Position numbers and translations under genes: made by a program. A stretch of DNA of 64,000 nt from Oculina patagonica. Lineage: Eukaryota. Each line of letters starts with the position of its first letter. The stretch's first letter is position 1. The stretch covers positions 8,370,001 to 8,434,000 of the forward strand of contig NC_135761.1 in NCBI RefSeq assembly GCF_052425735.1, read 5' to 3'. This document shows positions 1-64,000 of this stretch, piece by piece. The notes under the pieces are model-generated. The model was not told the DNA's origin. It worked only from the letters and a program-made list of their open reading frames with translations, and did not search any database.

Positions 1-111
1 GGCGTACCGTGAAGCCGGGTACAGAACAATTAGTACCCGTAAAATACTGATCACTATGTACCTCAGTCTAGACTTTTTTTATTAAGCCACTTGGTTTTGT
101 TGTCTCTGCAG

Positions 112-3100
112 GCATAATCATCAGCACAACTTGTCCACTGGTCTTACTGCAGAAGAGATAGCTAAACTACCACGACGTCATCGTTCTGCTAAAATGGTAA
201 TATTCCGTCAGCAGAATCAAATCAATGTAAATTTACATTTTTGACTAAAGACCTCTTAGTACAGTTCGTATTATCACAGGAGAATTTTTATTACAGCATT
301 TTAGCGCAGCAATCCCTGTTTTACTTCCTGAATTTTGAACTAAACCAAGAAACACGTTTATGCGATTACCGTAAAATTTCGGTTATAAGCCCCCCTGTTA
401 TAAGCACATCCACCTGGAAACAAAAAAAAATACATCCGATTATAAGCTCCCCCCCCCCCCCCCGAATATAAGGCACCGTCTGCCGGATGACAGTACTGAA
501 CAGGGCTAAATGTTGCTTTATTATGCGTTTTTAACTTTAAAATGTAATTTGTTCCACACTGCCTTGGCTCGTTTCAAAACGTTATTGTATTCGGCTTATA
601 AGCCCTCCCGGAAATAAGCCCCTCTGCATCTGACTCGTCCCCAGTCGTCTTTTCATCATCCTTCGCGTCTTACAATTTTCGCATAAGAGACGACTGGGGA
701 CGAGTCAGCCTCTGCATATAAGCCCACCCAAAACCTCTTACGAAGTTGTATAAGCCCAGGGCCTATAACCGGAATTTTATGGTATATTTGGTAAAAGCTC
801 TAAAATAATAAAGCCTCCCTCTTTTTTTAATCCCTTATCTCTCAAACGTTCCCTCTCTATCCCCCCGCCCCCCACAAAAAAAGGTCTCAAGAATTAAGCC
901 CCTCCCGGAGGCTTTCTAGAGCACTTATGGTATAGTAAAAACAAAGGAGGAAATTCCGCCTATCCCATGACTCTTTGCACCTTAAATCACCTGACGGTAA
1001 ACGTTTCGTGATACCCAATGACGCAATCATCTCAACTGAGGTAAGGGTGTTGAGCAAAGCACCAGCATAACTTTACCAGAATCCCCATGCCCTATAGCTA
1101 GTGGTCAACCTTGTGTAATTCAATTGTAGGTTTATTTTTTCTCAGCGGCAGGCGCCAGAAGAAAAGGAACATTTTTCGACGTATGCATTTAACAGCAGAA
1201 CAGGAGCAGCTTACTGGAAACACGAACCAGGGGACTACGAAACAAAGAAAACATCAAGAGAGGTATATAATAACTCAATTAGCTTGACTTGTCATGAGTG
1301 TAACTGTAAACTAAAGACGTGTGAAATCATTTGAATGTTTCTAAATGATGGTTAAGAAAAGTTATCACGACAAAGTGATTTCGCACTTCCCGATTGTTCA
1401 CTGCACGGTCCAGAGCAATTGTCTAGGTCGTTTCGTACTCTGGGCTATCGATACCGTAAGTTATCAGCATTCTTAGTACAGTCAACTCTCGTTATAGCGG
1501 ACACGCTTCGGGCGTCGTTTAGTGTCCGTTAAAGCGAGAGTCCGTAAGAGCGGGAGTCATTTCCAGTCAAACCTTTTTCGCCGGGGATCTGGATTTTGTC
1601 CGTAATAGAGAGTGTGAATAGGGGGTGTGGGGTTTGTGTCCGCAAGGCGAGAGTTGACTGTATACGCGGTTTTTCCTGCGTGATTGCCACTCCCCTGAAT
1701 TTGATGCTAGTCCATCGCAGATAACCCCTTCCCGCCTCCCCCTACCAGCATTTTCACAAAGAACGGAGGTACTGTGAGGGTATTAATTGTGTCCCAAAAA
1801 CACAGCGCAAAGATCCCGGCGAGACTGTAACCTGGACCACAGTGCGTTCCACTCACATTCCAACCTATTTTTTTGCAGGATCTTCTGTCAGCTTACCATT
1901 TCAAGCTAGCTCTTCATTCCAGTCAGTACCACGTGGGTGAAGTCCATTGGAGTCAGTACACAGACTCACTCATCGCATCATTACCCTACAGATGGCAACA
2001 CCCCGGTGACACTGAGCTAAAAACAGTTCACTTTGTGAAAAAACAACCTGCGCCTCCATCTAAAACACCAAGAAAAGAGTTTAAAACAAGCGATGAACTT
2101 AACCGAGAAAAACCAAACGCTGTGGTCATAAAGCGTCAAAAATCCATTGAAGTGTTAAGCCTTGACTCTGGTCAGCCTCTGTGTTCCTACCCAGTCTCCA
2201 AGGACGTCACGAGTGTCGGTGACGTAAACGGTGACAACGTCATAGATCACGTGACTACCTATTTTACGTCGGAGCGTGTTGTCCAATCAGGAATCAATCC
2301 GTGCTCTGCTGTTGTGACGTCTGGAGCTAAGACGTTGTTCAGTGGGTCGATTTGCCGCGCTACTTCAACGTTAGGTAGTTTTTTTTATTCGATCGATGAG
2401 GAAGATTTCAGAGATGAACCCATGCCTATTTCTCCATTGCTTGTGCCGAGTCCGCCGGACAGAACAGGGATTTTCAGCCATCTGTCTGGACAGACGTTTA
2501 AGCGACAAAGCATCCGAAGTTTTGACAGTGTGTTTGTTGTGGCGTCAGGACGACTGACGAGCTTTGGACCGTACGGAGAGTTCAACTGGCAGGTATGGTT
2601 GTGAATGTGGCCTCTAAAATTCCGAATCTCAATATTGGGGTGAATTATTTAACGTATGGATCTGAATCTCTGCAGAGTAAGGAATCTTTACCCCAGTATC
2701 TCAAACATGCGCGTTTTAGCAAGAAATCTTGAAAACGTCAGTTGTGTAGCAGCTCTAGTAAGCGTGTATTTCTACTGGTCCTGAAGTTGTTTGGTCTAGG
2801 GGCACTGTTCCTAATGTTTGTTCTATTGTTCTCTCAAAGGGGAGCGAACCATTTATGCAGGGTTGGAAATTAGCGCTCGCCTGCTCGCCCAGGCGAGTGT
2901 GAAAACTGTCGGGCGAGTACAAATCACGGATCACTCGCCCGGTTTGGCGAGTATGATTTCATATCCAGAATATATTATTCAGAATAAGCGAAACTTTTAC
3001 TTCCCACTTTAAAATAATCTACACTGTCCACAAGCCGATAGCTTACCAACATTTTGAAATCTCAAACAAAGCTGTGTTCGCGTTCGTAATGGCTTCGTTT

Positions 3101-5395
3101 GGGGCATGTTACATGCGGACATACTTCTACAAAGTAATACCTCTGGTCAAAAATTCACTGGCTCATCCATCGAGCCGCGAAACGCAGCAAGATGGCCATT
3201 TCTCGCCTCTTTTCCTTACAATTCGCGCAAAAACAAGAATTGAAATAGTAAAACTATGTGCTGATTGATAAGTATATTTTGATTTCATTAACAACAACAA
3301 CAATTTTTGAATGAATGAAAAGATTGAGTGTTTTACGATCGACCACGAAAGTGGCAAGTGAGTATCAAAACGTGATTGAAAATGAAGTTTTTTTCATTAT
3401 TCGTAGGGGGAGGGCGGCCTAATTCTTTTAATGGAAGAAGACGGGCGAGGAAATTGTGGGCGAGTGCAATTGAAGGTCACCGCCCGGATGGCGAGTGCTC
3501 CAAAATTTTAGTTTCCAACCCTGTTATGTGAAACCTTGCGAGAGCCGATACTAACCTGAAAACTTTAGCCTATTTTTTTCCCGCGGCTCCTACTCCATCT
3601 CAACATTTTCCAATCTGCCTGTATAAGTGTATGGTCGTTTTTGACCTTACAGTGAACTAGATTCCCACATATGTATTGCAGATATCGCCATAAGCCTATC
3701 TTACCAAACATCGGTTCAGTTACTGTAACTGCCTAAAAATCCCACTGCAGTTTACTTCATTGCATCAATGTCTTTAATAATTGCTGTTTATTTTCTCATA
3801 TTTATTTATTGTCTACTTCTCCTTTTTAGGTAGATACAGGTGCTTCGTGGGCGAATTATAATCCATCTGAAAGAAAAGCAGGAGCGGTTTTCGTTCCAAA
3901 CATTCAAGCTGTGTCCACATCAGTAGGAGGAGTAAAAGTAAGTTTTCTCTATACCGGAAGTTTTAAGGAAATGTGGTATAAGTCATCTCGCGCAAGTTGT
4001 GAAAGTTACCTCCTTTTTCCTCAGGTTCATTTATACCAATAGTGTGAGTCAAAAAGTGGATTAATTAAACGAATCCTAATAAAATCCGTAGCTATAGAAT
4101 TAAAGGAACTTATTTTCATGCGCCTGTTCGAAACCTCTGACGAAGAGAAGCATATAACTCATAGTTTTCAATTTAATCTAAAACTGACCTACTCGCTCTA
4201 GAATAAACTAAGAGAAGTCCCTCCTTTTTTTCTTAGTCCGTCAAGCCTGAAGCGAAAAAAAAGTGCGAATGGAAAAATGGCCGTGGGAAATCTGTAGGGG
4301 ATGACGCGCGTCTTCCTCCCAGATTGTGCGCGATCATTTTTCTGTTCTCGCTCTTTCTCGCTTCACGTTCGACGAACTAAGAAAGAAGAGGGACTGCTTT
4401 TAGTCTAGCTGCTTTTTCTTGTCATGTTCCTCTTCCCCCTTTTTTTGCCCGAAGATGGGTGCATGCACGATGCGGACGGTGAAGTTCATTCCCTTCATTT
4501 CTTCCAATGATTTTCGATAAAGGACTTATTTTCTTTTTTTGTCTATCATGACCCTAGGACGCTGTATTGGTGACAGGCTGGAAGGACATGAAGTTGGTTT
4601 CTCTAAAGGATGGTTCGTTGTTGTCTTCGCATTCGATGCCGTGTGAGCCGCTCTCTCCTGTCGTACACGGAGACTTTACAAATGACGGTTTAATGGACTT
4701 TGTTGTTCAGTGTCAAACAAGGTGAGCTTACTTTTTCAGACATCTTTCGCAATGGCTGCCGCAAGTATTCGCGTTTTCTTATAAATTTTGTGTTCTAACC
4801 AATTATCACGAAGGTGCAATTGTTTTTGCGTGCAAAACCAAACGCATTTTGCCATTTGAAGAATGCCACTTTTCCCGCGCAATCCAAAGATTTTCCTATT
4901 TTCCTATTGGTCACTTGCTTGCTCCTGGCTAATGGTTTCGTATTTCCGCCGCGTTTGCTCTAACCAGTTATCTGTTGCATATTTTCCTGCGCTTGGCAAG
5001 TTTTTGTACATCTTCTATTTTACGTTTATCGTGTTGTCTCGTTCGTTCATGAATGTAGCTGCCTTCTTGAATATTACGGAGTATGAAATCTACGGAGCGG
5101 ACACCTCTACTTAGCGTATGTGTTACGGGCGTAGTTTTGTCCTCTCCCCAGATTTTGCGCGCTTCAATATTTCTCTGCTCGACGATTTACTTCATACAGT
5201 TTTCTGTGTATTAATACCGAAAAAAAGTGAGTAAAAATTTTCTACTCAAAAAATAACTTTTTCTTCAGCTATCTCGGCTTCTCATTGGACAGCAGACCTG
5301 GATACTGGTGGACAGCAGTATGGATCGCGTGTGGTCTGGGTACAATTGTGATTGCTGTTCTGATACTTCGTTGCATTGAAGAAGTGATTGCGTGA
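112..5395 (+). CDS. 3' part of a spliced FG-GAP repeat-containing single-pass membrane protein gene (plant NERD1/At3g51050-like); 5' exons lie upstream of the window
   Basis: Phase-consistent GT-AG exons 112-196, 1146-1262, 1879-2592, 3830-3937, 4558-4721, 5269-5395 (TGA). Motifs EHFSTYAFNSRTG, LPYRWQHPGDT, PNAVVIKRQKSIEVLSL, FG-GAP-type GDVNGDNVIDHV and GDFTNDGLMDFVV, and a C-terminal TM helix WWTAVWIACGLGTIVIAVLIL. Family call from remembered motif similarity. Confidence 0.85.
369..782. mobile_element. Tc1/mariner-type MITE in intron
   Basis: TIR CCGTAAAATTTCGGTTATAAGCCC versus GGGCCTATAACCGGAATTTTATGG, TA on both sides, internal TATAAGCCC repeats. Confidence 0.75.
630..708. mobile_element. 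79-bp MITE with 9-bp TSD, nested in the 369-782 MITE
   Basis: 21-bp perfect TIR CTGACTCGTCCCCAGTCGTCT; TSD CCTCTGCAT at 621-629 and 709-717. Confidence 0.85.
1479..1660. mobile_element. pogo/Tigger-type (Tc1/mariner) MITE
   Basis: TIR CAGTCAACTCTCG / CGAGAGTTGACTG, TA on both sides. Confidence 0.8.
2858..3523. mobile_element. Non-autonomous hAT-like element with 5-bp TSD (hAT5-like)
   Basis: Termini CAGGGTTGGAAA / TTTCCAACCCTG, TTATG on both sides, subterminal CTCGCC/GGCGAG repeats. Confidence 0.75.
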
Positions 5396-5673
5396 CAGGT
5401 CGTGTTTACCTAACAAGTTGCGTGACGGAGCCTTGTCACGGATGTCAGATTTACCAGTTTACGAGCTTGCTCTCAGGCTCTCTCGAAATGGTGTACCTTT
5501 TGACGTGCCCTCTGGGTTCAGCGCTGTGGGTTGTGAAAACTTATCACAAACCCTTGTATTAAGTAGCATTTGCGTGGACAGTATCAGAAAATCTAGCGAT
5601 GGTTCAGTGAGTAGGAAGACATTTTTCCCAAATCTTATCCGTCTTGTGTTCTGGGAAAAGAACTTTTGGAAAG

Positions 5674-5888
5674 CGAGCGAGCGAACAAACGAACGAAAGA
5701 TTGAACGAACGAACGATTGAACGAACGAAAGATTGAACGAACGAACGAACGAACGATTGCACGAACGAACAAACGAACGAACGATTGAACGAACGAACGA
5801 TTGCACGAACGAACAAACGATTGAACGAACGAACAAACGATTGCACGAACGAACAAACGATTGTACGAACGAACGAACGAACGAACGA
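5674..5888. repeat. (GAAC)n-derived compound microsatellite just downstream of the FG-GAP gene
   Basis: Runs of cgaa/gaac interrupted by gattg and acaa; source of the spurious SFVR-repeat ORFs. Confidence 0.9.
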
Positions 5889-7614
5889 TGAATTTGTTGT
5901 AACTTAGAAACGCTGAATTGGCGTAACTTCGGAAAAAATGTGAATATCGCATTAAAAATCGGTTTCATTTATTTTGTATTTATCTAATTCTCTTGTTCCT
6001 ACAAGATGCTTTACAACGCTTAAGTATAATTTTGGCAAATTACTTTCGTTGGTACACAAACTACTGAAGGACACTTCAACAAGGAAATAGAGTTAAGTTT
6101 GACGTTAAAAAAACAGTCCTTTTCGTTTTTCGTAACGTGCACAGGAACAGAAGTGATTTTAATGCTCTGTACATTTTATGCCCTGTATTTTTTTATGCTC
6201 TGTATTAAATTTTTTTCTCGCATTTGAACATCAATCAATTTTAAATAGGAATTTTCGTGTCTTATCGAAGTAAATGTCGTGGCTAAAAATGGTTAACGAC
6301 GCGGCTATTAAAATATTTCATTTCGCAAGAACAGCATTTTAGCGAGAAACAATTTGTTATGCCGCCAAGAATTAAACTCAATTCATAATTAAAAACTTGA
6401 ATGAGAAAGCAAACGCCACTTTGCGACGGTAAAACAGAATTTGAACATCTGAGTAAACAAAATAAATCTTTGTGATGACATCGTCTCAAATAGCTTCGGC
6501 TCTATGCAAACATGTCAGAGCTTTACTTTCGAAAATAATGGCGTCGCTCGTTAAAATCTTGTTACAATTATGAAAATTAAATCGGGGTGCAATAAAGGGA
6601 TTGCCCTCAAAGGTGCGAGCGAAGTTTAATTTCGTTTTCCCGTGTGCTTAGAAAGCGGGCAGCCGTAACTTCGGGGCAGTTATTGTACCAACTTCAAGTT
6701 CAATTGTCAGAATTTTCAATCATTTATTTCACGTGTATTATCAAAGAAAATGTATCGGTGCGGTGGCTGTTTGCATTTTCTATCAGTTTACCGCAAGTTG
6801 GCTTACGTACAAGAACAAAAGAGTCGACAACAGCTCCCAACAAAGACCTGAAAAGAAGCCGTGAATGTACCGACATATAACTCCTTCTGTGTGTTTATTT
6901 AGGCTCTCTTTTACAAAAAAATAATCTTTCCGATCTGAATATTTGTCCTCCGGTAGATTAATCATGCAATAAAGCCATTTGCGGCCTGCTAAGTCCGCGA
7001 ACAAAACATCCGAAAACCGAGTTTGCGAAGAGATGAATAGATCTGAAATTTCGACATCACTTGCTAACTGTCAAAATTGATCTCGACAAATGACGCGAAT
7101 GTATGTTTTGTGAGCGTCCAGTTCTTTCCGTGTATGTAAAATCGAGTTTCCTTTTGAATGCCGCGAAAAAACACGCGGCAACTTTTGCCGCCAACTTGAC
7201 AAAAAGCAAATTTTGTTCGCGAAATTAAAAACTTTTGGTTTCGATTCTTAATTGTCGTTCTTCACCTTTTCCGCCGACAAAAATAAACATTTTGGGAACG
7301 AGCGTTTGTGGAGGCGTTATGCGGCAGCTTCCTGAAAATAAAATTATAATTGCAATTTAAATGCGAACGCACTTGTTTAGCCATACAGTATTTTCTTTCA
7401 GTTGATAATGTCAAAAAAAAAAATTAGATTAAACACATTTAATGGTTTTCGTGTAAAATTTTATTTCTCTCGTATTAAATTACCGAGTTCAACAAGTCGG
7501 ATAAAAATACTAAATTACAAATGTGCTTCGTAGAGAGATTGCTACTTTTTTCGATAAATAACTGATATAAAGAATTCCAACAAAACGTAACTATTTTACT
7601 GTACATGTATCCAA

Positions 7615-9021
7615 TTATTTCAAAGCCATTGCATTTTCAATGAACCGCTTCATATCAACGTCTCTGGCCAAATCTATCGGCAACATGCCACTGTCCGTCT
7701 CGGTAAATAAATCTGCGCCATATTCGATCAATATCGAAGCGGTCACTGCATTTCCCTCGCGTACAGCCTCGTGTAGTGGACTGCTTCCGTTTAAAGACTG
7801 CCTGTTGACTTCTGCCCCATGTTCGAGCAATAGCTTCACACCTTCGGTATCGCCCTTCGCCGCAGCTTCGTGAAGAAGCGAAACGCCAAAACTATTCAAC
7901 CCGTTTACGTTTGTAACTTCTTTGATTACGCTAGCGATGGAAGTTTTCGGTGATCTTAGCATGCAGGCTCGATCATTCGCGTACACAGCAGGGGATGAAT
8001 ATCGGCGCGGTTGAAATTGTTCATCCGATTCTAAGTTGCGGTTTGGCTGGTTTCCGGGATCCGAGTAAATGTTCACAGACGACGCACGTAATCGATCTTG
8101 AAATAAGTTCTCCGCTCTTGAATTGTTGTTTTGCTTGGCTGTCGGTATTGTTCCCCCTCTCTCGAAATTAAGCATATTAGCACCGGAATTCGTCGATGCT
8201 GAACTATACGCCGAATCAGATGAGCTAGACGAATCAGACGAGTTTGAACACAAAGATGATGTCGATTGCCTTTTAAAAACCTCTCGTCGGCGTTTTCCGC
8301 ATTTTGCACAAACTGTTTCTCTGCAACCAGTGGGTAACGCTACACCAGTGAGTCGTGGAATATCCATTAACCTTTCCAGATCTTTATCTCTCGTTTTGAC
8401 AGTTGCGGTCGGAGCTCTTGGGTCGTTAATAACGTCTAAGGAACTGCGCCTTTTCTGGTTTTCAGACCACGAAATATTTGAAGTTAAAATTTCGCTAGTC
8501 GCTCTCTGTCGCTCCTGTACCAACCCGCTCACATCACTCTCTTGTAACTTTTCCTCAATAAGGTCCCTCACTTCAGGCTTTCGGTTAAAATACTCCTCCA
8601 CTTCTTTTGCCCTCCCTCTCCGCCGCATGGCTTCAGCGAGTATTACAACAGATTGTAGATCTCGCGCCAAATCTAAAGCAAGCTCGCCTTGATCGTTCTG
8701 CAAGCCCACCTCAGCACCCATGGTAATGAGATAGCGCATAATCGAGTGATTACGAGCTATCGTAGCAGCGTGCATGACGCTCCATCCTTCTTTATCCTGA
8801 ATATTAAGATCGGCGCCATACGTTACCAACAGTTGCACAAGCTTGAGAGGCCCTGTGAAACAGCACCTTTGGAGGGCTGTAATGCCATCTCCATCGATCT
8901 CGTCGACGTGGAACTGTTTTTCGTTCTGTTCAAGCAGAAATTGCACTCGTAAAATGTCCTTGCCGCTCACGGCTTCGTGAAATAATTCGACCGGCTTCCG
9001 CTTGACTGCAAATTTCAACAT
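7615..9021 (-). CDS. Intronless ankyrin-repeat protein, about 468 aa, with N- and C-terminal ANK clusters (PPP1R27/PPP1R16-like repeats)
   Basis: Long ORF with first ATG at 9021 (MLKFAVKRKP). ANK motifs GITALQRCC, GWSVMHAA, GELALDLA, GVSLLHEAA, GSSPLHEAV, GMLPIDLA flank a Ser-rich linker. Confidence 0.85.
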   Translation of the reverse strand: MLKFAVKRKPVELFHEAVSGKDILRVQFLLEQNEKQFHVDEIDGDGITALQRCCFTGPLKLVQLLVTYGADLNIQDKEGWSVMHAATIARNHSIMRYLITMGAEVGLQNDQGELALDLARDLQSVVILAEAMRRRGRAKEVEEYFNRKPEVRDLIEEKLQESDVSGLVQERQRATSEILTSNISWSENQKRRSSLDVINDPRAPTATVKTRDKDLERLMDIPRLTGVALPTGCRETVCAKCGKRRREVFKRQSTSSLCSNSSDSSSSSDSAYSSASTNSGANMLNFERGGTIPTAKQNNNSRAENLFQDRLRASSVNIYSDPGNQPNRNLESDEQFQPRRYSSPAVYANDRACMLRSPKTSIASVIKEVTNVNGLNSFGVSLLHEAAAKGDTEGVKLLLEHGAEVNRQSLNGSSPLHEAVREGNAVTASILIEYGADLFTETDSGMLPIDLARDVDMKRFIENAMALK

Positions 9022-11595
9022 CGCGACAAAGACCTCCGAAGAAAAACACAGTGTTATGGTGCCGAAGCTATTCTTCGCGAGGTGTAATAAACACACGTCT
9101 GTGTCGCGTCAAGACTTGTTGGTTATGAAAACGGGCCAGGCCAAGAAACAATGGAAATTAGCGCCTTTTGCGCACCAACAATGCACCGGGAAACGAGAAC
9201 ACAAGATTGCCAAAGAAACTGTTATATCAACATGTCTACTTGTATTGTTCCAATTGATTGCTCGCAATGACAGTCAATTGACATAGGTATTATCTGCCCT
9301 TATTGCCCTGTCTCCTGTTGAGATAATTAAATCTTCCTTTGCGGTAGCCGTGGTGAGGAGGTCATGCCTGTTGAATTGTTTTACGAGTGTAACAATTTGT
9401 TTGTCATTACGTTTTGAAATAACTTTAAGAGTGTCTCGGCTTTGTGGCTTTCACGTCATCGTTGAAAACAAACTTTGCGCGATTTCATTTGTTTCACATT
9501 GTTTGCCAAGCTCTCGCACTTTCTCTTTGTTCTTGTTAAGACACTCATCAGGCTTTTTAATTAATGCTTCTAATCTTCAAAAACCGATTATGACATCTAG
9601 CGCGTCTGAGTAAACGCTAAATAGAAAGCTTTTAAATCTACGTGGCAGGTTTTCGTTAAAAAAGAAAAGAAAAAATCCCAAAGTTGGCAGTTTGCGTCGG
9701 TGGGGCTGCCAAAATTAGTAAATAACCAAGGACTTGATAGAAATTTCAATGCTGATTTTCCAGTTGGTTGCTTTTTTAAGTGATCTTGGTATTTATGTAG
9801 GATTATATCAGAATTTCGCAGCATTTTTTTTAGGGATGACTCAACGACATGACGTCGTTTCAGTGATTTTGCACGCCATACCGACCTACGCCGAATAAAA
9901 ACTCCAAGACACGGTACGAGGCGATTGATACAATGTATAGTACGTGACGAAAATTTCAACAGAAGTATTTGCAATATCAAGCAATTATTTTTGTAGAACA
10001 CTGGGTGTTTTGTGGTTTAACCACAACATTGTGGTTATCAGTGAGTCATCGAAGAATAAACGTTCTTTTTAAAAATCTTTTTTTGGCCCTGACTCAACGC
10101 TAATGCAGAGAAATAAATCTTGTTTGTCCCCACGCATACCAAACTACCATATTTCGGTATATGTTGTGACCGTTTCTTTCCTTGGCGATTGATAGCTATA
10201 TTCTTATATATTTATGTTCTCCTGGTTTTTTGTCAGGTTGTTGGGGGAAATTACAAACCGATAAAAAAAAAGCAACATTTCAAGTAAAGCCGGGAGCTCA
10301 GAGCGCACCCTGCTGAACGAAAGAAAGCGCTTTAGAAAACCGACGTGTCTATGTTTTGCTCTGTTTACCACGAATGGAGTGGTTAGTTTATTACTCCGGC
10401 GCGCCATACGGATAGCTATTTCTATGGGCGCGCTGACCCGGAAAAAGTTAGTAACATATCATGTTCACATGTTTTCTTAAACAGATATAAACATCTCGCA
10501 GGCTTCATATCGTGCGAATGTAAACAAAGCGTGTGTTCATGGGTCAATGCATAAAAACAGCTGTGGAAAAACCCTTTAACTCCCCGGAAATGTATTAACA
10601 ACACGCAGGAAATGTCATGAGTGGAAGATTTAAAATTGTCTCAAAGTCATTATGCATGCACTCACGACATTGCATTCCATTCAAGAAAATTATGATGATT
10701 GTTTTGAACTGTCTGTCGATGTCTGATTTTGCAGACGAGCGACTTGAAAGTATGTAGGGGTACTTGAGACTAAGATGAAGTTACAAGTTTCTAGTTCGTT
10801 CTTTATTTGAGGAGATAACGGGGTTTAAGATAGGAAGGAAGATAGCGACCGATAGCAGGATAGCAGCTTTCGTAGAATGTTCTTGTCTTGAACTAAAACG
10901 CACTTCTTTAATAGGTTGAAATGTTTAAAAAAAAAAACAAAGTGGTGTTACTGACCCGTACCTGACTTTAGAATTACTCGTCAGATTAAAGAAAAAAAAA
11001 ACTGCTAATATAACACGACAATATAAACTTCGCCAACGCAAGCCGTTCGTATATCCGACAAAATGTGCTGATTAACAATATTTATGGGGGTCTGTTTATC
11101 TTGTGAAATAGGGATGCTAATCTGGTTAAAAACACGACGTCCCAGAATCGAATCCCGATGATAAGTGGGGTAAATGTCTGGCTTTAATCCTATTATAAGC
11201 TGTTTCAGGCGTATTAGGACTAACAGAGAAGGAGAACAGAAATTTCATAGTGTCGAAGCTTCTAGAGTAGGTCACAAAATGATCCTCTTATCGAGCTGAT
11301 CACGAGAAAACCATGTGTATTCGATGTGTGCCGTGATCAGCAGATATTCAAATATTGTGCACATGTTTGTCATAAAGGCTTAAACTGCCCAATTCATATT
11401 AAATGCCACGCAATGTCCTTTATTTTTTTTTACGGTACTTTATTCATGATGTGTAAGCAATGCTAAAATTCTAATAGACTTGTATCCGTCATCGATAATT
11501 CGCCGAGTAGATGAAGGAAATAAGTGGTTAAAAGTATCCATCTGGTCTTTTCCGTTCGGGTCACTTTTGCCAAATTCCCGGGCGCTTTTGTAAAC

Positions 11596-11876
11596 TTATG
11601 CACCTATCAATGTTAAGCCGCTGGGGGGGGGGGGGGAGGCCGGGCATAGGCGGGGGGTTTGACAGCAAGTATTTGCCCGTAGTGGGGACTTTTGACCGTT
11701 TTACTGGACTTTCTTACAACATTTTATTGAAGTTTTAAAGTGACTCTTTTGAACATCCACACAAGCCCTGGGGTTGGGCATTTAATCAGAAAGTCTAAGC
11801 TAAGTTCAAATGCCTGGCCTATGCCCGGCCTCTTTCCCCCCCCCCCCCCAGCACCTTAACATTGATAAGTGCATAA
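11596..11876. mobile_element. MITE, superfamily unassigned
   Basis: TIR TTATGCACCTATCAATGTTAAG / CTTAACATTGATAAGTGCATAA, extended by poly-G/poly-C and GGCCGGGCATAGG / CCTATGCCCGGCC. No clear TSD. Confidence 0.7.
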
Positions 11877-12255
11877 TATATGCTACTAAGATTTTAAGAA
11901 CCATTACGAAAAGGAAGAGCCATTAAAAATTTAAATCTTACAAGTACTCATATAAAGATTGCTTTATATTGGGACTGGGACCTCAAAGAGCTTCACGTCA
12001 CGATATGTTACAAAATACCCTTAGAACGAAGGAAATCATCAAAATAACAGTTTTCCAAGGTAGAAAATCAACAAAAAACAAACGCGAATAGCTAAGCCGG
12101 ATTTGAGAGATGGCCAGCGATGAACTTGCCACTAGTCGAAACATTTAGCTTGAACGTAAGGCCTGGGCGAGTGCCTAATAGCCGGAAGGACAAACAATTG
12201 TAAGGGACTGAAGAACTTTTACTAGTGGTCTTTCTGCAAAGTAAATTTCTGCTCG

Positions 12256-12478
12256 TAGAAAGAAAGATGTAAATAAATTACAGATGGCTTTCGACACACG
12301 TCTCTGAAATGAAAGAAAAATTGCATGCCCGAGCAGGATTCGAACCCGCGTCTCCCTGTTACTAGTCAGGCGTGATATCCACTACACCACGGGTCACCAC
12401 GCTGGATACGTGGCAACTTATTTTTATATTACATCTTTCTTTCTACGTTTGTAAGGCTTTCTAGGCTTATAAAATTTC
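12256..12478 (-). mobile_element. Short retroelement carrying a tRNA-Thr(AGT)-like pseudogene (12326-12395, - strand)
   Basis: 14-bp TSD TAAATTTCTGCTCG at 12242-12255 and 12479-12492. A box TGGTGTAGTGG, B box GGTTCGAATCC, defective anticodon arm, T-run after it. 19-bp inverted repeat 12254-12272 / 12429-12447. Confidence 0.7.
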
Positions 12479-14542
12479 TAAATTTCTGCTCGGAACCACA
12501 ATTTAAAATAGGAAACCTGGCAGAGATACGAAACCACAGAACATCTCTGAATTTGTCCTTTGTGCCATTTGAATGAAACTGAACACGTGTTGCACTTTGT
12601 ACTCAGTTTTATGTCACCTTCAAGTCCAAAATTCATTTACGTTTTGTCTGCAGATAAACAACTGCCAGTATCCATATTTTATGGATTATGTACAGAAATG
12701 CGTCATTGAGTATTAGATTCTTGTAATTCAGTTTATTTTAATTTACGTGTATTAAATTATTGAATTTAAGGTAATGCAATGTATTTATTTGTTGTTGTTA
12801 TTGTCGTAGTCTTTGCAATCAAGGGACTTCTAAGGAGGCAGTATAGCCAAGGTAGCCAGCAATCTAGGGAGCTAGTTTAAACTGTTTGCAGCGAGCTGTA
12901 CATCATCGACTATCGACTACCCACTTCTCAAATTCAAGTACGGGTCTGGATGGTCAAAATTTAGAATATCAGCTGAAAACTGACGCGTTTTTAACTGATA
13001 GCTGAGTTATCAGATCTGCAAAATTTACTGATAGCCGAGAAATGGGTTGAAATTTTATCAGATAGCTGAGAAATCGCTGAAAATTTAACTGATAAGCGAG
13101 GTTCCAGCACCCCCATGCAGACTGATGGGTCAAGCTCGGACAAGACTGGTGAAATAAATTTGCGGTGCCATTTCTGATCAGAATCTGTTAATGGGATTTT
13201 AGACGGCTAGTCAGAAAAGCCACTTTGGGCTTTAAAGAAAATAACCTGAAAATATTTTTATAAACGCAAGGTCGCAATAAGCCCCCGGATTACCGGGTAG
13301 ATCTATAGAAGTGCCCGGACGTCTGTAAATTCGCGGTGGGCGGGCGAGATAATTCTGGGCGTGCATGCTATTTTATATGAGAAGTAAATGCCTTCTTTTT
13401 TTTTTGGGATTGCTCAACTGTTCGCTGTTCAGTGATAAAAAAACAAATGAAACGTTTGATATTCTATCAAATCAATTGCAAAGAATGTGCATAAAAACCA
13501 TTGCGACGGAATTTCAACACAAAAACCGAGGTCAAAAAAGATGCTTACTTTGGAGTTTTGATACAGATAGGCATCTACATAGCAAAGAATGACAAGAACA
13601 GACGTGGTGTAATGAAAGGAGACCCTTTCCATGCAGACATAAATTTAATTTGCCGTTTTTATATGTAAGACAGAATCTTATAAGGACGCGAGGTCTTTCG
13701 AGTTCAGCTGTAATTGAGCGTTGTTCCTTTAAAAGAGTTGAAACTGAATGAGGAATAAGATAAAGATCCTCGGATAAAAACACCTAATGAGAAATTTCCT
13801 GTGCAATTCTAGCTTGCAATCAGACTTTCACCTCTCATATTAATTCCTTTAACAGGGAATTTCCGGGGTTACTAAATTTATTTCCGTGACATTTAAATCA
13901 AAACGGATAAAAATATTTTTCAAGGCTTTTAAGAAGGGCGGTAAACCGCCCTAAACTTTACTGAACAATGTAATTTATTCCGGCTCCTTTTACTCCAACG
14001 TGCGTTAAGCTGGTTAGTTAAAATACTGTTTCGGACAGGGAAAGGCTGTTCTACGGCAGCTATTAAAAGTTCCCGCAATTACTGATACATTAAAAAACGT
14101 TTCCATAACAGTACATCACTAAACGGAGGTAAATACTTGTTTGAGTGCGTGTGAAGAGAGGTACCTTGAAGTGGAATCATTTTTCAAGGAATTTCAAATA
14201 TTGAATTGTGCAACTGACTTGTTAAGAAGAATTAAGTCTGCGTTGTTATTCAATGTACTTATACTTAAAAAATGCAGCTTCATTCAGCGCCTTTTTTCAC
14301 AAAATCTAAGCGGCAGCCCAGAGAAAACATCACGTGGTAGACTATGAGGCGCTTCGGAGCTCTTAAGGTGTATTGCTGATACTGAATTAGCTTTAATCGG
14401 CTTTCTGAGTCACGCGAAGAAATGAGGAAAGCATTGAGATTAGCTTACGCTGCATTTGAAATTTTCTTTCTGGAAATTGTACTATAAGAACTTCCCAATT
14501 TTAACATATTTCATTTTTCATGCATTGCCCCTCGACTCTTGC

Positions 14543-14582
14543 GACTCGACTCGACTCGACTCGACTCGACTCGACTCGACTC
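14543..14582. repeat. (GACTC)n microsatellite
   Basis: About 8 tandem GACTC units. Confidence 0.9.
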
Positions 14583-14971
14583 TGTCTTGTGATGGTTAGT
14601 CCGGCAGAAATGTCTGGTCGCGCATAAACACCGATTTCAAACGAACGCCTTTTCCACAAATCAGAGTCGAAAAATCGATTTAGGAATTATAAGAAGATCT
14701 TGAATTATCGAGAGGCGTATAGCGATATGGCTTTATTTGGGTAAGGTGGGTGATGCCAATTTAGGGCGTTTTATGAAACTGCAAACAGGCATGTGTCACT
14801 GCTTGAGTGGAATCCACCTTATGATCAGCTATCTTTGTATCTATGCCTATTTAATAGCCCCCCGGGGGGTTTTTTTTTTTTTTGCCCCCCCCCCCTGCGC
14901 CCCCCCCCCCCCCTTAATAGCTAGGGTGGCGACTTCCATAAGCGTATAAAGTGTAAGAGGTACCAGAAACC

Positions 14972-15428
14972 CAGCCTGCGTATTGAGCTGGTGATTTCGT
15001 TAGCGCAAAACGTAGACTGCAAAACAGTCGTTTTTTCTTTGAAGTCGTTGAAAAATAATTCTAAAGTCGTTGAAAAAAGCGCTTATCAAAGGCGCGAAGC
15101 GCCGAACATTGGAACATTGAGGCGCGAAGCACCGATCGTCTCGCGAGCCTCTCCCCAGTCTCACTCACAGTTTTGACATTGGATCCAGACCTCTCGCTCT
15201 CGTACTAAGACCGAGCGCATTCACAAAAAGTACGAGTGTTTTTCAGTCTACGCAAAACGAGGCAAGCACGAGGCCACGAGGGGTGAAGCCGCGAGAGGAA
15301 CACTCCCGCCATCCTATTCCCCTTGCCTGCTCGCGGCTTTTCTCTCCTTCAAGGCATTTCCCTCCACCGCCCGTTTCTGTCTCTACTCGTTTAATTTGCG
15401 CCAACGAAACGACCAACTTCGCAGACTT
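14972..15428. mobile_element. Older MITE (14972-15428) containing a younger TAG-terminated MITE (15013-15250) with 9-bp TSD
   Basis: Inner element TAGACTGCAAAAC...GTTTTTCAGTCTA with CGCAAAACG on both sides. Outer element has degenerate TIRs and a partial CCAGAA TSD. Confidence 0.7.
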
Positions 15429-15704
15429 CCAGAATTCTGATTTACAGCGTACATGCAGGGTTGGCTGAAATTCGTTTTTACGCCTAAGAGGTATCCGTTC
15501 CATTACAAGGCATGCTGAACTGAAGGACATCAAAATGCGCTCTTTAAACCCTAAACTGAAAGTTCCACTTTACTGAATGTTTCCTGCTATTTTCGCCATA
15601 CTAGACTGAATTCAGTTCTTACATTGCAAACAAATTACAAAAGTGGCCTAAACTGCGGATAGTGTTCATGTAAGAAGACGGAAAGATTAGATCACGTTTT
15701 TAAA

Positions 15705-18700
15705 CTAAAATCCCGAATCATAAATACTCTTGATGTGTCTTGAGTATTTTGTAGGCGCCGTCAGCCAGTTGTTAGCGATCCATTTCTCTCCATTAATGAC
15801 GTCACATCCGCCGTGAAGCGAGTAGCGGTCCACGGATCCTAAAAGACCGCTGTCCGGGTCGATAAAGTTGTTGTACCACATGATGGCGGTGCCTTTCTTG
15901 GGAGGGACAACAAGATTTGCCAGTTGACAGTTTACGCTCAAGTTGAATTCGTCTGTTGTAGCGTTGGGGCTTTCCAGCTCCTGTGTGAACAAGAATTTTG
16001 TTAAACCTGATTTAGGAATTCAAGTTCTCCTAGCTAGAGTGGTTTCACTTGGGTGTCGAAAGTAATTCACGTTTTGCATTACCAACCTCTCAGTGCGATC
16101 AGTTTAAAAAACTCGCCCTAAACTTTCTCAACCAGTCACAAGCAAAACCATTAAGGTCTCCGCACACGTGGGGACAAGAAGGGGTCATGCCGCAGCGACA
16201 TTAAGCAGCGACAAAACATTGTGTTGTTCACACTGAGGGGACATGTAACAGGGACTTGTATCGGGGACATGTAGCAGCAACAAGAACACAATATGTACAC
16301 ATGCAAGAAAATGTAGCGGGGAAATATGTCGCAGCGACACGTCTCCCTCTTGTGTAGAACCTCATTCCTAGGAACAAAATGTGGCAGGAATTCGTGTTTT
16401 CAGGCATGAGCCAAACACAATCAGTACACACAAGGGGGACGTGTCGCTGTGACATGTCCATAGGTCATGTTCCCGCTACATTTCCTTGAGTGTGTACATA
16501 TTGTGATTTTGTTGCTGCTACATGTTCCCGATACACTCCCTGCTTTATGTCCCTTCAGTGTGACCAACACATGATTTTGTCGCTGCTACATGTCGCTGCG
16601 GTATGTCCTTGCGTCTTGTCCCCACGTGTGCAGAGAGCATGGAGACCTTTACTCACTCAAAAAAATCGCTTTCACACGTTTTCCTGCGCTTCGCGCCGGT
16701 TACATGTACAGTTTTTGCTTTGAGTTTGATTGGCTCACTGGATTGTCTGTGTCCTTTGGGATTGGCCAGACTGATTATGCTATTTTTGGCCTGAATGAGT
16801 CTGTGAACTAACTGTGGCTAAAACACTAAACTGAGTAGGTTTTGTTTAAAATATGTCATATGATAGCTCTAGAAAACAGAGGTTTCTTGTCGCGCTTTCA
16901 TTTCCATCAACCGTGAGAGTTGAGTAAGATTGAATTGAGGCGAAAAATTCCTGATGCCTTTGAGCACTGAAATTGGTGTTAGTTATAATCCAGCAACAGT
17001 CATGCAGTTAGACACTTAAGTCGCCTTACAGATCTCTGTATTGCAACGTCTTTAGTGTGAAGTGTTTTGTCAAGGTGATATTTGTTCGCCGGTTTACAAA
17101 TGGCGCACTCGAACTTGTGCGTTAAATCAATAAACTTACTCACCTCTGGTGTGATTGTGGTGTTGTCTGCTATCAGGAAGGCTGTCTCTCCTCCTTCTTC
17201 AACGTCGTTAAGGTAATACAGTATCGTTACAAATCTGTAAATAAAATATTTTGCCAGTTCAAATTGAAGTACTTGTGAATATGGTTGAAAAAACCCCCTC
17301 CAATTTTGGCGATTCACCACCAATATAGAATATAGTAAACGTTTGTTTGTATTGACCAGTTTTTGTTTGTTTGTGCTGTTTCTGGTTTGACTTCGCAATA
17401 GCTAGCTAGCTTTATTTTTTCTTGGAAACTAAAGGAGTTGTTGACAGTCTGTCCCTGATTGAATACAACGGTCGCGTCAAGAAAAAGCGCACATTCACTT
17501 TGTCCCTCCTGTAGGGTTTAAGCTCCGTGTGGATCGTATTTACCTCCATCAATTTTACTTCGTTCATGAAAAATGAATTTGGAATTATTACTGATGGAAT
17601 ATTGCAAAAATTGAAAGCTAATATATATAAGGTTAAGCGCGCGTTCATATATAGTCTGCATGGAATTCTTATAGTAACATAGAAATCTCTAAAGAAATTT
17701 CGTGTGACTGTGTAGCGCATATAACTAGTGAATTGAAAACGATAATTAAAATGAAAAATGCGCTTGATGGAAGTATAATGTTTCCATACGTTTCGGGGCT
17801 ACTGCCCCTTCTTCAGTGGAAAATGTGAATGCCATCTTCAGACACAGGCGGCCCAAGCTCACAATTAGAGGAGTTAAAATATTTAACATAATCTCTTTTG
17901 TAACCGTATGCGAAACGTGACTCTCGACCGGCAGCATATGGAGGTGTTGTGTTACAACGGTTCTCATTTATAAAGGTTTGTATGGGAGAATACGCTTTCG
18001 AATTTATAGCTAAATATAATGAGATTTTGACAATAAAATCAACTTACCTCAATGTCCTGTCGTTATGTCTGTTGTTATCTCGGTTCTCAGGCCGATCCGA
18101 GGCGTTTTAAGCGAGTTATGCAATTTTTGGTTTCCACTGCTAAGAAGAAGTAGCAGTAGACAGGACATTGAGGTAAGTTGATTTTATTGTCAAAATCTCA
18201 TTATATTTAGCTATAAATTCGAAAGCGTATTCTCCCATACAAACCCTTATAAATGAGAACCGTTGTAACACAACACCTCCATATGCTGCCGGTCGAGAGT
18301 CACGTTTCGCATACGGTTACAAAAGAGAATTATGTTAAATATTTTAACTCCTCTAATTGTGAGCTTGGGCCGCCTGTGCTTCAGATAGCAGATGGAATTC
18401 TTATCCCTGGCATTTGCTCACGTCCTGCTTGTGCCGTAATCTCGTTTCCAGAGTCTGTGCGTTTTCCGGTCAGCGGTGACCAAACGCCCAACGGGCAACG
18501 GGTCTGGGCGATTCAAACCAGGAATTCTTGCTCCGGTTTGATTTGGCCGTATTTTGGTGGGCTTTTCAGTCTAGTCCAGAGTTCTCGATTCTTAGTGCTG
18601 ACCAAAAGGATCGCGGACTCTGGGGACGCGATTGCTGGTGCCGCTACGTTTTGCATGCGCATACGTGGATGAGTTAAATCAGTACCTGCACACCCGACAT

Positions 18701-20832
18701 TCGGGCTTCTGAAAGTGATTCTGGTGACAGCAAGGAATTGTGGGTTTTTCAAAAGGGTTGGAGTCCAGATGGCCGTGGTAATGCCCAAACTGGTCATATT
18801 GAACAACCTGCAAAACACATCACATTTCATCATAATTCTCATCATATCGCATCCTAGGTCTTGTAACGGTTGATACCATAAAATAATTTTATACATGATA
18901 AAAACTTCCGTTTTGCATTGTCAAACGGTCCGGCATGCAGCGAGAATACACTTAAGGGTGGTTACCAGTTAGGAGAAATACTATTTTGATCTTAGTTGCA
19001 GAATAGCTCATTCACTACTAAAGCTTGTATTGCGATGATTTAAAAATTAGCAGGTTAGCGTTATCGACGAGAGTCTTTAGAAAGTTTTTTGTCCTACCTG
19101 CATCCACTCGCTTCCTTGAATCAGTTTTCTCGGCAACTGAGTCAACCTGGTGATTCTGCAGCAAAAGCGATAGAGATTAGATTGGAATCAGCATAGTACC
19201 GTTTATGCGAGCGTTTCCTTTTTGGTCACTTTCATTTTGGCGCAAATATGATGATGTCACTGAATAACCTCCCCAGGCCCTAACTTGCATTTCGCGTTTG
19301 TCTGCGAGACAAAGGCATCGCCTAGGGATTTGGATTCAAATACCGTTTGCAGACTAAGTTTTCACCTCACGTTACTAGTTGCAGTCTTTTAAAAAAAAAC
19401 CAACAGTTCAAGTTCTCGCGCCATGGCTACTTAGTTCCGTTAGTCAACGCCATTTTGGATTTACGTAGGCAAATTTAAATATTCCAGGCTGCCGTTTTCA
19501 AGATTTACACCCACTTTCAGTGTAAACGTGCGTAACTTTCTTTCTACATCCATCGTTCAACATCATCTTCGACATTGTCTTTCGACGTGCTGTTTAAAAT
19601 GAGCCAATCAAAATCAATACATACCGGTGTTGGTCTTACCATACAGCGGTCAAACGCAGCGCGCGTGCGCAGTTTCTGTGTAATTCCCGCCAAAATTTTC
19701 CATACAAAGTCTTAAATTTTCCGATAACTTTCGCTTTAAAGCCAAAAGTTAACGCCGTCCCTGGAAAGTTAAGGTTTATACGCCGCTTATGGATTGGAAA
19801 TTTGATAATTCATCTTCACTGAGTGTCCCAGCTTGAACTGTTCTTTCACCGTACTATTTCTTTAACAATTTCTTACAAAAGTTTGCCCACTTTCAAGTCG
19901 AAAGTTCGAGGCGGCGAAGACCGGATGTGACGTCAATTTTTGCGTTTGACCGCTGTGTGTGGTCTTACCCACACAGCGGTCAAACGCAAAAATGACGTCA
20001 CCTCCGGTTTTCGGCGCCTCGAACTTTTCTGAGAATTTGTCTCGAAAGTGTGCAAACTTTTGTATGAAATTGTTAAAGAAATGGTACGGTGAAAGAACAG
20101 TTCAAGCTGGGACACTCAGTGGAGATGAATTATCAAATTTCCAATCCATAAGCGGCGTATAAACCTTAACTTTCCAGGGACGGCGTTAACTTTTGGCTTT
20201 AAAGCGAAAGTTTTCGGAAAATTTAAGACTTTGTATGGAAAATTTTTGGCGGCAATTACACATGAACTGCGCACGCGCGCTGCGTTTGACCGCTGTGTGG
20301 GTCTTACCTTTCGAGTAGGCGTCTTAAAATTGGGTCAGCGTTCTTGTCCTGTCGTAACCAGGCCTGCTGGCTGTACCGGGGCCTGTGGCGAGGACTTTTT
20401 TCTTTCAAGAAATCCATGTACCACAGGATCTTTTTTATGTTGATTTTAGCAAATGCTTCACGACTTAGTTTACCTGTACGATGGATCATAGGAAGAAAGG
20501 TGAATAATAGTTTGAGAAATCAGTTACAGACCTTTATCGCTAAGGGGCTACAGTTTTTATGGTGCATTTCAAAAAAGTCTACATTTTTGGAATCTGTTTT
20601 GTTTATTTATTATATACTCAGTAACTTGTTTAAAAAAATGTTTTTTTTTGCTTACCATCTTGGAGATTTTCAGATAATTCCAGACGCTGAAACCTTAATC
20701 AAAAGCAAAACATACATTATGGTCAATTTACGCTATGGGTGTTAAAAAGAAAGAACAAAACATTCCGTTAACAATATTATGATCTCAACTCCGCCCTCCC
20801 CCAAAAATATTCATTTGGTGTTGTTAGTGATC

Positions 20833-20879
<47 letters not shown>

Positions 20880-23800
20880 AAGGAGGAGGAAAAGGAGGAG
20901 GATTATAAAGAAATAAAATTGCGAGAATGAGCAATCCCCGCCCATCCACACCGCCGCCAAACGGTAGATTGGCGGAGAAGGAGGCAAGTTGTATCTTACT
21001 CACTTTGCATTTTTCCCATGCAACTTTTTTTTAGTCCCCGTATTTTTATGATCCAATTTTTCCTACGGTCTGAGGGGATTTAACATACTTTGATATTGGA
21101 CGATGTTTTTCTTAGCTAAGTAGTACTCACATTCCGGGAACTTCATCCTCCCTCATGAATAGAAGTTTGCGTTTTTGGGCGAAGTGTCTCACCTGAAAAT
21201 AAAGCAATCACACAGGAGTAAACACAAAGAAATCTGGAAGATATGAAAATAGCTAAAAGCCTTATTTTTCGCATGCCAAGCACATGAATGTATTTTGTGT
21301 TTTATATACGTACCTCATTTGCGTCGATAAATCCATCATTATTGACATCCCAAACGAAAAATCCTTTAGCGAATCGCTCATCGTGATCCAGCGTCCAGTT
21401 TCCATCTATAATCAAGTTTAAATAGTAAACATTAAGCTACTTACTCAATTCGGAACTCTGTACCAGAAAGAGTAAAGCGTTTTGTTGAGCCTACTTGCTC
21501 AACATAATTATCTCCCATTTTCGTTGCATCTCGGGCAAATTAAGGCATGGGTCAACAGTTACTTCCCTCAAAAAAAGTGAGGGGGTGGTCTAACTTCTAA
21601 GGCGTTGTTCATTACAACATAAAATTGTAGTTGACAGATGAGTCTCCAACAGTGATGATTTTTTGACATGTCGAAGTTATGCAAATTAGGTCACGTGACT
21701 TAATACGCTAAATAATCGTAGAAAATCTTTAAGCGAAATTGGGAACAGTTTATAGCAAGAGAAATTCAATTTGAATGGTACAAGACAAGTCCTAATAGTA
21801 ACAGCAAGGAAACTGTGCTTGGCAATTATTGAATATTTGATTGATTTTGGAAATAAACAGCTTTTTATACTAGTACCCAGTCTCCCAGTAAAAGTGTTCT
21901 GTCTTTTGTAACGTTTCCTTTGAAATATTTTAACATTTCCAAGCACAGAAACAATGTACCTAATCGCCTTAAAGTTAAAAAACTGACAGCAATTTTAAGG
22001 AAGCAGGAAAAAGTGTTCCCGTTTTACGTAAGGTTTTTTTTGCGCCTTAAGAGGTCACGTGACCTAATTTGCATATTTTAGACATGCTAAAATGAAAACA
22101 ATTGATAATCCATGGTTCTGGGAAAGTTTCATGCTGCTACAACTAAAGCTTCAAGAGAAAGACTACCCCCTCACTTTCTGGGCGAATATCGAGAGGCCCA
22201 TGCCTTAATTTGCTTGAGATGAAGCAACCCTGGTTATCCACAATATGGTTGTCCTTTGAAGCCTAGACCACTAAAAGTCCCTTAGGGTTTTTCTCATGCA
22301 GAGTCAGTCAAGTGAGCGAACGAGCGAGCGACTGCTCGTAGTCTAATTGTAGCCTAATTTTAATCGCACTCCGGCTCCTCACTCTATATTTTTCCTTATT
22401 GTAGCTGCACCTTTCCCCACCCCCGTTCCCGAATTTTGTCGGGGCTACCCTGATAATTCGCGCGTGCTCATTAATATCCAGTCCTGCCGGAGTGGATAGA
22501 AGCACTGTGAGACTAAAGCGTCCCGGTCTGGCCGGCCAAGGACACAACGTAAAAACCCTAGACGTCAAGATGACGGAGGTATAAATGACAACTGTCAGAC
22601 AAGACTCGAGTCGCTGTTGTCATTATTATTTATGAAAAAGCACGTTAATTAGCTCAAAAACGTTTTTACCGGCTTCTCTCATGTCCTCGTCCAAGTCCCC
22701 TTCATACGCGGCTACATCAAAGCCCGCTATACTCATGGCGAGACCGCTTTCCTTTGCCAGTGAAATGACATGCTCACACTCCTCATCAGACAAGAATCGG
22801 GGAATTTCTGTTTTAAAGAAATATCAATTTTGAGTCAAAATTAAAAAAAATTAAAAAAGGACGAATTTGTTTTGTCACAATATAGGACATTTCTTGTCCT
22901 TTCAGATTTTAACTCATGTTATCAAAACATGAAGAAGGCTTTTTAAAGTACAAATATTTGAGTATTCAGAACACTAACACTCATAATAAACAAGCAAAAC
23001 AATTAAGCAAAGAAACAGAGACAATTGTTGAACTGGGTTTTTTGCCTAAGGATACGTTTCTTTTTAAAAAAAAAGATATAAAAAAATTCCAGGTAAAGGG
23101 TATGCGTTTAAACAAATAATTGATGCTTTTTATCAATGCATCTCACCAAATAGCAGAGGCTTCATGGCTCTAGTGATCATCTGATATTTTCTCCCTTCCT
23201 CCAATTCCACCCATCTCACGTGACCAGTCTATAAATAAATAATACCACGAGATCACAAGTTGAAATAGCGTTCTTCTGGTTGTTGCTCAGACGTGCGTGT
23301 GTGTCTTATGTGCGATCATTGCGTACTTGTTAGCAAAAAATTAATTAGATTTTTTATCCCAAAGACTTAGTCATCTAGTTAGTTACAATTATTCCCCGCA
23401 GTGGAGGCAGCTAGTGATGCCATGTCGCCATCTTCTCTCTTCTTCTTCCCATACTACCTTTCGGTCTCGTCGCGTGAACTTTTGTGCTTTTTTTCCGGCA
23501 ACGTTTTTTGAATTAGCTGTATATGAATCAAATCATGCACGCACCGAAAAACGTGATTAAAAAGATAGTTATCAAAGCCTCATAGTGGCTAGGTTAGTGT
23601 CAACATATCGGTAACCAAAATTGATTGCGAATGAAATTAAAAGTGTGTTGGTACAAAGATTACAACATTCAATCACGAAAACTTCTTAATGGTCTAAAAT
23701 GCATTTCGATTTTAATAATTAAGCTTAGAACAATTTACGAAATGAAATAGAGAAAAGAGGCTTTCGAACAGTAGTATTAAGTACATTTTTATCTTTACAT

Positions 23801-26800
23801 GAAAAGGTGTTAAATTATGCAAACAAGGGGTTTTCCTTTTCAATTGCCAAAGTACTAATATATTAACTTAGCATAATTGTGCTAGCCACGTCAAAAAAAG
23901 TGTTAATAATGGTGTACCATAAGTGCCCAAACAAAAAGGAGCTCTGCTTTCTGCTAACCTGAAAAAATGCACTTTAAAATCACTTTGTTCTTTTTTGTTT
24001 ATATCTTGAAGCAGTGTTTATATTATTCCAAGAGAAGGCACAGGTGCAATACACAATTTACCAAGGAATACAGTCGCCTATTGGGTGCCGGACTTCAGAC
24101 CAACGATATAACCTATGATTGCTTTAGGAAACCTCTGGGAAATGGCTGTTATTTTAGAGTACATGCTGCACTTTTCTTGTACGACAAAACTGTTAAAAGG
24201 ATATTATCCAGGACTTTATTTTAACAAGAACTAGCTAAACGTGTGTTACATCACGTTGCATCGAAACCGAAATGAAGTAGAAAACACGACCAATCAGAGT
24301 CCAATGTTGTAACAGCGTAAATAATCATATTTCTAACAATAACTTGAATGGCTTAATAGAGTTTGAATGGTTATTAAATGCATTTTGCTCCGCATGTTAA
24401 GTAAAACACTTGTTAATATTATCAACCAGAGTCAATGGCTTCGGTGAGATCGCTCTCTCTTGAGCTTGCTACGAGGAGCAATGGACTTGTTTGGATTGAA
24501 ACAGTTCTGTTTGCTATCATCAATGTCGCCGCATTCGTTGGAAATCTCTCCGTTTGTTACGCCATGTACAGAAACCAGAGGCTTCGTACGCTTTCCAACA
24601 TGTTTGTTGTAGCGCTGGCTGTCAGCGATATTCTCATGTCCACCTGCTGTATGCCTTTTTCAGTCGCTACTCTAAATCACGGACAGTGGATTTTTGGTGA
24701 AAGTTTTTGTCGATTTCACGGATTTGGAGTGTTAACGTTTGGACTGGCTTCTCTTCACACCATGGGTATAATTGCAGTCAACCGATACTTCTGCGTCGTC
24801 AAACCAGAAAAGTACATCGTGTTCTTTAAAAAGCAGCGAACTTTGATGTATATTGCTGTGGTGTGGTGTGTAGCTTTAATCGGATCTTTACCTCCATTTT
24901 CCTTCGAACACGGTGGATTTGAATTCCAGCCAGGTAAGGCAATGTGTTTGTACACGTTCGATACCAATATCGCTTACACCGTATTTATTGAGTGCGTTTA
25001 CATCGCTACACCCTTAACAGTTATCACAATCTGCTACGCCAAGGTTTTCTACACAGTGTCGCGATCAAATAGAGTTTTCTCATACGAAAATAACCCACAG
25101 CTTCTCAGAGCTAACGTGGAAGAAGCAAAAGTGACCAAGACTTTAGCAGCAGTGATGGTTGGCTTTGCATGCTGTTGGCTTCCGGTTTGTGTCGTCGATT
25201 ACATTGACGCCGCGCGCGGGGAACCCTTGTTGCCGCGACAGGCGTACCTTACATACGGGTTCCTGGTTTACCTGAGTAGCACTATTAACCCCTTCATTTA
25301 TGGGGTAACGAATAGGCAGTTCAGGCGAGAATACAAGGCTATCTTTAGTGGCATGTTCTGTTTAAGATCTAGTCGTTGTACGCCGGGAACTCCGGAAGAT
25401 GTTTCTGGCAGTGAGAGTCAAAGAAAACCAGGGCAGCAAAGCAGAAACCTGGAACTTAGAACAAAAAATCTCGAAATGTCTTAGTATTCTTTAACACATC
25501 GCTTATTAGGTCGTATAGTGTGATCGTCCGGGTGAGAGTAGTTCTGAAAAGAACTGTTGTTGGTGACTGACGTTTCGACAACCTGAGCGGAAGTCATCTT
25601 CAGAGTCAAGTCTTGACTCTCAAGAAGACTTCCCCTGGCTCTGAAGATGACTTCCCTTGATTCTGAAGATGACTTCCCTTGGCTCTAAAGATGACTTCCC
25701 TTGATTCTGAAGATGACTTTCCTTGGCTCTGAAGATGACTTCCCTTGATTCTGAAGATGACTTTCCTTGGCTCTGAAGATGACTTCCCTTGATTCTGAAG
25801 ATGACTTTCCTTGGCTCTGAAGATGACTTCCCTTAGATGACTTTCCTTGGCTCTGAAGATGACTTCCCTTAGATGACTTTCCTTGACTCTGACGATGACT
25901 TCAGTTGACTCTGAAGATGACTTCCCTTGACTCTCAAGAAGACTTCACCCGGCTCTGAAGATGACTTCCCTTGATTCTGAAGATGACTTTCCTTGGCTCT
26001 GAAGATGACTTCCCTTAGATGACTTTCCTTGACTCTGACGATGACTTCACTTGACTCTGAAGATGACTTTCGCTTAGGTTGTCGAAACGTCAGTCACCAA
26101 CAATAGTTCTTCTCAGAACTACTCTCACTAGGACGATCACACTATACGACCCACTGATACTCCTGGGTTCAAACCATTTACTATACATCGCTTATTTTTA
26201 AGTGTTATAACTTATTCTGTGGATGAAACCCCGGGTGTGTCCATTTGAAACGAACCGGTTATGGTACGATTTATCACAGATCTTATCATATGTTATGGTA
26301 TCGTATAAAAGCTGAATTATTAAACGCAAATGAGTTCCGAAGGCTCCCCTTATCGGCATAACAGAAATAAGCCGAATGGTCTGCCAGCACCAAAAACACT
26401 AAATTCCGAAAAGGACATGAACGTGTTCTACACTGCCTGTCCAACCACCTCATTTAGGTCACCTTGTTCGTCAGACCCAGAAAATGCTTCATCGAAGTGA
26501 ATAATATTGATGTTCTTAGCCACCACTTGGTGACAAAGTTCAAAGACGCTCAGAAAAGTGAAAGAAACAAGTAAGCAGTCATTGTGATTACTGGGATGCT
26601 ATCTATCAATAGCTGAACAAAATCTACCCTGAAGATCGCGGCTGATGCAGCTATATGATGACCTTGTTTCCAAACATAGGAAGCCAAACGACGTGATGCA
26701 AATCACACCCGCAACAACGACAACCAAGGTGTTAATTCTTAAGAACACTTATTTCCTCAAAAACTGTGCACCGGAGTGGTATTGGTGTAGGAGTATGAGG

Positions 26801-28746
26801 AAACCAAACAAAACAAAATTGTTTGCAGAGAAGTACGTCTAGTAAGTTAATAACTGTTGATAACTTTACGGTTAAAAATAATAAAACCGTACATGTACAG
26901 ACTGCCAAAGTTTGTTACTTTCTTTGTGTTAGCAGGGGCAGCTGCTTTATTTACTGCTAAAATTTCTTCTTCTGCCAAGGTAGAAAACCGTGGGAGGCAG
27001 AGGGCGAGGGGCAAAGCCCCAAGTTAAATGTAACCTGCTATCAAAAGTCGATAGAATCCGAAAGCATAACCCAATGACAGACTATTAGACAAACTTGCAA
27101 TCTATGTGGCTACGCAAGGGTTGTCTAATTTTCGTTAGCATAACCACACTGACCTACTATTGGTAATCGCGCAATCTGATTGGCTATTGATCCGTAGAAG
27201 GCTCTCGGAGCGCACGCTTAGTCTTCGCTGAATTTTATCAATCAAACCTTCAATAAATCGACTCTAGCTATATTTGTGTTTAATAGATCGGTCAGTGGGT
27301 TATGCTAACACAATAAGACGGCTCGCTCTCGGTTTCTACCGGCTTTTGATAGTTGACTCGGGGCTTCGCCCCTCGCCAACTATCAGCCGATAGAAACCTC
27401 GAGCTCGCCGTCTAATTGTTAAATATACTGCCCTGAGAACGTGCGCAGGTAAAATTGCCAAAAACAACGAAAACTGTAAATAAACCTCTTCCACTGAACG
27501 TTTTGTTGAAGAGATCGGTCTTTGGTTCGTGCTAAAAAATTTATTCTTAAACCAACTGCAAACCTAAATTCCCAACATTGATCAACGTCTAAATTCTTCT
27601 TGTAACATCAATACATTATCAAGCAGACAGGTGATGGAGAACAAAGAGAACAAACGAAAACATCAACTAAACGATACCGAGCTGATGTTATACTAAATTC
27701 TCACAAATAAGTGAAAACCAATGTATGAAAACAGGTAAGGAGAATTTGTATTTCAATTTCAGGCTGAAAGCGGAATTAATTGAATTTGTACTGGTACCTG
27801 GCCTACAAGACAAAGAATAAAGTTACCAATCAAAATTTTCACTCACTGATTTAAATGAAATACTTCCACCGAGGTTATAATACCGGAGTTTTTTTAGCAG
27901 GTATTCACAGCTACTCCAAATTTAGGTCAGGTTCGCGTTTATATTCCTCTACGTATACTATTCTCCCACATTCGGAAATAGTACGGCGTGGCACATTCAA
28001 AATTAAAAGTCACAATATGTATCTGGCTGACATCTGAAAGCGGCAGTTTGTATTAAAATTTTTTGGGAAGGAAAGGGAAACAAGGTAAACTTTCAGTTAC
28101 TAAAATAAATGCTGACCTTAAACTGATACAACATGCCTTCCCTTTCTTTAGTTTGGTCCTGCTTTTATAAACAATTTTAATCAAGCTGGTAGTCATAAAC
28201 ATGCGCGGTGAATATGTACGTCGATTTTCAACGCGCTTAGTAGGTTGTTATTCAAATAAAATCACTGATTTACTCATCCAAAAAATCGATTAGGCCCTCC
28301 TGCAAGAAAAACATGAATCTGTTTTCCCGCTAATACAAAATAAAGAACCATATGCATTTAAAGAACGCGACCTGCAATTATATTTTCCCAAATGTTTTTA
28401 AACTTGGTGATAAACATCGGCTATACCACCGAAATGTGCTGTGTTGGCCTTTCATTGGTTGAACGCCGCTGTAGTTTTGATAACAAGTAGAGGGCCTATC
28501 TAACATATATAGTTATAAATTAAAACTCATAGTCAAAACACTAACCTTGACTCCATCCAGACGCACTAGATTTATTTCATCTCCTCTTGGTTCGTGACAA
28601 GTTTCTATAGGATCCGTACATAAGTTTAGCAGCTCGTCTTCATTAAAGCATGGCTTTGTAAATTTAATGGGTGTCTCTTCAGAATCTTCCGAACTACCAC
28701 AAGCAAGGAAGCAAAACAGAACTACGAGAAAACCTCGAACCTTCAT
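15705..28746 (-). CDS. P4HTM: Transmembrane prolyl 4-hydroxylase-like (P4H-TM) 2OG-Fe(II) dioxygenase with EF-hand; 11 coding exons, 441 aa
   Basis: Exons 28746-28546, 23228-23147, 22807-22670, 21405-21314, 21192-21131, 20693-20656, 20473-20308, 19155-19098, 18807-18686, 17234-17144, 15980-15705; all GT-AG, phases consistent, total 1326 nt. Motifs KPLLFEIPRFLSDEECEHVI, EF-hand DVNNDGFIDANE, HxD in GHYHGHLDS, RFVTILYYLNDVEEGGETAF, SLHGGCDVINGEKWIANNW. Confidence 0.92.
16154..16648. mobile_element. PIF/Harbinger-type MITE
   Basis: TTA on both sides, TIR AGGTCTCC(GCACACGTGGGGACAAG), internal GGGACATGT inverted repeats. Confidence 0.7.
17781..17822 (-). ncRNA. Minimal type I hammerhead ribozyme
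   Basis: Minus strand UUUCCA-CUGAAGA-A-GGGGC(AGUA)GCCCC-GAAA-CG-UA-UGGAAA: perfect stem I (6 bp) and stem II (5 bp), intact core, minimal palindromic stem III, GUA cleavage triplet. Confidence 0.85.
17843..18378. mobile_element. P-element-like foldback MITE with ~220-bp TIRs
   Basis: Near-perfect inverted repeats 17843-18061 / 18159-18378, CACAGG termini, 7-bp TSD CTTCAGA. Confidence 0.85.
18437..18634. mobile_element. MITE related to the 630-708 element
   Basis: TIR TAATCTCGTTTCCAGAGTC versus CAATCGCGTCCCCAGAGTC (reverse complement of right end); TSD CTTGTGCCG / CTGGTGCCG (8 of 9 match). Confidence 0.7.
19640..19959. mobile_element. MITE copy A inserted at the P4HTM intron 7 splice donor
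   Basis: TIR CAYACAGCGGTCAAACGCA; TSD TGGTCTTAC at 19631-19639 and 19960-19968. Confidence 0.85.
19970..20299. mobile_element. MITE copy B, same family in opposite orientation, at the same splice donor
   Basis: Reverse-complement homologue of copy A; TSD GGTCTTACC at 19961-19969 and 20300-20308. Confidence 0.85.
20833..20879. repeat. (ATG)n microsatellite
   Basis: About 15 tandem ATG units in P4HTM intron 5. Confidence 0.9.
21544..22204. mobile_element. Kolobok-like non-autonomous DNA transposon
   Basis: TTAA-GGCATGGG ... CCCATGCC-TTAA; subterminal inverted motifs AAAGTGAGGGGGT and TATGCAAATTAGGTCACGTGAC. Confidence 0.7.
24435..25484 (+). CDS. Intronless class A GPCR, melatonin-receptor-like, nested antisense in P4HTM intron 1
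   Basis: 349-aa ORF with 7 hydrophobic segments; GN, LAVSD, NRY (melatonin-receptor-type variant of DRY), CWLP, NPFIY. Confidence 0.9.
   Translation: MASVRSLSLELATRSNGLVWIETVLFAIINVAAFVGNLSVCYAMYRNQRLRTLSNMFVVALAVSDILMSTCCMPFSVATLNHGQWIFGESFCRFHGFGVLTFGLASLHTMGIIAVNRYFCVVKPEKYIVFFKKQRTLMYIAVVWCVALIGSLPPFSFEHGGFEFQPGKAMCLYTFDTNIAYTVFIECVYIATPLTVITICYAKVFYTVSRSNRVFSYENNPQLLRANVEEAKVTKTLAAVMVGFACCWLPVCVVDYIDAARGEPLLPRQAYLTYGFLVYLSSTINPFIYGVTNRQFRREYKAIFSGMFCLRSSRCTPGTPEDVSGSESQRKPGQQSRNLELRTKNLEMS
25564..25608 (-). ncRNA. Minimal type I hammerhead ribozyme
   Basis: UGACU-CUGAAGA-U-GAC...GUC-GAAA-CG-UC-AGUCA on the minus strand. Confidence 0.8.
25613..26050 (+). repeat. 22-bp tandem repeat (21 units, three shortened to 14 bp) equal to the 5' half of the hammerhead
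   Basis: Unit TTGRYTCTGAAGATGACTTYCC with alternating TTGGCT/TTGATT variants. Confidence 0.9.
26052..26096 (+). ncRNA. Minimal type I hammerhead ribozyme
   Basis: UGACU-CUGAAGA-U-GAC...GUC-GAAA-CG-UC-AGUCA on the plus strand. Confidence 0.8.
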
Positions 28747-29648
28747 ACTTTCCTTTCTGAAAGGTTCATTTACTATAGTTTTAATTCAGTTACAGCTACA
28801 TGGCTTTGGCTTAAAGGGTTTAATAATTTATTTTCTCGATTTAGGACAAGCAAAAAGCGTTTTGTCTAAGTCTTGTAAAGCATGTGGCTATATTGTTAGA
28901 GATGACCGCGGGTTAATCAGATCGCTTGCTCATGTAGCGGGTGTAACTGAAATTCGTCTTACTTCGTGCGAATTTGCACGTTTAAACTGTAGTGATTTTT
29001 ACTCCTCGAACAGACCTCTTTGACTTCGTTTGTTTCTTGTCCCATGTCAGACCATGTGATGTTATCCTTGAGAATTCTTTTTTTTCAAATTCAAACATAT
29101 CTAAGTGAAATTGCATGAAAATACTTTTTAAACAGACAAAGGAAAAATTCTCTAGAGAGCATCACATGACCTGAAATGGGCAATTTTCATACAAAGCTAC
29201 AGAGGGTCTTCCGTCGCCTAGGCCGACGCCATATCGACGTTCCCAAAAGATAGAAATGTTTGCCCTCAAATATAAGTTTTAGTTACCAACCGTGACGATG
29301 AACAGTTTTCCGCACACTACTTCGTATCAGTCCGCTCCGTTCGATTCTAAGAGATGAGGAATTGGATGAATACTAGCACTTTTGAAAAGGGGCGGCTAAC
29401 GGCTAACGGCTAACGTTTTCACACCCCTCCTTTACACATATCCCGTTTAATGACATAGTCCCCAAGTAAAATGCTGATACTGGTTTAACGCGCTACATGC
29501 AGTTTACGCTACGTAGATTTTGCTATCATTTTGAGTCGAAAGCAATGTCGGTTATAATTTAATAGTCGGCTCGACTAAGTCCACCATGCGTTCAGACTAA
29601 AACCCAATTTAGGTGTGACAGCAACAGTATGTCTAGAAACTGCAAAAT

Positions 29649-29885
29649 AAGACTGCTCATAGTCCACTATTTTCCGTGAAGTCAGAGAGATCGATCGTTG
29701 CGTTCGACGGGTCGCCATCTATGTTCCTGAACGCGAGCGAAAACTGGGGTGAGTGCAAAAGGCCCGTGGGAAGGATGCAGGTTCCCCAGTTTTCGCTCGC
29801 ATTCATGAACCAAGATGGCAGCCCTTCGAACTCAACGATCGATCTCTTTGTCTTTACGGAAAAATAGGGAACTGTGAACAGACTA
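29649..29885. mobile_element. Palindromic MITE with 9-bp TSD (TAG-type termini)
   Basis: Long imperfect inverted arms; CTGCAAAAT at 29640-29648 and 29886-29894. Confidence 0.7.
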
Positions 29886-30380
29886 CTGCAAAATAAAGAC
29901 CCAACTGCAACACGGAAAAGAATAACTTTATTTCTCTTTTTTTCGCGTCTGAACCTTTCTTTCGGGGAGCTTACGCAGAAGTTACTGTTTAAAAGCTCTG
30001 TGATTTGATTATAATAATTGATAATAATAAGTAACCTTTATTTTAGAGTCATTATATTTAGCTTTACAACTTATTAAGAACACGAACAAAAATGTACATA
30101 ACATTGATGATAAAATCTATATAAAAAGAATAAAAAAACTAAGTAGCATTTACATTTTAAAATCTCATTTATGTTTCATGGGCCAGCAGTAACTACCAAC
30201 AGATCAAGGATTAGACAAGTGTGTTCACTGGCTCAATCTCTCTATTTAACAAATTCAAAATGGAGAGTATGTTTCAATAATATCTTACCGTATATTACAG
30301 ATCTACTATACACATTCGGGTCCGCCAACACGGTGAGTTACACTGAGTGAGTTATCATGTGAGTTAACGATGGTGTGAGT

Positions 30381-30590
30381 TGCCAAATCTTGAATTTTCA
30401 ATATTTGTCCTGCCAAATCTTGAAAATTCAACATTTGGCCTGCCAAATATTGAAAATTCAACATTTGGCCTGCCAAATATTGAAAATTCAAGATTTGGCA
30501 GGCCAAATCTTGAAAATTCAACATTCGACCTGCCAAATCTTGAAAATTCAACATTTGGCCTGCCAAATATTGAAAATTCAAGATTTGGCT
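30381..30590. repeat. 30-bp palindromic minisatellite, about 7 units
   Basis: Unit TGCCAAATMTTGAAAATTCAASATTTGGCC. Confidence 0.9.
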
Positions 30591-31862
30591 GGTGAAGTTT
30601 CCTTCTGACACGTTGTTCTGCACGTGGTAATCCTTGTCCGAGAATACACTGTGTTATTTTGGATTTTTCGACATGGCTAAAGAAAACTTTTCTTATGCTC
30701 AGGCACTTAAATGTAACCTTGGTGGCTTTGCAGGTAAGTAACACTGTTTCTGTATTAATATTTGTATTGGCTCGATAGTATTTGAAGGAAGCAAATGTTT
30801 ATCTCCCCATTCTAGCTCGTGACGGAAAATCGAGCAGTTTTACCAGAGCACCGGCGATAAAGATATTGTATGAGAATAGTATCCCAGGCATGTACCGGTA
30901 ACTATGTCGCAGGTAGGTCGGTGGCAAATGAAAACCAGACTTAAAGGGACTATGTCACGGATATTTCGCAGATTTTTGGTCTAAACTGTTCTGAAATTAG
31001 GGGAAGGCAACTTAGCCCATAAAAAAACAGTATCATTGAACATCCAAAGAGAGACATAACCTTAATTTGCGGATAGAAATCAAGCTACGGCTAGAAATAT
31101 CGATTTTTTGAAGACACGCGGAAACAATTTGAAAATGTTAGCCTTACGTTTTCAAATTGCAATTCGTTTTCATCCGAGCCATTCACAGTCAAGGATGCTA
31201 GTTAACAGATTCAGTGCTCTAATAAAGCAATTTTTAAGAAAAATGGACTATGAAAAGACTCGGCCAGGAATACAAAATGTATGTGTCATGGAGCTACAAA
31301 GAAACAAAGATGCAAGGGAAAACACACCGAAATCACAGGTGGCCCAGTCTTTGTAATCGATTTTGGCGATAACGTTACATTTTAAGCCCATTTTAAGACA
31401 ATGAATGAGAATGCTTTGAACCCGGGGCTTTGAAAGCTGCTCTAAATAGTGCTACCTCAGAAAGAAAAACTCGTCTAAATGGTTTTAAACCCACTCCAGA
31501 AGCACAGAAATGTCAACATAACGCAAGACAATACAAGGTACTACATGAGCAATTTTCAAAGCATTCTCATACATGTACATTATCTTATCGGTAGAAAACG
31601 TAACGCAATCGCCAAAATCGCATACGATGCATGGTCCGCCTGTGCCGAAAACAGCACAGTAAGATAATTATTACATACCTCAGACCTCTGTTCCATATTG
31701 CTTGATTAACCTTGATCTTGACAATTTCGCCAATTCAAAAATAAACGCAGTAAAAGCCTCGCAAAGCACCGACAACGATTGAGACAGTCGCGACTAATGC
31801 TATGTTGCGAAATTAAGAATTTTTGAGACGTACGACTGCCGAGTGACGCAATGTCACGCGAT

Positions 31863-32161
31863 CGCCAAATCTTGAAAATTCAAGATTTGGCAGGACAAAT
31901 CTTGAAAATTCAAGATTTGGCTGGACAAATCTTGAAAATTCAAGATTTGGCTGGACAAATATTGAATTTTCAAGATTTGGCTGGACAAATCTTGAATTTT
32001 CAAGATTTGGCAGGACAAATCTTGAAAATTCAAGATTTGGCTGGACAAATATTGAATTTTCAAGATTTGGCTGGACAAATATTGAATTTTCAAGATTTGG
32101 CAGGACAAATCTTGAAAATTCAAGATTTGGCTGGACGAATCTTGAAAATTCAATATTTGGC
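31863..32161. repeat. 30-bp palindromic minisatellite, about 10 units
   Basis: Unit GACAAATCTTGAAAATTCAAGATTTGGCWG. Confidence 0.9.
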
Positions 32162-32857
32162 AACTCACCACTGTTTAACTCACTGACTTAACTCACCACT
32201 GATAACTCGCCCTGTTACCAAACCCACACATTCAGTTTCACTAGATTGTTCGAGGCAATATAATTAGAAAGTTAATTTGACTTTTGAGCAAGGTCACTAC
32301 ACGCATAAATGATAAAATCAACTCACATTCTGCCAATTTTCGCTGCTGTTATTCTAATAAAAAGGGATGTACATCCTTCGATATCAATGACAGTTGAATA
32401 ACCTAGTATATTGTTCAGCCAATCTCGTACCTTGAATCCTAACTCTTTGTATGCTTTTCTAATGTGCAATGTTTTCAAGGATTGTCATGAAAATAAACGG
32501 CCACACCTTTGGATAACAGATGCCAAAATAGGAATGTTGTTTTTTTGAGGTGAAAAAAAATAGATAGTCCTGGTCACAACTGATCGACGACAGCTGACCA
32601 ATCACTGTTTCCGAACTTTAGGCAAGTCTAATATCCAACACGTCAAGGCGAAATTAATTGACCAATCAGAGATCGACATCATCCACTGACAAACGACTTT
32701 ACAGTTGACTCTGATGATAACTTTTGCTAAAGTTGCTAAGTTCAACAGTTCTTTTCAGGAGCTCAACCGGACGATCACGCTACACTTATTACTGATACTC
32801 CCGGAATCAGATCTTTACTGCAAAAGCTCGACTTTTTTAAGTAGTCTTCGCCCGAGC

Positions 32858-33748
32858 TCAGGTTAGCCTTAGTGTATTCTTAACCGCTCGTCGTATTTCT
32901 CCAATTCTCCAGCAATACACAAGTGGATTTAGAAAGGAGTTAATAAAAGCAACAGTTCCCACGTAGTCATAGGCGATTTTTACTTCTAATGTGTACCCGA
33001 TGAATGAGTTCACAAGCATTGTCACACAAAAAGGTAGATAGAAAATCAAAAACAGACCGAAAACATAAAGTACCGTCACAGCAGATTTTCTACACTTGAG
33101 CACGTTTACCGTGTTGATTTGAACGCTCTGCTGTTGTTGACTTATCTGGCGCCGATGTCTGCGAACGATCTGAAATATTTTCAGGTTGCTCAGAGCTGTA
33201 ATAAGAAATGTTAGAAGCAAAATTACAACTGGAATGATTATCCAGTTTCTCAAACAAAACCTCAGCATAACGGCTGTTATAGCAAAGATCCAGAGGCAAA
33301 CAGTGATTTGAAACACGCGAGGAACGGTGACAATCGTGGTGTATCGTAAATGCAGGGTTAAAGCGAGAAGTCGATCGATGAAGACTACGCTTAAAGTTAA
33401 CATAGACACGCCAGACGTTATCCAGCCTGATATGGTCTGAATCATCCTCAAGGCACAGTACACGCTAAAGTCGTTCCCAAGTTCAGCAATCTTGTACGCC
33501 ACGAAAAATGGCTGACAAATCAGTCCAACGAGGAGATCTGAAGCTGCGAGGCAAAACAAAAGGATGAAAGCCGGCGAATGAAGTTCTCGCGTTTTCTGAA
33601 TGACGTGTAGAATGAGAAAATTCCCCATACATGTGACGATAGAAAATATTGAATTGACAACACATGTTACAACGTTAGCCGTTTGCGTCGCTCCCGTTTG
33701 GTCTAAGTTGATGTCTAAAAAGGAACAAGTTAGATGGGTTTTGTTCAT
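32858..33748 (-). CDS. Class A GPCR, melanocortin/adenosine-receptor-like (copy 1, DRL motif)
   Basis: Intronless ORF; conserved start MNKTH at 33748 (in-frame upstream ATG at 33814). GN, LAASD, DRL, FYLP, NPLVY. Confidence 0.88.
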   Translation of the reverse strand: MNKTHLTCSFLDINLDQTGATQTANVVTCVVNSIFSIVTCMGNFLILHVIQKTRELHSPAFILLFCLAASDLLVGLICQPFFVAYKIAELGNDFSVYCALRMIQTISGWITSGVSMLTLSVVFIDRLLALTLHLRYTTIVTVPRVFQITVCLWIFAITAVMLRFCLRNWIIIPVVILLLTFLITALSNLKIFQIVRRHRRQISQQQQSVQINTVNVLKCRKSAVTVLYVFGLFLIFYLPFCVTMLVNSFIGYTLEVKIAYDYVGTVAFINSFLNPLVYCWRIGEIRRAVKNTLRLT

Positions 33749-34939
33749 TGTGAATTGATCAGCTGCCTGTCTGCCAGAAGAGTCGAAAACAATGTCACGA
33801 GTACATCCTAACATATGTCAAAGTGTAACTTGCAACTTCCATATCCCTGCGTTGTGAAAGAGATTGGTCCTCATCGCTGTTTGGTGAACACCTTGTCCTA
33901 CTTTATGCCTCTTCTTTCAATGCTCAAATTAAAATGCGCCAAAAAAGAAAGGGAATCTTATTTGTATGCTTCCTCATTAGGCCATTGTTTAGGTTTCTTA
34001 AACAAATTCTTAATGCTCTACTAAATGGAAGATCAATATATCAGATTCAGTATAAGCTATTTCTTAATTTATAATGCAAGCAGGTGTTTTGTATCGAGTT
34101 TTTTTCCATTTACCAAAGACGTTGCGGTTTATTTTCCTGAAAATCAGAAGTTTTCAGGCATGTTCTCTTTTTTTAACTACACGAACCGCGATGTAAGTCA
34201 AGGGCTTTTGGGTTAACGTGTTAAGGACTGTATAACTAAATACAGTACGAAAGGCTAACCGTCTGAGATCTTAATAACAGAGTTACTCATTTTCTGATTG
34301 CTTTTACCGGAAAAACGCCTGAGGTGATGTTGTCAATTCATTCTGTGTCTGTTGAATACTTTACACAATTAAAAAAATAACATATATAACTTTCGGCATT
34401 TAATGAGGAGGATAAAATGTGACGATATTCTCTCTCCGTTGGATACTTCTTCTAACGCAAATTTGACGATTATTCCAAGTCAGCACACGCGTTCAATATG
34501 AAATGATAGACGGCCAATGAGGCGCCGAATTGGCTTCAGTCAAATGCAATCTCATATCCAACAAGCGCGAGTTAAATAATTGTTTTAGTAAAAACTCAAC
34601 GAAATATTGCTTTATCCCGCTGTTTTTGTATGTGAAGAAAGGCCGGAAAACGGTTTCTGTCGACAATGTTAGTCGGGAATGGTATTAGGGCTGATATCCA
34701 TTGGCCAATCAAAACTCAGGAAATATGTTATCCAATACTCCAGGTTTTACTAACAATTGGTAATCGTAAACGTTGGTTTTCCAGAGTTACTTTCCGATAG
34801 CAAGTACCAGTGAGACTTAAAAGATTTAACCAAACTCATTATGAATACGGTATGGCAAAATGAAGACGGGATATACCGCATTAATTAATCGGCAACCTTT
34901 GAATTTTGACACTAAGAAGAATCATTTGTAATGAGAAAC

Positions 34940-35924
34940 CATAGGTAGCCAAAGCTTAAGATACGACTGAGAATAAATAAAACGATCTTAAATTATCAAC
35001 TGTTTATTGTTTTTTCAATCTTGTATTACATATTCAAGTAAGCTTTGTTCTACGAGTGAAAATTAGCTTAATTCAAAACTTACGTAACGCACGGTCACAA
35101 GTTTACTAAAGTAAAAAACTAACAATTGCTTAATCCCTGGACGGTGAGGTGAACCCGGCAGAAAGACTACAGGAAACATAAAAGACAGGGAGGCTAAACA
35201 ACAACTACACCGAACAAGAACTGACGCAAGAGCTCACCTGACACAGCACGTGATCGAGTCCCAGTCTCCGTGACCGTGCAAACTACAGATAATATGGTAA
35301 TTCTTAAATTGCTCTCAACTATCAAAGCGAAGCGAAAGGTCGCACACTCGAGCCATCAGAATGCCGACCCGTGTTCATGAAATGAGCTGTAATTCTTAAA
35401 GTTTACCATTTTTCACCCAAAATGCCTCAAATTCAAAGGCTTCGATAGTCACTCTATAAATATCATGGAAAGTTGCGTGCAACACATGAATTGATGACCT
35501 CATACAGGAGCCTCATATTCATGGGCTTAGAAATGAGGTGTAAACAAAAATAATTCCATACACCTCCCCTAGAAAGTGGCTTTTGTGGTTCTAAATTGCA
35601 TTTGATTAATGCAGAAGAGCTTGGGCCACGGATGGTTCGAGATGTTTAACACTGGAATATTGTCGTTTCACCAGAGAAAAGAAGGAACATTGGGTACTTT
35701 TTGGGCCTGCTCACTGATTTCATGAACACGGGTCGGCATTCTGACGGCTTGAGTGTGCGACCTTTCGCTTCGCTTTGATAGTTGAGAGCAATTTTAGAAT
35801 TAGCATATTATGTTAATTTTCACTCGAAGAACAATTCAAATCTTACATGAATATGTAATATAAGATTGATAAAACGTTTAAATATATTTATTTTCAGTCG
35901 TATCTTAAGCTTTGGCTACCCGTG
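34940..35924. mobile_element. P-element-like non-autonomous transposon
   Basis: Termini CATAGGTAGCCAAAGCTTAAGATACGACTGA and its inverse; 7-bp TSD GAGAAAC; second internal inverted pair about 35295-35380 / 35718-35810; empty site in the paralogous flank near 40075. Confidence 0.8.
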
Positions 35925-37469
35925 GAGAAACCCGCAAACCATAACACGTCAATAGATCAAATCTACTTAGACGAGATTATAACTAAATAGAAAAGATTTT
36001 GTTTAGATCGCGGCGGCAAGCACCTTAGATGTAAATGAGCGATAATCGATAATTGATTTCGTGCTCTTCATCAGTGACGAAAAAAAAACTATATATACAT
36101 TTTTCACCGACCAAGAAGTGAACTCAATGAACAATTATCTTCCACTTTAATTACACGACAGCATAATCAGGCCAGTGCAATAGTTCTGATTAAATCTATT
36201 TTCTGAAAGATCGTTGATTTATCTCATTCTGTTCATAGCTAGGCCCTGTTAGTTCTTTTCTGATTGCTTTATACGGGATATACCACATTAATGATTTTAG
36301 AATTTCCACACTAAGAAGAATCATTTGAGATGTGAAACCACGACCAGTCAATATATTAAATCTACTTAAACTAGGTTATAACTAAACAGAAAGGTGATTG
36401 CGGCGACAAACACCTTAGATGTGAATGAGCAATAATTGATTACTGATTCGGCGCTCTTCATCAGCGACAAAAAAAGATGGACAATTTTTACCACCAAGAA
36501 TGAAACTATATCGGCAATTATCTTTCACTTTAATTAAACGACAACATGTATCAGGCCAATTTATGACATTTATCAGTCCTATTTTTATTCCTTATCTGTT
36601 GGATCACCGCTTCACCTTGTTTTGTCTATGGCTAGGCCCTGTTAGTGTAGTAGAGGTAGTCTTTCCTCTTCCCAGATTTTGCTCTCTCTCTCTCCCTCTC
36701 GTCCCATTGTTAGTCTACGATAAATAATCAGTCCGTTAAATTTTTTTACCCCCACAGGTCACTGAAACAGTTTCCTGTTTAGATGGCTCAGAGGACCAGG
36801 CACAGCAGACTTCAGTTGTCGGACAGGCTGCCAGATTTTAAGTATGCAATTAAAAACTGTCAATTGCTTCGGTCGTTTACTATTAACCTGCAAGTTCTCA
36901 GCTGCAAATACAGGAGATTCCCTTCACAGATTATTTTTTGTATGTTTTACCTACGTATTGAGAATGGGTCAGTACATTTACATTTAATTAGATCTGAAGA
37001 TGTCTTGTGTATAAATGGTGAAGAGTATACAACCGAGAGGTGATTTCTGTGGAAGACCATGCATGCAGAGCCAAGCTAAAAGACTTGTGAGGTCCATTTG
37101 CAAATCTTATCCAAGAACGTGGCCTTGTGTTAAGCATTGATAGAATCCACCCTTTTGGAGGCGTCCTCTATTGCACAATCCCTGTTATCTTGATGCCAAG
37201 CATGCATGTAAATACCAAGCGCTTGGGTCTAATTCTCCCAGCTTGTCTTTCCATACAAGCGGATGTTTCATGATCTCTTTGCGGCAATATTTTAAAATAA
37301 TCTGAGTAAATGGTACACTGTAGGTACGGTAACATTTCTGACTACCCTGTGGTCGTTGCAGCTTGGTTAAGTGGAGAACACTAGGGTTACAATCCCAGTG
37401 TCTTTCTTATATATGTGGTTGAATTCTTCTATGAGGTCACCTAGCAGATCCTTCACACCCAGCCGCGGT

Positions 37470-37634
37470 CAAAAGATCTGACTAAACCACTTTATCTACA
37501 TGTTGTGTCCGTAATGTAGCTTTCACTAACACTTTGCTTTTTGGCATCTATCATAGATGCCAAAAAGCAAAGTGTTAGTGAAAGCTACATTACGGACACA
37601 ACATGTAGATAAAGTGGTTTAGTCAGATCTTTTG
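37470..37634. repeat. Perfect 165-bp palindrome (82-bp arms, 1-nt centre)
   Basis: 37470-37551 is the exact reverse complement of 37553-37634. Confidence 0.9.
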
Positions 37635-38053
37635 GCCCATTATCCCTTATGTTGTTCTTAAATTATTTTGCTATTGATGTCTTCCCTCCTACCGTTAGGT
37701 CTCAGCACTACTTCTGCGTTTTCTTCCAGCTGACTTTTGTATCGGCATAGGAAGACCTTGCTTTTCTTGTAAGCTGTTGCCATTATCGTCAATCATTTCT
37801 TGTGGCCATGAATCATTTTGGCTGCCTGCAGATGCCTGGCTCAGTATATACTCCAAAATTCGCCCGCTATTGTAGATTGATAGGTTTTTGGACTGCCTGG
37901 TTGGCAACACATGTATGCACATCATAAACATATGTATGCATCATTCGTGAACTTCAATTAATTTACCAGGACATAAATCGTTGCTATAGCAACAGTTTAA
38001 CCTTAGTTTTGGCAAATAAATACTACTCCCACTTACGTATTGTTCTCTCACGC

Positions 38054-38950
38054 TCAGTTTCTCCTCAGTGTATTCTTAACAGCTCGTCGTATTTCTCCAA
38101 TTCTCCAGCAGTACACAAGTGGATTTAAGAAAGAGTTTATAAAAACAACAGTTGTTACGTAGTCATAGGCGATTTTCACTTTTAATGTGTATCCAGTCAA
38201 TGTCTCCACAAACATCGTCACCAAAAATGGAACGTAGAAAATCAAGAACAAACCGTAGACATAAAGTACAGTCACAGCAGATTTTCTACGCTTGAGCACG
38301 TTTACCGTGTTTAATTGAACACATTGCTGTTGCTGACTTATCTGGCGCCGATGTCTTCGAACGATCTGAAATATTTTCAAGGTGCTTAGGGCCGTAACAA
38401 TAAATGTAAGAAGTAGTGTGACCAACGGAACAAAAAGCCACCTACCCCCCATGACACAAAACCTCAACAGAACGCCAGTAAAATTACCGATCCAGAGAAA
38501 AGTAGTGATTTGAAACACTCGAGAAACGGTGACAATCATGGTATACCGTAAATGCAGGGTTAAAGCGAGAAGCTGATCAACAGAGACTAGACTCAAAGTT
38601 AGCAAAGACACGCCAGCCGTCGCCCAGCCACATATGGTCTGAACCATCCTCAAGGTACAATACACGCCAAAGTTGTTTCCAAGTTCAGCTATCTTGTACG
38701 CCACGAAAGATGGTTGACAAATCAGTCCAACGAGGAGATCTGATGCAGCAAGGCAAAACAAAAGGATGAACGACGGCGAATGAAGTTCTCGTGTTTTCCG
38801 GATCACATGTAGAATAACAGAATTCCCAATTAATGTTACCAACGAAAACACTGAATTTAGAATGCAAACCAGAATATTTGCCGTTTGCGTTTCTTTCGTT
38901 TGGTCTAAGTTGATATCCAAAAAGGAACAAGATAGATGTGTTTTGTTCAT
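38054..38950 (-). CDS. Class A GPCR paralog (copy 2, DQL)
   Basis: 298-aa intact ORF with 7TM motifs as in copy 1. Confidence 0.88.
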   Translation of the reverse strand: MNKTHLSCSFLDINLDQTKETQTANILVCILNSVFSLVTLIGNSVILHVIRKTRELHSPSFILLFCLAASDLLVGLICQPSFVAYKIAELGNNFGVYCTLRMVQTICGWATAGVSLLTLSLVSVDQLLALTLHLRYTMIVTVSRVFQITTFLWIGNFTGVLLRFCVMGGRWLFVPLVTLLLTFIVTALSTLKIFQIVRRHRRQISQQQQCVQLNTVNVLKRRKSAVTVLYVYGLFLIFYVPFLVTMFVETLTGYTLKVKIAYDYVTTVVFINSFLNPLVYCWRIGEIRRAVKNTLRRN

Positions 38951-40735
38951 CGCGAGAGATTACTAGCCGACCACAGGAACCTGGTTAAATTGGCAAAAAT
39001 GTTAACAGTATCGTCTCAAATCTATTAACAATCTGTGAATGTTTTGCAATTTGTAACTTTCTAGTTCCAAGTCATGCTTCTGAAAGAAGGAAGTCCTTTT
39101 TGTTTGTTGATGATAATAGTCGTGATATTTAAATTTAACATTCAAATTAACATTAAAATGTGCCGAAAAATGATGGAGTATTTTTTTGAGTGCAAAAGGA
39201 AGCAGGTGATTTGTGTTTAGTTTTGGTGAATTCTTCTTCGTATCAGGAGAATTTTTTGAATATTTCGTTATTTTAAACCGAAACTGCGACTAAAGATGTT
39301 TCCTTTTTGGTTGCAATAAGGTTTTCTGTAATAATAAGAGTAAATGCTTAAAAAATAATGTATAAACTAAAGGCACAACCTTGAGGTCCAAACACTGACA
39401 ACTTTTTTGCTGATTGCTTTTAGCTCGAAAGGCTGTTGTTGTGACCTGTTTAAAGAACAATCATATGTTAATTAGTACGACTATTGTTTGAATGAAAGAG
39501 ATTGAGATATTCACAGTTCTTCCCTTTTAACTTAAGCTGTTGAAAAGGAAGCCTGAAGAGGAAAAACGCATTTGGGCACCAACGGGATGCGAACTCAGTG
39601 GTCCTTGCGATTCCGGTGCAAATCTGCTACAGCTGAATCACTGGGAGCACAGCTTGCCAAATATTTCTTTTGCAACACAAAACAAACCTTTTACGTGGGT
39701 TTTGAAAGATAATATTGAAAAAATATTTTAAAGCCAGAAACCAACATCTTATTAGGTGAGAACAAGCCCCAACATTGCAGTTTACCTACAAATCCCTCAA
39801 CACAATATGCTTTTACAGTAAAGTAAAAGTAGTCTTTGACAGACGAATTGGGACACTTTGTCATGTACATGATGTGCTGGATATGCAATGAAAATTTACG
39901 TGGTCTTAGCGCAGGATACGCTGCTGCCATATCCGTTGCCAGGTTAGGCTGGGCGTAACTAAATAGAAAAGTTTTTTGTTTAGAATGCGGCGGCAAGATG
40001 TAAACGAGCGATAATCGATTATTGTTTTCGCGCTCTTCATTCATGATTTTTGACACTAAGAAGAACCATTTGTGACGAGAAACCCTGCAAACCATGCATA
40101 ACACGTCAATATATAAACCTACCGAAACTAGGTTATAACTAATAAATAAAAAAGTGTTTGCGGCGGCAAACACCTTAGATGTGAATGATCAATAATCGAT
40201 TACTGATTCGGCGCTCTTCGTCAGTGACAAAAAAGATGGACAGTTTTAACCACCAAGAAGTGAACTATATCGAAAATTATGCATCAGGCCAATTTATCAG
40301 TCCTGATTTATTTCTTATCTGTTTGATCACCGATTTACCTGGTTTTGTCTATGGCTAGGCCCTATTAGTGTAGTAGAGGTCGTCTTCCCTCTTCCCAGAT
40401 TTTCCTCCCCATAGGCGTCATGTTCAACACAGTTGGTTGCTCAACATAACAATCCGCAAAAGAAATAAAATGTGATTGTAAAACAGATAACGTCTAGTGA
40501 GGTCCAACTTTCCTGTAAAGCACTGAAACGCCATGCAAGCAGTACCACTCCACGCTGTGATGCCATAATGTCTTCTCGCACAGAGCCATCAGCCCTTGTG
40601 ACATCGATAAATCCAGACGACTTCAGGCGGATGGGTCCATGGATGCAGTATTTAACTTTTTAAAAAGTTTTATCTGATTCATTGGTGCAACTCCCTCTCA
40701 CTCCAGCCGTGTGCAGTTACCACTGCACGCAACTA

Positions 40736-40911
40736 CAGTGGAACCTCGATAAAACGAAGGGCCAAGGGACCTCCAAAATATGTTCGCTATAACGAGGTTT
40801 TGTTATATCGAGGTTCTTTTCTATATATTTTACTATTACTGGGGCGAAGAATATCGTTCGTTATATCGAGGACTTCGCTATATAAACGTTCGTTAAATCG
40901 AGGTTCCACTG
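40736..40911. mobile_element. pogo/Tigger-type MITE
   Basis: TIR CAGTGGAACCTCGAT / ATCGAGGTTCCACTG; TA on the left. Confidence 0.75.
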
Positions 40912-41876
40912 TTCCTCAAAAACGCGAGCATTGTAACACACCCACGATTCTTTCGTGCTTATGCGAGTATTTCATACACATTATGCAAATGAGCTTTCTT
41001 ACTCGCATAAGCACGAAATTTTCAAAGTCGCGTGGAAAGGAAGATAAAAAGTGCAAGTATTTTTATATTTCTATGCTTCCAACATCGTTTAGTAGATCAG
41101 TTGGAATTAGAATGGTCTGGTCTGGACCGGAAATGGCCGGCGAAGACACACTTTTCGTTTACAAAAGCGATCTAACGGTTGCTGATATTAAATTTTCACG
41201 GACCCTTAAATCAAAATGTATCAAAATAAACATGCGTTTCCAACCTTGAAGGACCACAGATAATAATAATATTGTTTGTGGGAGCCGTCAACTATAAAAT
41301 TCCGCGGCCAAGCAATAGACCTTTTGCAGCCTCACTGTCGAGAGCTCTAAAAATATATATTTTACGTATTTCCAAAAACTAAAGTCGTTGCATTTACACA
41401 ACCTAAGATAGTTCACTGGGCAAAGTTTGAGGGAAAACTTTTTCCCGACCCGAAATGCGATGGACCGCTTTAAGAGAAACTGCCACTTAAGTCTTTTACA
41501 AGTGTCTTTTCCCTGGGGATGCGTTAATGTTTTGATGTATGCTTGACCGTTTTGTTGACACGCACCTGCTCCCGGCAATTTTTTAAAGCCAGACAAATAG
41601 ATTGCTTTCATTATGCGGTTACCTGAGCCCTTAGAGCGTTTCAGTTAAATGTCAGTTGAATGTCTGATTGAGCTAGCCTATTCTGTCTATCGGCAAATAG
41701 AGTCTTTGAAATTCTGGAGCAAATGTGGAGCCCAAGTTCCAGTTTGACAAGTTTGGCAGGGCTGTTCATTTGGATGTGCTATCCTGCAGCGTATCTTACT
41801 GGGACGAAAGTATTACATTGCCCTGAGCAGATGTTCTCTTCCATACTACTCCCACTTAAGCATTGTGCACTCACGA

Positions 41877-42777
41877 TCAGTTTCTCCTCAGTGTATTCTT
41901 TACAGCTCGTCGTATTTCGCCAATTCTCCAGCAATACACAAGAGGGTTTAAGAAAGAGTTAATATAAACAACAGTTGTCACATAGTTATAGGCGATTTTC
42001 AATGTAAATGTGTATCCAAGTATTGTCTCCAAGAAAAGCGTTACACAAAATGGAAAATAGAAAATCAAGAACAAACCATAAACATAAAGTACAGTAATAG
42101 CCGACTTTCTACACTTGAGCACGTTCACTGTGTTTAATTGACCTCTTTGCTGTTGCTGACTTATTTGGCGCCGATGTCTTCGAACGATCTAAAATATTTT
42201 CAAGGTGCTTAGGGCCGTTAAAAGAAATGTACGTAAGAAGCAATGTTACCAACGGAACAAAAAGCCACCTACTCCCCATGTTAAAAAACCTCAACAAAAC
42301 GCCAGTAAAAGTAAGGATCCAGAATAAAACAATGATTTGAAACACTCGAGAAACGGTGACAATTGTGTTATACCGTAAATGCAGGGTTAAAGCGAGAAGC
42401 TGATCAACGGAGACTAGGCTCAAAGTTAATAAAGACACCCCAGACGTCGTCCAGCCGAATATTGTATGAATTATCCTCAAGGAACAGTACACGCTAAAGT
42501 TATTTCCAAGTTCAGCTATCTTGTATGCCACGAAAGATGGCTGACAAATCAGTCCAACGAGGAGATCTGAAGCAGCGAGGCAAAGCAAAAGGATTAACGA
42601 TGGTGAATGAAGTTCTCGCGTTTTCCGGATCACATGTATAATAACAAAATTCCCCAGTAATGTTATCAAAGAAAACACTGAATTAAGAATACATGCCAGA
42701 ATATTTGCCATCTTCGTTTCTTCCGTTTGGTGAAAGTTGATTTTCAAAAAAGAACATGTTAGATGTGTATTGTTCAT
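41877..42777 (-). pseudogene. GPCR paralog pseudogene (copy 3)
   Basis: 901 nt versus 897 nt in copy 2: 4-bp insertion near 42230 (CTTACGTACATTT) and CAG>TAG nonsense codon at 42189-42191. Confidence 0.85.
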
Positions 42778-43509
42778 CGCGAAAAATTACTAGCCGACCA
42801 CAGGAACCTGGTTAAATTTCCAAAAGTGTTACTAACAGTATCGTCTCAAGTCAATCAACATGTGAATGTGCAATTTCGAACCTTCTAGTTCCAATTCAAG
42901 CTTTTGAATGAAAGAAGTCCTTTTTGTTTGTTGATGATAACAGTCGTGCCGAGTGACACTTACTTTAACATTCAAATTGAAATGTGTCGAAAATGATCTA
43001 GTATTTTTATCGAGTGCACAAAGGAAGCAGGTGTTTTGTGTTTAGTTTTGGTTATCTTCTTTTTAGTATCAGGATAAGTTTTTGGGATGTTCTTTCATCT
43101 TAAACCGAAACTTGGACTAATGTTATCTGCATTTTTATCTCGGTTCAATAAGGATTTCTGTAATGAAAAAAAAAAGACCAAAAATAACTAAGAAATAAAG
43201 TAAAACAATTAAAAGCACAACGTTGAGTTTTTTGCTTTTAGCTCTACAGGCTCCTGTTGTGTTCTGTTTATACCAAAATCGTATGTTAAATAGCACGACT
43301 ATTGTTTGAACGAAAGAGATTGAGAACTCCGCAGTTCTGCTTTTAAACGTAAGCTGTTAAAAAGGAAGCCTTAACGAAAAAAACGTATTTGGGCACCAAC
43401 GGGATGCAACCTCTGTGGCCTTTTCAATTCTGGTGCAAACCTGCTACAACTGAATCACTGGGAACACAGTTTGCTAAATATTTCTTTTGTAAAACAAAAC
43501 AAATCTACT

Positions 43510-44521
43510 TCTACCTTCTTACTACCAGTGTGTACAGAAAGCCCACACACACTGATCAATACTTAGCCTAAGACTCACACCATCCACAGTCAGTGAAGCG
43601 TGGTATTGTTAAGTGTCTATATGACCGTGCCAAACACCTCATAACAAAACCATCAGTTATCTCTGAAGAAGAAAAGAAACATTTATCGTCGGTACTTGTT
43701 TCTGACGGATATCCGTCTTCGTTCATACGAAAACTCACTAAGACCACAAGATCAACAGCCAACAACGAACCCACGCAGGAATTTAAATCTACTGCGGTTT
43801 TACCCTACATTAAAGGTGTATCAGAGGTTCTTCGCCGCTGCCTACAACAAAAAGGCGTTCGCACCGTTTTTAAATCTGACACAACTCTTCGGGGTCACTT
43901 AGTGCGACCGAAAGACGTTCTAGAACCAGGTAAACAAGACGGTGTTGTTTATAAAATTCCATTTGAATGCGGCAAAGTATATATAGGTGAAACAGGGAGA
44001 GCAATGCAAGACAGGATGAAAGAACACGACAGAGACATACGGCTTGCTCATACACAAACCTCCGCAGTTTCGGAGCATGCAAACGAAACGGGGCATTTTC
44101 CTTTATGGAATCAAGTCAAGTTTATCGATCGTGACCCTAACCGATCCACACGCAGGGTCAAATAGGCTATACAAATAAGACTTCATCCTAATAACATCAA
44201 TAGAGACAGCGGAATTGAAATTCCTGAAGCATGGATACCTACGATCAGAAAACACAACAGCCGTTCAACAACAAAGCGGACCTCTGAGGGAACATCATCT
44301 GTTAGTCGAAATAATAACGAGGATCGAAATGCACCAATCACAGCGAACCAACGTGCATAAATAGCAACACGTAAACAATCGACCTCATCGCCTGATGAAG
44401 ACTAGTAGTATTGCAGTCGAAACGTCGCGATCAACATCTCAAAGCGATTCTATCGTGAGACAAACGAATAAACGTTTATTCCTATCTTACACCACGATGA
44501 ACAATATTCACATCTTTAATG
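43510..44521 (+). mobile_element. 5'-truncated Penelope-like retroelement (RT C-terminus, GIY-YIG endonuclease, pseudo-LTR)
   Basis: VYRKPTHTDQYL*DSHHP, AVLPYIKGVSE, GVVYKIPFECGKVYIGETGR; in-frame stops at 43569 and 44163; 16-bp TSD ACAAAACAAATCTACT at 43494-43509 and 44522-44537; empty site in the paralogous flank near 39680. Confidence 0.92.
44387..44431 (+). ncRNA. Minimal type I hammerhead ribozyme in the Penelope pseudo-LTR
   Basis: AUCGC-CUGAUGA-A-GACU(11 nt)AGUC-GAAA-CG-UC-GCGAU. Confidence 0.85.
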
Positions 44522-44954
44522 ACAAAACAAATCTACTACGTGGGTATCGAAAGAAAATATTGAAAAAATATTTTAAAACCAAAAAACCAACATCTAATTA
44601 GATGAGAATGAGCCCTAACATTGCAGCCAAAACACAAACAAGTCGTCTGATGACTTTAACGTTTTTTCATAAGAGCATTTGAACGACGCTCTTAACGGAC
44701 AGCTTTAACGTCTCAGACTTAGAAAGACGTCTAGTATAAAAACGGGAAGCGGTTAACTAGTATAAAACAGGACAGACGCCTTTTAAGTCTGACTGCTTTA
44801 ACGTCTTCTTGCCCAGTTTCCTCCGAGTGTAGAGCCCAGTCTTTTTTTATTTTTTGTATATTTTTTTTCTGAAAAGCCGTCTTATAAATGTGTCCCGTTT
44901 TTATACCAGACGCCTTTAACGTCAAAGGTGGATTTCCTTGTCGGTTTTTTTTTT

Positions 44955-45097
44955 NNNNNNNNNNNNNNNNNNNNNNNNNNNNNNNNNNNNNNNNNNNNNN
45001 NNNNNNNNNNNNNNNNNNNNNNNNNNNNNNNNNNNNNNNNNNNNNNNNNNNNNNNNNNNNNNNNNNNNNNNNNNNNNNNNNNNNNNNNNNNNNNNNN
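44955..45097. other. Assembly gap (143 N)
   Basis: Run of n. Confidence 1.
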
Positions 45098-45239
45098 CGT
45101 CTAGATGACTTTTTCGTCTCAAGCATAAAAATGCCCCATACCACTAGGACATAAATTGTTACCATAGCAACTGTATAAACTCAGATTTGTTAAATAAATA
45201 AAACGAGAAACCCACTCTACTGTCTCCAGAAACTCCCAC

Positions 45240-46142
45240 TCACGCCGAGTTTTTTCTCAGTACATTCTTTACAGCCCGTCGTATTTCTCCAATTCTCCAG
45301 CAGTACACAAGTGGATTTAGGAATGAGTTTATATAAACAACAGTTGTCACGTAGTCATATGCGATTTTCAATGTTAATGTGTATCCCGTTAATGTCTCCA
45401 CGAAAACCGTAACACAAAATGGAAAGTAGAAAATCAAAAACAAACCGTAGACATAAAGTACAGTCACAGCAGATTTTCTACACTTGAGCACGTTCACTGT
45501 GTTGATTTGAACAATTTGACGTTGCTGACATATCTGTCGCCGATGTCTTCGAACGATTTGAAATATTTTCATGGTGCTTAGGGCCGTAACGAGAAATGTA
45601 AGAAGTAGTGTTACCAACGGTACAAAAAGCCAGCTATAGTTACTCATTGAAAACCTTAACAGAACGCAAATTATGCAACCGATCCAGAGGAAAGCAGTTA
45701 TTTGAAACACGCGAGAAACGGTGACAATCGTGTTATACCGTAAATGTAGGGTTAAAGCGAGAAGCTGGTCAATGAAGACTAGACTCAATGTTAATAAAGA
45801 CACCCCAGACGTCGTCCAGCCGAATATTGTATGAATCATCCTCAAGGTACAATACACGCAAAAGTTGTTTCCAAGTTCAGCTATCTTGTATGCCACGAAA
45901 GATGGCTGACATATCAGTCCAACGAGGAGATCTGAAGCAGCAAGGCAAAACAAAAGGATAAACGACGGCGAGTGAAGTTCTCGCGTTTTTCGGATCGGAT
46001 GTAAAATAAGAGAATTCCCCATTAATGTTATCAAAGAAAACATTGAATTTAGAATGCAAACCAGAATATTTGCAGTTTGCGTTTCTCCCGTTTGGTCTAA
46101 GTTGATTTTCAAAAAGAAACAAGTCAGATGTGTTTTGTTCAT
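45240..46142 (-). CDS. Class A GPCR paralog (copy 4, DQL)
   Basis: 300-aa intact ORF. Confidence 0.88.
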   Translation of the reverse strand: MNKTHLTCFFLKINLDQTGETQTANILVCILNSMFSLITLMGNSLILHPIRKTRELHSPSFILLFCLAASDLLVGLICQPSFVAYKIAELGNNFCVYCTLRMIHTIFGWTTSGVSLLTLSLVFIDQLLALTLHLRYNTIVTVSRVFQITAFLWIGCIICVLLRFSMSNYSWLFVPLVTLLLTFLVTALSTMKIFQIVRRHRRQICQQRQIVQINTVNVLKCRKSAVTVLYVYGLFLIFYFPFCVTVFVETLTGYTLTLKIAYDYVTTVVYINSFLNPLVYCWRIGEIRRAVKNVLRKNSA

Positions 46143-47597
46143 TGCGAAAAACTTACTAGTCGACTACAGGAACCTGGTTAAATTGCCAAAAATGTTAACA
46201 GCATTGTCTCGAATGTATTCACAATCTGTGAATGTGCAATTTGTAACTTTCTAAATCTAACTAGTCAATTTCCTTTTCTTTGTTGATGATCATTCGAGTC
46301 CCTTCCTTCAATATTCAAATTTAAATGCGTCGAAAATGATGAGTGTTTTCTGTAGTGCCCAGAGCGAGCAGGTGTTTTTCGTGTTTAGTTTTGTTGTTTG
46401 CTTCCTGTTATCAGGAGAATGGTTGGATTTTTCTGTTATTGTAAACCAAAGCTGCGACTTAAGTTATTTGCATTTTGGTGGAAATAAGTGTTTCTGTAAT
46501 GAAAATATAAAGAAAATAAAAATGAACTAAAACCTAAAAGCAATAACAACCTTATTACTGATCGCTTTTAAACTTTTACTGATTGCTTTTAAACAATAAC
46601 CTCTTTACTGATTGCTTTTTAGCTCATGTCGTGATCTGTTTGTAAAAAAATCGTATATAACACCTGTAAATAGCATGACTATTGTTTGAACAAAAGAGAT
46701 TGATATCTTCGCAATTTTATTTTGACTTAAGCTGTTAAACAGGAGAGCCTGAAGAGAAAAACAAAAACATTCGGCGTATATATTTGCCAAAAAAAATCCA
46801 GTTTGTAAGACAGAACAAACCTTCTACGAGTGTTTCAAAAAAAAAATATCAATAATATTTTAAAGCCAGAAACCAACACCTTTAAGTTATTAGGTGAGAA
46901 TGAACCCTAACATTGCAGCCGGTCAACGCACAAACCGCCCAAATAAATGTGCTTTTATTTGTTTTGTACATGATTTGCAATGCGCATTCGTGTGATCTTA
47001 GCACAGGATACGTCGCTGGGCGTAGGAAGTGATTTTGACATAGTTTGTAGAGGTGGGGGAGGGCGACTGCCTCCCATCGGGGGTGTCTGAAAATCGGGTT
47101 TTCCACTCTTTTATGGGCGTTGAAAAGCGTTTGACTTTTATCAATCTTTCTCTGTTGGGTATTCTTTCTAGGTGTCAGTATCAGTGACAGTATTTGTATT
47201 TGTTATTTTTGTTAGTAAAGCGCGTCAATGCCCTGATCATTTTGTCAGTGATCAGCTTTTCTTGTCCGTGATCAAACCCACCTCTTATATGACAAAGGAA
47301 GGGACAAGTTGCAGGGCCAAAATCACGTCTACACACGCGTAAAAATGTGGCAGGGATATGTTGTAGCGAAATGACCCATTGTGCCACGAGGGGACTTAGT
47401 GTCTGATACATTTTCTTGGATGTGTTCATGTGGTTAGCACCTTGAAGGCAAAATCTTTAACATTGACCCGACGGGCTGGTATAAATACACTTGAAAAAAA
47501 AAATTGGTTGCAGTCAACCCTTCATCATGGCTGATTGAGTTTCCTGCCACCGCCCTGCGCCACTCCTTAATAAAACAGAAGAAAGAAAAAAGGAAAT

Positions 47598-47669
47598 TTC
47601 CCACGCCGGGAATCGAACCCGGGCCGCGGCGGTGAGAGCGCCGAATCCTAACCACTAGACCACGTGGGA
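47598..47669 (-). tRNA. trnE: tRNA-Glu, anticodon CTC
   Basis: TCCCACGTGGTCTAGTGGTTAGGATTCGGCGCTCTCACCGCCGCGGCCCGGGTTCGATTCCCGGCGTGGGAA: perfect acceptor, anticodon and T stems; T-run terminator; TATA-like element about 30 nt upstream. Confidence 0.95.
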
Positions 47670-48617
47670 ACTGGCGTTTAATTTGTTAGGTTGCTCTTAT
47701 AAGATGTAATCAGTAACCATAAAAAAGAACGAAAAAGGTATTAAGTTTAAACTCTGTTGTTAAGGATGCAACTACTTGCTTCTTCGTCCTTGTTGCCGTT
47801 TAGCCAAACTCCGTTACTAAGAATGCAAATGGCCTCTGGCCATTTCCTGCCCATTGTGATTATAAGACTTGAGCTGCCCTTCTTGTTTTCTTCGTTGTGC
47901 CCTCTTTGAGGCGCTCTCAGGACAAACATGTTTGTCTGGGCGTTTGATATTGTGCCGTTTTCTCGCAGTTGTGGTCGGCTTAAGAAGGCCTCGCCTTTCT
48001 CCTTATCTGTTCTTGTGCTGTAACATGGGCTCCTGGTTTACTTGTTTATCTATTATTTATTTTGGCGGTCGCTAATTCTAGCTGCGGACGTTTTTTCAGG
48101 GGTTTTGTTTAGAATATTCCAGAATTTTCCAGCTGCCGGATCTGTGCAGCTGTCAATCATCAGGGTAAAACTCCACGCAGAGGTTTTCCCAAGTTCCTTG
48201 AGTGTTCTCGACCCACCTGCCCAGCTGGGGATTAACCGGCAAGCACTCAAATGCCTGCTAGGAAACAAATATATGAACAGTAACTAATAAACAAAAAAAT
48301 AAACCCAAACCTTAATTTTTAACTTAATTCATCGGCCAGAAGATTAAGTCGAAAACGTTTGGGGTTTTCCCTTTAAATAATTTCATCATTTGTAGCCTTA
48401 TAAAGCGAACATAATAAACATAATGTAACCATAACAACGGCATGAGCCCATTTTTGGACATTTTATGGCGTCATCTCACTGCACGGGAAAATGTTGGATT
48501 TGTTAAACTGAAATAAAATATGAAACTCCACTGAAAGTTAAAATCCGTCCTTCACTGAATATTGTTTTATTTAAACATTCTATTGTTTTATTTTTACATT
48601 CATAGACTAGGCTATAT

Positions 48618-49538
48618 TTATTGACGAATTACATGAGTATTATCAAGGTAATTTTTTCTCAGTGCATTCCTAACAGCCCGGCGTATTTCTCCAATTCTCC
48701 AGCAGTACACAAGTGGATTTAAGAAAGAGTTAATAAAAACAACAGTTGAAGCATAATCGTAGGCGATTTTTACTGTTAATGTGTATCCAAGGAATGAGTC
48801 TACAAACATTGTCACACAAACTGGTAAATAGAAAATCAAGAACAAACCATAGACATAAAGTACAGTCACAGCAGATTTTCTACACTTGAGCACGTTTACC
48901 GTGTTTGATTGAACACTCCATTGTTGCTGGGATATCTGGCGCCGATGTCTGCGAACGATCTGAAATATATAAAAGGTGCTCACGACTGTAATTAGAAACG
49001 TTAGCAATAAAAGTACCACCGGAACGATTATCCAGTTTGTTAAACTAAACCTCAACATAACGACAGTTATAGAAGCAATCCAGAGGCAAACAGTAATTTG
49101 AAACACGCGAGGAACGGTGACAATCGTGGTGTACCGTAAATGCAGGGTTAATGCGAGAAGCTGATCAACGGGGATTAAGGTTAAAGTTGCCATAGACACG
49201 CCAGATGTCGTCCAACCTGATATGGTATGAATCATCCTTAAGACACAGTACACGCCAAAGTTGTTTTCAAGTTCGGCTATCTTGTACGCCACGAAAAAAG
49301 GCTGACAAATCAGTCCAACAAGGAGATCCGAAGCAGCGAGGCAAAACAAAAGGATGAAAGATGGTGAATGAAGTTCTCGCGTTTTCCAGATCACGTATAA
49401 AATAACAGAATTCCCCATACATGTTATAAGAGAAAACACTGAATTCAAAACACACGTTAGAATATTTGTCGTTTGCGTTTCTCCCGTTTGGTTCAAGTTT
49501 ATGTCCAAAAAGGAACAAGTTTGATGGGTTTTGTTCAT
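48618..49538 (-). CDS. Class A GPCR paralog (copy 5, IPVDQL)
   Basis: 306-aa intact ORF from ATG 49538. Confidence 0.88.
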   Translation of the reverse strand: MNKTHQTCSFLDINLNQTGETQTTNILTCVLNSVFSLITCMGNSVILYVIWKTRELHSPSFILLFCLAASDLLVGLICQPFFVAYKIAELENNFGVYCVLRMIHTISGWTTSGVSMATLTLIPVDQLLALTLHLRYTTIVTVPRVFQITVCLWIASITVVMLRFSLTNWIIVPVVLLLLTFLITVVSTFYIFQIVRRHRRQISQQQWSVQSNTVNVLKCRKSAVTVLYVYGLFLIFYLPVCVTMFVDSFLGYTLTVKIAYDYASTVVFINSFLNPLVYCWRIGEIRRAVRNALRKNYLDNTHVIRQ

Positions 49539-49572
49539 CGTGAGATGACAAGCTGACCGCAAAGCTGGTTAA

Positions 49573-50023
49573 GGCTGATTTTCACCAGGGACGAAATCGT
49601 AGTAGCAGTCTTATTTGGAGTCGTAAGACGCTTACGACCTAGCGAAAATCTAAAATCGGTGTGGTACGCAGAGTTACAAGCACGAGAGAATCGGATTCGC
49701 AATAACCAGAACGTTTCCGTTTTCTAGCGATTTTGGTTATGACTCTGTCACTTACGATCCTCAGCTGTCGTATGGAAAACTTGATTTACGGAATCACAAG
49801 CAGATGCGGAAGAACAAACCAATCACAATGCAAGTTCTCAGGCCCTCCTAGCACTTCCTTTTCACTTGCTACGGACAATTCAGTTTTCATTGGATCAAAA
49901 GCGATTGAGTCCTTAGCACAAATGTGAACTCTACTTACGACTCCGTCGGTTTGATTTTCACTAGATGGTAACGCTCTGCGCTTCTGATTACGACTCCGAC
50001 TTTATCGTTAGTTAAAACCTGCC
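49573..50023. mobile_element. Degenerate Harbinger-like MITE about 35 bp upstream of the copy 5 ATG (duplicated at about 55353-55804)
   Basis: TAA-GGCTGATTTTCAC ... GTTAAAACCTGCC; internal GACTCCGAC repeats. Confidence 0.55.
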
Positions 50024-50952
50024 AAGAAAGCCGTGTTTTGTGTTTTTTGTTTCGACTCTAAATCTAATGTTGTAATTTAATCTATGTAATTTGGCTTCCT
50101 AGACTTGTTAACTCCTTAGTTATTTTTGGAGGCCAAAACCCTTTTAGCTTTAATTTCTATTGTGTGTAAATGTCTCTTTTTTATGTATAAGGTCAAAAAT
50201 AAAGTCAGTGTTGTTGTCGTTGTAACGACAATGTGACTCTCGAATATACAGTGTACTCACAATCGGTGAAAGTATTATTTGTAGCTGAATAGTCCATTGT
50301 TATTTACTCCAGTTTTTTTTGAAACAAAATTGCACGATTTTTTAAATATAACTTTCCATAAGCAATCTGGCTTAATTTTGCATTCATTTCTGTTATTTTC
50401 TGACTTTCTAAGAAGGGGTGAAATCAAAGATGGCGGCTCTAATAACGTCAATTGACGTCATATGACGTCATAGACAACTAAATTATGTCATCTTGTAGAA
50501 TAAGCTAAAGCTTTCTACTAAGTGCAAAATAATGTCGCTGCGCCTAAATTAAACGAAAACCCTGTGGAGGGGCTCCATCCACCATTCCCCACCCCCTGTC
50601 ATGTACCAAGGTGAGGGTAGTATGAATTTACTTGTACGTCTGAGGGTTTAACTGAAAGAAAATACGAAACTTTCACTAGAAATTAAAATCCGTCCTCGGA
50701 TCCTCGAAGTATTGTTTTTTATTGGATATCATGTTATCAACATCAGTTTTTTTTTTCAGTGCATTCTTTACACAGTCAAACATGAAGTACTCATTAAACT
50801 GCCTGGTCGGTAACACGTAAAAGCACAATCATTGATAAATTTATTACTAGGAGATAAATCGTTACTATGGCAACTGTATAAACTCAGATGTGTTAAATTA
50901 ATTAAACGAGAAACTCCCTCTCTATACTGACTCTAGAAACTCCCACTCACGC

Positions 50953-51855
50953 TCAGTTTTTCCTAAGTACATTTTTTACAGCTCGTCGTATTTCTCCAAT
51001 TCTCCAGCAGTACACAAGTGGATTTAGAAAGGAGTTAACATAAACGACAGTTGTCACGTAATCATAGGCGATTTTCAATGATAATGTGTATCCTGTTAAT
51101 GTCTCCACAAAAACCGTTACACAAAATGGAAAATAGAAAATCAAAAATAAACCGTAAACATAAAGTACAGTCACAGCAGATTTTCTACATTTGAGCACGT
51201 TCACCGTGTTTAATTGAACGCTCTGCTGTTGCTGTCTGATCTGGCGCCGATGTCGTCGAACGATCTGAAATATTTTCATGGTACTTAGGGCCATAACTAG
51301 AATTGTAAGAAGTAATGTGACCAACGGAACAAAAAGCCAACTAAAGTTACTCCCCGTGATAGAAAACCTTAACAGAACGCCAGTTAAAGTACCGATCCAG
51401 AGAAAAGCAGTGATTTGAAACACGCGAGAAACGGTGACAATCGTGGTGTACCGTAAATGTAGGGTTAAAGCGAGAAGCTGATCAACGGAGACTAGACTCA
51501 AAGTGAGCAAGGACACGCCAGCCATCGTCCAACCTAATATGGTATGTAACATCCTCAATGTACAGTAAACGCCAAAGTTGTTCCCAAGTTCAGCTATCTT
51601 GTAAGCCACGAAAAATGGCTGACATATCAGTCCAACGAGGAGGTCTGAGGCAGCAAGACAAAACAAAAGGACGAACGAAGGCGAGTGAAGTTCTCGCGTT
51701 TTCCGGATCACATGAAGAATAACAGAATTCCCCGTCAATGTTATCAACGAAAACACTGAATTTAGAATGCAAACCAGAATATTTGCAGTTTGCGTTCCTC
51801 CCGTTTGGTCTAAGTTGATTTTCAAAAAGGAACAAGTCAGATGTGTTTTGTTCAT
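50953..51855 (-). CDS. Class A GPCR paralog (copy 6, DQL)
   Basis: 300-aa intact ORF. Confidence 0.88.
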   Translation of the reverse strand: MNKTHLTCSFLKINLDQTGGTQTANILVCILNSVFSLITLTGNSVILHVIRKTRELHSPSFVLLFCLAASDLLVGLICQPFFVAYKIAELGNNFGVYCTLRMLHTILGWTMAGVSLLTLSLVSVDQLLALTLHLRYTTIVTVSRVFQITAFLWIGTLTGVLLRFSITGSNFSWLFVPLVTLLLTILVMALSTMKIFQIVRRHRRQIRQQQQSVQLNTVNVLKCRKSAVTVLYVYGLFLIFYFPFCVTVFVETLTGYTLSLKIAYDYVTTVVYVNSFLNPLVYCWRIGEIRRAVKNVLRKN

Positions 51856-52960
51856 TGCGAAACGAGCTTACTAGTCGACTAGAGGATCAGAAACCTGGTT
51901 AATTGCCAAAAATGTTAACAGTATTGTCTCAAATGTATTCACAATCTGTGAATGTGCAATTTGTATCTTTCTAGTTGCAAGTCAAGCTTTTGGATGAAAG
52001 TAGTCAATTTCCTTTTCTTTGTTGATGATCAGTCGTGTCCCTTCCTTCAATTTTCAAATTAAAATGCGTCGAAAGTGATGCATGTTTTCTGTAGTGCCCA
52101 GAGCAAGCAGGTTTTTTTTATGTGTTTAGGTTTGTTGTTTGCTTCCTGTTATCAGGGGAATGGTTGGATTTTTTTGTTATTTGAAAACCGAAGCTGCGAC
52201 TTAAGTTATTTGCATTTTGGTGGAAATAAGTGTTTCTGTAATGAAAATATAAGGAAAATAAAAATGAACTAAAACCTAAAAGCAATAACAACCTTATTAC
52301 TGATCGCTTTCAAACAATAACCTCTTTACTGTTTGCTTTTAAGCAATAACCTCTTTACTGATTACTTTTAGCTCATGTCGTGATCTGTTTGTAAAAAAAT
52401 CGTATATTACACCTGTAAATAGCATGACTATTGTTTGAACAAAAGAGATTGATATCTTCGCAATTCTATTTTTACTTAAGCTGTTTAAACAGGAGAACCT
52501 GAAGAGAAAAACAGGAAAACATTCGGCGTATATATTTGCCAGAAATTTCAGTTTGTAAGACAGAACGAACTTTCTACGAGTGCTTCGAAAAAAAAAATCA
52601 ATAGTATTTTAAAGCCAGAAACCAACAGTGAGAATGAACCCCAACATTGCAACCGGTCAACGCCCAAACCCCCCAACATAATGTGCTTCTATTTATCTTG
52701 TACATGATATGCAATGCGTATTCGTGTGATCTAGGTGGTTCTTTTTTTTTTTTTTTTTTTTTTTTGGTTGTTTTTTTGGGGGGGGGGTTAGCACAGAATA
52801 CGTCGCTGCCATAGCCGCAGCCAGGGTAGTCTGGGCGTAGGACTGATTTTGACATAGTTTGTAGCGGTGGGGGAGGGCGACTCCCTCCCTGGGGGTTTTA
52901 AAATGGTTTTCTTTTTTTTTAAATTTTTTTTTTTTTTTTTTTTTATTTTATTTAGTAGTG

Positions 52961-52995
<35 letters not shown>

Positions 52996-53296
52996 CCTGT
53001 CCCTAATCCCACCCCCCTCTTACTGACAAAGGAAGGGACAAGGTGGGGGAATCACGTGTACACACGCGTGAAAATGTGGCAGGGATATGTTGCAGCGAAA
53101 TGGCCCGTTTTAGGTGCAACAAGAGGACTGAGTGCCTGATACATTTTCTTAGATGTGTCCATGTGGTTAGCACCTTGAAGGCTAAATCTTTAACATTGAC
53201 CTGGCGGGTTGGTATAAATACACTTGAAAAAAAAATTGGTTGCAGTCACCCCTTCCATCATAGCTGATTGAGTTTCCTGCCACCGCCCCTCCGCCA

Positions 53297-53425
53297 NNNN
53301 NNNNNNNNNNNNNNNNNNNNNNNNNNNNNNNNNNNNNNNNNNNNNNNNNNNNNNNNNNNNNNNNNNNNNNNNNNNNNNNNNNNNNNNNNNNNNNNNNNNN
53401 NNNNNNNNNNNNNNNNNNNNNNNNN
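53297..53425. other. Assembly gap (129 N) at the position paralogous to tRNA-Glu
   Basis: Both flanks match those of the 47598-47669 tRNA. Confidence 0.95.
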
Positions 53426-54398
53426 TTAATTTGTTAGGTTGCTCTTATAAGATGTAATCAGTAACCACAAAAAAGAACGAAATAGGTATTAAGTTCAAAC
53501 TCTGCTGTTAAGGATGCAACTACTTGCTTCTTCGTCCTTGTTGCCGTTTAGCCAAACTCCGTTACTAAGAATGTTAATGGCCTAGGGCCATTTCCTGCCT
53601 GCATTGTGATTATAAGACTTGAGCTGCCCTTCTTGTTTTCTCCTTTGTGCCATCTTTAAGGCGCTTTAAGGACAAACATGTTTGGGGTCTGGGCGTTTGA
53701 TATTGTTCCATTTTCTTACCCAGTGTAATCGAGTTTAATATGATCGTCTTCCGCCAACTCGGCTTCTCCTTGATTTTCTCGCCTTTCTCTTTGCCTGTAT
53801 CATAGGCTCCTGGTTTACCATTTTTTATCTATTATTTATTTTGGCGGTCGCTAATTCTAGCTGCGGACGTTTTTTCAGGTGTTTTGTTTAGAATATTCTA
53901 GAATTTTCCAGCTGCCGGATCTGTGCAGCTGTCATTCATCACGGGGTAAAACTCCACGCAGAGGTTTTCCCAAGTTTCTTGAGTGTTCTTGACCCACCTG
54001 CCCAGCTGGAGATTAACCGGCAAGCACTCAAATGCCTGGTAGGAAACAAATATATGAACAGTAGCTAATAAACAAAAAAATAAACCCAAACCTTAATTTT
54101 TAACTTAATTCATCGGCCAGAAGATTAAGTCGAAAACGTTTGGGGTTTTCCCTTTAAATAATTTCATCATTTGTAGCCTTATAAAGCGAACATAATAAAC
54201 ATAACGTAACCATAACAACGGCATGAGCCCATTTTTGGACATTTTATGGCGTCATCTCACTGCACGGGAAAATGTTGGATTTGTTAAACTGAAATAAAAT
54301 ATGAAACTCCACTGAAAGTTAAAATCCGTCCTTCACTGAATATTGTTTTATTTAAACATTCTATTGTTTTATTTTTACATTCATAGACTAGGCTATAT

Positions 54399-55319
54399 TT
54401 ATTGACGAATTACATGAGTATTATCAAGGTAATTTTTTCTCAGTGCATTCCTAACAGCCCGGCGTATTTCTCCAATTCTCCAGCAGTACACAAGTGGATT
54501 TAAGAAAGAGTTAATAAAAACAACAGTTGAAGCATAATCGTAGGCGATTTTTACTGTTAATGTGTATCCAAGGAATGAGTCTACAAACATTGTCACACAA
54601 ACTGGTAAATAGAAAATCAAGAACAAACCATAGACATAAAGTACAGTCACAGCAGATTTTCTACACTTGAGCACGTTTACCGTGTTTGATTGAACACTCC
54701 ATTGTTGCTGGGATATCTGGCGCCGATGTCTGCGAACGATCTGAAATATATAAAAGGTGCTCACGACTGTAATTAGAAACGTTAGCAATAAAAGTACCAC
54801 CGGAATGATTATCCAGTTTGTTAAACTAAACCTCAACATAACGACAGTTATAGAAGCAATCCAGAGGCAAACAGTAATTTGAAACACGCGAGGAACGGTG
54901 ACAATCGTGGTGTACCGTAAATGCAGGGTTAATGCGAAAAGCTGATCAACGGGGATTAAGGTTAAAGTTGCCATAGACACGCCAGATGTCGTCCAGCCTG
55001 ATATGGTATGAATCATCCTCAAGACACAGTACACGCCAAAGTTGTTTTCAAGTTCAGCTATCTTGTACGCCACGAAAAAAGGCTGACAAATCAGTCCAAC
55101 AAGGAGATCCGAAGCAGCGAGGCAAAACAAAAGGATGAAAGATGGTGAATGAAGTTCTCGCGTTTTCCAGATAACGTATAGAATAACAGAATTTCCCAGA
55201 CATGTTATAAGAGAAAACACTGAATTCAAAACACACGTTAGAATATTTGTCGTTTGCGTTTCTCCCGTTTGGTTCAAGTTTATGTCCAAAAAGGAACAAG
55301 TTTGATGGGTTTTGTTCAT
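54399..55319 (-). CDS. Class A GPCR paralog (copy 7, near-identical to copy 5)
   Basis: 306-aa intact ORF; 3 amino-acid differences from copy 5. Confidence 0.85.
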   Translation of the reverse strand: MNKTHQTCSFLDINLNQTGETQTTNILTCVLNSVFSLITCLGNSVILYVIWKTRELHSPSFILLFCLAASDLLVGLICQPFFVAYKIAELENNFGVYCVLRMIHTISGWTTSGVSMATLTLIPVDQLFALTLHLRYTTIVTVPRVFQITVCLWIASITVVMLRFSLTNWIIIPVVLLLLTFLITVVSTFYIFQIVRRHRRQISQQQWSVQSNTVNVLKCRKSAVTVLYVYGLFLIFYLPVCVTMFVDSFLGYTLTVKIAYDYASTVVFINSFLNPLVYCWRIGEIRRAVRNALRKNYLDNTHVIRQ

Positions 55320-56985
55320 CGTGAGATGACAAGCTGACCACAAAGCTGGTTAAGGCTGATTTTCACCAGGGACCAAATCGTAGTCGCAGTCTTATTTGGA
55401 GTCGTAAGACGCTAACGACCTAGCGAAAATCTAAAATCGGTAAGGTACGCAGAGTCACAAGCACGAGAGAATCGGATTCGCAATAACCAGAACGTTTCCG
55501 TTTTCTAGCGATTTTGGTTATGACTCTGTCACTTACGATCCTCAGCTGTCGTATGGAAAACTTGATTTACGGAATCACAAGCAGATGCGGAAAAACAAAC
55601 CAATCACAATGCTAGCTCTCAGGCCCTCCGAGTACTTCCTTTTCGCTTGCTACGGACGCTTTAGTTTTCATTGGATCATAAGCGATGGAGTCCTTAGCAC
55701 AATTTGAACTCTGCTTACAACTCCGTCGGTTTGATTTTCACTAGATTGTAACGCTCTGCGCTTCTGATTGCGACTCCGACTTCGTCGCCAGTAAAAAACC
55801 TGCCAAGAAAGCCGTTTTTGTGTGTTTTGTGTTTGTTTCGACTGTAATGTTGTAATTTAATCTATGTAATTTGGCTTCCTAGATTTGTTAACTCCTTAGT
55901 TATTTTTGGAGGCCAACACCCTCCTTAATTTCGATTTTCTAATGTGTGTAATTGTCTCTTTTTTTATGTATCAGGTCAATAATAAAGTTGTTGTTGTCGT
56001 TATAAAGACAATGTCACTCTCGAATAGACAGTGTACTCACAATCGGTGAAGTTTATTTCAGACAATAGTCAGGACTTTTTTCTGTCAATATTTAAATTCA
56101 AAGACTCAACTTAAACGCATACTAATTTGGCACCATTTATGATGAGCTTTTTCTTAACGTACAACACTAGCAGATGTTTTGATTTGTTGCAGATTGTAAC
56201 TTTTTCATCATAAAAAGTTTCGGTTTATTTCGTTATAGATTGTGAAACATTCTGGATTTTTTTGTCATTTTATAACGAAACCACGATTAAAGACCTTTAT
56301 ATTTTTTGGGATTATAAAGGAAATGAAAAGCACAATCTTGCGTTTCAGACGGCAACGTTTTTAGTGATTGCTTTTAGTAGCAAAAGCTCCAGTCGTGATC
56401 CGCTTAAAACGTCATTTGAATAATATTTTAGCACGACTCCTGTCACGACATGAAAATACAACTTTACCGTGGTGTAAAGATCAAATAAAGCTGGGGTAAA
56501 TTTGGAATTTATTCAGCTATACACTGACTTTACATTCTTTAACGGTGACCTTTATCCCAGCTTTACACTCAAGTATAAAGGCAGAAAAAGAGGCTTCTTT
56601 ACACATTTAATCATCTTTAACAACATTTAATTGATGGTATAAGCAAGCTTGGAAACAAGCTTGTTTATCCAACTTTACACCCGATTTAACCACCTTTAAT
56701 TTCTTGTAAATCGCAATTTTTATGCTGTCTGTTGAGTAAAGGAAAATGTATGAATTATTTCTCTCTGCTTGCGAAATTGTTTCTTTCAGCGCCTTCTTAT
56801 CCATTAGATGAGCAAATGTACGTACATGTCGATTTGTACTGCGTCGGAGGTAAGCGACTGCACTTAGCTAAAGTGAAGCTAAAAATCGTTATCCCTTTCG
56901 CTCTCCCGTCTCCCACCACTTTTCACGGCAGGTGAAAAAGCGTTCGGATCTGTCCTTGCTGTGTATTCGTTAGAAACTGTATTCG

Positions 56986-57489
56986 TTATTGCGGGCCCAA
57001 GAGAGGCCCGCAACCCTAATTTTGACAGTGACCAGTGGATTGCGTTTAACGCGTGCGCGCCACGTTAATGAAAGGCCAGCACCAAGCAGAAGTTGAAAAT
57101 TTTGTTCTTCCACCAAGAACGATCAGAATGCGAAAAATTTGTCAACCAGAACATTTTGTCGCAACACCTGAAGTTAAAAATCTGTTCTTCAAGTACGACA
57201 AGAATGCGAAAAATGTGTCAATTGCCACATAAGATCGAGGCTTCTGTCACATGGAAGATTGCAAACATTACGTTTGACCGCGGAAGATTTCGGAGATTTG
57301 CTGTGATTGTATCACAAATAAACCACGGCAAAGCGAATGATTCCAACAACGGTAAGTCTCGGGAAATTCCTTACAACACTGACAACATATCGACTTTACC
57401 GACTGAGTAAAATCACATCTAAATTCACACCGTGCGCTCGACAACACTTCGCAAAACTGTCAATCAAAAAACCTGTGGTTACCGCTAGT
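56986..57489 (+). mobile_element. Helitron/Helentron-like non-autonomous element, copy 1
   Basis: 5' TTATTGCGGGCC-CAAGAGA-GGCCCGCAA hairpin; 3' CTGTGGTTACCGCTAGT; no TSD. Confidence 0.6.
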
Positions 57490-58142
57490 ATATATTTAAA
57501 CGAATTTGATGGTCTTTTGCTATGCCTAAGTTTGGCTAAATCCGTGACACGGCCCCGTAAACCAATTACAGTGAGCATCTCCCACTGTGATCATATGCAA
57601 TGGCATGCACGTGAAGATATGAAAGATTCGGATTTATAAGCTAAGGTCTCAAGTGGCGGTATATTCAGTGATGGCGTTGGCGGAAATCAAAACAACCGCC
57701 GTGAAAAAGGTTCGCTTAATTCGAAGTCTATGCTATCAGTGTCATGGCGTTTTTGTAAAGTTAATGTTGTGTTCAATGGCGGGAATTACAGCTTTGTGTC
57801 GGAAAATGCTCAAAAACTGAAAATTTGTGAAAGAATTTCGGTATTTTCGCCGAGTCGGGGGATTATTGCGGGCCCAAGAGAGGCCCGCAACCCTAATCTT
57901 GACAGTGACCAGCGGATTGCGTTTTACGCGTGCGCGCCACGTTAATAAAAGGCAAACAGAAAAAGGAAGTTGAAAATTTTGTTCTTCCACTAAGAACGAT
58001 CGGAATGCGAAAAATGTGTCAATCACGACAGTTTGTCGTAACACCGGAAGAGAAAAATCTGTTCTCCAAGAACGATTTTCACACAAGATCTAGGCTCCTG
58101 TCACATGGAAGATTGCAAACATTACAATTTGCAGACTTGTAT

Positions 58143-58389
58143 AGGGGTCATGAATGGTCCCTCAAAACGTCGCAGTGCTCGCAAAATTTAATGGGTGCTC
58201 GTTTGCTCGTGCTCGCACAACTTAACAAGTGCTCGCATGCTCGGTTTTTAGTGGAGGTAGGTTTTTGAAAAGTGCTCGTTGCTCGCAAGGCTAATTTTTG
58301 TCAGTGCTCGTTGCTCGCAAGGCTAATTTTTGTCAGTGCTCGTGCTCGCAAAGAAAAACGCTGTGCTCGCAAAGACCATTTGATACCCT
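58143..58389. mobile_element. Small TIR element with 5-bp TSD and GTGCTCG repeats
   Basis: AGGGGTCATGAATGGTC / GACCATTTGATACCCT; TGTAT on both sides; absent from the homologous position near 59500. Confidence 0.65.
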
Positions 58390-58846
58390 TGTATTACAGG
58401 TGTTGCTTTTGAGAAAATTTGCTCTGATTGTATCACACAAGAACCACGGCAAAGCGAATGATTTCAGCAACGGTTATTCTCGAGAAATTCGTTATAACAC
58501 TGACAACATAGCGAGTTTATCGACCGAGGAGAATCACATCTCAATTCACACCGCGTGCTCGTCTACACTTCAAAAAAACTGTCAATCAAAAAACAACTCT
58601 GGCTGGTTCGCGGCCGGTTCGAGGCAATTAAGCGTGACGCGTTACTCGGAATAATTGTCTTTTGTCCAGTACAGTGATTCATCATTAATCGCGCCACGTT
58701 AATAAAAGGCGAGCACAACATAGCGAGTTTACCGACTGAGAAAAATCACATCTCAATTCACACCGCGTGCTCGATTACACTTCCCAAAACGATAGAAACA
58801 TGCATTCCTTGCGTGACGCGTTACTCGGGATAATTGTCTTTTGTCC

Positions 58847-59945
58847 ATATATATATGATAAATGCAAATGCGGCCTTACACTACTGAAGACCTGAAAAAA
58901 ATTTTTCAGAGCCTGAAATTTTTTTCAGGTCTTCATTAGTGTAAGGCCGCATTTGCATTTATCATATATATATTTCATTGCTACTGCTGGACACACATTC
59001 ATTTATTTCACATTTCACATATACTTGGGCCGAGTATCATGTCCACCATATAAAGGGATTACCCATATACTACCGCTCTCATGTGGCTTTGATAGCTCAG
59101 TGGTAGAGCATTGCACTGGCAAAGGTCGTGGGTTCGACTCCCGCTCATAGCCTGAAAATTTTTTTCAGGTCTTCAGTAGTGTAAGGCCGCATTTGCATTT
59201 ATTGCGGGCCCAAGAGAGGCCCGCAACCCTAATCTTGACAGTGACCAGCGGATTGCGTATGACGCGTGCGCGCCACGTTTATAAAAGACTAGCTGCAAAG
59301 CGGAAGTTGAAAATTTTGTTCTTCCACCAAGAACGATCAGAATGCGAAAAATGTGTCAATCACAACAGTTTGTCGAGACACCGGAAGTTGAAAATCTGTT
59401 CATCAAGACGATAAGAATGCGAAAAATGTGTCAATGTCAACAGTTTGTCACATAAGATCGAGGCTTCTGTCACATGGAAGAAACATTACGTTTTGCAGAC
59501 GTTGTTCAGACGTTGGTTTTGAGAAGATTTGCTGTGATTGTATCACAGATAAACCAGAGCAAAACGAATGATTCCAACATCAGTTATTTAATCTCGAAAA
59601 ATTCCTTACAACACTGACAACATAGCGAGTTCACCGACAGAGGAAAATCACATCTTAATTGCACCGCGTGCTCGATTAAATCATGCATTCCTCGCGTGAC
59701 GCGTTACTTTTGTCTAGTGATTTGTCAACTATTAATCCGTAATTTTCCACCATGAACGGTTAATGCAAAAGGATCAGAAAATGTATCGTTCAAACACTGG
59801 GAAGTTGAGAATTTTTTTCCTCCACAAAGAACGATTAGAATCCGAAAACAAAAGTTTGTCGAGGCCCGAACTTTCTAACCTGTGGTTACCACTAGTCATA
59901 TATATATTTCATTGCTACTGCTGGACACACATTCATTTATCATTT
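58847..59945 (+). mobile_element. tRNA-derived SINE-like element with terminal direct repeat and inverted 5' copy, split by Helentron-like copy 3
   Basis: tRNA-like module 59085-59153 (A box TAGCTCAGTGG, B box GGTTCGACTCC); direct repeats starting 58910 and 59149; 58847-58909 is the inverse of 58913-58972; the right repeat resumes at 59897. Confidence 0.65.
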
Positions 59946-60190
59946 ATTTATCGACACTGCCATCTAAAATAACGCACTCTCGTACCAGTACCTTTTCTAA
60001 GTGCGTCAAGGCCCGAACTTTCTAACCTGTGGTTACCACTAGTCATATATATATTTCATTGCTACTGCTGGACACACATTCATTTATCATTTATTTATCG
60101 ACACTGCCATCTAAAATAACGCACTCTCGTACCAGTACCTTTTCTAAGTGCGTCAAGGCCCGCACTTTCTAACCTGTGGTTACCACTAGT
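59862..60190. repeat. 147-bp tandem duplication (2.2 copies)
   Basis: Units start at 59862, 60009 and 60156. Confidence 0.9.
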
Positions 60191-60274
60191 TTTAAGTAAA
60201 AACGATTTACCGAATCCAGTTGGCAATGCCACCAAACCATCTTTGTCCGACACAGGCGCCTACACCGTTTACTT

Positions 60275-60671
60275 CAGGGGCACCCAACAGACCGTTTTGA
60301 CGAATATCTGTTCGGAAGACGATCTTCGGATTTAAGTGTGATGAAAAACTGGAGATTTCTTTAGCTCAAACTTTCTTGACGTGGGAAAGCAATAGCTGTT
60401 GTTTTCGTAGAGAGAAACATGTCGTTTTGGTTTAATAAAAGGACAGCTGCGATTTTCGAGAAGGTAACAGCCGCTCGTAAATTCAGCTAATAATATTTCG
60501 TTTCCTAACATGTTCTGAAGTTTAAACATTCAGCTAGCGCGTATATCCGAACAAAATACGCCTTTCTTAATAGGGTCTAAAAATAAGGCTTTAAAACGCA
60601 CAAAAAGGACACTGAAAACGTAAGAACGGTGTTCCGACACTTAAAGTAAAATTTTTCGTTGGGTGCCCCTG
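60275..60671. mobile_element. hAT-like MITE
   Basis: TIR CAGGGGCACCCAAC / GTTGGGTGCCCCTG; no TSD recognised. Confidence 0.6.
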
Positions 60672-61110
60672 TAAAACAATTTGTGTTTAGCGCATTCTAT
60701 TTCAACAAGGAAAGTTAAACCGTTTGTCATTTGGCTATTCGATTTCTTTATTAGCTATACCATCCTGCAACTGATCTCTAGACCATTTGATCTAGCTTGG
60801 CCTGCTGATCTACTTGAACCTGATTAAAGTTACACAGTAGAGACCTTCCTCGAAAAGCCTATTAGGGTTTGCTGATAGTTCCTGTCCTATAATCTCCTTA
60901 ATGAAATCTTGTAACTTAGAACTTTTAGAATGAAATAGCGCAAATACAGATTAATTGATTGTGTTGACGGCCGGCCACACCAAAGTTCACAATAAATCGA
61001 TCGAGTTCCAATGAACATGCACGCGGTCAACGTCATCTCGACCCTGTGCGATATTGTAACGTTGTAAAATAAACTTTACACAGCTGAACGAAGATCATTT
61101 TGGTGTTAAG

Positions 61111-63935
61111 ATGGCGTTCTTGCGTAACCTTGCTTATACTGCTAAACAGGCTATTTCAGCTAAAGATGTTTTCAGTGAAGTTGATATGCCGAAAGACACA
61201 CTCGATCAGCCATGCGATATTACTTTGGTGGTTGAAAATGGCAAAAAGTTTAAAGCTCACCGACAAGTTCTTTCAGAGGCAAGTCCTTTCTTTGAAAAGC
61301 TGCTGAACAGTGACATGAAAGAGTCTAAAGAAGGAATTGTTCGATTGGGGATGTTTTCCGATTCTGCAACGGGAAAGACACTGGAGTTTATTTACGCCGG
61401 TAATGTTGAGATATTGTCTGAAGACGATGCCCGAGACCTAATCGTTATGGCCGATTATTTGTTAATAGAAAACTTAAAAACTCTCACTGAAAGATTCTTA
61501 TTAGGTAAGTTGAATATTTCAAATTGTATTTCAACTTACTATTTTTCCGAAAGATATCAATGCAAAGAACTTGTTTCGGAGACCAAAAAATTCATCTTTG
61601 CAAATTTCACCTCTTTATTCAAAGGTGACCGCAAAAATGTTTTGAATATGCCAAGTAAAGAAATTCAAATGTGGATTTCAAGTAATGAGATAAATGTTAC
61701 TGCCGAAGAAGATGTGTTTAAGATCATCCTAGCATGGATTGATCATGACAAAAGCAAGCGAAAGAAATACTTCGCCGAGTTATTTCGTCACGTCCAACTG
61801 GTGTATGTATCACGTGACTTTCTGTGCAGTGAGATATGGACAAATGGCCTTGTGAGCGACAATGATGAGGGGTGTTTGGATCTTGTAGAGGACGCTATGA
61901 GGTTGCTTGAGTCTAGAAACTACGACAGACTCCCTGTCACCCCTAGAAAATCGCTTGAGGTCCCTGTTATAGTGGCCTGTAGTCCAGCAAAGGGTCGTCA
62001 TATTCAGCATTATTTTCCTCGTGAGGATCGGTGGTACAGTTTAGGCGAGATGCCATTTTCTTTCGTGAGTAGCTATCTCGTCGGGCCTTGTCATGGTAAA
62101 ATCTACGGTATACAGTATGAATTTGCTTCCTATCGTCACCGAATGGTGAGTTTCAACCCATACACCAACAAATGGATGTTATTACCAAGCAAAGAGGACA
62201 GAGACTTAAAGCAAATATTTGTTGCAAATGAAAATGAAATGAACGCTTTGGTATCTGAACCATGTAAGAACCATAGAGTGCACCCGCGCTACTATCTCCG
62301 ATTCCATACAGAGGTACAGTTCTGTGACAAAGAAAAACACGTTTCACTTATCACAAAGTACAAACCCGAATCAAACTCATGGGAGGACATATCATCATTT
62401 GATCACATGTGTTTGAAATTCAAGCTTTAACTAGTAAACAAATATACAAAAAACTTGTGACCAAGAGAACAATAGAGCCAACAAGCAAAGCCAAGTTTAC
62501 AGCTATCTTTTCCGAAAACAATTTGGACTGGGCAAATATCTATAAAATTCCGTTCAACTCGACACTTGATACGAGAACTAGAGCGCTTCAACTCAAAATA
62601 CTTCACAGAATTCTTTTCACCAATTCATCTCTTTTTAAGATGAAAATATCCGCCACTCCACTTTGCACCTTTTGTGACTTGGAGAGCGAAACCCTTGAGC
62701 ACCTTTTCGTGGACTGTGAATATGTGAAATCATTCTGGGAAGCTTTCACCGCTTGGGTTAATTCCCTAGGCATTGTTCTTAATCGACCAACTGGCCAAGA
62801 AATAATGCTCGGAATAACAGGAAATAACGACGATCGTAAGCTAGTTAATCACCTTCTAATCTTAGGGAAACAAACAGTATTTTATTGTAGACAAAAGAAG
62901 CTCTCACCAATGTTTTCATTGTTTCAGCTGCGTGTGCAGCGCATTATAGAAATTGAAAAGATAATAGCCACTAAAAGAGATAAACTATTAATACACCTGT
63001 CAAAATGGGAGAAGGTTGTACCTTTTTTTTTTTAACTAGTTAAGCTTAGATACTCCGGTCTATCTGTTTCTTTTCTATGAATTGATGCATATTGTAATCA
63101 GTGCTTAATGTGTTTTTCAAAAGTGTAATTAGTGTAGTAATCAGTAATTTGTTAGACGCTTATTTATTCATTTATTTATTTTTCATTTTGTCTTTTTAGG
63201 TTCTATTAACGTTATAAGCTGTAGTGTTATTGTATGTGTTGTAATAATAATTTTTGTCAAATAAAGAGCATAAATTATAAAAAAAAAATCATTTGATCAC
63301 ATGAATTTGAGGGAAAATGTTTGCATTGTATAGCCAAGAACAATTTTGTATACTTTGTTGGCGGTGAAGAAGATCGTTACACAGGTTACAGCTTCGAATT
63401 CAAATACAAATGCCTCGCTGATGTTGAGAGGTATGACCTTCGCAAAAACAAGTGGGACAAAGTAGCTGATATTCAAATTGCAAGGAGCTCTGCTACCGGT
63501 GCTGCGGCAAACGGGAGAATTGTTATTGCTGGTGGAATTAGAACCACTAAATGGTGGTCGTCCCGTCCGGAAGAATTGCAACGTGAATTGTTCAGTGAAA
63601 CAACAACTAAATGGGAATTTATTCAAACGTGTGACATGCATCCACGGTCAATTCTCAAACTCCTGTCTGTTGATGACAGACTGTATGTACTTGCCAACTC
63701 GACTCGTCCGCCTTCAGACGAAAGACCGTTTCAATACCAAAGAAATGTCAAATGCTATGACCCTGACAAAAATGAATGGAGCCAGAAAACGCAAATCCCT
63801 GGAAAGGGGGGTCATGCGTTTAAGTTTTTTTCAATAAGGATTTTCAACGGATTTCTCGATAATAAAGGAGCGAGGGAGGTCACGCGGAAAACGACATCTT
63901 CTCCCGTCCAATCATCACGTGCATGCTTCTTGTGA
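61111..63935 (+). pseudogene. Intronless kelch-like (BTB-BACK-kelch) gene disrupted by a LINE insertion and a 2-bp insertion
   Basis: BTB (CDITLVVENGKKFKAHRQVLSEASPFF), BACK (EEDVFKIILAWIDHD), kelch repeats (VYFVGG, VERYDLRKNKW, IVIAGG, KCYDPDKNEW). After removing the LINE the frame reads DHM-NLRENVCIV-TAG because of an extra TA at about 63330. Confidence 0.8.
62410..63287 (+). mobile_element. 5'-truncated L1/Tx1-clade LINE (ORF2 C-terminus with zf-RVT, 3' UTR, poly-A)
   Basis: ORF to 63035 with QLKILHRILFTN and CTFCDLESETLEHLFVDC; AATAAA at 63260; A-tail; 15-16 bp TSD (A)TCATTTGATCACATG at 62394-62409 and 63288-63303. Confidence 0.92.
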
Positions 63936-64000
63936 CCAAGCTGGTAAACTGCAGGGAACTAGAATCCGTATGCGTTCCTTGGATAGCTGCCTCTCAACCA

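Follow-up and report, generated by a model that had tools for sequence, protein, structure and literature searches.

Introduction

P-element dimers in Drosophila arise by double insertion: one target-site duplication (TSD) lies between the two elements, and sites that come close to the target consensus are favoured. Inverted tandems have been reported as well (McGurk & Barbash 2018, PMC5932611). A locus in the coral Oculina patagonica resembles the P-element and hobo dimers in that two cut-and-paste copies are separated by a TSD copy, and in that a site near a palindromic consensus is favoured, the site of one copy (copy B) standing at the 99th percentile (PMC5932611). It differs from them in that its copies are inverted and offset by 1 nt, the spacer is of 10 nt and so not exactly one TSD, the elements are MITEs, the target is a splice donor and the host is a coral.

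The second arrangement that this locus brings to mind is the intronic inverted repeat. Duplexes of this kind are the main ADAR substrates across Metazoa, and a profile of editing across Holozoa names Acropora millepora (PMC9989829). Like inverted Alu pairs (IRAlus), the coral locus holds short-repeat copies in opposite orientation within one intron, with a predicted duplex of ~320 bp. Alu pairs typically have spacers of hundreds of nucleotides, whereas here the spacer measures 10 nt, the duplex lies 8 nt from a splice donor and is known from a predicted fold, and the spliced RNA looks normal.

As to the kind of transposon involved, Mutator-like elements (MULEs) have TSDs of 9-11 bp and a MURA-type DDE transposase, Merlin elements have TSDs of 8-9 bp and an IS1016-like transposase, and piggyBac-like transposons have TTAA targets. 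The family at this locus shares with the MITEs of MULEs and Merlin a fixed 9-bp TSD, a weak palindromic target and short, non-coding elements; it differs from them in that its TIRs are of just 19 nt and in that no autonomous partner with shared TIRs was present among 71 loci. The coral MITEs already described include the CMITEs of Acropora, which are reported to be linked to piggyBac-like transposons and to form tandem arrays (Wang et al. 2010, PMC2872659). Both families are coral MITEs capable of multi-copy arrangements, but the present one has 9-bp TSDs of variable sequence, none of them TTAA, and is therefore a family distinct from the piggyBac-related CMITE (PMC2872659).

The locus thus described unites two phenomena already known, the double insertion at one site and the inverted pair of transposable elements within an intron; it is a tidy example and presents no new mechanism. 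It is a clean and datable double insertion of a DNA transposon in a cnidarian, with the empty site kept in two sister species.

Sequence and data sources

The window is the whole stretch of DNA analysed, 64,000 nucleotides of the O. patagonica genome (assembly GCF_052425735.1, contig NC_135761.1, positions 8,370,001 to 8,434,000 of the forward strand), and all coordinates below count from its first letter. It contains two N runs, at 44955-45097 and 53297-53425, and none within the region analysed. Contigs of four public runs were placed on 18600-20700: X1 from organism A, X4 from organism B, X10 from organism D, and X30, an RNA run of organism A, the species of the window.

Copies of the family were collected by scanning public metagenome contigs for the TIR, which gave 71 loci, nearly all from coral samples. 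After removal of duplicates and of one GC-rich bacterial chance match (L067), which was rejected as a family member and left out of the statistics, 76-77 element ends at 64 independent sites were retained. A scan of viral contigs for the TIR gave 0 matches.

Layout of the element pair

Positions 19631-20308 of the window hold two copies of one MITE family, 95.3% identical and in opposite orientation, each flanked by its own perfect 9-bp TSD (Table 1). The 19-nt TIR CAYACAGCGGTCAAACGCA has exactly four matches in the 64 kb, against 0 expected, and these are the four element ends. For GGTCTTACC the window has three matches where 0.25 would be expected, and all three border an element. The two TSDs are offset by 1 nt, and the three TSD copies are all direct although the elements themselves are inverted relative to each other, so that the region reads ...GGTGT TGGTCTTAC (copy A) TGGTCTTAC C (copy B, inverted) GGTCTTACC TTTCGAG... 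Aligned with the reverse complement of copy B, copy A shows 15 substitutions (7 transitions and 8 transversions) and three indels of 1, 10 and 1 nt. Both copies contain only short, stop-riddled frames. The coordinates, TSDs, opposite orientation and 1-nt offset given in a first-pass annotation of this DNA all proved exact on recomputation.

Table 1. Positions of the element pair, its target-site duplications and the surrounding features of the host gene in the window. A slash marks an exon-intron boundary.
Feature	Positions	Strand	Details
Following exon	18686-18807	-	encodes VVQYDQFGHYHGHLDSNP..., with the Fe(II)-binding HxD motif; donor /gtactg
Next exon	19098-19155	-	58 nt; encodes (R)ITRLTQLPRKLIQGSEWMQ; acceptor ctgcag/, donor /gtagga
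Host intron	19156-20307	-	1152 nt; 484 nt without the 668 nt from the two insertions
Older unrelated high-copy repeat	19523-19634	.	left flank of the pair; occupies the ancestral intron from +6 onward
Left TSD of copy A	19631-19639	.	TGGTCTTAC; on the minus strand decoy donor 2 (G at 19640, then GTAAGACC)
MITE copy A	19640-19959	+	320 bp; TIRs CATACAGCGGTCAAACGCA and CACACAGCGGTCAAACGCA; without 10 bp present in copy B
Spacer	19960-19969	.	TGGTCTTACC, 10 nt; TSD of A overlapping TSD of B; hairpin loop; decoy donor 1
Right TSD of copy A	19960-19968		TGGTCTTAC
Left TSD of copy B	19961-19969		GGTCTTACC
MITE copy B	19970-20299	-	330 bp; inverted relative to copy A; both TIRs CACACAGCGGTCAAACGCA
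Right TSD of copy B	20300-20308	.	GGTCTTACC; on the minus strand last exon base (20308) and intron +1 to +8, the authentic donor G/GTAAGACC
P4H-TM exon upstream of the pair	20308-20473	-	encodes ...RYSQQAWLRQDKNADPILRRLLE; 5' end 20469-20473 (4-nt alignment ambiguity); donor /gtaaga

Two successive 9-bp-staggered insertions, 1 nt apart, would account for every base of this layout. The annotation had already proposed that one family inserted here twice, independently, and this is supported by the 9-bp TSD proper to each copy and by the direct orientation of all TSD copies. We consider it about three in four probable that the pair is a double insertion in this sense: within the lineage leading to the sequenced coral, two distinct members of a single MITE family with 9-bp TSDs entered the same short target successively. 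The separateness of the events, and likewise their order, would follow from the logic of the TSDs.

A single event would also yield a pair of this length. In one form, a preformed A-spacer-B foldback would have inserted with an 8-bp TSD, GGTCTTAC, and its arithmetic fits (320 + 10 + 330 + 8 = 668); two introns away, moreover, at 17843-18378, lies a true foldback element whose TSD measures 7 bp. The internal 10-nt spacer, however, is identical to the local target, and a composite brought from elsewhere would not carry such a sequence. In another form, fold-back duplication during repair would have made the second arm from the first, but it would leave an inverted TSD, whereas all three copies here are direct. 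An assembly foldback error, the third form, has to contend with the substitutions and indels that separate the arms and with the independent contigs described in the next section. With these points taken together, an origin in a single event or an artefact is barely credible.

The empty site in related species

Contigs of two related species preserve the site without either element. In organism B (X4) a contig joint, 19631>20300, skips 668 nt, with 9 letters that fit both sides, at a depth of 92 where the flanks have 91-111. The same 19631>20300 joint, again skipping 668 nt, is found in organism D (X10) at a depth of 52 against 47 in the flanks. In both, the joint is the predicted empty site ...GTGTT-GGTCTTACC-TTTCGAG, and the flanks of these two organisms are ~1-4% different from the window.

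In the window's own species the situation is the reverse. The contigs of X1 contain no empty-site joint, and a 532-nt contig of this run passes from 24 nt inside the TIR of copy B through the TSD into the exon (20276-20700) with 0 differences; among the pieces listed for X1, it is the right junction only that is crossed. A search for empty and single-insert alleles had been suggested by the annotation, and its two parts fared differently: the exact empty site is there in two related species, and the contigs of the four runs include no single-insert allele.

Since the empty site is kept in two related species, the pair is a lineage-specific double insertion, both elements having arrived after the split from organisms B and D, and is no foldback artefact. 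An assembly foldback error is ruled out for practical purposes by the empty site, by the independent X1 assembly across the right junction and by the 5% divergence of the arms.

The MITE family and its target

Among the metagenome loci, paired TIR ends were found in 30 elements, and the length of the family's elements ranges from 237 to 580 bp. Both ends together with a matching 9-bp TSD were present at 12 of the 64 sites. Eight of the 30 pairs have no TSD and look like repeat-chimeric assemblies (in L013 and L052, for example, one flank only is shared), and because such pairs appear to be chimeric across the repeat, ends were scored singly. Words of the family occur at ~450-1,800x single-copy depth, a measure of abundance and not an exact copy number.

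With its TIRs, a fixed 9-bp TSD, an empty site, small size, non-coding content and many copies, the family is a bona fide MITE family. The TSD is 9 bp throughout the window copies and the two-ended metagenome copies, a length that fits both MULEs and Merlin, and by TSD length alone the superfamily is probably Mutator-like or Merlin-like. No transposase ORF adjoins a TIR in the 71 loci, whose contigs are short. Among the loci with an interior unlike the MITE, considered as autonomous partners, L040 proved to be a MITE copy inside a Ty3/gypsy-like pol, and the others contain no transposase. A CRE-like TGACGTCA beside one TIR was likewise rejected as a feature of the family, being present at only 4 of 81 ends (those of A, B, L005 and L006 only).

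The target logo, built from metagenome contigs of various corals that include chimeric joins through the repeat, is weak and palindromic: GSYNNNRSC. Position 1 is G in 35 of 77 ends and position 9 is C in 33 of 77; S at position 2, Y at position 3 and R at position 7 complete the preferences listed, with per-position p values from 1e-7 to 3e-4, and positions 4-6 are unconstrained. It is a first target-site logo for an undescribed coral MITE family with a 9-bp TSD.

Scored against this logo, the two targets at the locus are far apart. Among all 9-mers of the window GGTCTTACC ranks at the 98.9th percentile, and the donor reads GGT-N3-ACC on both strands. For real insertion sites the leave-one-out median is the 89th percentile, and 12% of them fall in the top 1%. 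TGGTCTTAC, the target of copy A, ranks no higher than the 33rd percentile, a score as poor as those of the lowest ~5% of real sites; consensus alone therefore fails to explain one of the two insertions.

Splice donors as supposed targets

The annotation had supposed that the family prefers targets resembling splice donors. In its full form this reading holds that the family recognises 5' splice-site-like G/GTRAG and that the insertions are tolerated since the TSD regenerates the donor. Two observations speak for it. AGGT/ACCT is overrepresented at TSD positions 7-10, with 13 of 77 ends against 4.6 expected (2.8-fold; p = 6e-4 before correction for six motifs), and GTAAGAC lies at the edge of the TSD in one further locus (L035/L057). 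The donor motif itself shows no such excess: GTRAG is found at 2 of 77 ends, both from one locus, where 2.35 are expected, GTAAG at 2 ends against 1.25, and GGTRAG at 0 of 77 against 0.37. The logo is moreover palindromic, with positions 4-6 free where a donor requires RAG, and annotated donors make up, by our own estimate, only a small share of all AGGT sites. AGGT/ACCT and GGTA/TACC (10 ends against 4.1 expected) are the sole enriched words, and they are the edges of the target logo.

The supposed preference is accordingly not borne out by the other copies, whose lack of donor enrichment is what the annotation itself had named as grounds for refuting it, and recognition of donors as such is highly improbable. 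The family has no splice-donor preference; this donor simply fits the weak palindromic logo. Without donor homing, the locus says nothing about the evolution of introns and splice sites beyond the trivial observation that a donor is preserved when the TSD spans it.

Proposed origin of the second insertion

Under the double insertion proposed above, a transposase with a weak preference for GSYNNNRSC would meet a near-optimal target in the donor G/GTAAGACC, the first insertion would duplicate that target, and a second element, from another source copy, would enter the same motif again with its cut displaced by 1 nt and its orientation reversed. Both would then act as ordinary intronic insertions starting at +9. 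Their arms could pair into a ~320-bp stem that would loop out almost exactly the added 668 nt, with the authentic donor still in use and the intron removed. For the order of the two events, and for target preference and not proximity as what lay behind the second, we infer that this course is the one that was followed.

That the two copies came from different sources is supported by the letters in which they differ. At 19895 and 19900 the letters of copy A, which are not those of copy B, occur in X1, X4 and X10 alike at depths of ~6,000-19,000, which make up 15-22% of the depth of the whole family, thousands as compared with a single-copy depth of ~45-110. Since these variants are present in two species that have no copy A, the differences predate the insertion. 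At least two of the A/B differences are thus old subfamily variants, and copy A is not simply a hop or a copy of copy B. The nearest metagenome copies are L006 (88%) and L005 (80%), and their alignment shows alternative states at A/B differences in other copies. Polarising the differences with L005 and L006 gives three 'conflict' sites, where ~0.7 would be expected by coincidence, which is weak when taken alone.

Proximity could nevertheless have set the site of the second insertion. The second copy would then have been drawn by the first, through the hop of a linked or sister-chromatid copy or through transposase that was bound to the resident TIRs and captured the DNA beside them, and the 9-mer would not have decided the site. 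The low score of copy A's target is in keeping with this, as is the small number of double insertions expected from target preference alone, ~0.01-0.1 per genome (a rough figure that assumes 1,000-3,000 copies and 0.4-0.5 Gb and uses the measured 12-fold top-site preference); with so low an expectation, some attraction to a resident copy may have been at work, although a single rare event of this sort is unsurprising where many windows are read. Other contigs also carry two family-like copies close together, 8 nt apart in X1 (depth 55) and ~22 nt apart in X10 (depth 64), and in L025 two copies lie 128 bp apart. Copies A and B, furthermore, share 95% identity and have at most 88% to any metagenome copy. 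The metagenome copies come from other corals, however, so that the closeness of A and B is weak evidence, and the contigs concerned are short. The old variants weigh against such a hop, being common to many copies, including those of species without the insertion, so that neither copy was copied from the other. Local hopping, which the annotation had offered as an alternative, is weakened by them and keeps its place as a rival reading, though an unlikely one.

The preferred reading remains that of two members of the family drawn successively to one target. A wider proposition would make reinsertion next to or into the TSD of an existing copy a regular property of the transposase, one that would repeatedly create near-perfect intronic palindromes, some of them at AG/GT junctions because the target logo overlaps that core; in corals, ADAR or Dicer might act on such palindromes, or the palindromes might modulate splicing. 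This is a long shot.

Host gene, predicted hairpin and splicing

The host gene, on the minus strand, is a prolyl 4-hydroxylase orthologous to P4H-TM. Its last exon matches human P4H-TM (6tp5) with E = 6.5e-17, as compared with 1e-6 for other P4Hs, the exon with the HxD motif aligns to residues 233-263 of 6tp5 (E = 7e-4), and an EF-hand-like exon lies at about 21305-21436. In the three-exon region around the pair the acceptors are cag/, and the three exons joined make a single open frame that includes ...AWLRQDKNADPILRRLLE-R-ITRLTQLPRKLIQGSEWMQ-VVQYDQFGHYHGHLD... A PDB search with the exon adjoining the pair gave no match; this exon is assigned on the open spliced frame, the 6tp5 matches of its neighbours and an RNA contig.

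On the minus strand this exon ends at 20308 as ...CGAAAG/GTAAGACC, and the pair begins 8 nt inside the intron. The donor is intact next to the exon because the 9-bp duplication spans the last exon base and intron +1 to +8; the annotation was right that the real donor survives as the outermost TSD copy. It had also placed the target at the donor on the sense strand of the gene, with two extra donor copies about 340 and 670 nt into the intron, and these are the decoy G/GTAAGACC sites at 19969 and 19640, 339 and 668 nt downstream of the real donor.

Folding of the minus-strand RNA of 19600-20330 predicts one long stem of -550.3 kcal/mol (z = -46) that starts 8 nt after the splice site, in agreement with the ~320-bp double-stranded stem that had been proposed. 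In the predicted fold the loop is where decoy 1 lies, and 8 nt separate the real donor from the base of the stem. Look-alikes of Rfam microRNA precursors at the hairpin tip score 21-37 bits against gathering thresholds of 52-97 and were set aside as generic hairpin matches.

RNA from the same species bears on which donor is used. A 505-nt contig of X30 with a depth of 26.3 lies on 20308-20469 with 0 differences, and the piece ends exactly at 20308. The same depth value recurs over 19098-19155 and 18747-18807, and the three lengths (162 + 58 + 61 = 281) correspond to positions 225-505 of the record. RNA depth is 21.9 in the bin of the 19098-19155 exon and falls to 0 over unique intron sequence (bins 18813-19096 and 19168-19522). 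Splicing therefore proceeds from the authentic donor and takes out the enlarged intron; the joint between the exons is deduced from the depth and length of the contig. Altered splicing, which the annotation had considered as a consequence of the pair, is not seen in these RNA data.

A transcript that continues beyond the donor encounters TAA at intron +2 to +4; products of the decoy donors would therefore carry a premature stop, and they would probably be degraded. The modelled hairpin may restore the effective length of the intron and so keep the insertion neutral for splicing. The RNA contigs that align to the arms have 6-12 mismatches to the window per 100 letters and so derive from other copies.

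The locus illustrates that target preference together with target duplication can put a 660-bp near-palindrome 8 nt from a working donor with the gene not disabled. Should the hairpin prove to be edited or diced, it would offer a convenient natural substrate for the study of long intronic dsRNA in corals.

The older repeat beside the pair

The left flank of the pair belongs to a repeat unrelated to the MITE family. Word depth jumps from ~46 to >20,000 at 19523, where this older repeat starts. In all four runs the loose contig ends at 19634 have one common continuation (agreement 0.81-0.99), which is unlike the window. The same repeat is also found in species that have the empty site.

Repeat-Derived DNA at the Left Flank of the Pair

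The DNA that borders the inverted MITE pair on its left is a high-copy repeat, with a word depth about 500 times that of single-copy sequence in the run contigs of all three species, and it contains ATTGG (CCAAT) motifs. Beyond 19634, other copies of this repeat carry on with a common sequence that differs from the window. Since the left flank is a repeat whose other copies run on past this point, everything in the ancestral P4H-TM intron beginning at position +6, read on the gene strand, derived from a repeat. This arrangement places three TE-related boundaries within 9 nt of the splice donor beside the pair.

In X1, the DNA run of organism A, which carries the pair, a second contig of 151 nt covers 19447-19597 with 7 differences and a depth of 19, alongside a window-identical contig at a depth of 38. 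This second contig may represent either another haplotype or a paralogous copy of a repeat.

Coordinates of the repeat, palindromes and foldback element in the window
Feature	Position	Location or basis
High-copy repeat	19523-19634	Left flank of the MITE pair; word depth of run contigs
Perfect CRE-like palindrome TGACGTCA	19922-19929 and 19994-20001	Also in metagenome loci L005 and L006
Foldback element, separate from the MITE pair	17843-18378	Downstream P4H-TM intron

Close-Set Copies and a Palindrome within the MITE Family

Closely spaced copies also occur elsewhere. At other loci, family-like copies occur in head-to-tail pairs at single-copy depth, with a gap between the two members of about 8 nt in X1 and of about 22 nt in X10, the run of organism D, a related coral with an empty site; they were seen as X1 and X10 contigs aligned at window positions 19957>19659 and 19959>19643. 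These pairs in organisms A and D could be further double insertions. Among the coral-metagenome contigs holding the family's TIR, L025 carries two copies with 128 bp between them (340-1023), and L040 bears one copy within a Ty3/gypsy-like pol region (2000-5800), together with a duplication of the flank plus TIR, 149 bp apart.

The CRE-like palindrome sits about 5 nt inward of one TIR and was found in 4 of 81 ends, exclusively in copies A and B of the pair and in their two nearest relatives.

Other Elements in Introns of the P4H-TM Gene

The foldback element and the MITE pair belong to different families. The arms of the former comprise 220 nt in total, are 99-100% complementary and enclose a loop of 97 nt, while its ends read CACAGGCGGCCC... 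and are bordered by a 7-bp TSD, CTTCAGA. At 20816-20890, in the upstream P4H-TM intron, there is a (TGA)n microsatellite in which the unit recurs about 25 times.

Follow-up and report, generated by a model that had tools for sequence, protein, structure and literature searches.

The window analyzed here, a 64,000-nucleotide stretch of the 529-Mb Oculina patagonica genome (contig C4, positions 8370001-8434000), contains a canonical Penelope-like element (PLE) insertion within which a 22-bp minisatellite in all likelihood grew later, by DNA slippage and unequal exchange, the resulting array of hammerhead halves being a by-product rather than a ribozyme device. The interpretation of this locus as a PLE insertion with opposed hammerheads, given in an earlier note on the same DNA, is right, and insertions of this kind are already known.

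The insertion and its element family

The segment 25508-26184 is bracketed by a perfect 12-bp direct repeat (identical, unstranded 12-mers at 25496-25507 and 26185-26196), which marks it as one insertion, the repeat being its target-site duplication. Three parts can be distinguished, namely, an inverted, 5'-truncated PLE copy without a tail on the minus strand (25508-25611, approximately positions 1498-1602 of L007, the copy on which family positions are numbered, all family comparisons having been made copy by copy, without a consensus); the minisatellite of 21 units on the plus strand (25612-26049), delineated by tandem-repeat and unit comparison; and a direct, 5'-truncated copy on the plus strand (26050-26184, family positions ~1499-1634), which alone carries the PLE tail, about 33 nt added at the 3' end (26152-26184). 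The similarity of the direct copy to the family extends a few bases leftward into the last array unit. The inverted arms (25509-25611 and 26049-26151) are 103 nt each, 94% complementary and separated by 437 nt. A subfamily variant at 26150 is common to both arms and is found in only 4 of 29 other copies; together with the bracketing target-site duplication, this variant assigns the arms to a single event. Thus, 25508-26184 is shown to be one PLE insertion event that comprises a tail-less inverted copy and a tailed direct copy. The left arm is 98-99% identical to other family copies, with one private difference, and the right arm with its tail (26049-26184) has six private differences from the 29 other copies, four of which are C-to-T changes, none at CpG; the numbers are small, and the six-to-one disparity is not statistically compelling. 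A tail of 30-40 bp at one end and an adjacent inverted 5'-truncated copy are standard PLE anatomy (PMC8557442, PMC11167929), and the earlier description of an insertion with an inverted 5'-truncated copy and a 33-nt one-sided tail agrees with the published accounts (PMC8557442, PMC11167929, PMC4209133).

The right arm is not a chance sequence but the 3' terminus of a highly abundant repeat (1368 first-look candidates genome-wide); the 40 of these candidates that were scored are ~95% identical to it. Copies of the family share a fixed 3' end and begin at many different positions, that is, show variable 5' truncation. Many of them have an inverted copy directly upstream that stops ~32 nt short of the 3' end, with direct copies ending at ~1634 and inverted copies at ~1602, so that the tail is present at one end only. 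Two long copies, L052 and L084, contain single open reading frames (ORFs) of 619 and 830 aa, respectively, in which a reverse transcriptase domain (RVT_1, 31.6-32.4 bits, cut-off 29.6) is followed by a GIY-YIG domain that scores just under the Pfam cut-off (18.9-22.2 bits against 22.6), and on contig C1322 a pseudo-LTR arises from a truncated copy placed in tandem ahead of a full copy, the open frame of which is 843 codons long. The family is a canonical, high-copy EN+ PLE that encodes a reverse transcriptase followed by a GIY-YIG endonuclease. It shares with the Penelope/Poseidon-type EN+ PLEs the order of the two domains in one ORF, the pseudo-LTR derived from a tandem copy, 5' truncation, the adjacent inverted copy, the one-sided tail of ~33 nt and the hammerhead in the terminal repeat, and differs from them in nothing essential, only the private central 22-bp array in the window being unusual.

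In the hammerhead, A9, the extra U and G10.1 together constitute the first ATG of the ORF (in L084, C1322:6500-11957, minus strand; the corresponding positions in the window are 26064-26066 in the right arm and 25594-25596 in the left arm). Therefore, the last ~136 nt of one unit of the element serve as the 5' UTR and the first 41 codons of the next unit, and this terminal segment, tail included, encodes the first 41 residues of the 830-aa reverse transcriptase/GIY-YIG protein. In the right arm in the window, a C-to-T change converts codon 5 into a stop codon. The same arrangement, with the start codon at the beginning of stem II, has been described for PAc, an element of the anole (PMC11167929).

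Several other features of the family were observed. At C1:46983021-46999980, five matches to the 5' edge of the family hammerhead are regularly spaced at ~4.23 kb, pointing to five or more long units arranged in tandem; this spacing is greater than the 2.69-kb hammerhead-to-hammerhead unit on C1322. The 3' UTR of the family carries its own 34-bp repeat in 2-2.5 copies. A 6-bp hairpin located just 3' of the hammerhead (26103-26122 on the plus strand and 25538-25557 on the minus strand of the window) is conserved in the family and weakly resembles the histone 3' stem-loop (Rfam, 20.5 bits and E 0.03, short of the gathering score); perhaps it serves as a recognition element close to the start sites of reverse transcription. 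Six copies (L005, L007, L019, L020, L027 and L030) abut short microsatellites 3' of the element end, at approximately locus positions 1635-1685. An insertion bias of PLEs toward microsatellites has been reported, and the 3' flanks of these copies are in line with it.

The two hammerheads

As stated in the earlier note, two opposed, complete PLE-type minimal hammerheads flank the 21 units, and all features of this type are present in both. The minus-strand hammerhead in the left arm (25564-25608, C17 at 25569) is identical in sequence to those of other family copies. The plus-strand hammerhead in the right arm (26052-26096, C17 at 26091) carries two C-to-T changes, one in loop 2 and the other in stem II, where a C-G pair is replaced by U-G. 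Both contain the CUGAAGA box, one extra U, G10.1 and C11.1, the GAAA box, the palindromic ACGU, C17 and a 5-bp stem I. Accordingly, every feature listed for PLE minimal hammerheads (PMC4209133) is found here, namely, CUGANGA, GAAA, C17, the extra nucleotide between 9 and 10.1, the G10.1-C11.1 pair and the palindromic 15.2-16.2 segment; the published ribozymes have no helix III beyond the palindromic ACGU and a helix I of 4-5 bp. By these sequence features, the hammerheads of the insertion belong to the PLE minimal-hammerhead class. The minimal metazoan PLE hammerheads (Cervera & De la Pena 2014) resemble them in the core boxes, the nucleotide inserted after A9, G10.1-C11.1, the absence of helix III beyond ACGU, the 5-bp helix I and the frequent occurrence of opposite-strand pairs 100-700 bp apart, but helix II in the window is broken by two U-U mismatches. 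In the family, stem II consists of five standard pairs around these mismatches and is the weakest among the sampled hits, and the lowest-energy predicted fold of the right-arm hammerhead is in a shifted register that uses up G8 and A9.

A genome-wide search with a hammerhead descriptor yielded 2159 matches, compared to 2 for the reversed control. Among 20 diverse matches from different repeat families, the stem II sequences differ in a compensatory manner, and stem I has on average 3.45 contiguous pairs as against 0.85 when partners are swapped among loci, with none of 5000 swaps reaching 3.45. The motif class is real, given this excess over the control, the compensatory changes in stem II and the stem I swap test; the compensatory support spans families of the genome, variation within the young family in the window being too limited to contribute. 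The Rfam covariance models produced no hammerhead match at E<=1 within 24000-28000. Hammerhead models in Rfam expect helix III. The other Rfam matches in this region were weak and below threshold, comprising the hairpin with its histone stem-loop likeness and, within the array, snoRNA-like matches that were dismissed as chance.

Structure and origin of the array

The array consists of 21 tandem units, 18 of 22 nt and three of 14 nt, and the right-hand hammerhead contributes its 5' half as what would be the 22nd. The source of the unit is family positions 1499-1520, which encompass the 5' strand of stem I, CUGAAGA, and the start codon with the 5' strand of stem II. Each unit thus also holds the start codon of the element, and none contains the GAAA box, the 3' strand of stem II or the cleavage site. 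A recount confirmed that CTGANGA is retained in 15 of the 21 units. We also considered an ORF running through the array and rejected it because no ORF of at least 70 aa is found there and the 22-nt period shifts the frame.

The array is found at this locus only. A pattern of two adjacent units, with three free positions and up to two mismatches, has 12 matches in the 529-Mb genome, all of them inside the array in the window. The 29 other family copies, fetched with 1.5 kb of flank, each contain exactly one unit, that of the hammerhead itself, and no tandem repeat of it. Four other loci (L043, C1:33056943; L044, C5:8614853; L045, C6:470057; L046, C6:34239104) show the same head-to-head architecture of one tailed and one tail-less copy, with the junction at family positions 1496-1501. 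These are independent insertions with their own flanks and with central spacers of 0-9 nt, two of the four displaying their own target-site duplications of 12-14 bp, and the center of L043 is identical to that in the window. None of the four contains an array, which with the 29 other copies makes 0 of 33 family copies examined, and 11 head-to-head hammerhead pairs of other PLE families likewise have no central array (0/11). Other pseudo-LTRs with the 22-bp array, which the earlier note proposed to look for, were thus not detected in the genome search, and by that note's own reasoning, an array confined to this locus is a local slippage product.

The internal order of the array points in the same direction. 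None of the 22 units is identical to family positions 1499-1520, each being one to three changes away. The units alternate between two derived forms (shuffling the unit order reproduces the similarity at lag 2 in only 6 of 20000 trials), and superimposed on this alternation is a duplicated block of about seven units (the block similarity at lag 15 is matched by 90 of 20000 such shuffles). In particular, the sequences of units 12-14 recur unchanged as units 19-21, unit 15 has its counterpart in unit 22, and each of units 1-3 is a single difference away from its partner among units 16-18. Units 5-6, 7-8 and 9-10 are three identical, consecutive 44-bp dimers (25700-25831), while the arms differ by 6%. 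The units nearest to the family sequence are at the block edges, and homogenized variants occupy the interior. Such nesting of re-copied, mutated blocks requires several successive rounds of copying of the units, as in the evolution of minisatellites by slippage and unequal exchange, and reiterated copying of a single RNA segment would not produce it. Being a locus-specific tandem array with higher-order structure, the array is, on its sequence, a one-off minisatellite private to this locus.

The alternative that we weighed most closely is that the PLE reverse transcriptase built or seeded the array at integration, by repeatedly re-copying the 22 nt nearest the 5' end of its template; repeated template jumping was the explanation offered in the earlier note. 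The reverse transcriptase of PLEs is the sister of telomerase reverse transcriptase. The array begins exactly at the junction of the inverted and direct copies, at least five independent insertions have this junction within family positions 1496-1501, and PLE integration is known to produce complex tandem and inverted structures (PMC8557442), all of which is compatible with such an origin. However, even two adjacent units are absent from every other family copy examined; direct copies of one segment, the mark of reiterative reverse transcription, are not seen, no unit being equal to the template (0/22); and the alternating variants and duplicated mutated blocks call for several rounds of DNA copying. 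Furthermore, the short homologies that are apparent from the sequence (TGACT and CTT) would yield periods of 12-17 nt rather than 22, and the junction is not a sharp hotspot given that similarity to the family is broken by a foreign base just before position 1499 in 17 copies, before 1496 in 16 and before 1502 in 9. We therefore regard the construction or seeding of the array by the reverse transcriptase as unlikely, and template jumping as the builder of the array is not borne out by its confinement to one locus, the absence of a unit identical to the template and the nested duplication of mutated blocks. A combined scenario, in which the reverse transcriptase made the first tandem copies in a telomerase-like manner and DNA-level turnover subsequently reshaped the array, appears a little less probable still; the reverse transcriptase could nevertheless have made the first duplication, a point that counts against the explanation we favor. 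The short copies at L043-L046 may have arisen by run-off at the 5' end of a transcript that starts just upstream of the hammerhead.

Misassembly of a repeat beside a palindrome is very unlikely to account even in part for the length or the internal order of the array. The number of units comes from one assembly, and tandem and inverted PLE structures are known to trouble assemblies (PMC8557442), but the units are distinguished by many variants and show an ordered higher-order structure, and at 437 bp the array is well within long-read length.

Under the favored explanation, that is, PLE insertion followed by growth of a minisatellite, a single integration placed the last ~136 nt of the element 12 bp behind the stop codon of a G protein-coupled receptor (GPCR) gene and, in the same event, generated the adjacent inverted tail-less copy, yielding a near-perfect palindrome of ~240 bp, as at the four other loci. 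The first 22 nt of the direct copy, at the palindrome center, would then have been duplicated at the DNA level, and the array would have been enlarged stepwise by replication slippage and unequal exchange, with point changes and an 8-bp deletion arising in single units and with the 44-bp dimers and the block of about seven units being re-copied afterwards. We infer from the structure of the array alone that this growth followed the insertion. The unstable palindrome center presumably favored the first duplications and might have promoted further growth.

Among known systems, the closest parallel to the array is with minisatellites born from transposable elements, which similarly show a short unit, higher-order periodicity, a homogenized interior with more ancestral edges, and restriction to a single locus; the difference is that the seed in the window is at the center of a retroelement palindrome and happens to be half of a ribozyme. 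The animal non-LTR retrozymes also involve tandem repetition of PLE-derived sequence with hammerhead letters, but their units of ~170-400 nt each contain a complete ribozyme and occur at many loci, whereas the units in the window are 22 nt long, incomplete and present at one locus. Accordingly, we rejected a non-LTR retrozyme, given the 22-nt units without GAAA or a cleavage site at a single locus.

Genomic context, RNA folding and significance

The gene upstream of the insertion is an intact, intronless ORF for a rhodopsin-family GPCR of 349 aa (24435-25484, plus strand; full-length match to the Pfam 7tm_1 profile, E 9.9e-52). Its stop codon, TAG, occupies 25482-25484, and the insertion starts 24 bp on, at 25508, as given in the earlier note. 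No AATAAA or ATTAAA is present between the stop codon and 26319, so the 3' UTR of this gene, if it is expressed, most likely runs through the insertion. On the minus strand, a P4HTM-like gene has its last exon at 15708-16019 (match to the human P4H-TM structure 6TP5, E 6.5e-17), an EF-hand exon and further colinear exons up to 22629-22823, identified by exon-by-exon search, and a candidate first exon that encodes a signal/anchor sequence at 28516-28746. A genome-wide Pfam search for the P4H domain missed this gene, the exons of which are split. Given this layout, the insertion and the receptor gene are probably located in the first intron of the P4HTM-like gene, and the earlier placement of the minus-strand hammerhead in its pre-mRNA is consistent with the exon matches. 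Elsewhere in the window, four paralogous intronless 7TM receptor genes of another subfamily are encoded on the minus strand (32858-33814, 38054-38950, 41877-42777 and 45240-46142), the third of which, divided between two overlapping open frames, is probably broken. At 43389-44165 (plus strand), a fragment of another PLE has a GIY-YIG-type motif in a 190-aa ORF, preceded by a reverse transcriptase-end motif. Minisatellites are common in this stretch; in particular, two related ones with units of ~30 bp, open in several frames on both strands, are located at 30306-30744 and 31813-32186.

A further reading is that the array is a functional RNA device, in which multiple hammerhead 5' halves would compete or cooperate for the single 3' half or the left arm and thereby modulate how the GPCR 3' UTR or the P4HTM intron is cleaved. 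The CUGANGA box retained in 15 units, the variant stem I strands that can still pair through G-U and the probable inclusion of the element in the GPCR 3' UTR, with no poly(A) signal before 26319, are all in keeping with this possibility. Nevertheless, we consider it extremely improbable. The units contain no GAAA box, stem II 3' strand or cleavage site, and the earlier suggestion of many enzyme halves for one substrate half founders on the first two of these absences: such a unit only substitutes for the cognate 5' half and adds nothing, and, to judge from the layout of the repeat, the units lying in between would then form an oversized loop 2. Each strand has one cleavage site and each transcript a single complete hammerhead; hammerheads of this kind require a dimer, single ones showing no cleavage in vitro and dimers cleaving only weakly (PMC4209133). 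The wobble pairing of UGGCU and UGAUU carries no weight because A-to-G and C-to-T changes in the 5' strand always preserve pairing, and, as the earlier note conceded, its retention is what transitions give by chance. In the predicted fold of 25496-26196 (-249.9 kcal/mol, z -12.5), the arms are paired end to end over the hammerhead, so that the ribozyme is predicted to be buried, in agreement with the earlier suggestion that the inverted arms may sequester both ribozymes. Finally, the array occurs only once and shows no sign of conservation. Growth of a minisatellite as a by-product of the insertion accordingly remains the preferred reading, and the array probably does nothing specific.

The value of the outcome is chiefly that of a clear negative result: what looked like a striking array of ribozyme halves is an ordinary minisatellite within a known type of retroelement insertion. 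If, conversely, the reverse transcriptase made the first copies, the closest relatives of telomerase would have left at this locus a natural record of their repeat-addition activity. As a minisatellite, the locus offers a dated example of the birth of a satellite at the center of a retroelement palindrome and a candidate polymorphic marker beside a receptor gene, and the well-defined PLE family with a start codon inside the hammerhead is useful for studies of PLE integration in corals.
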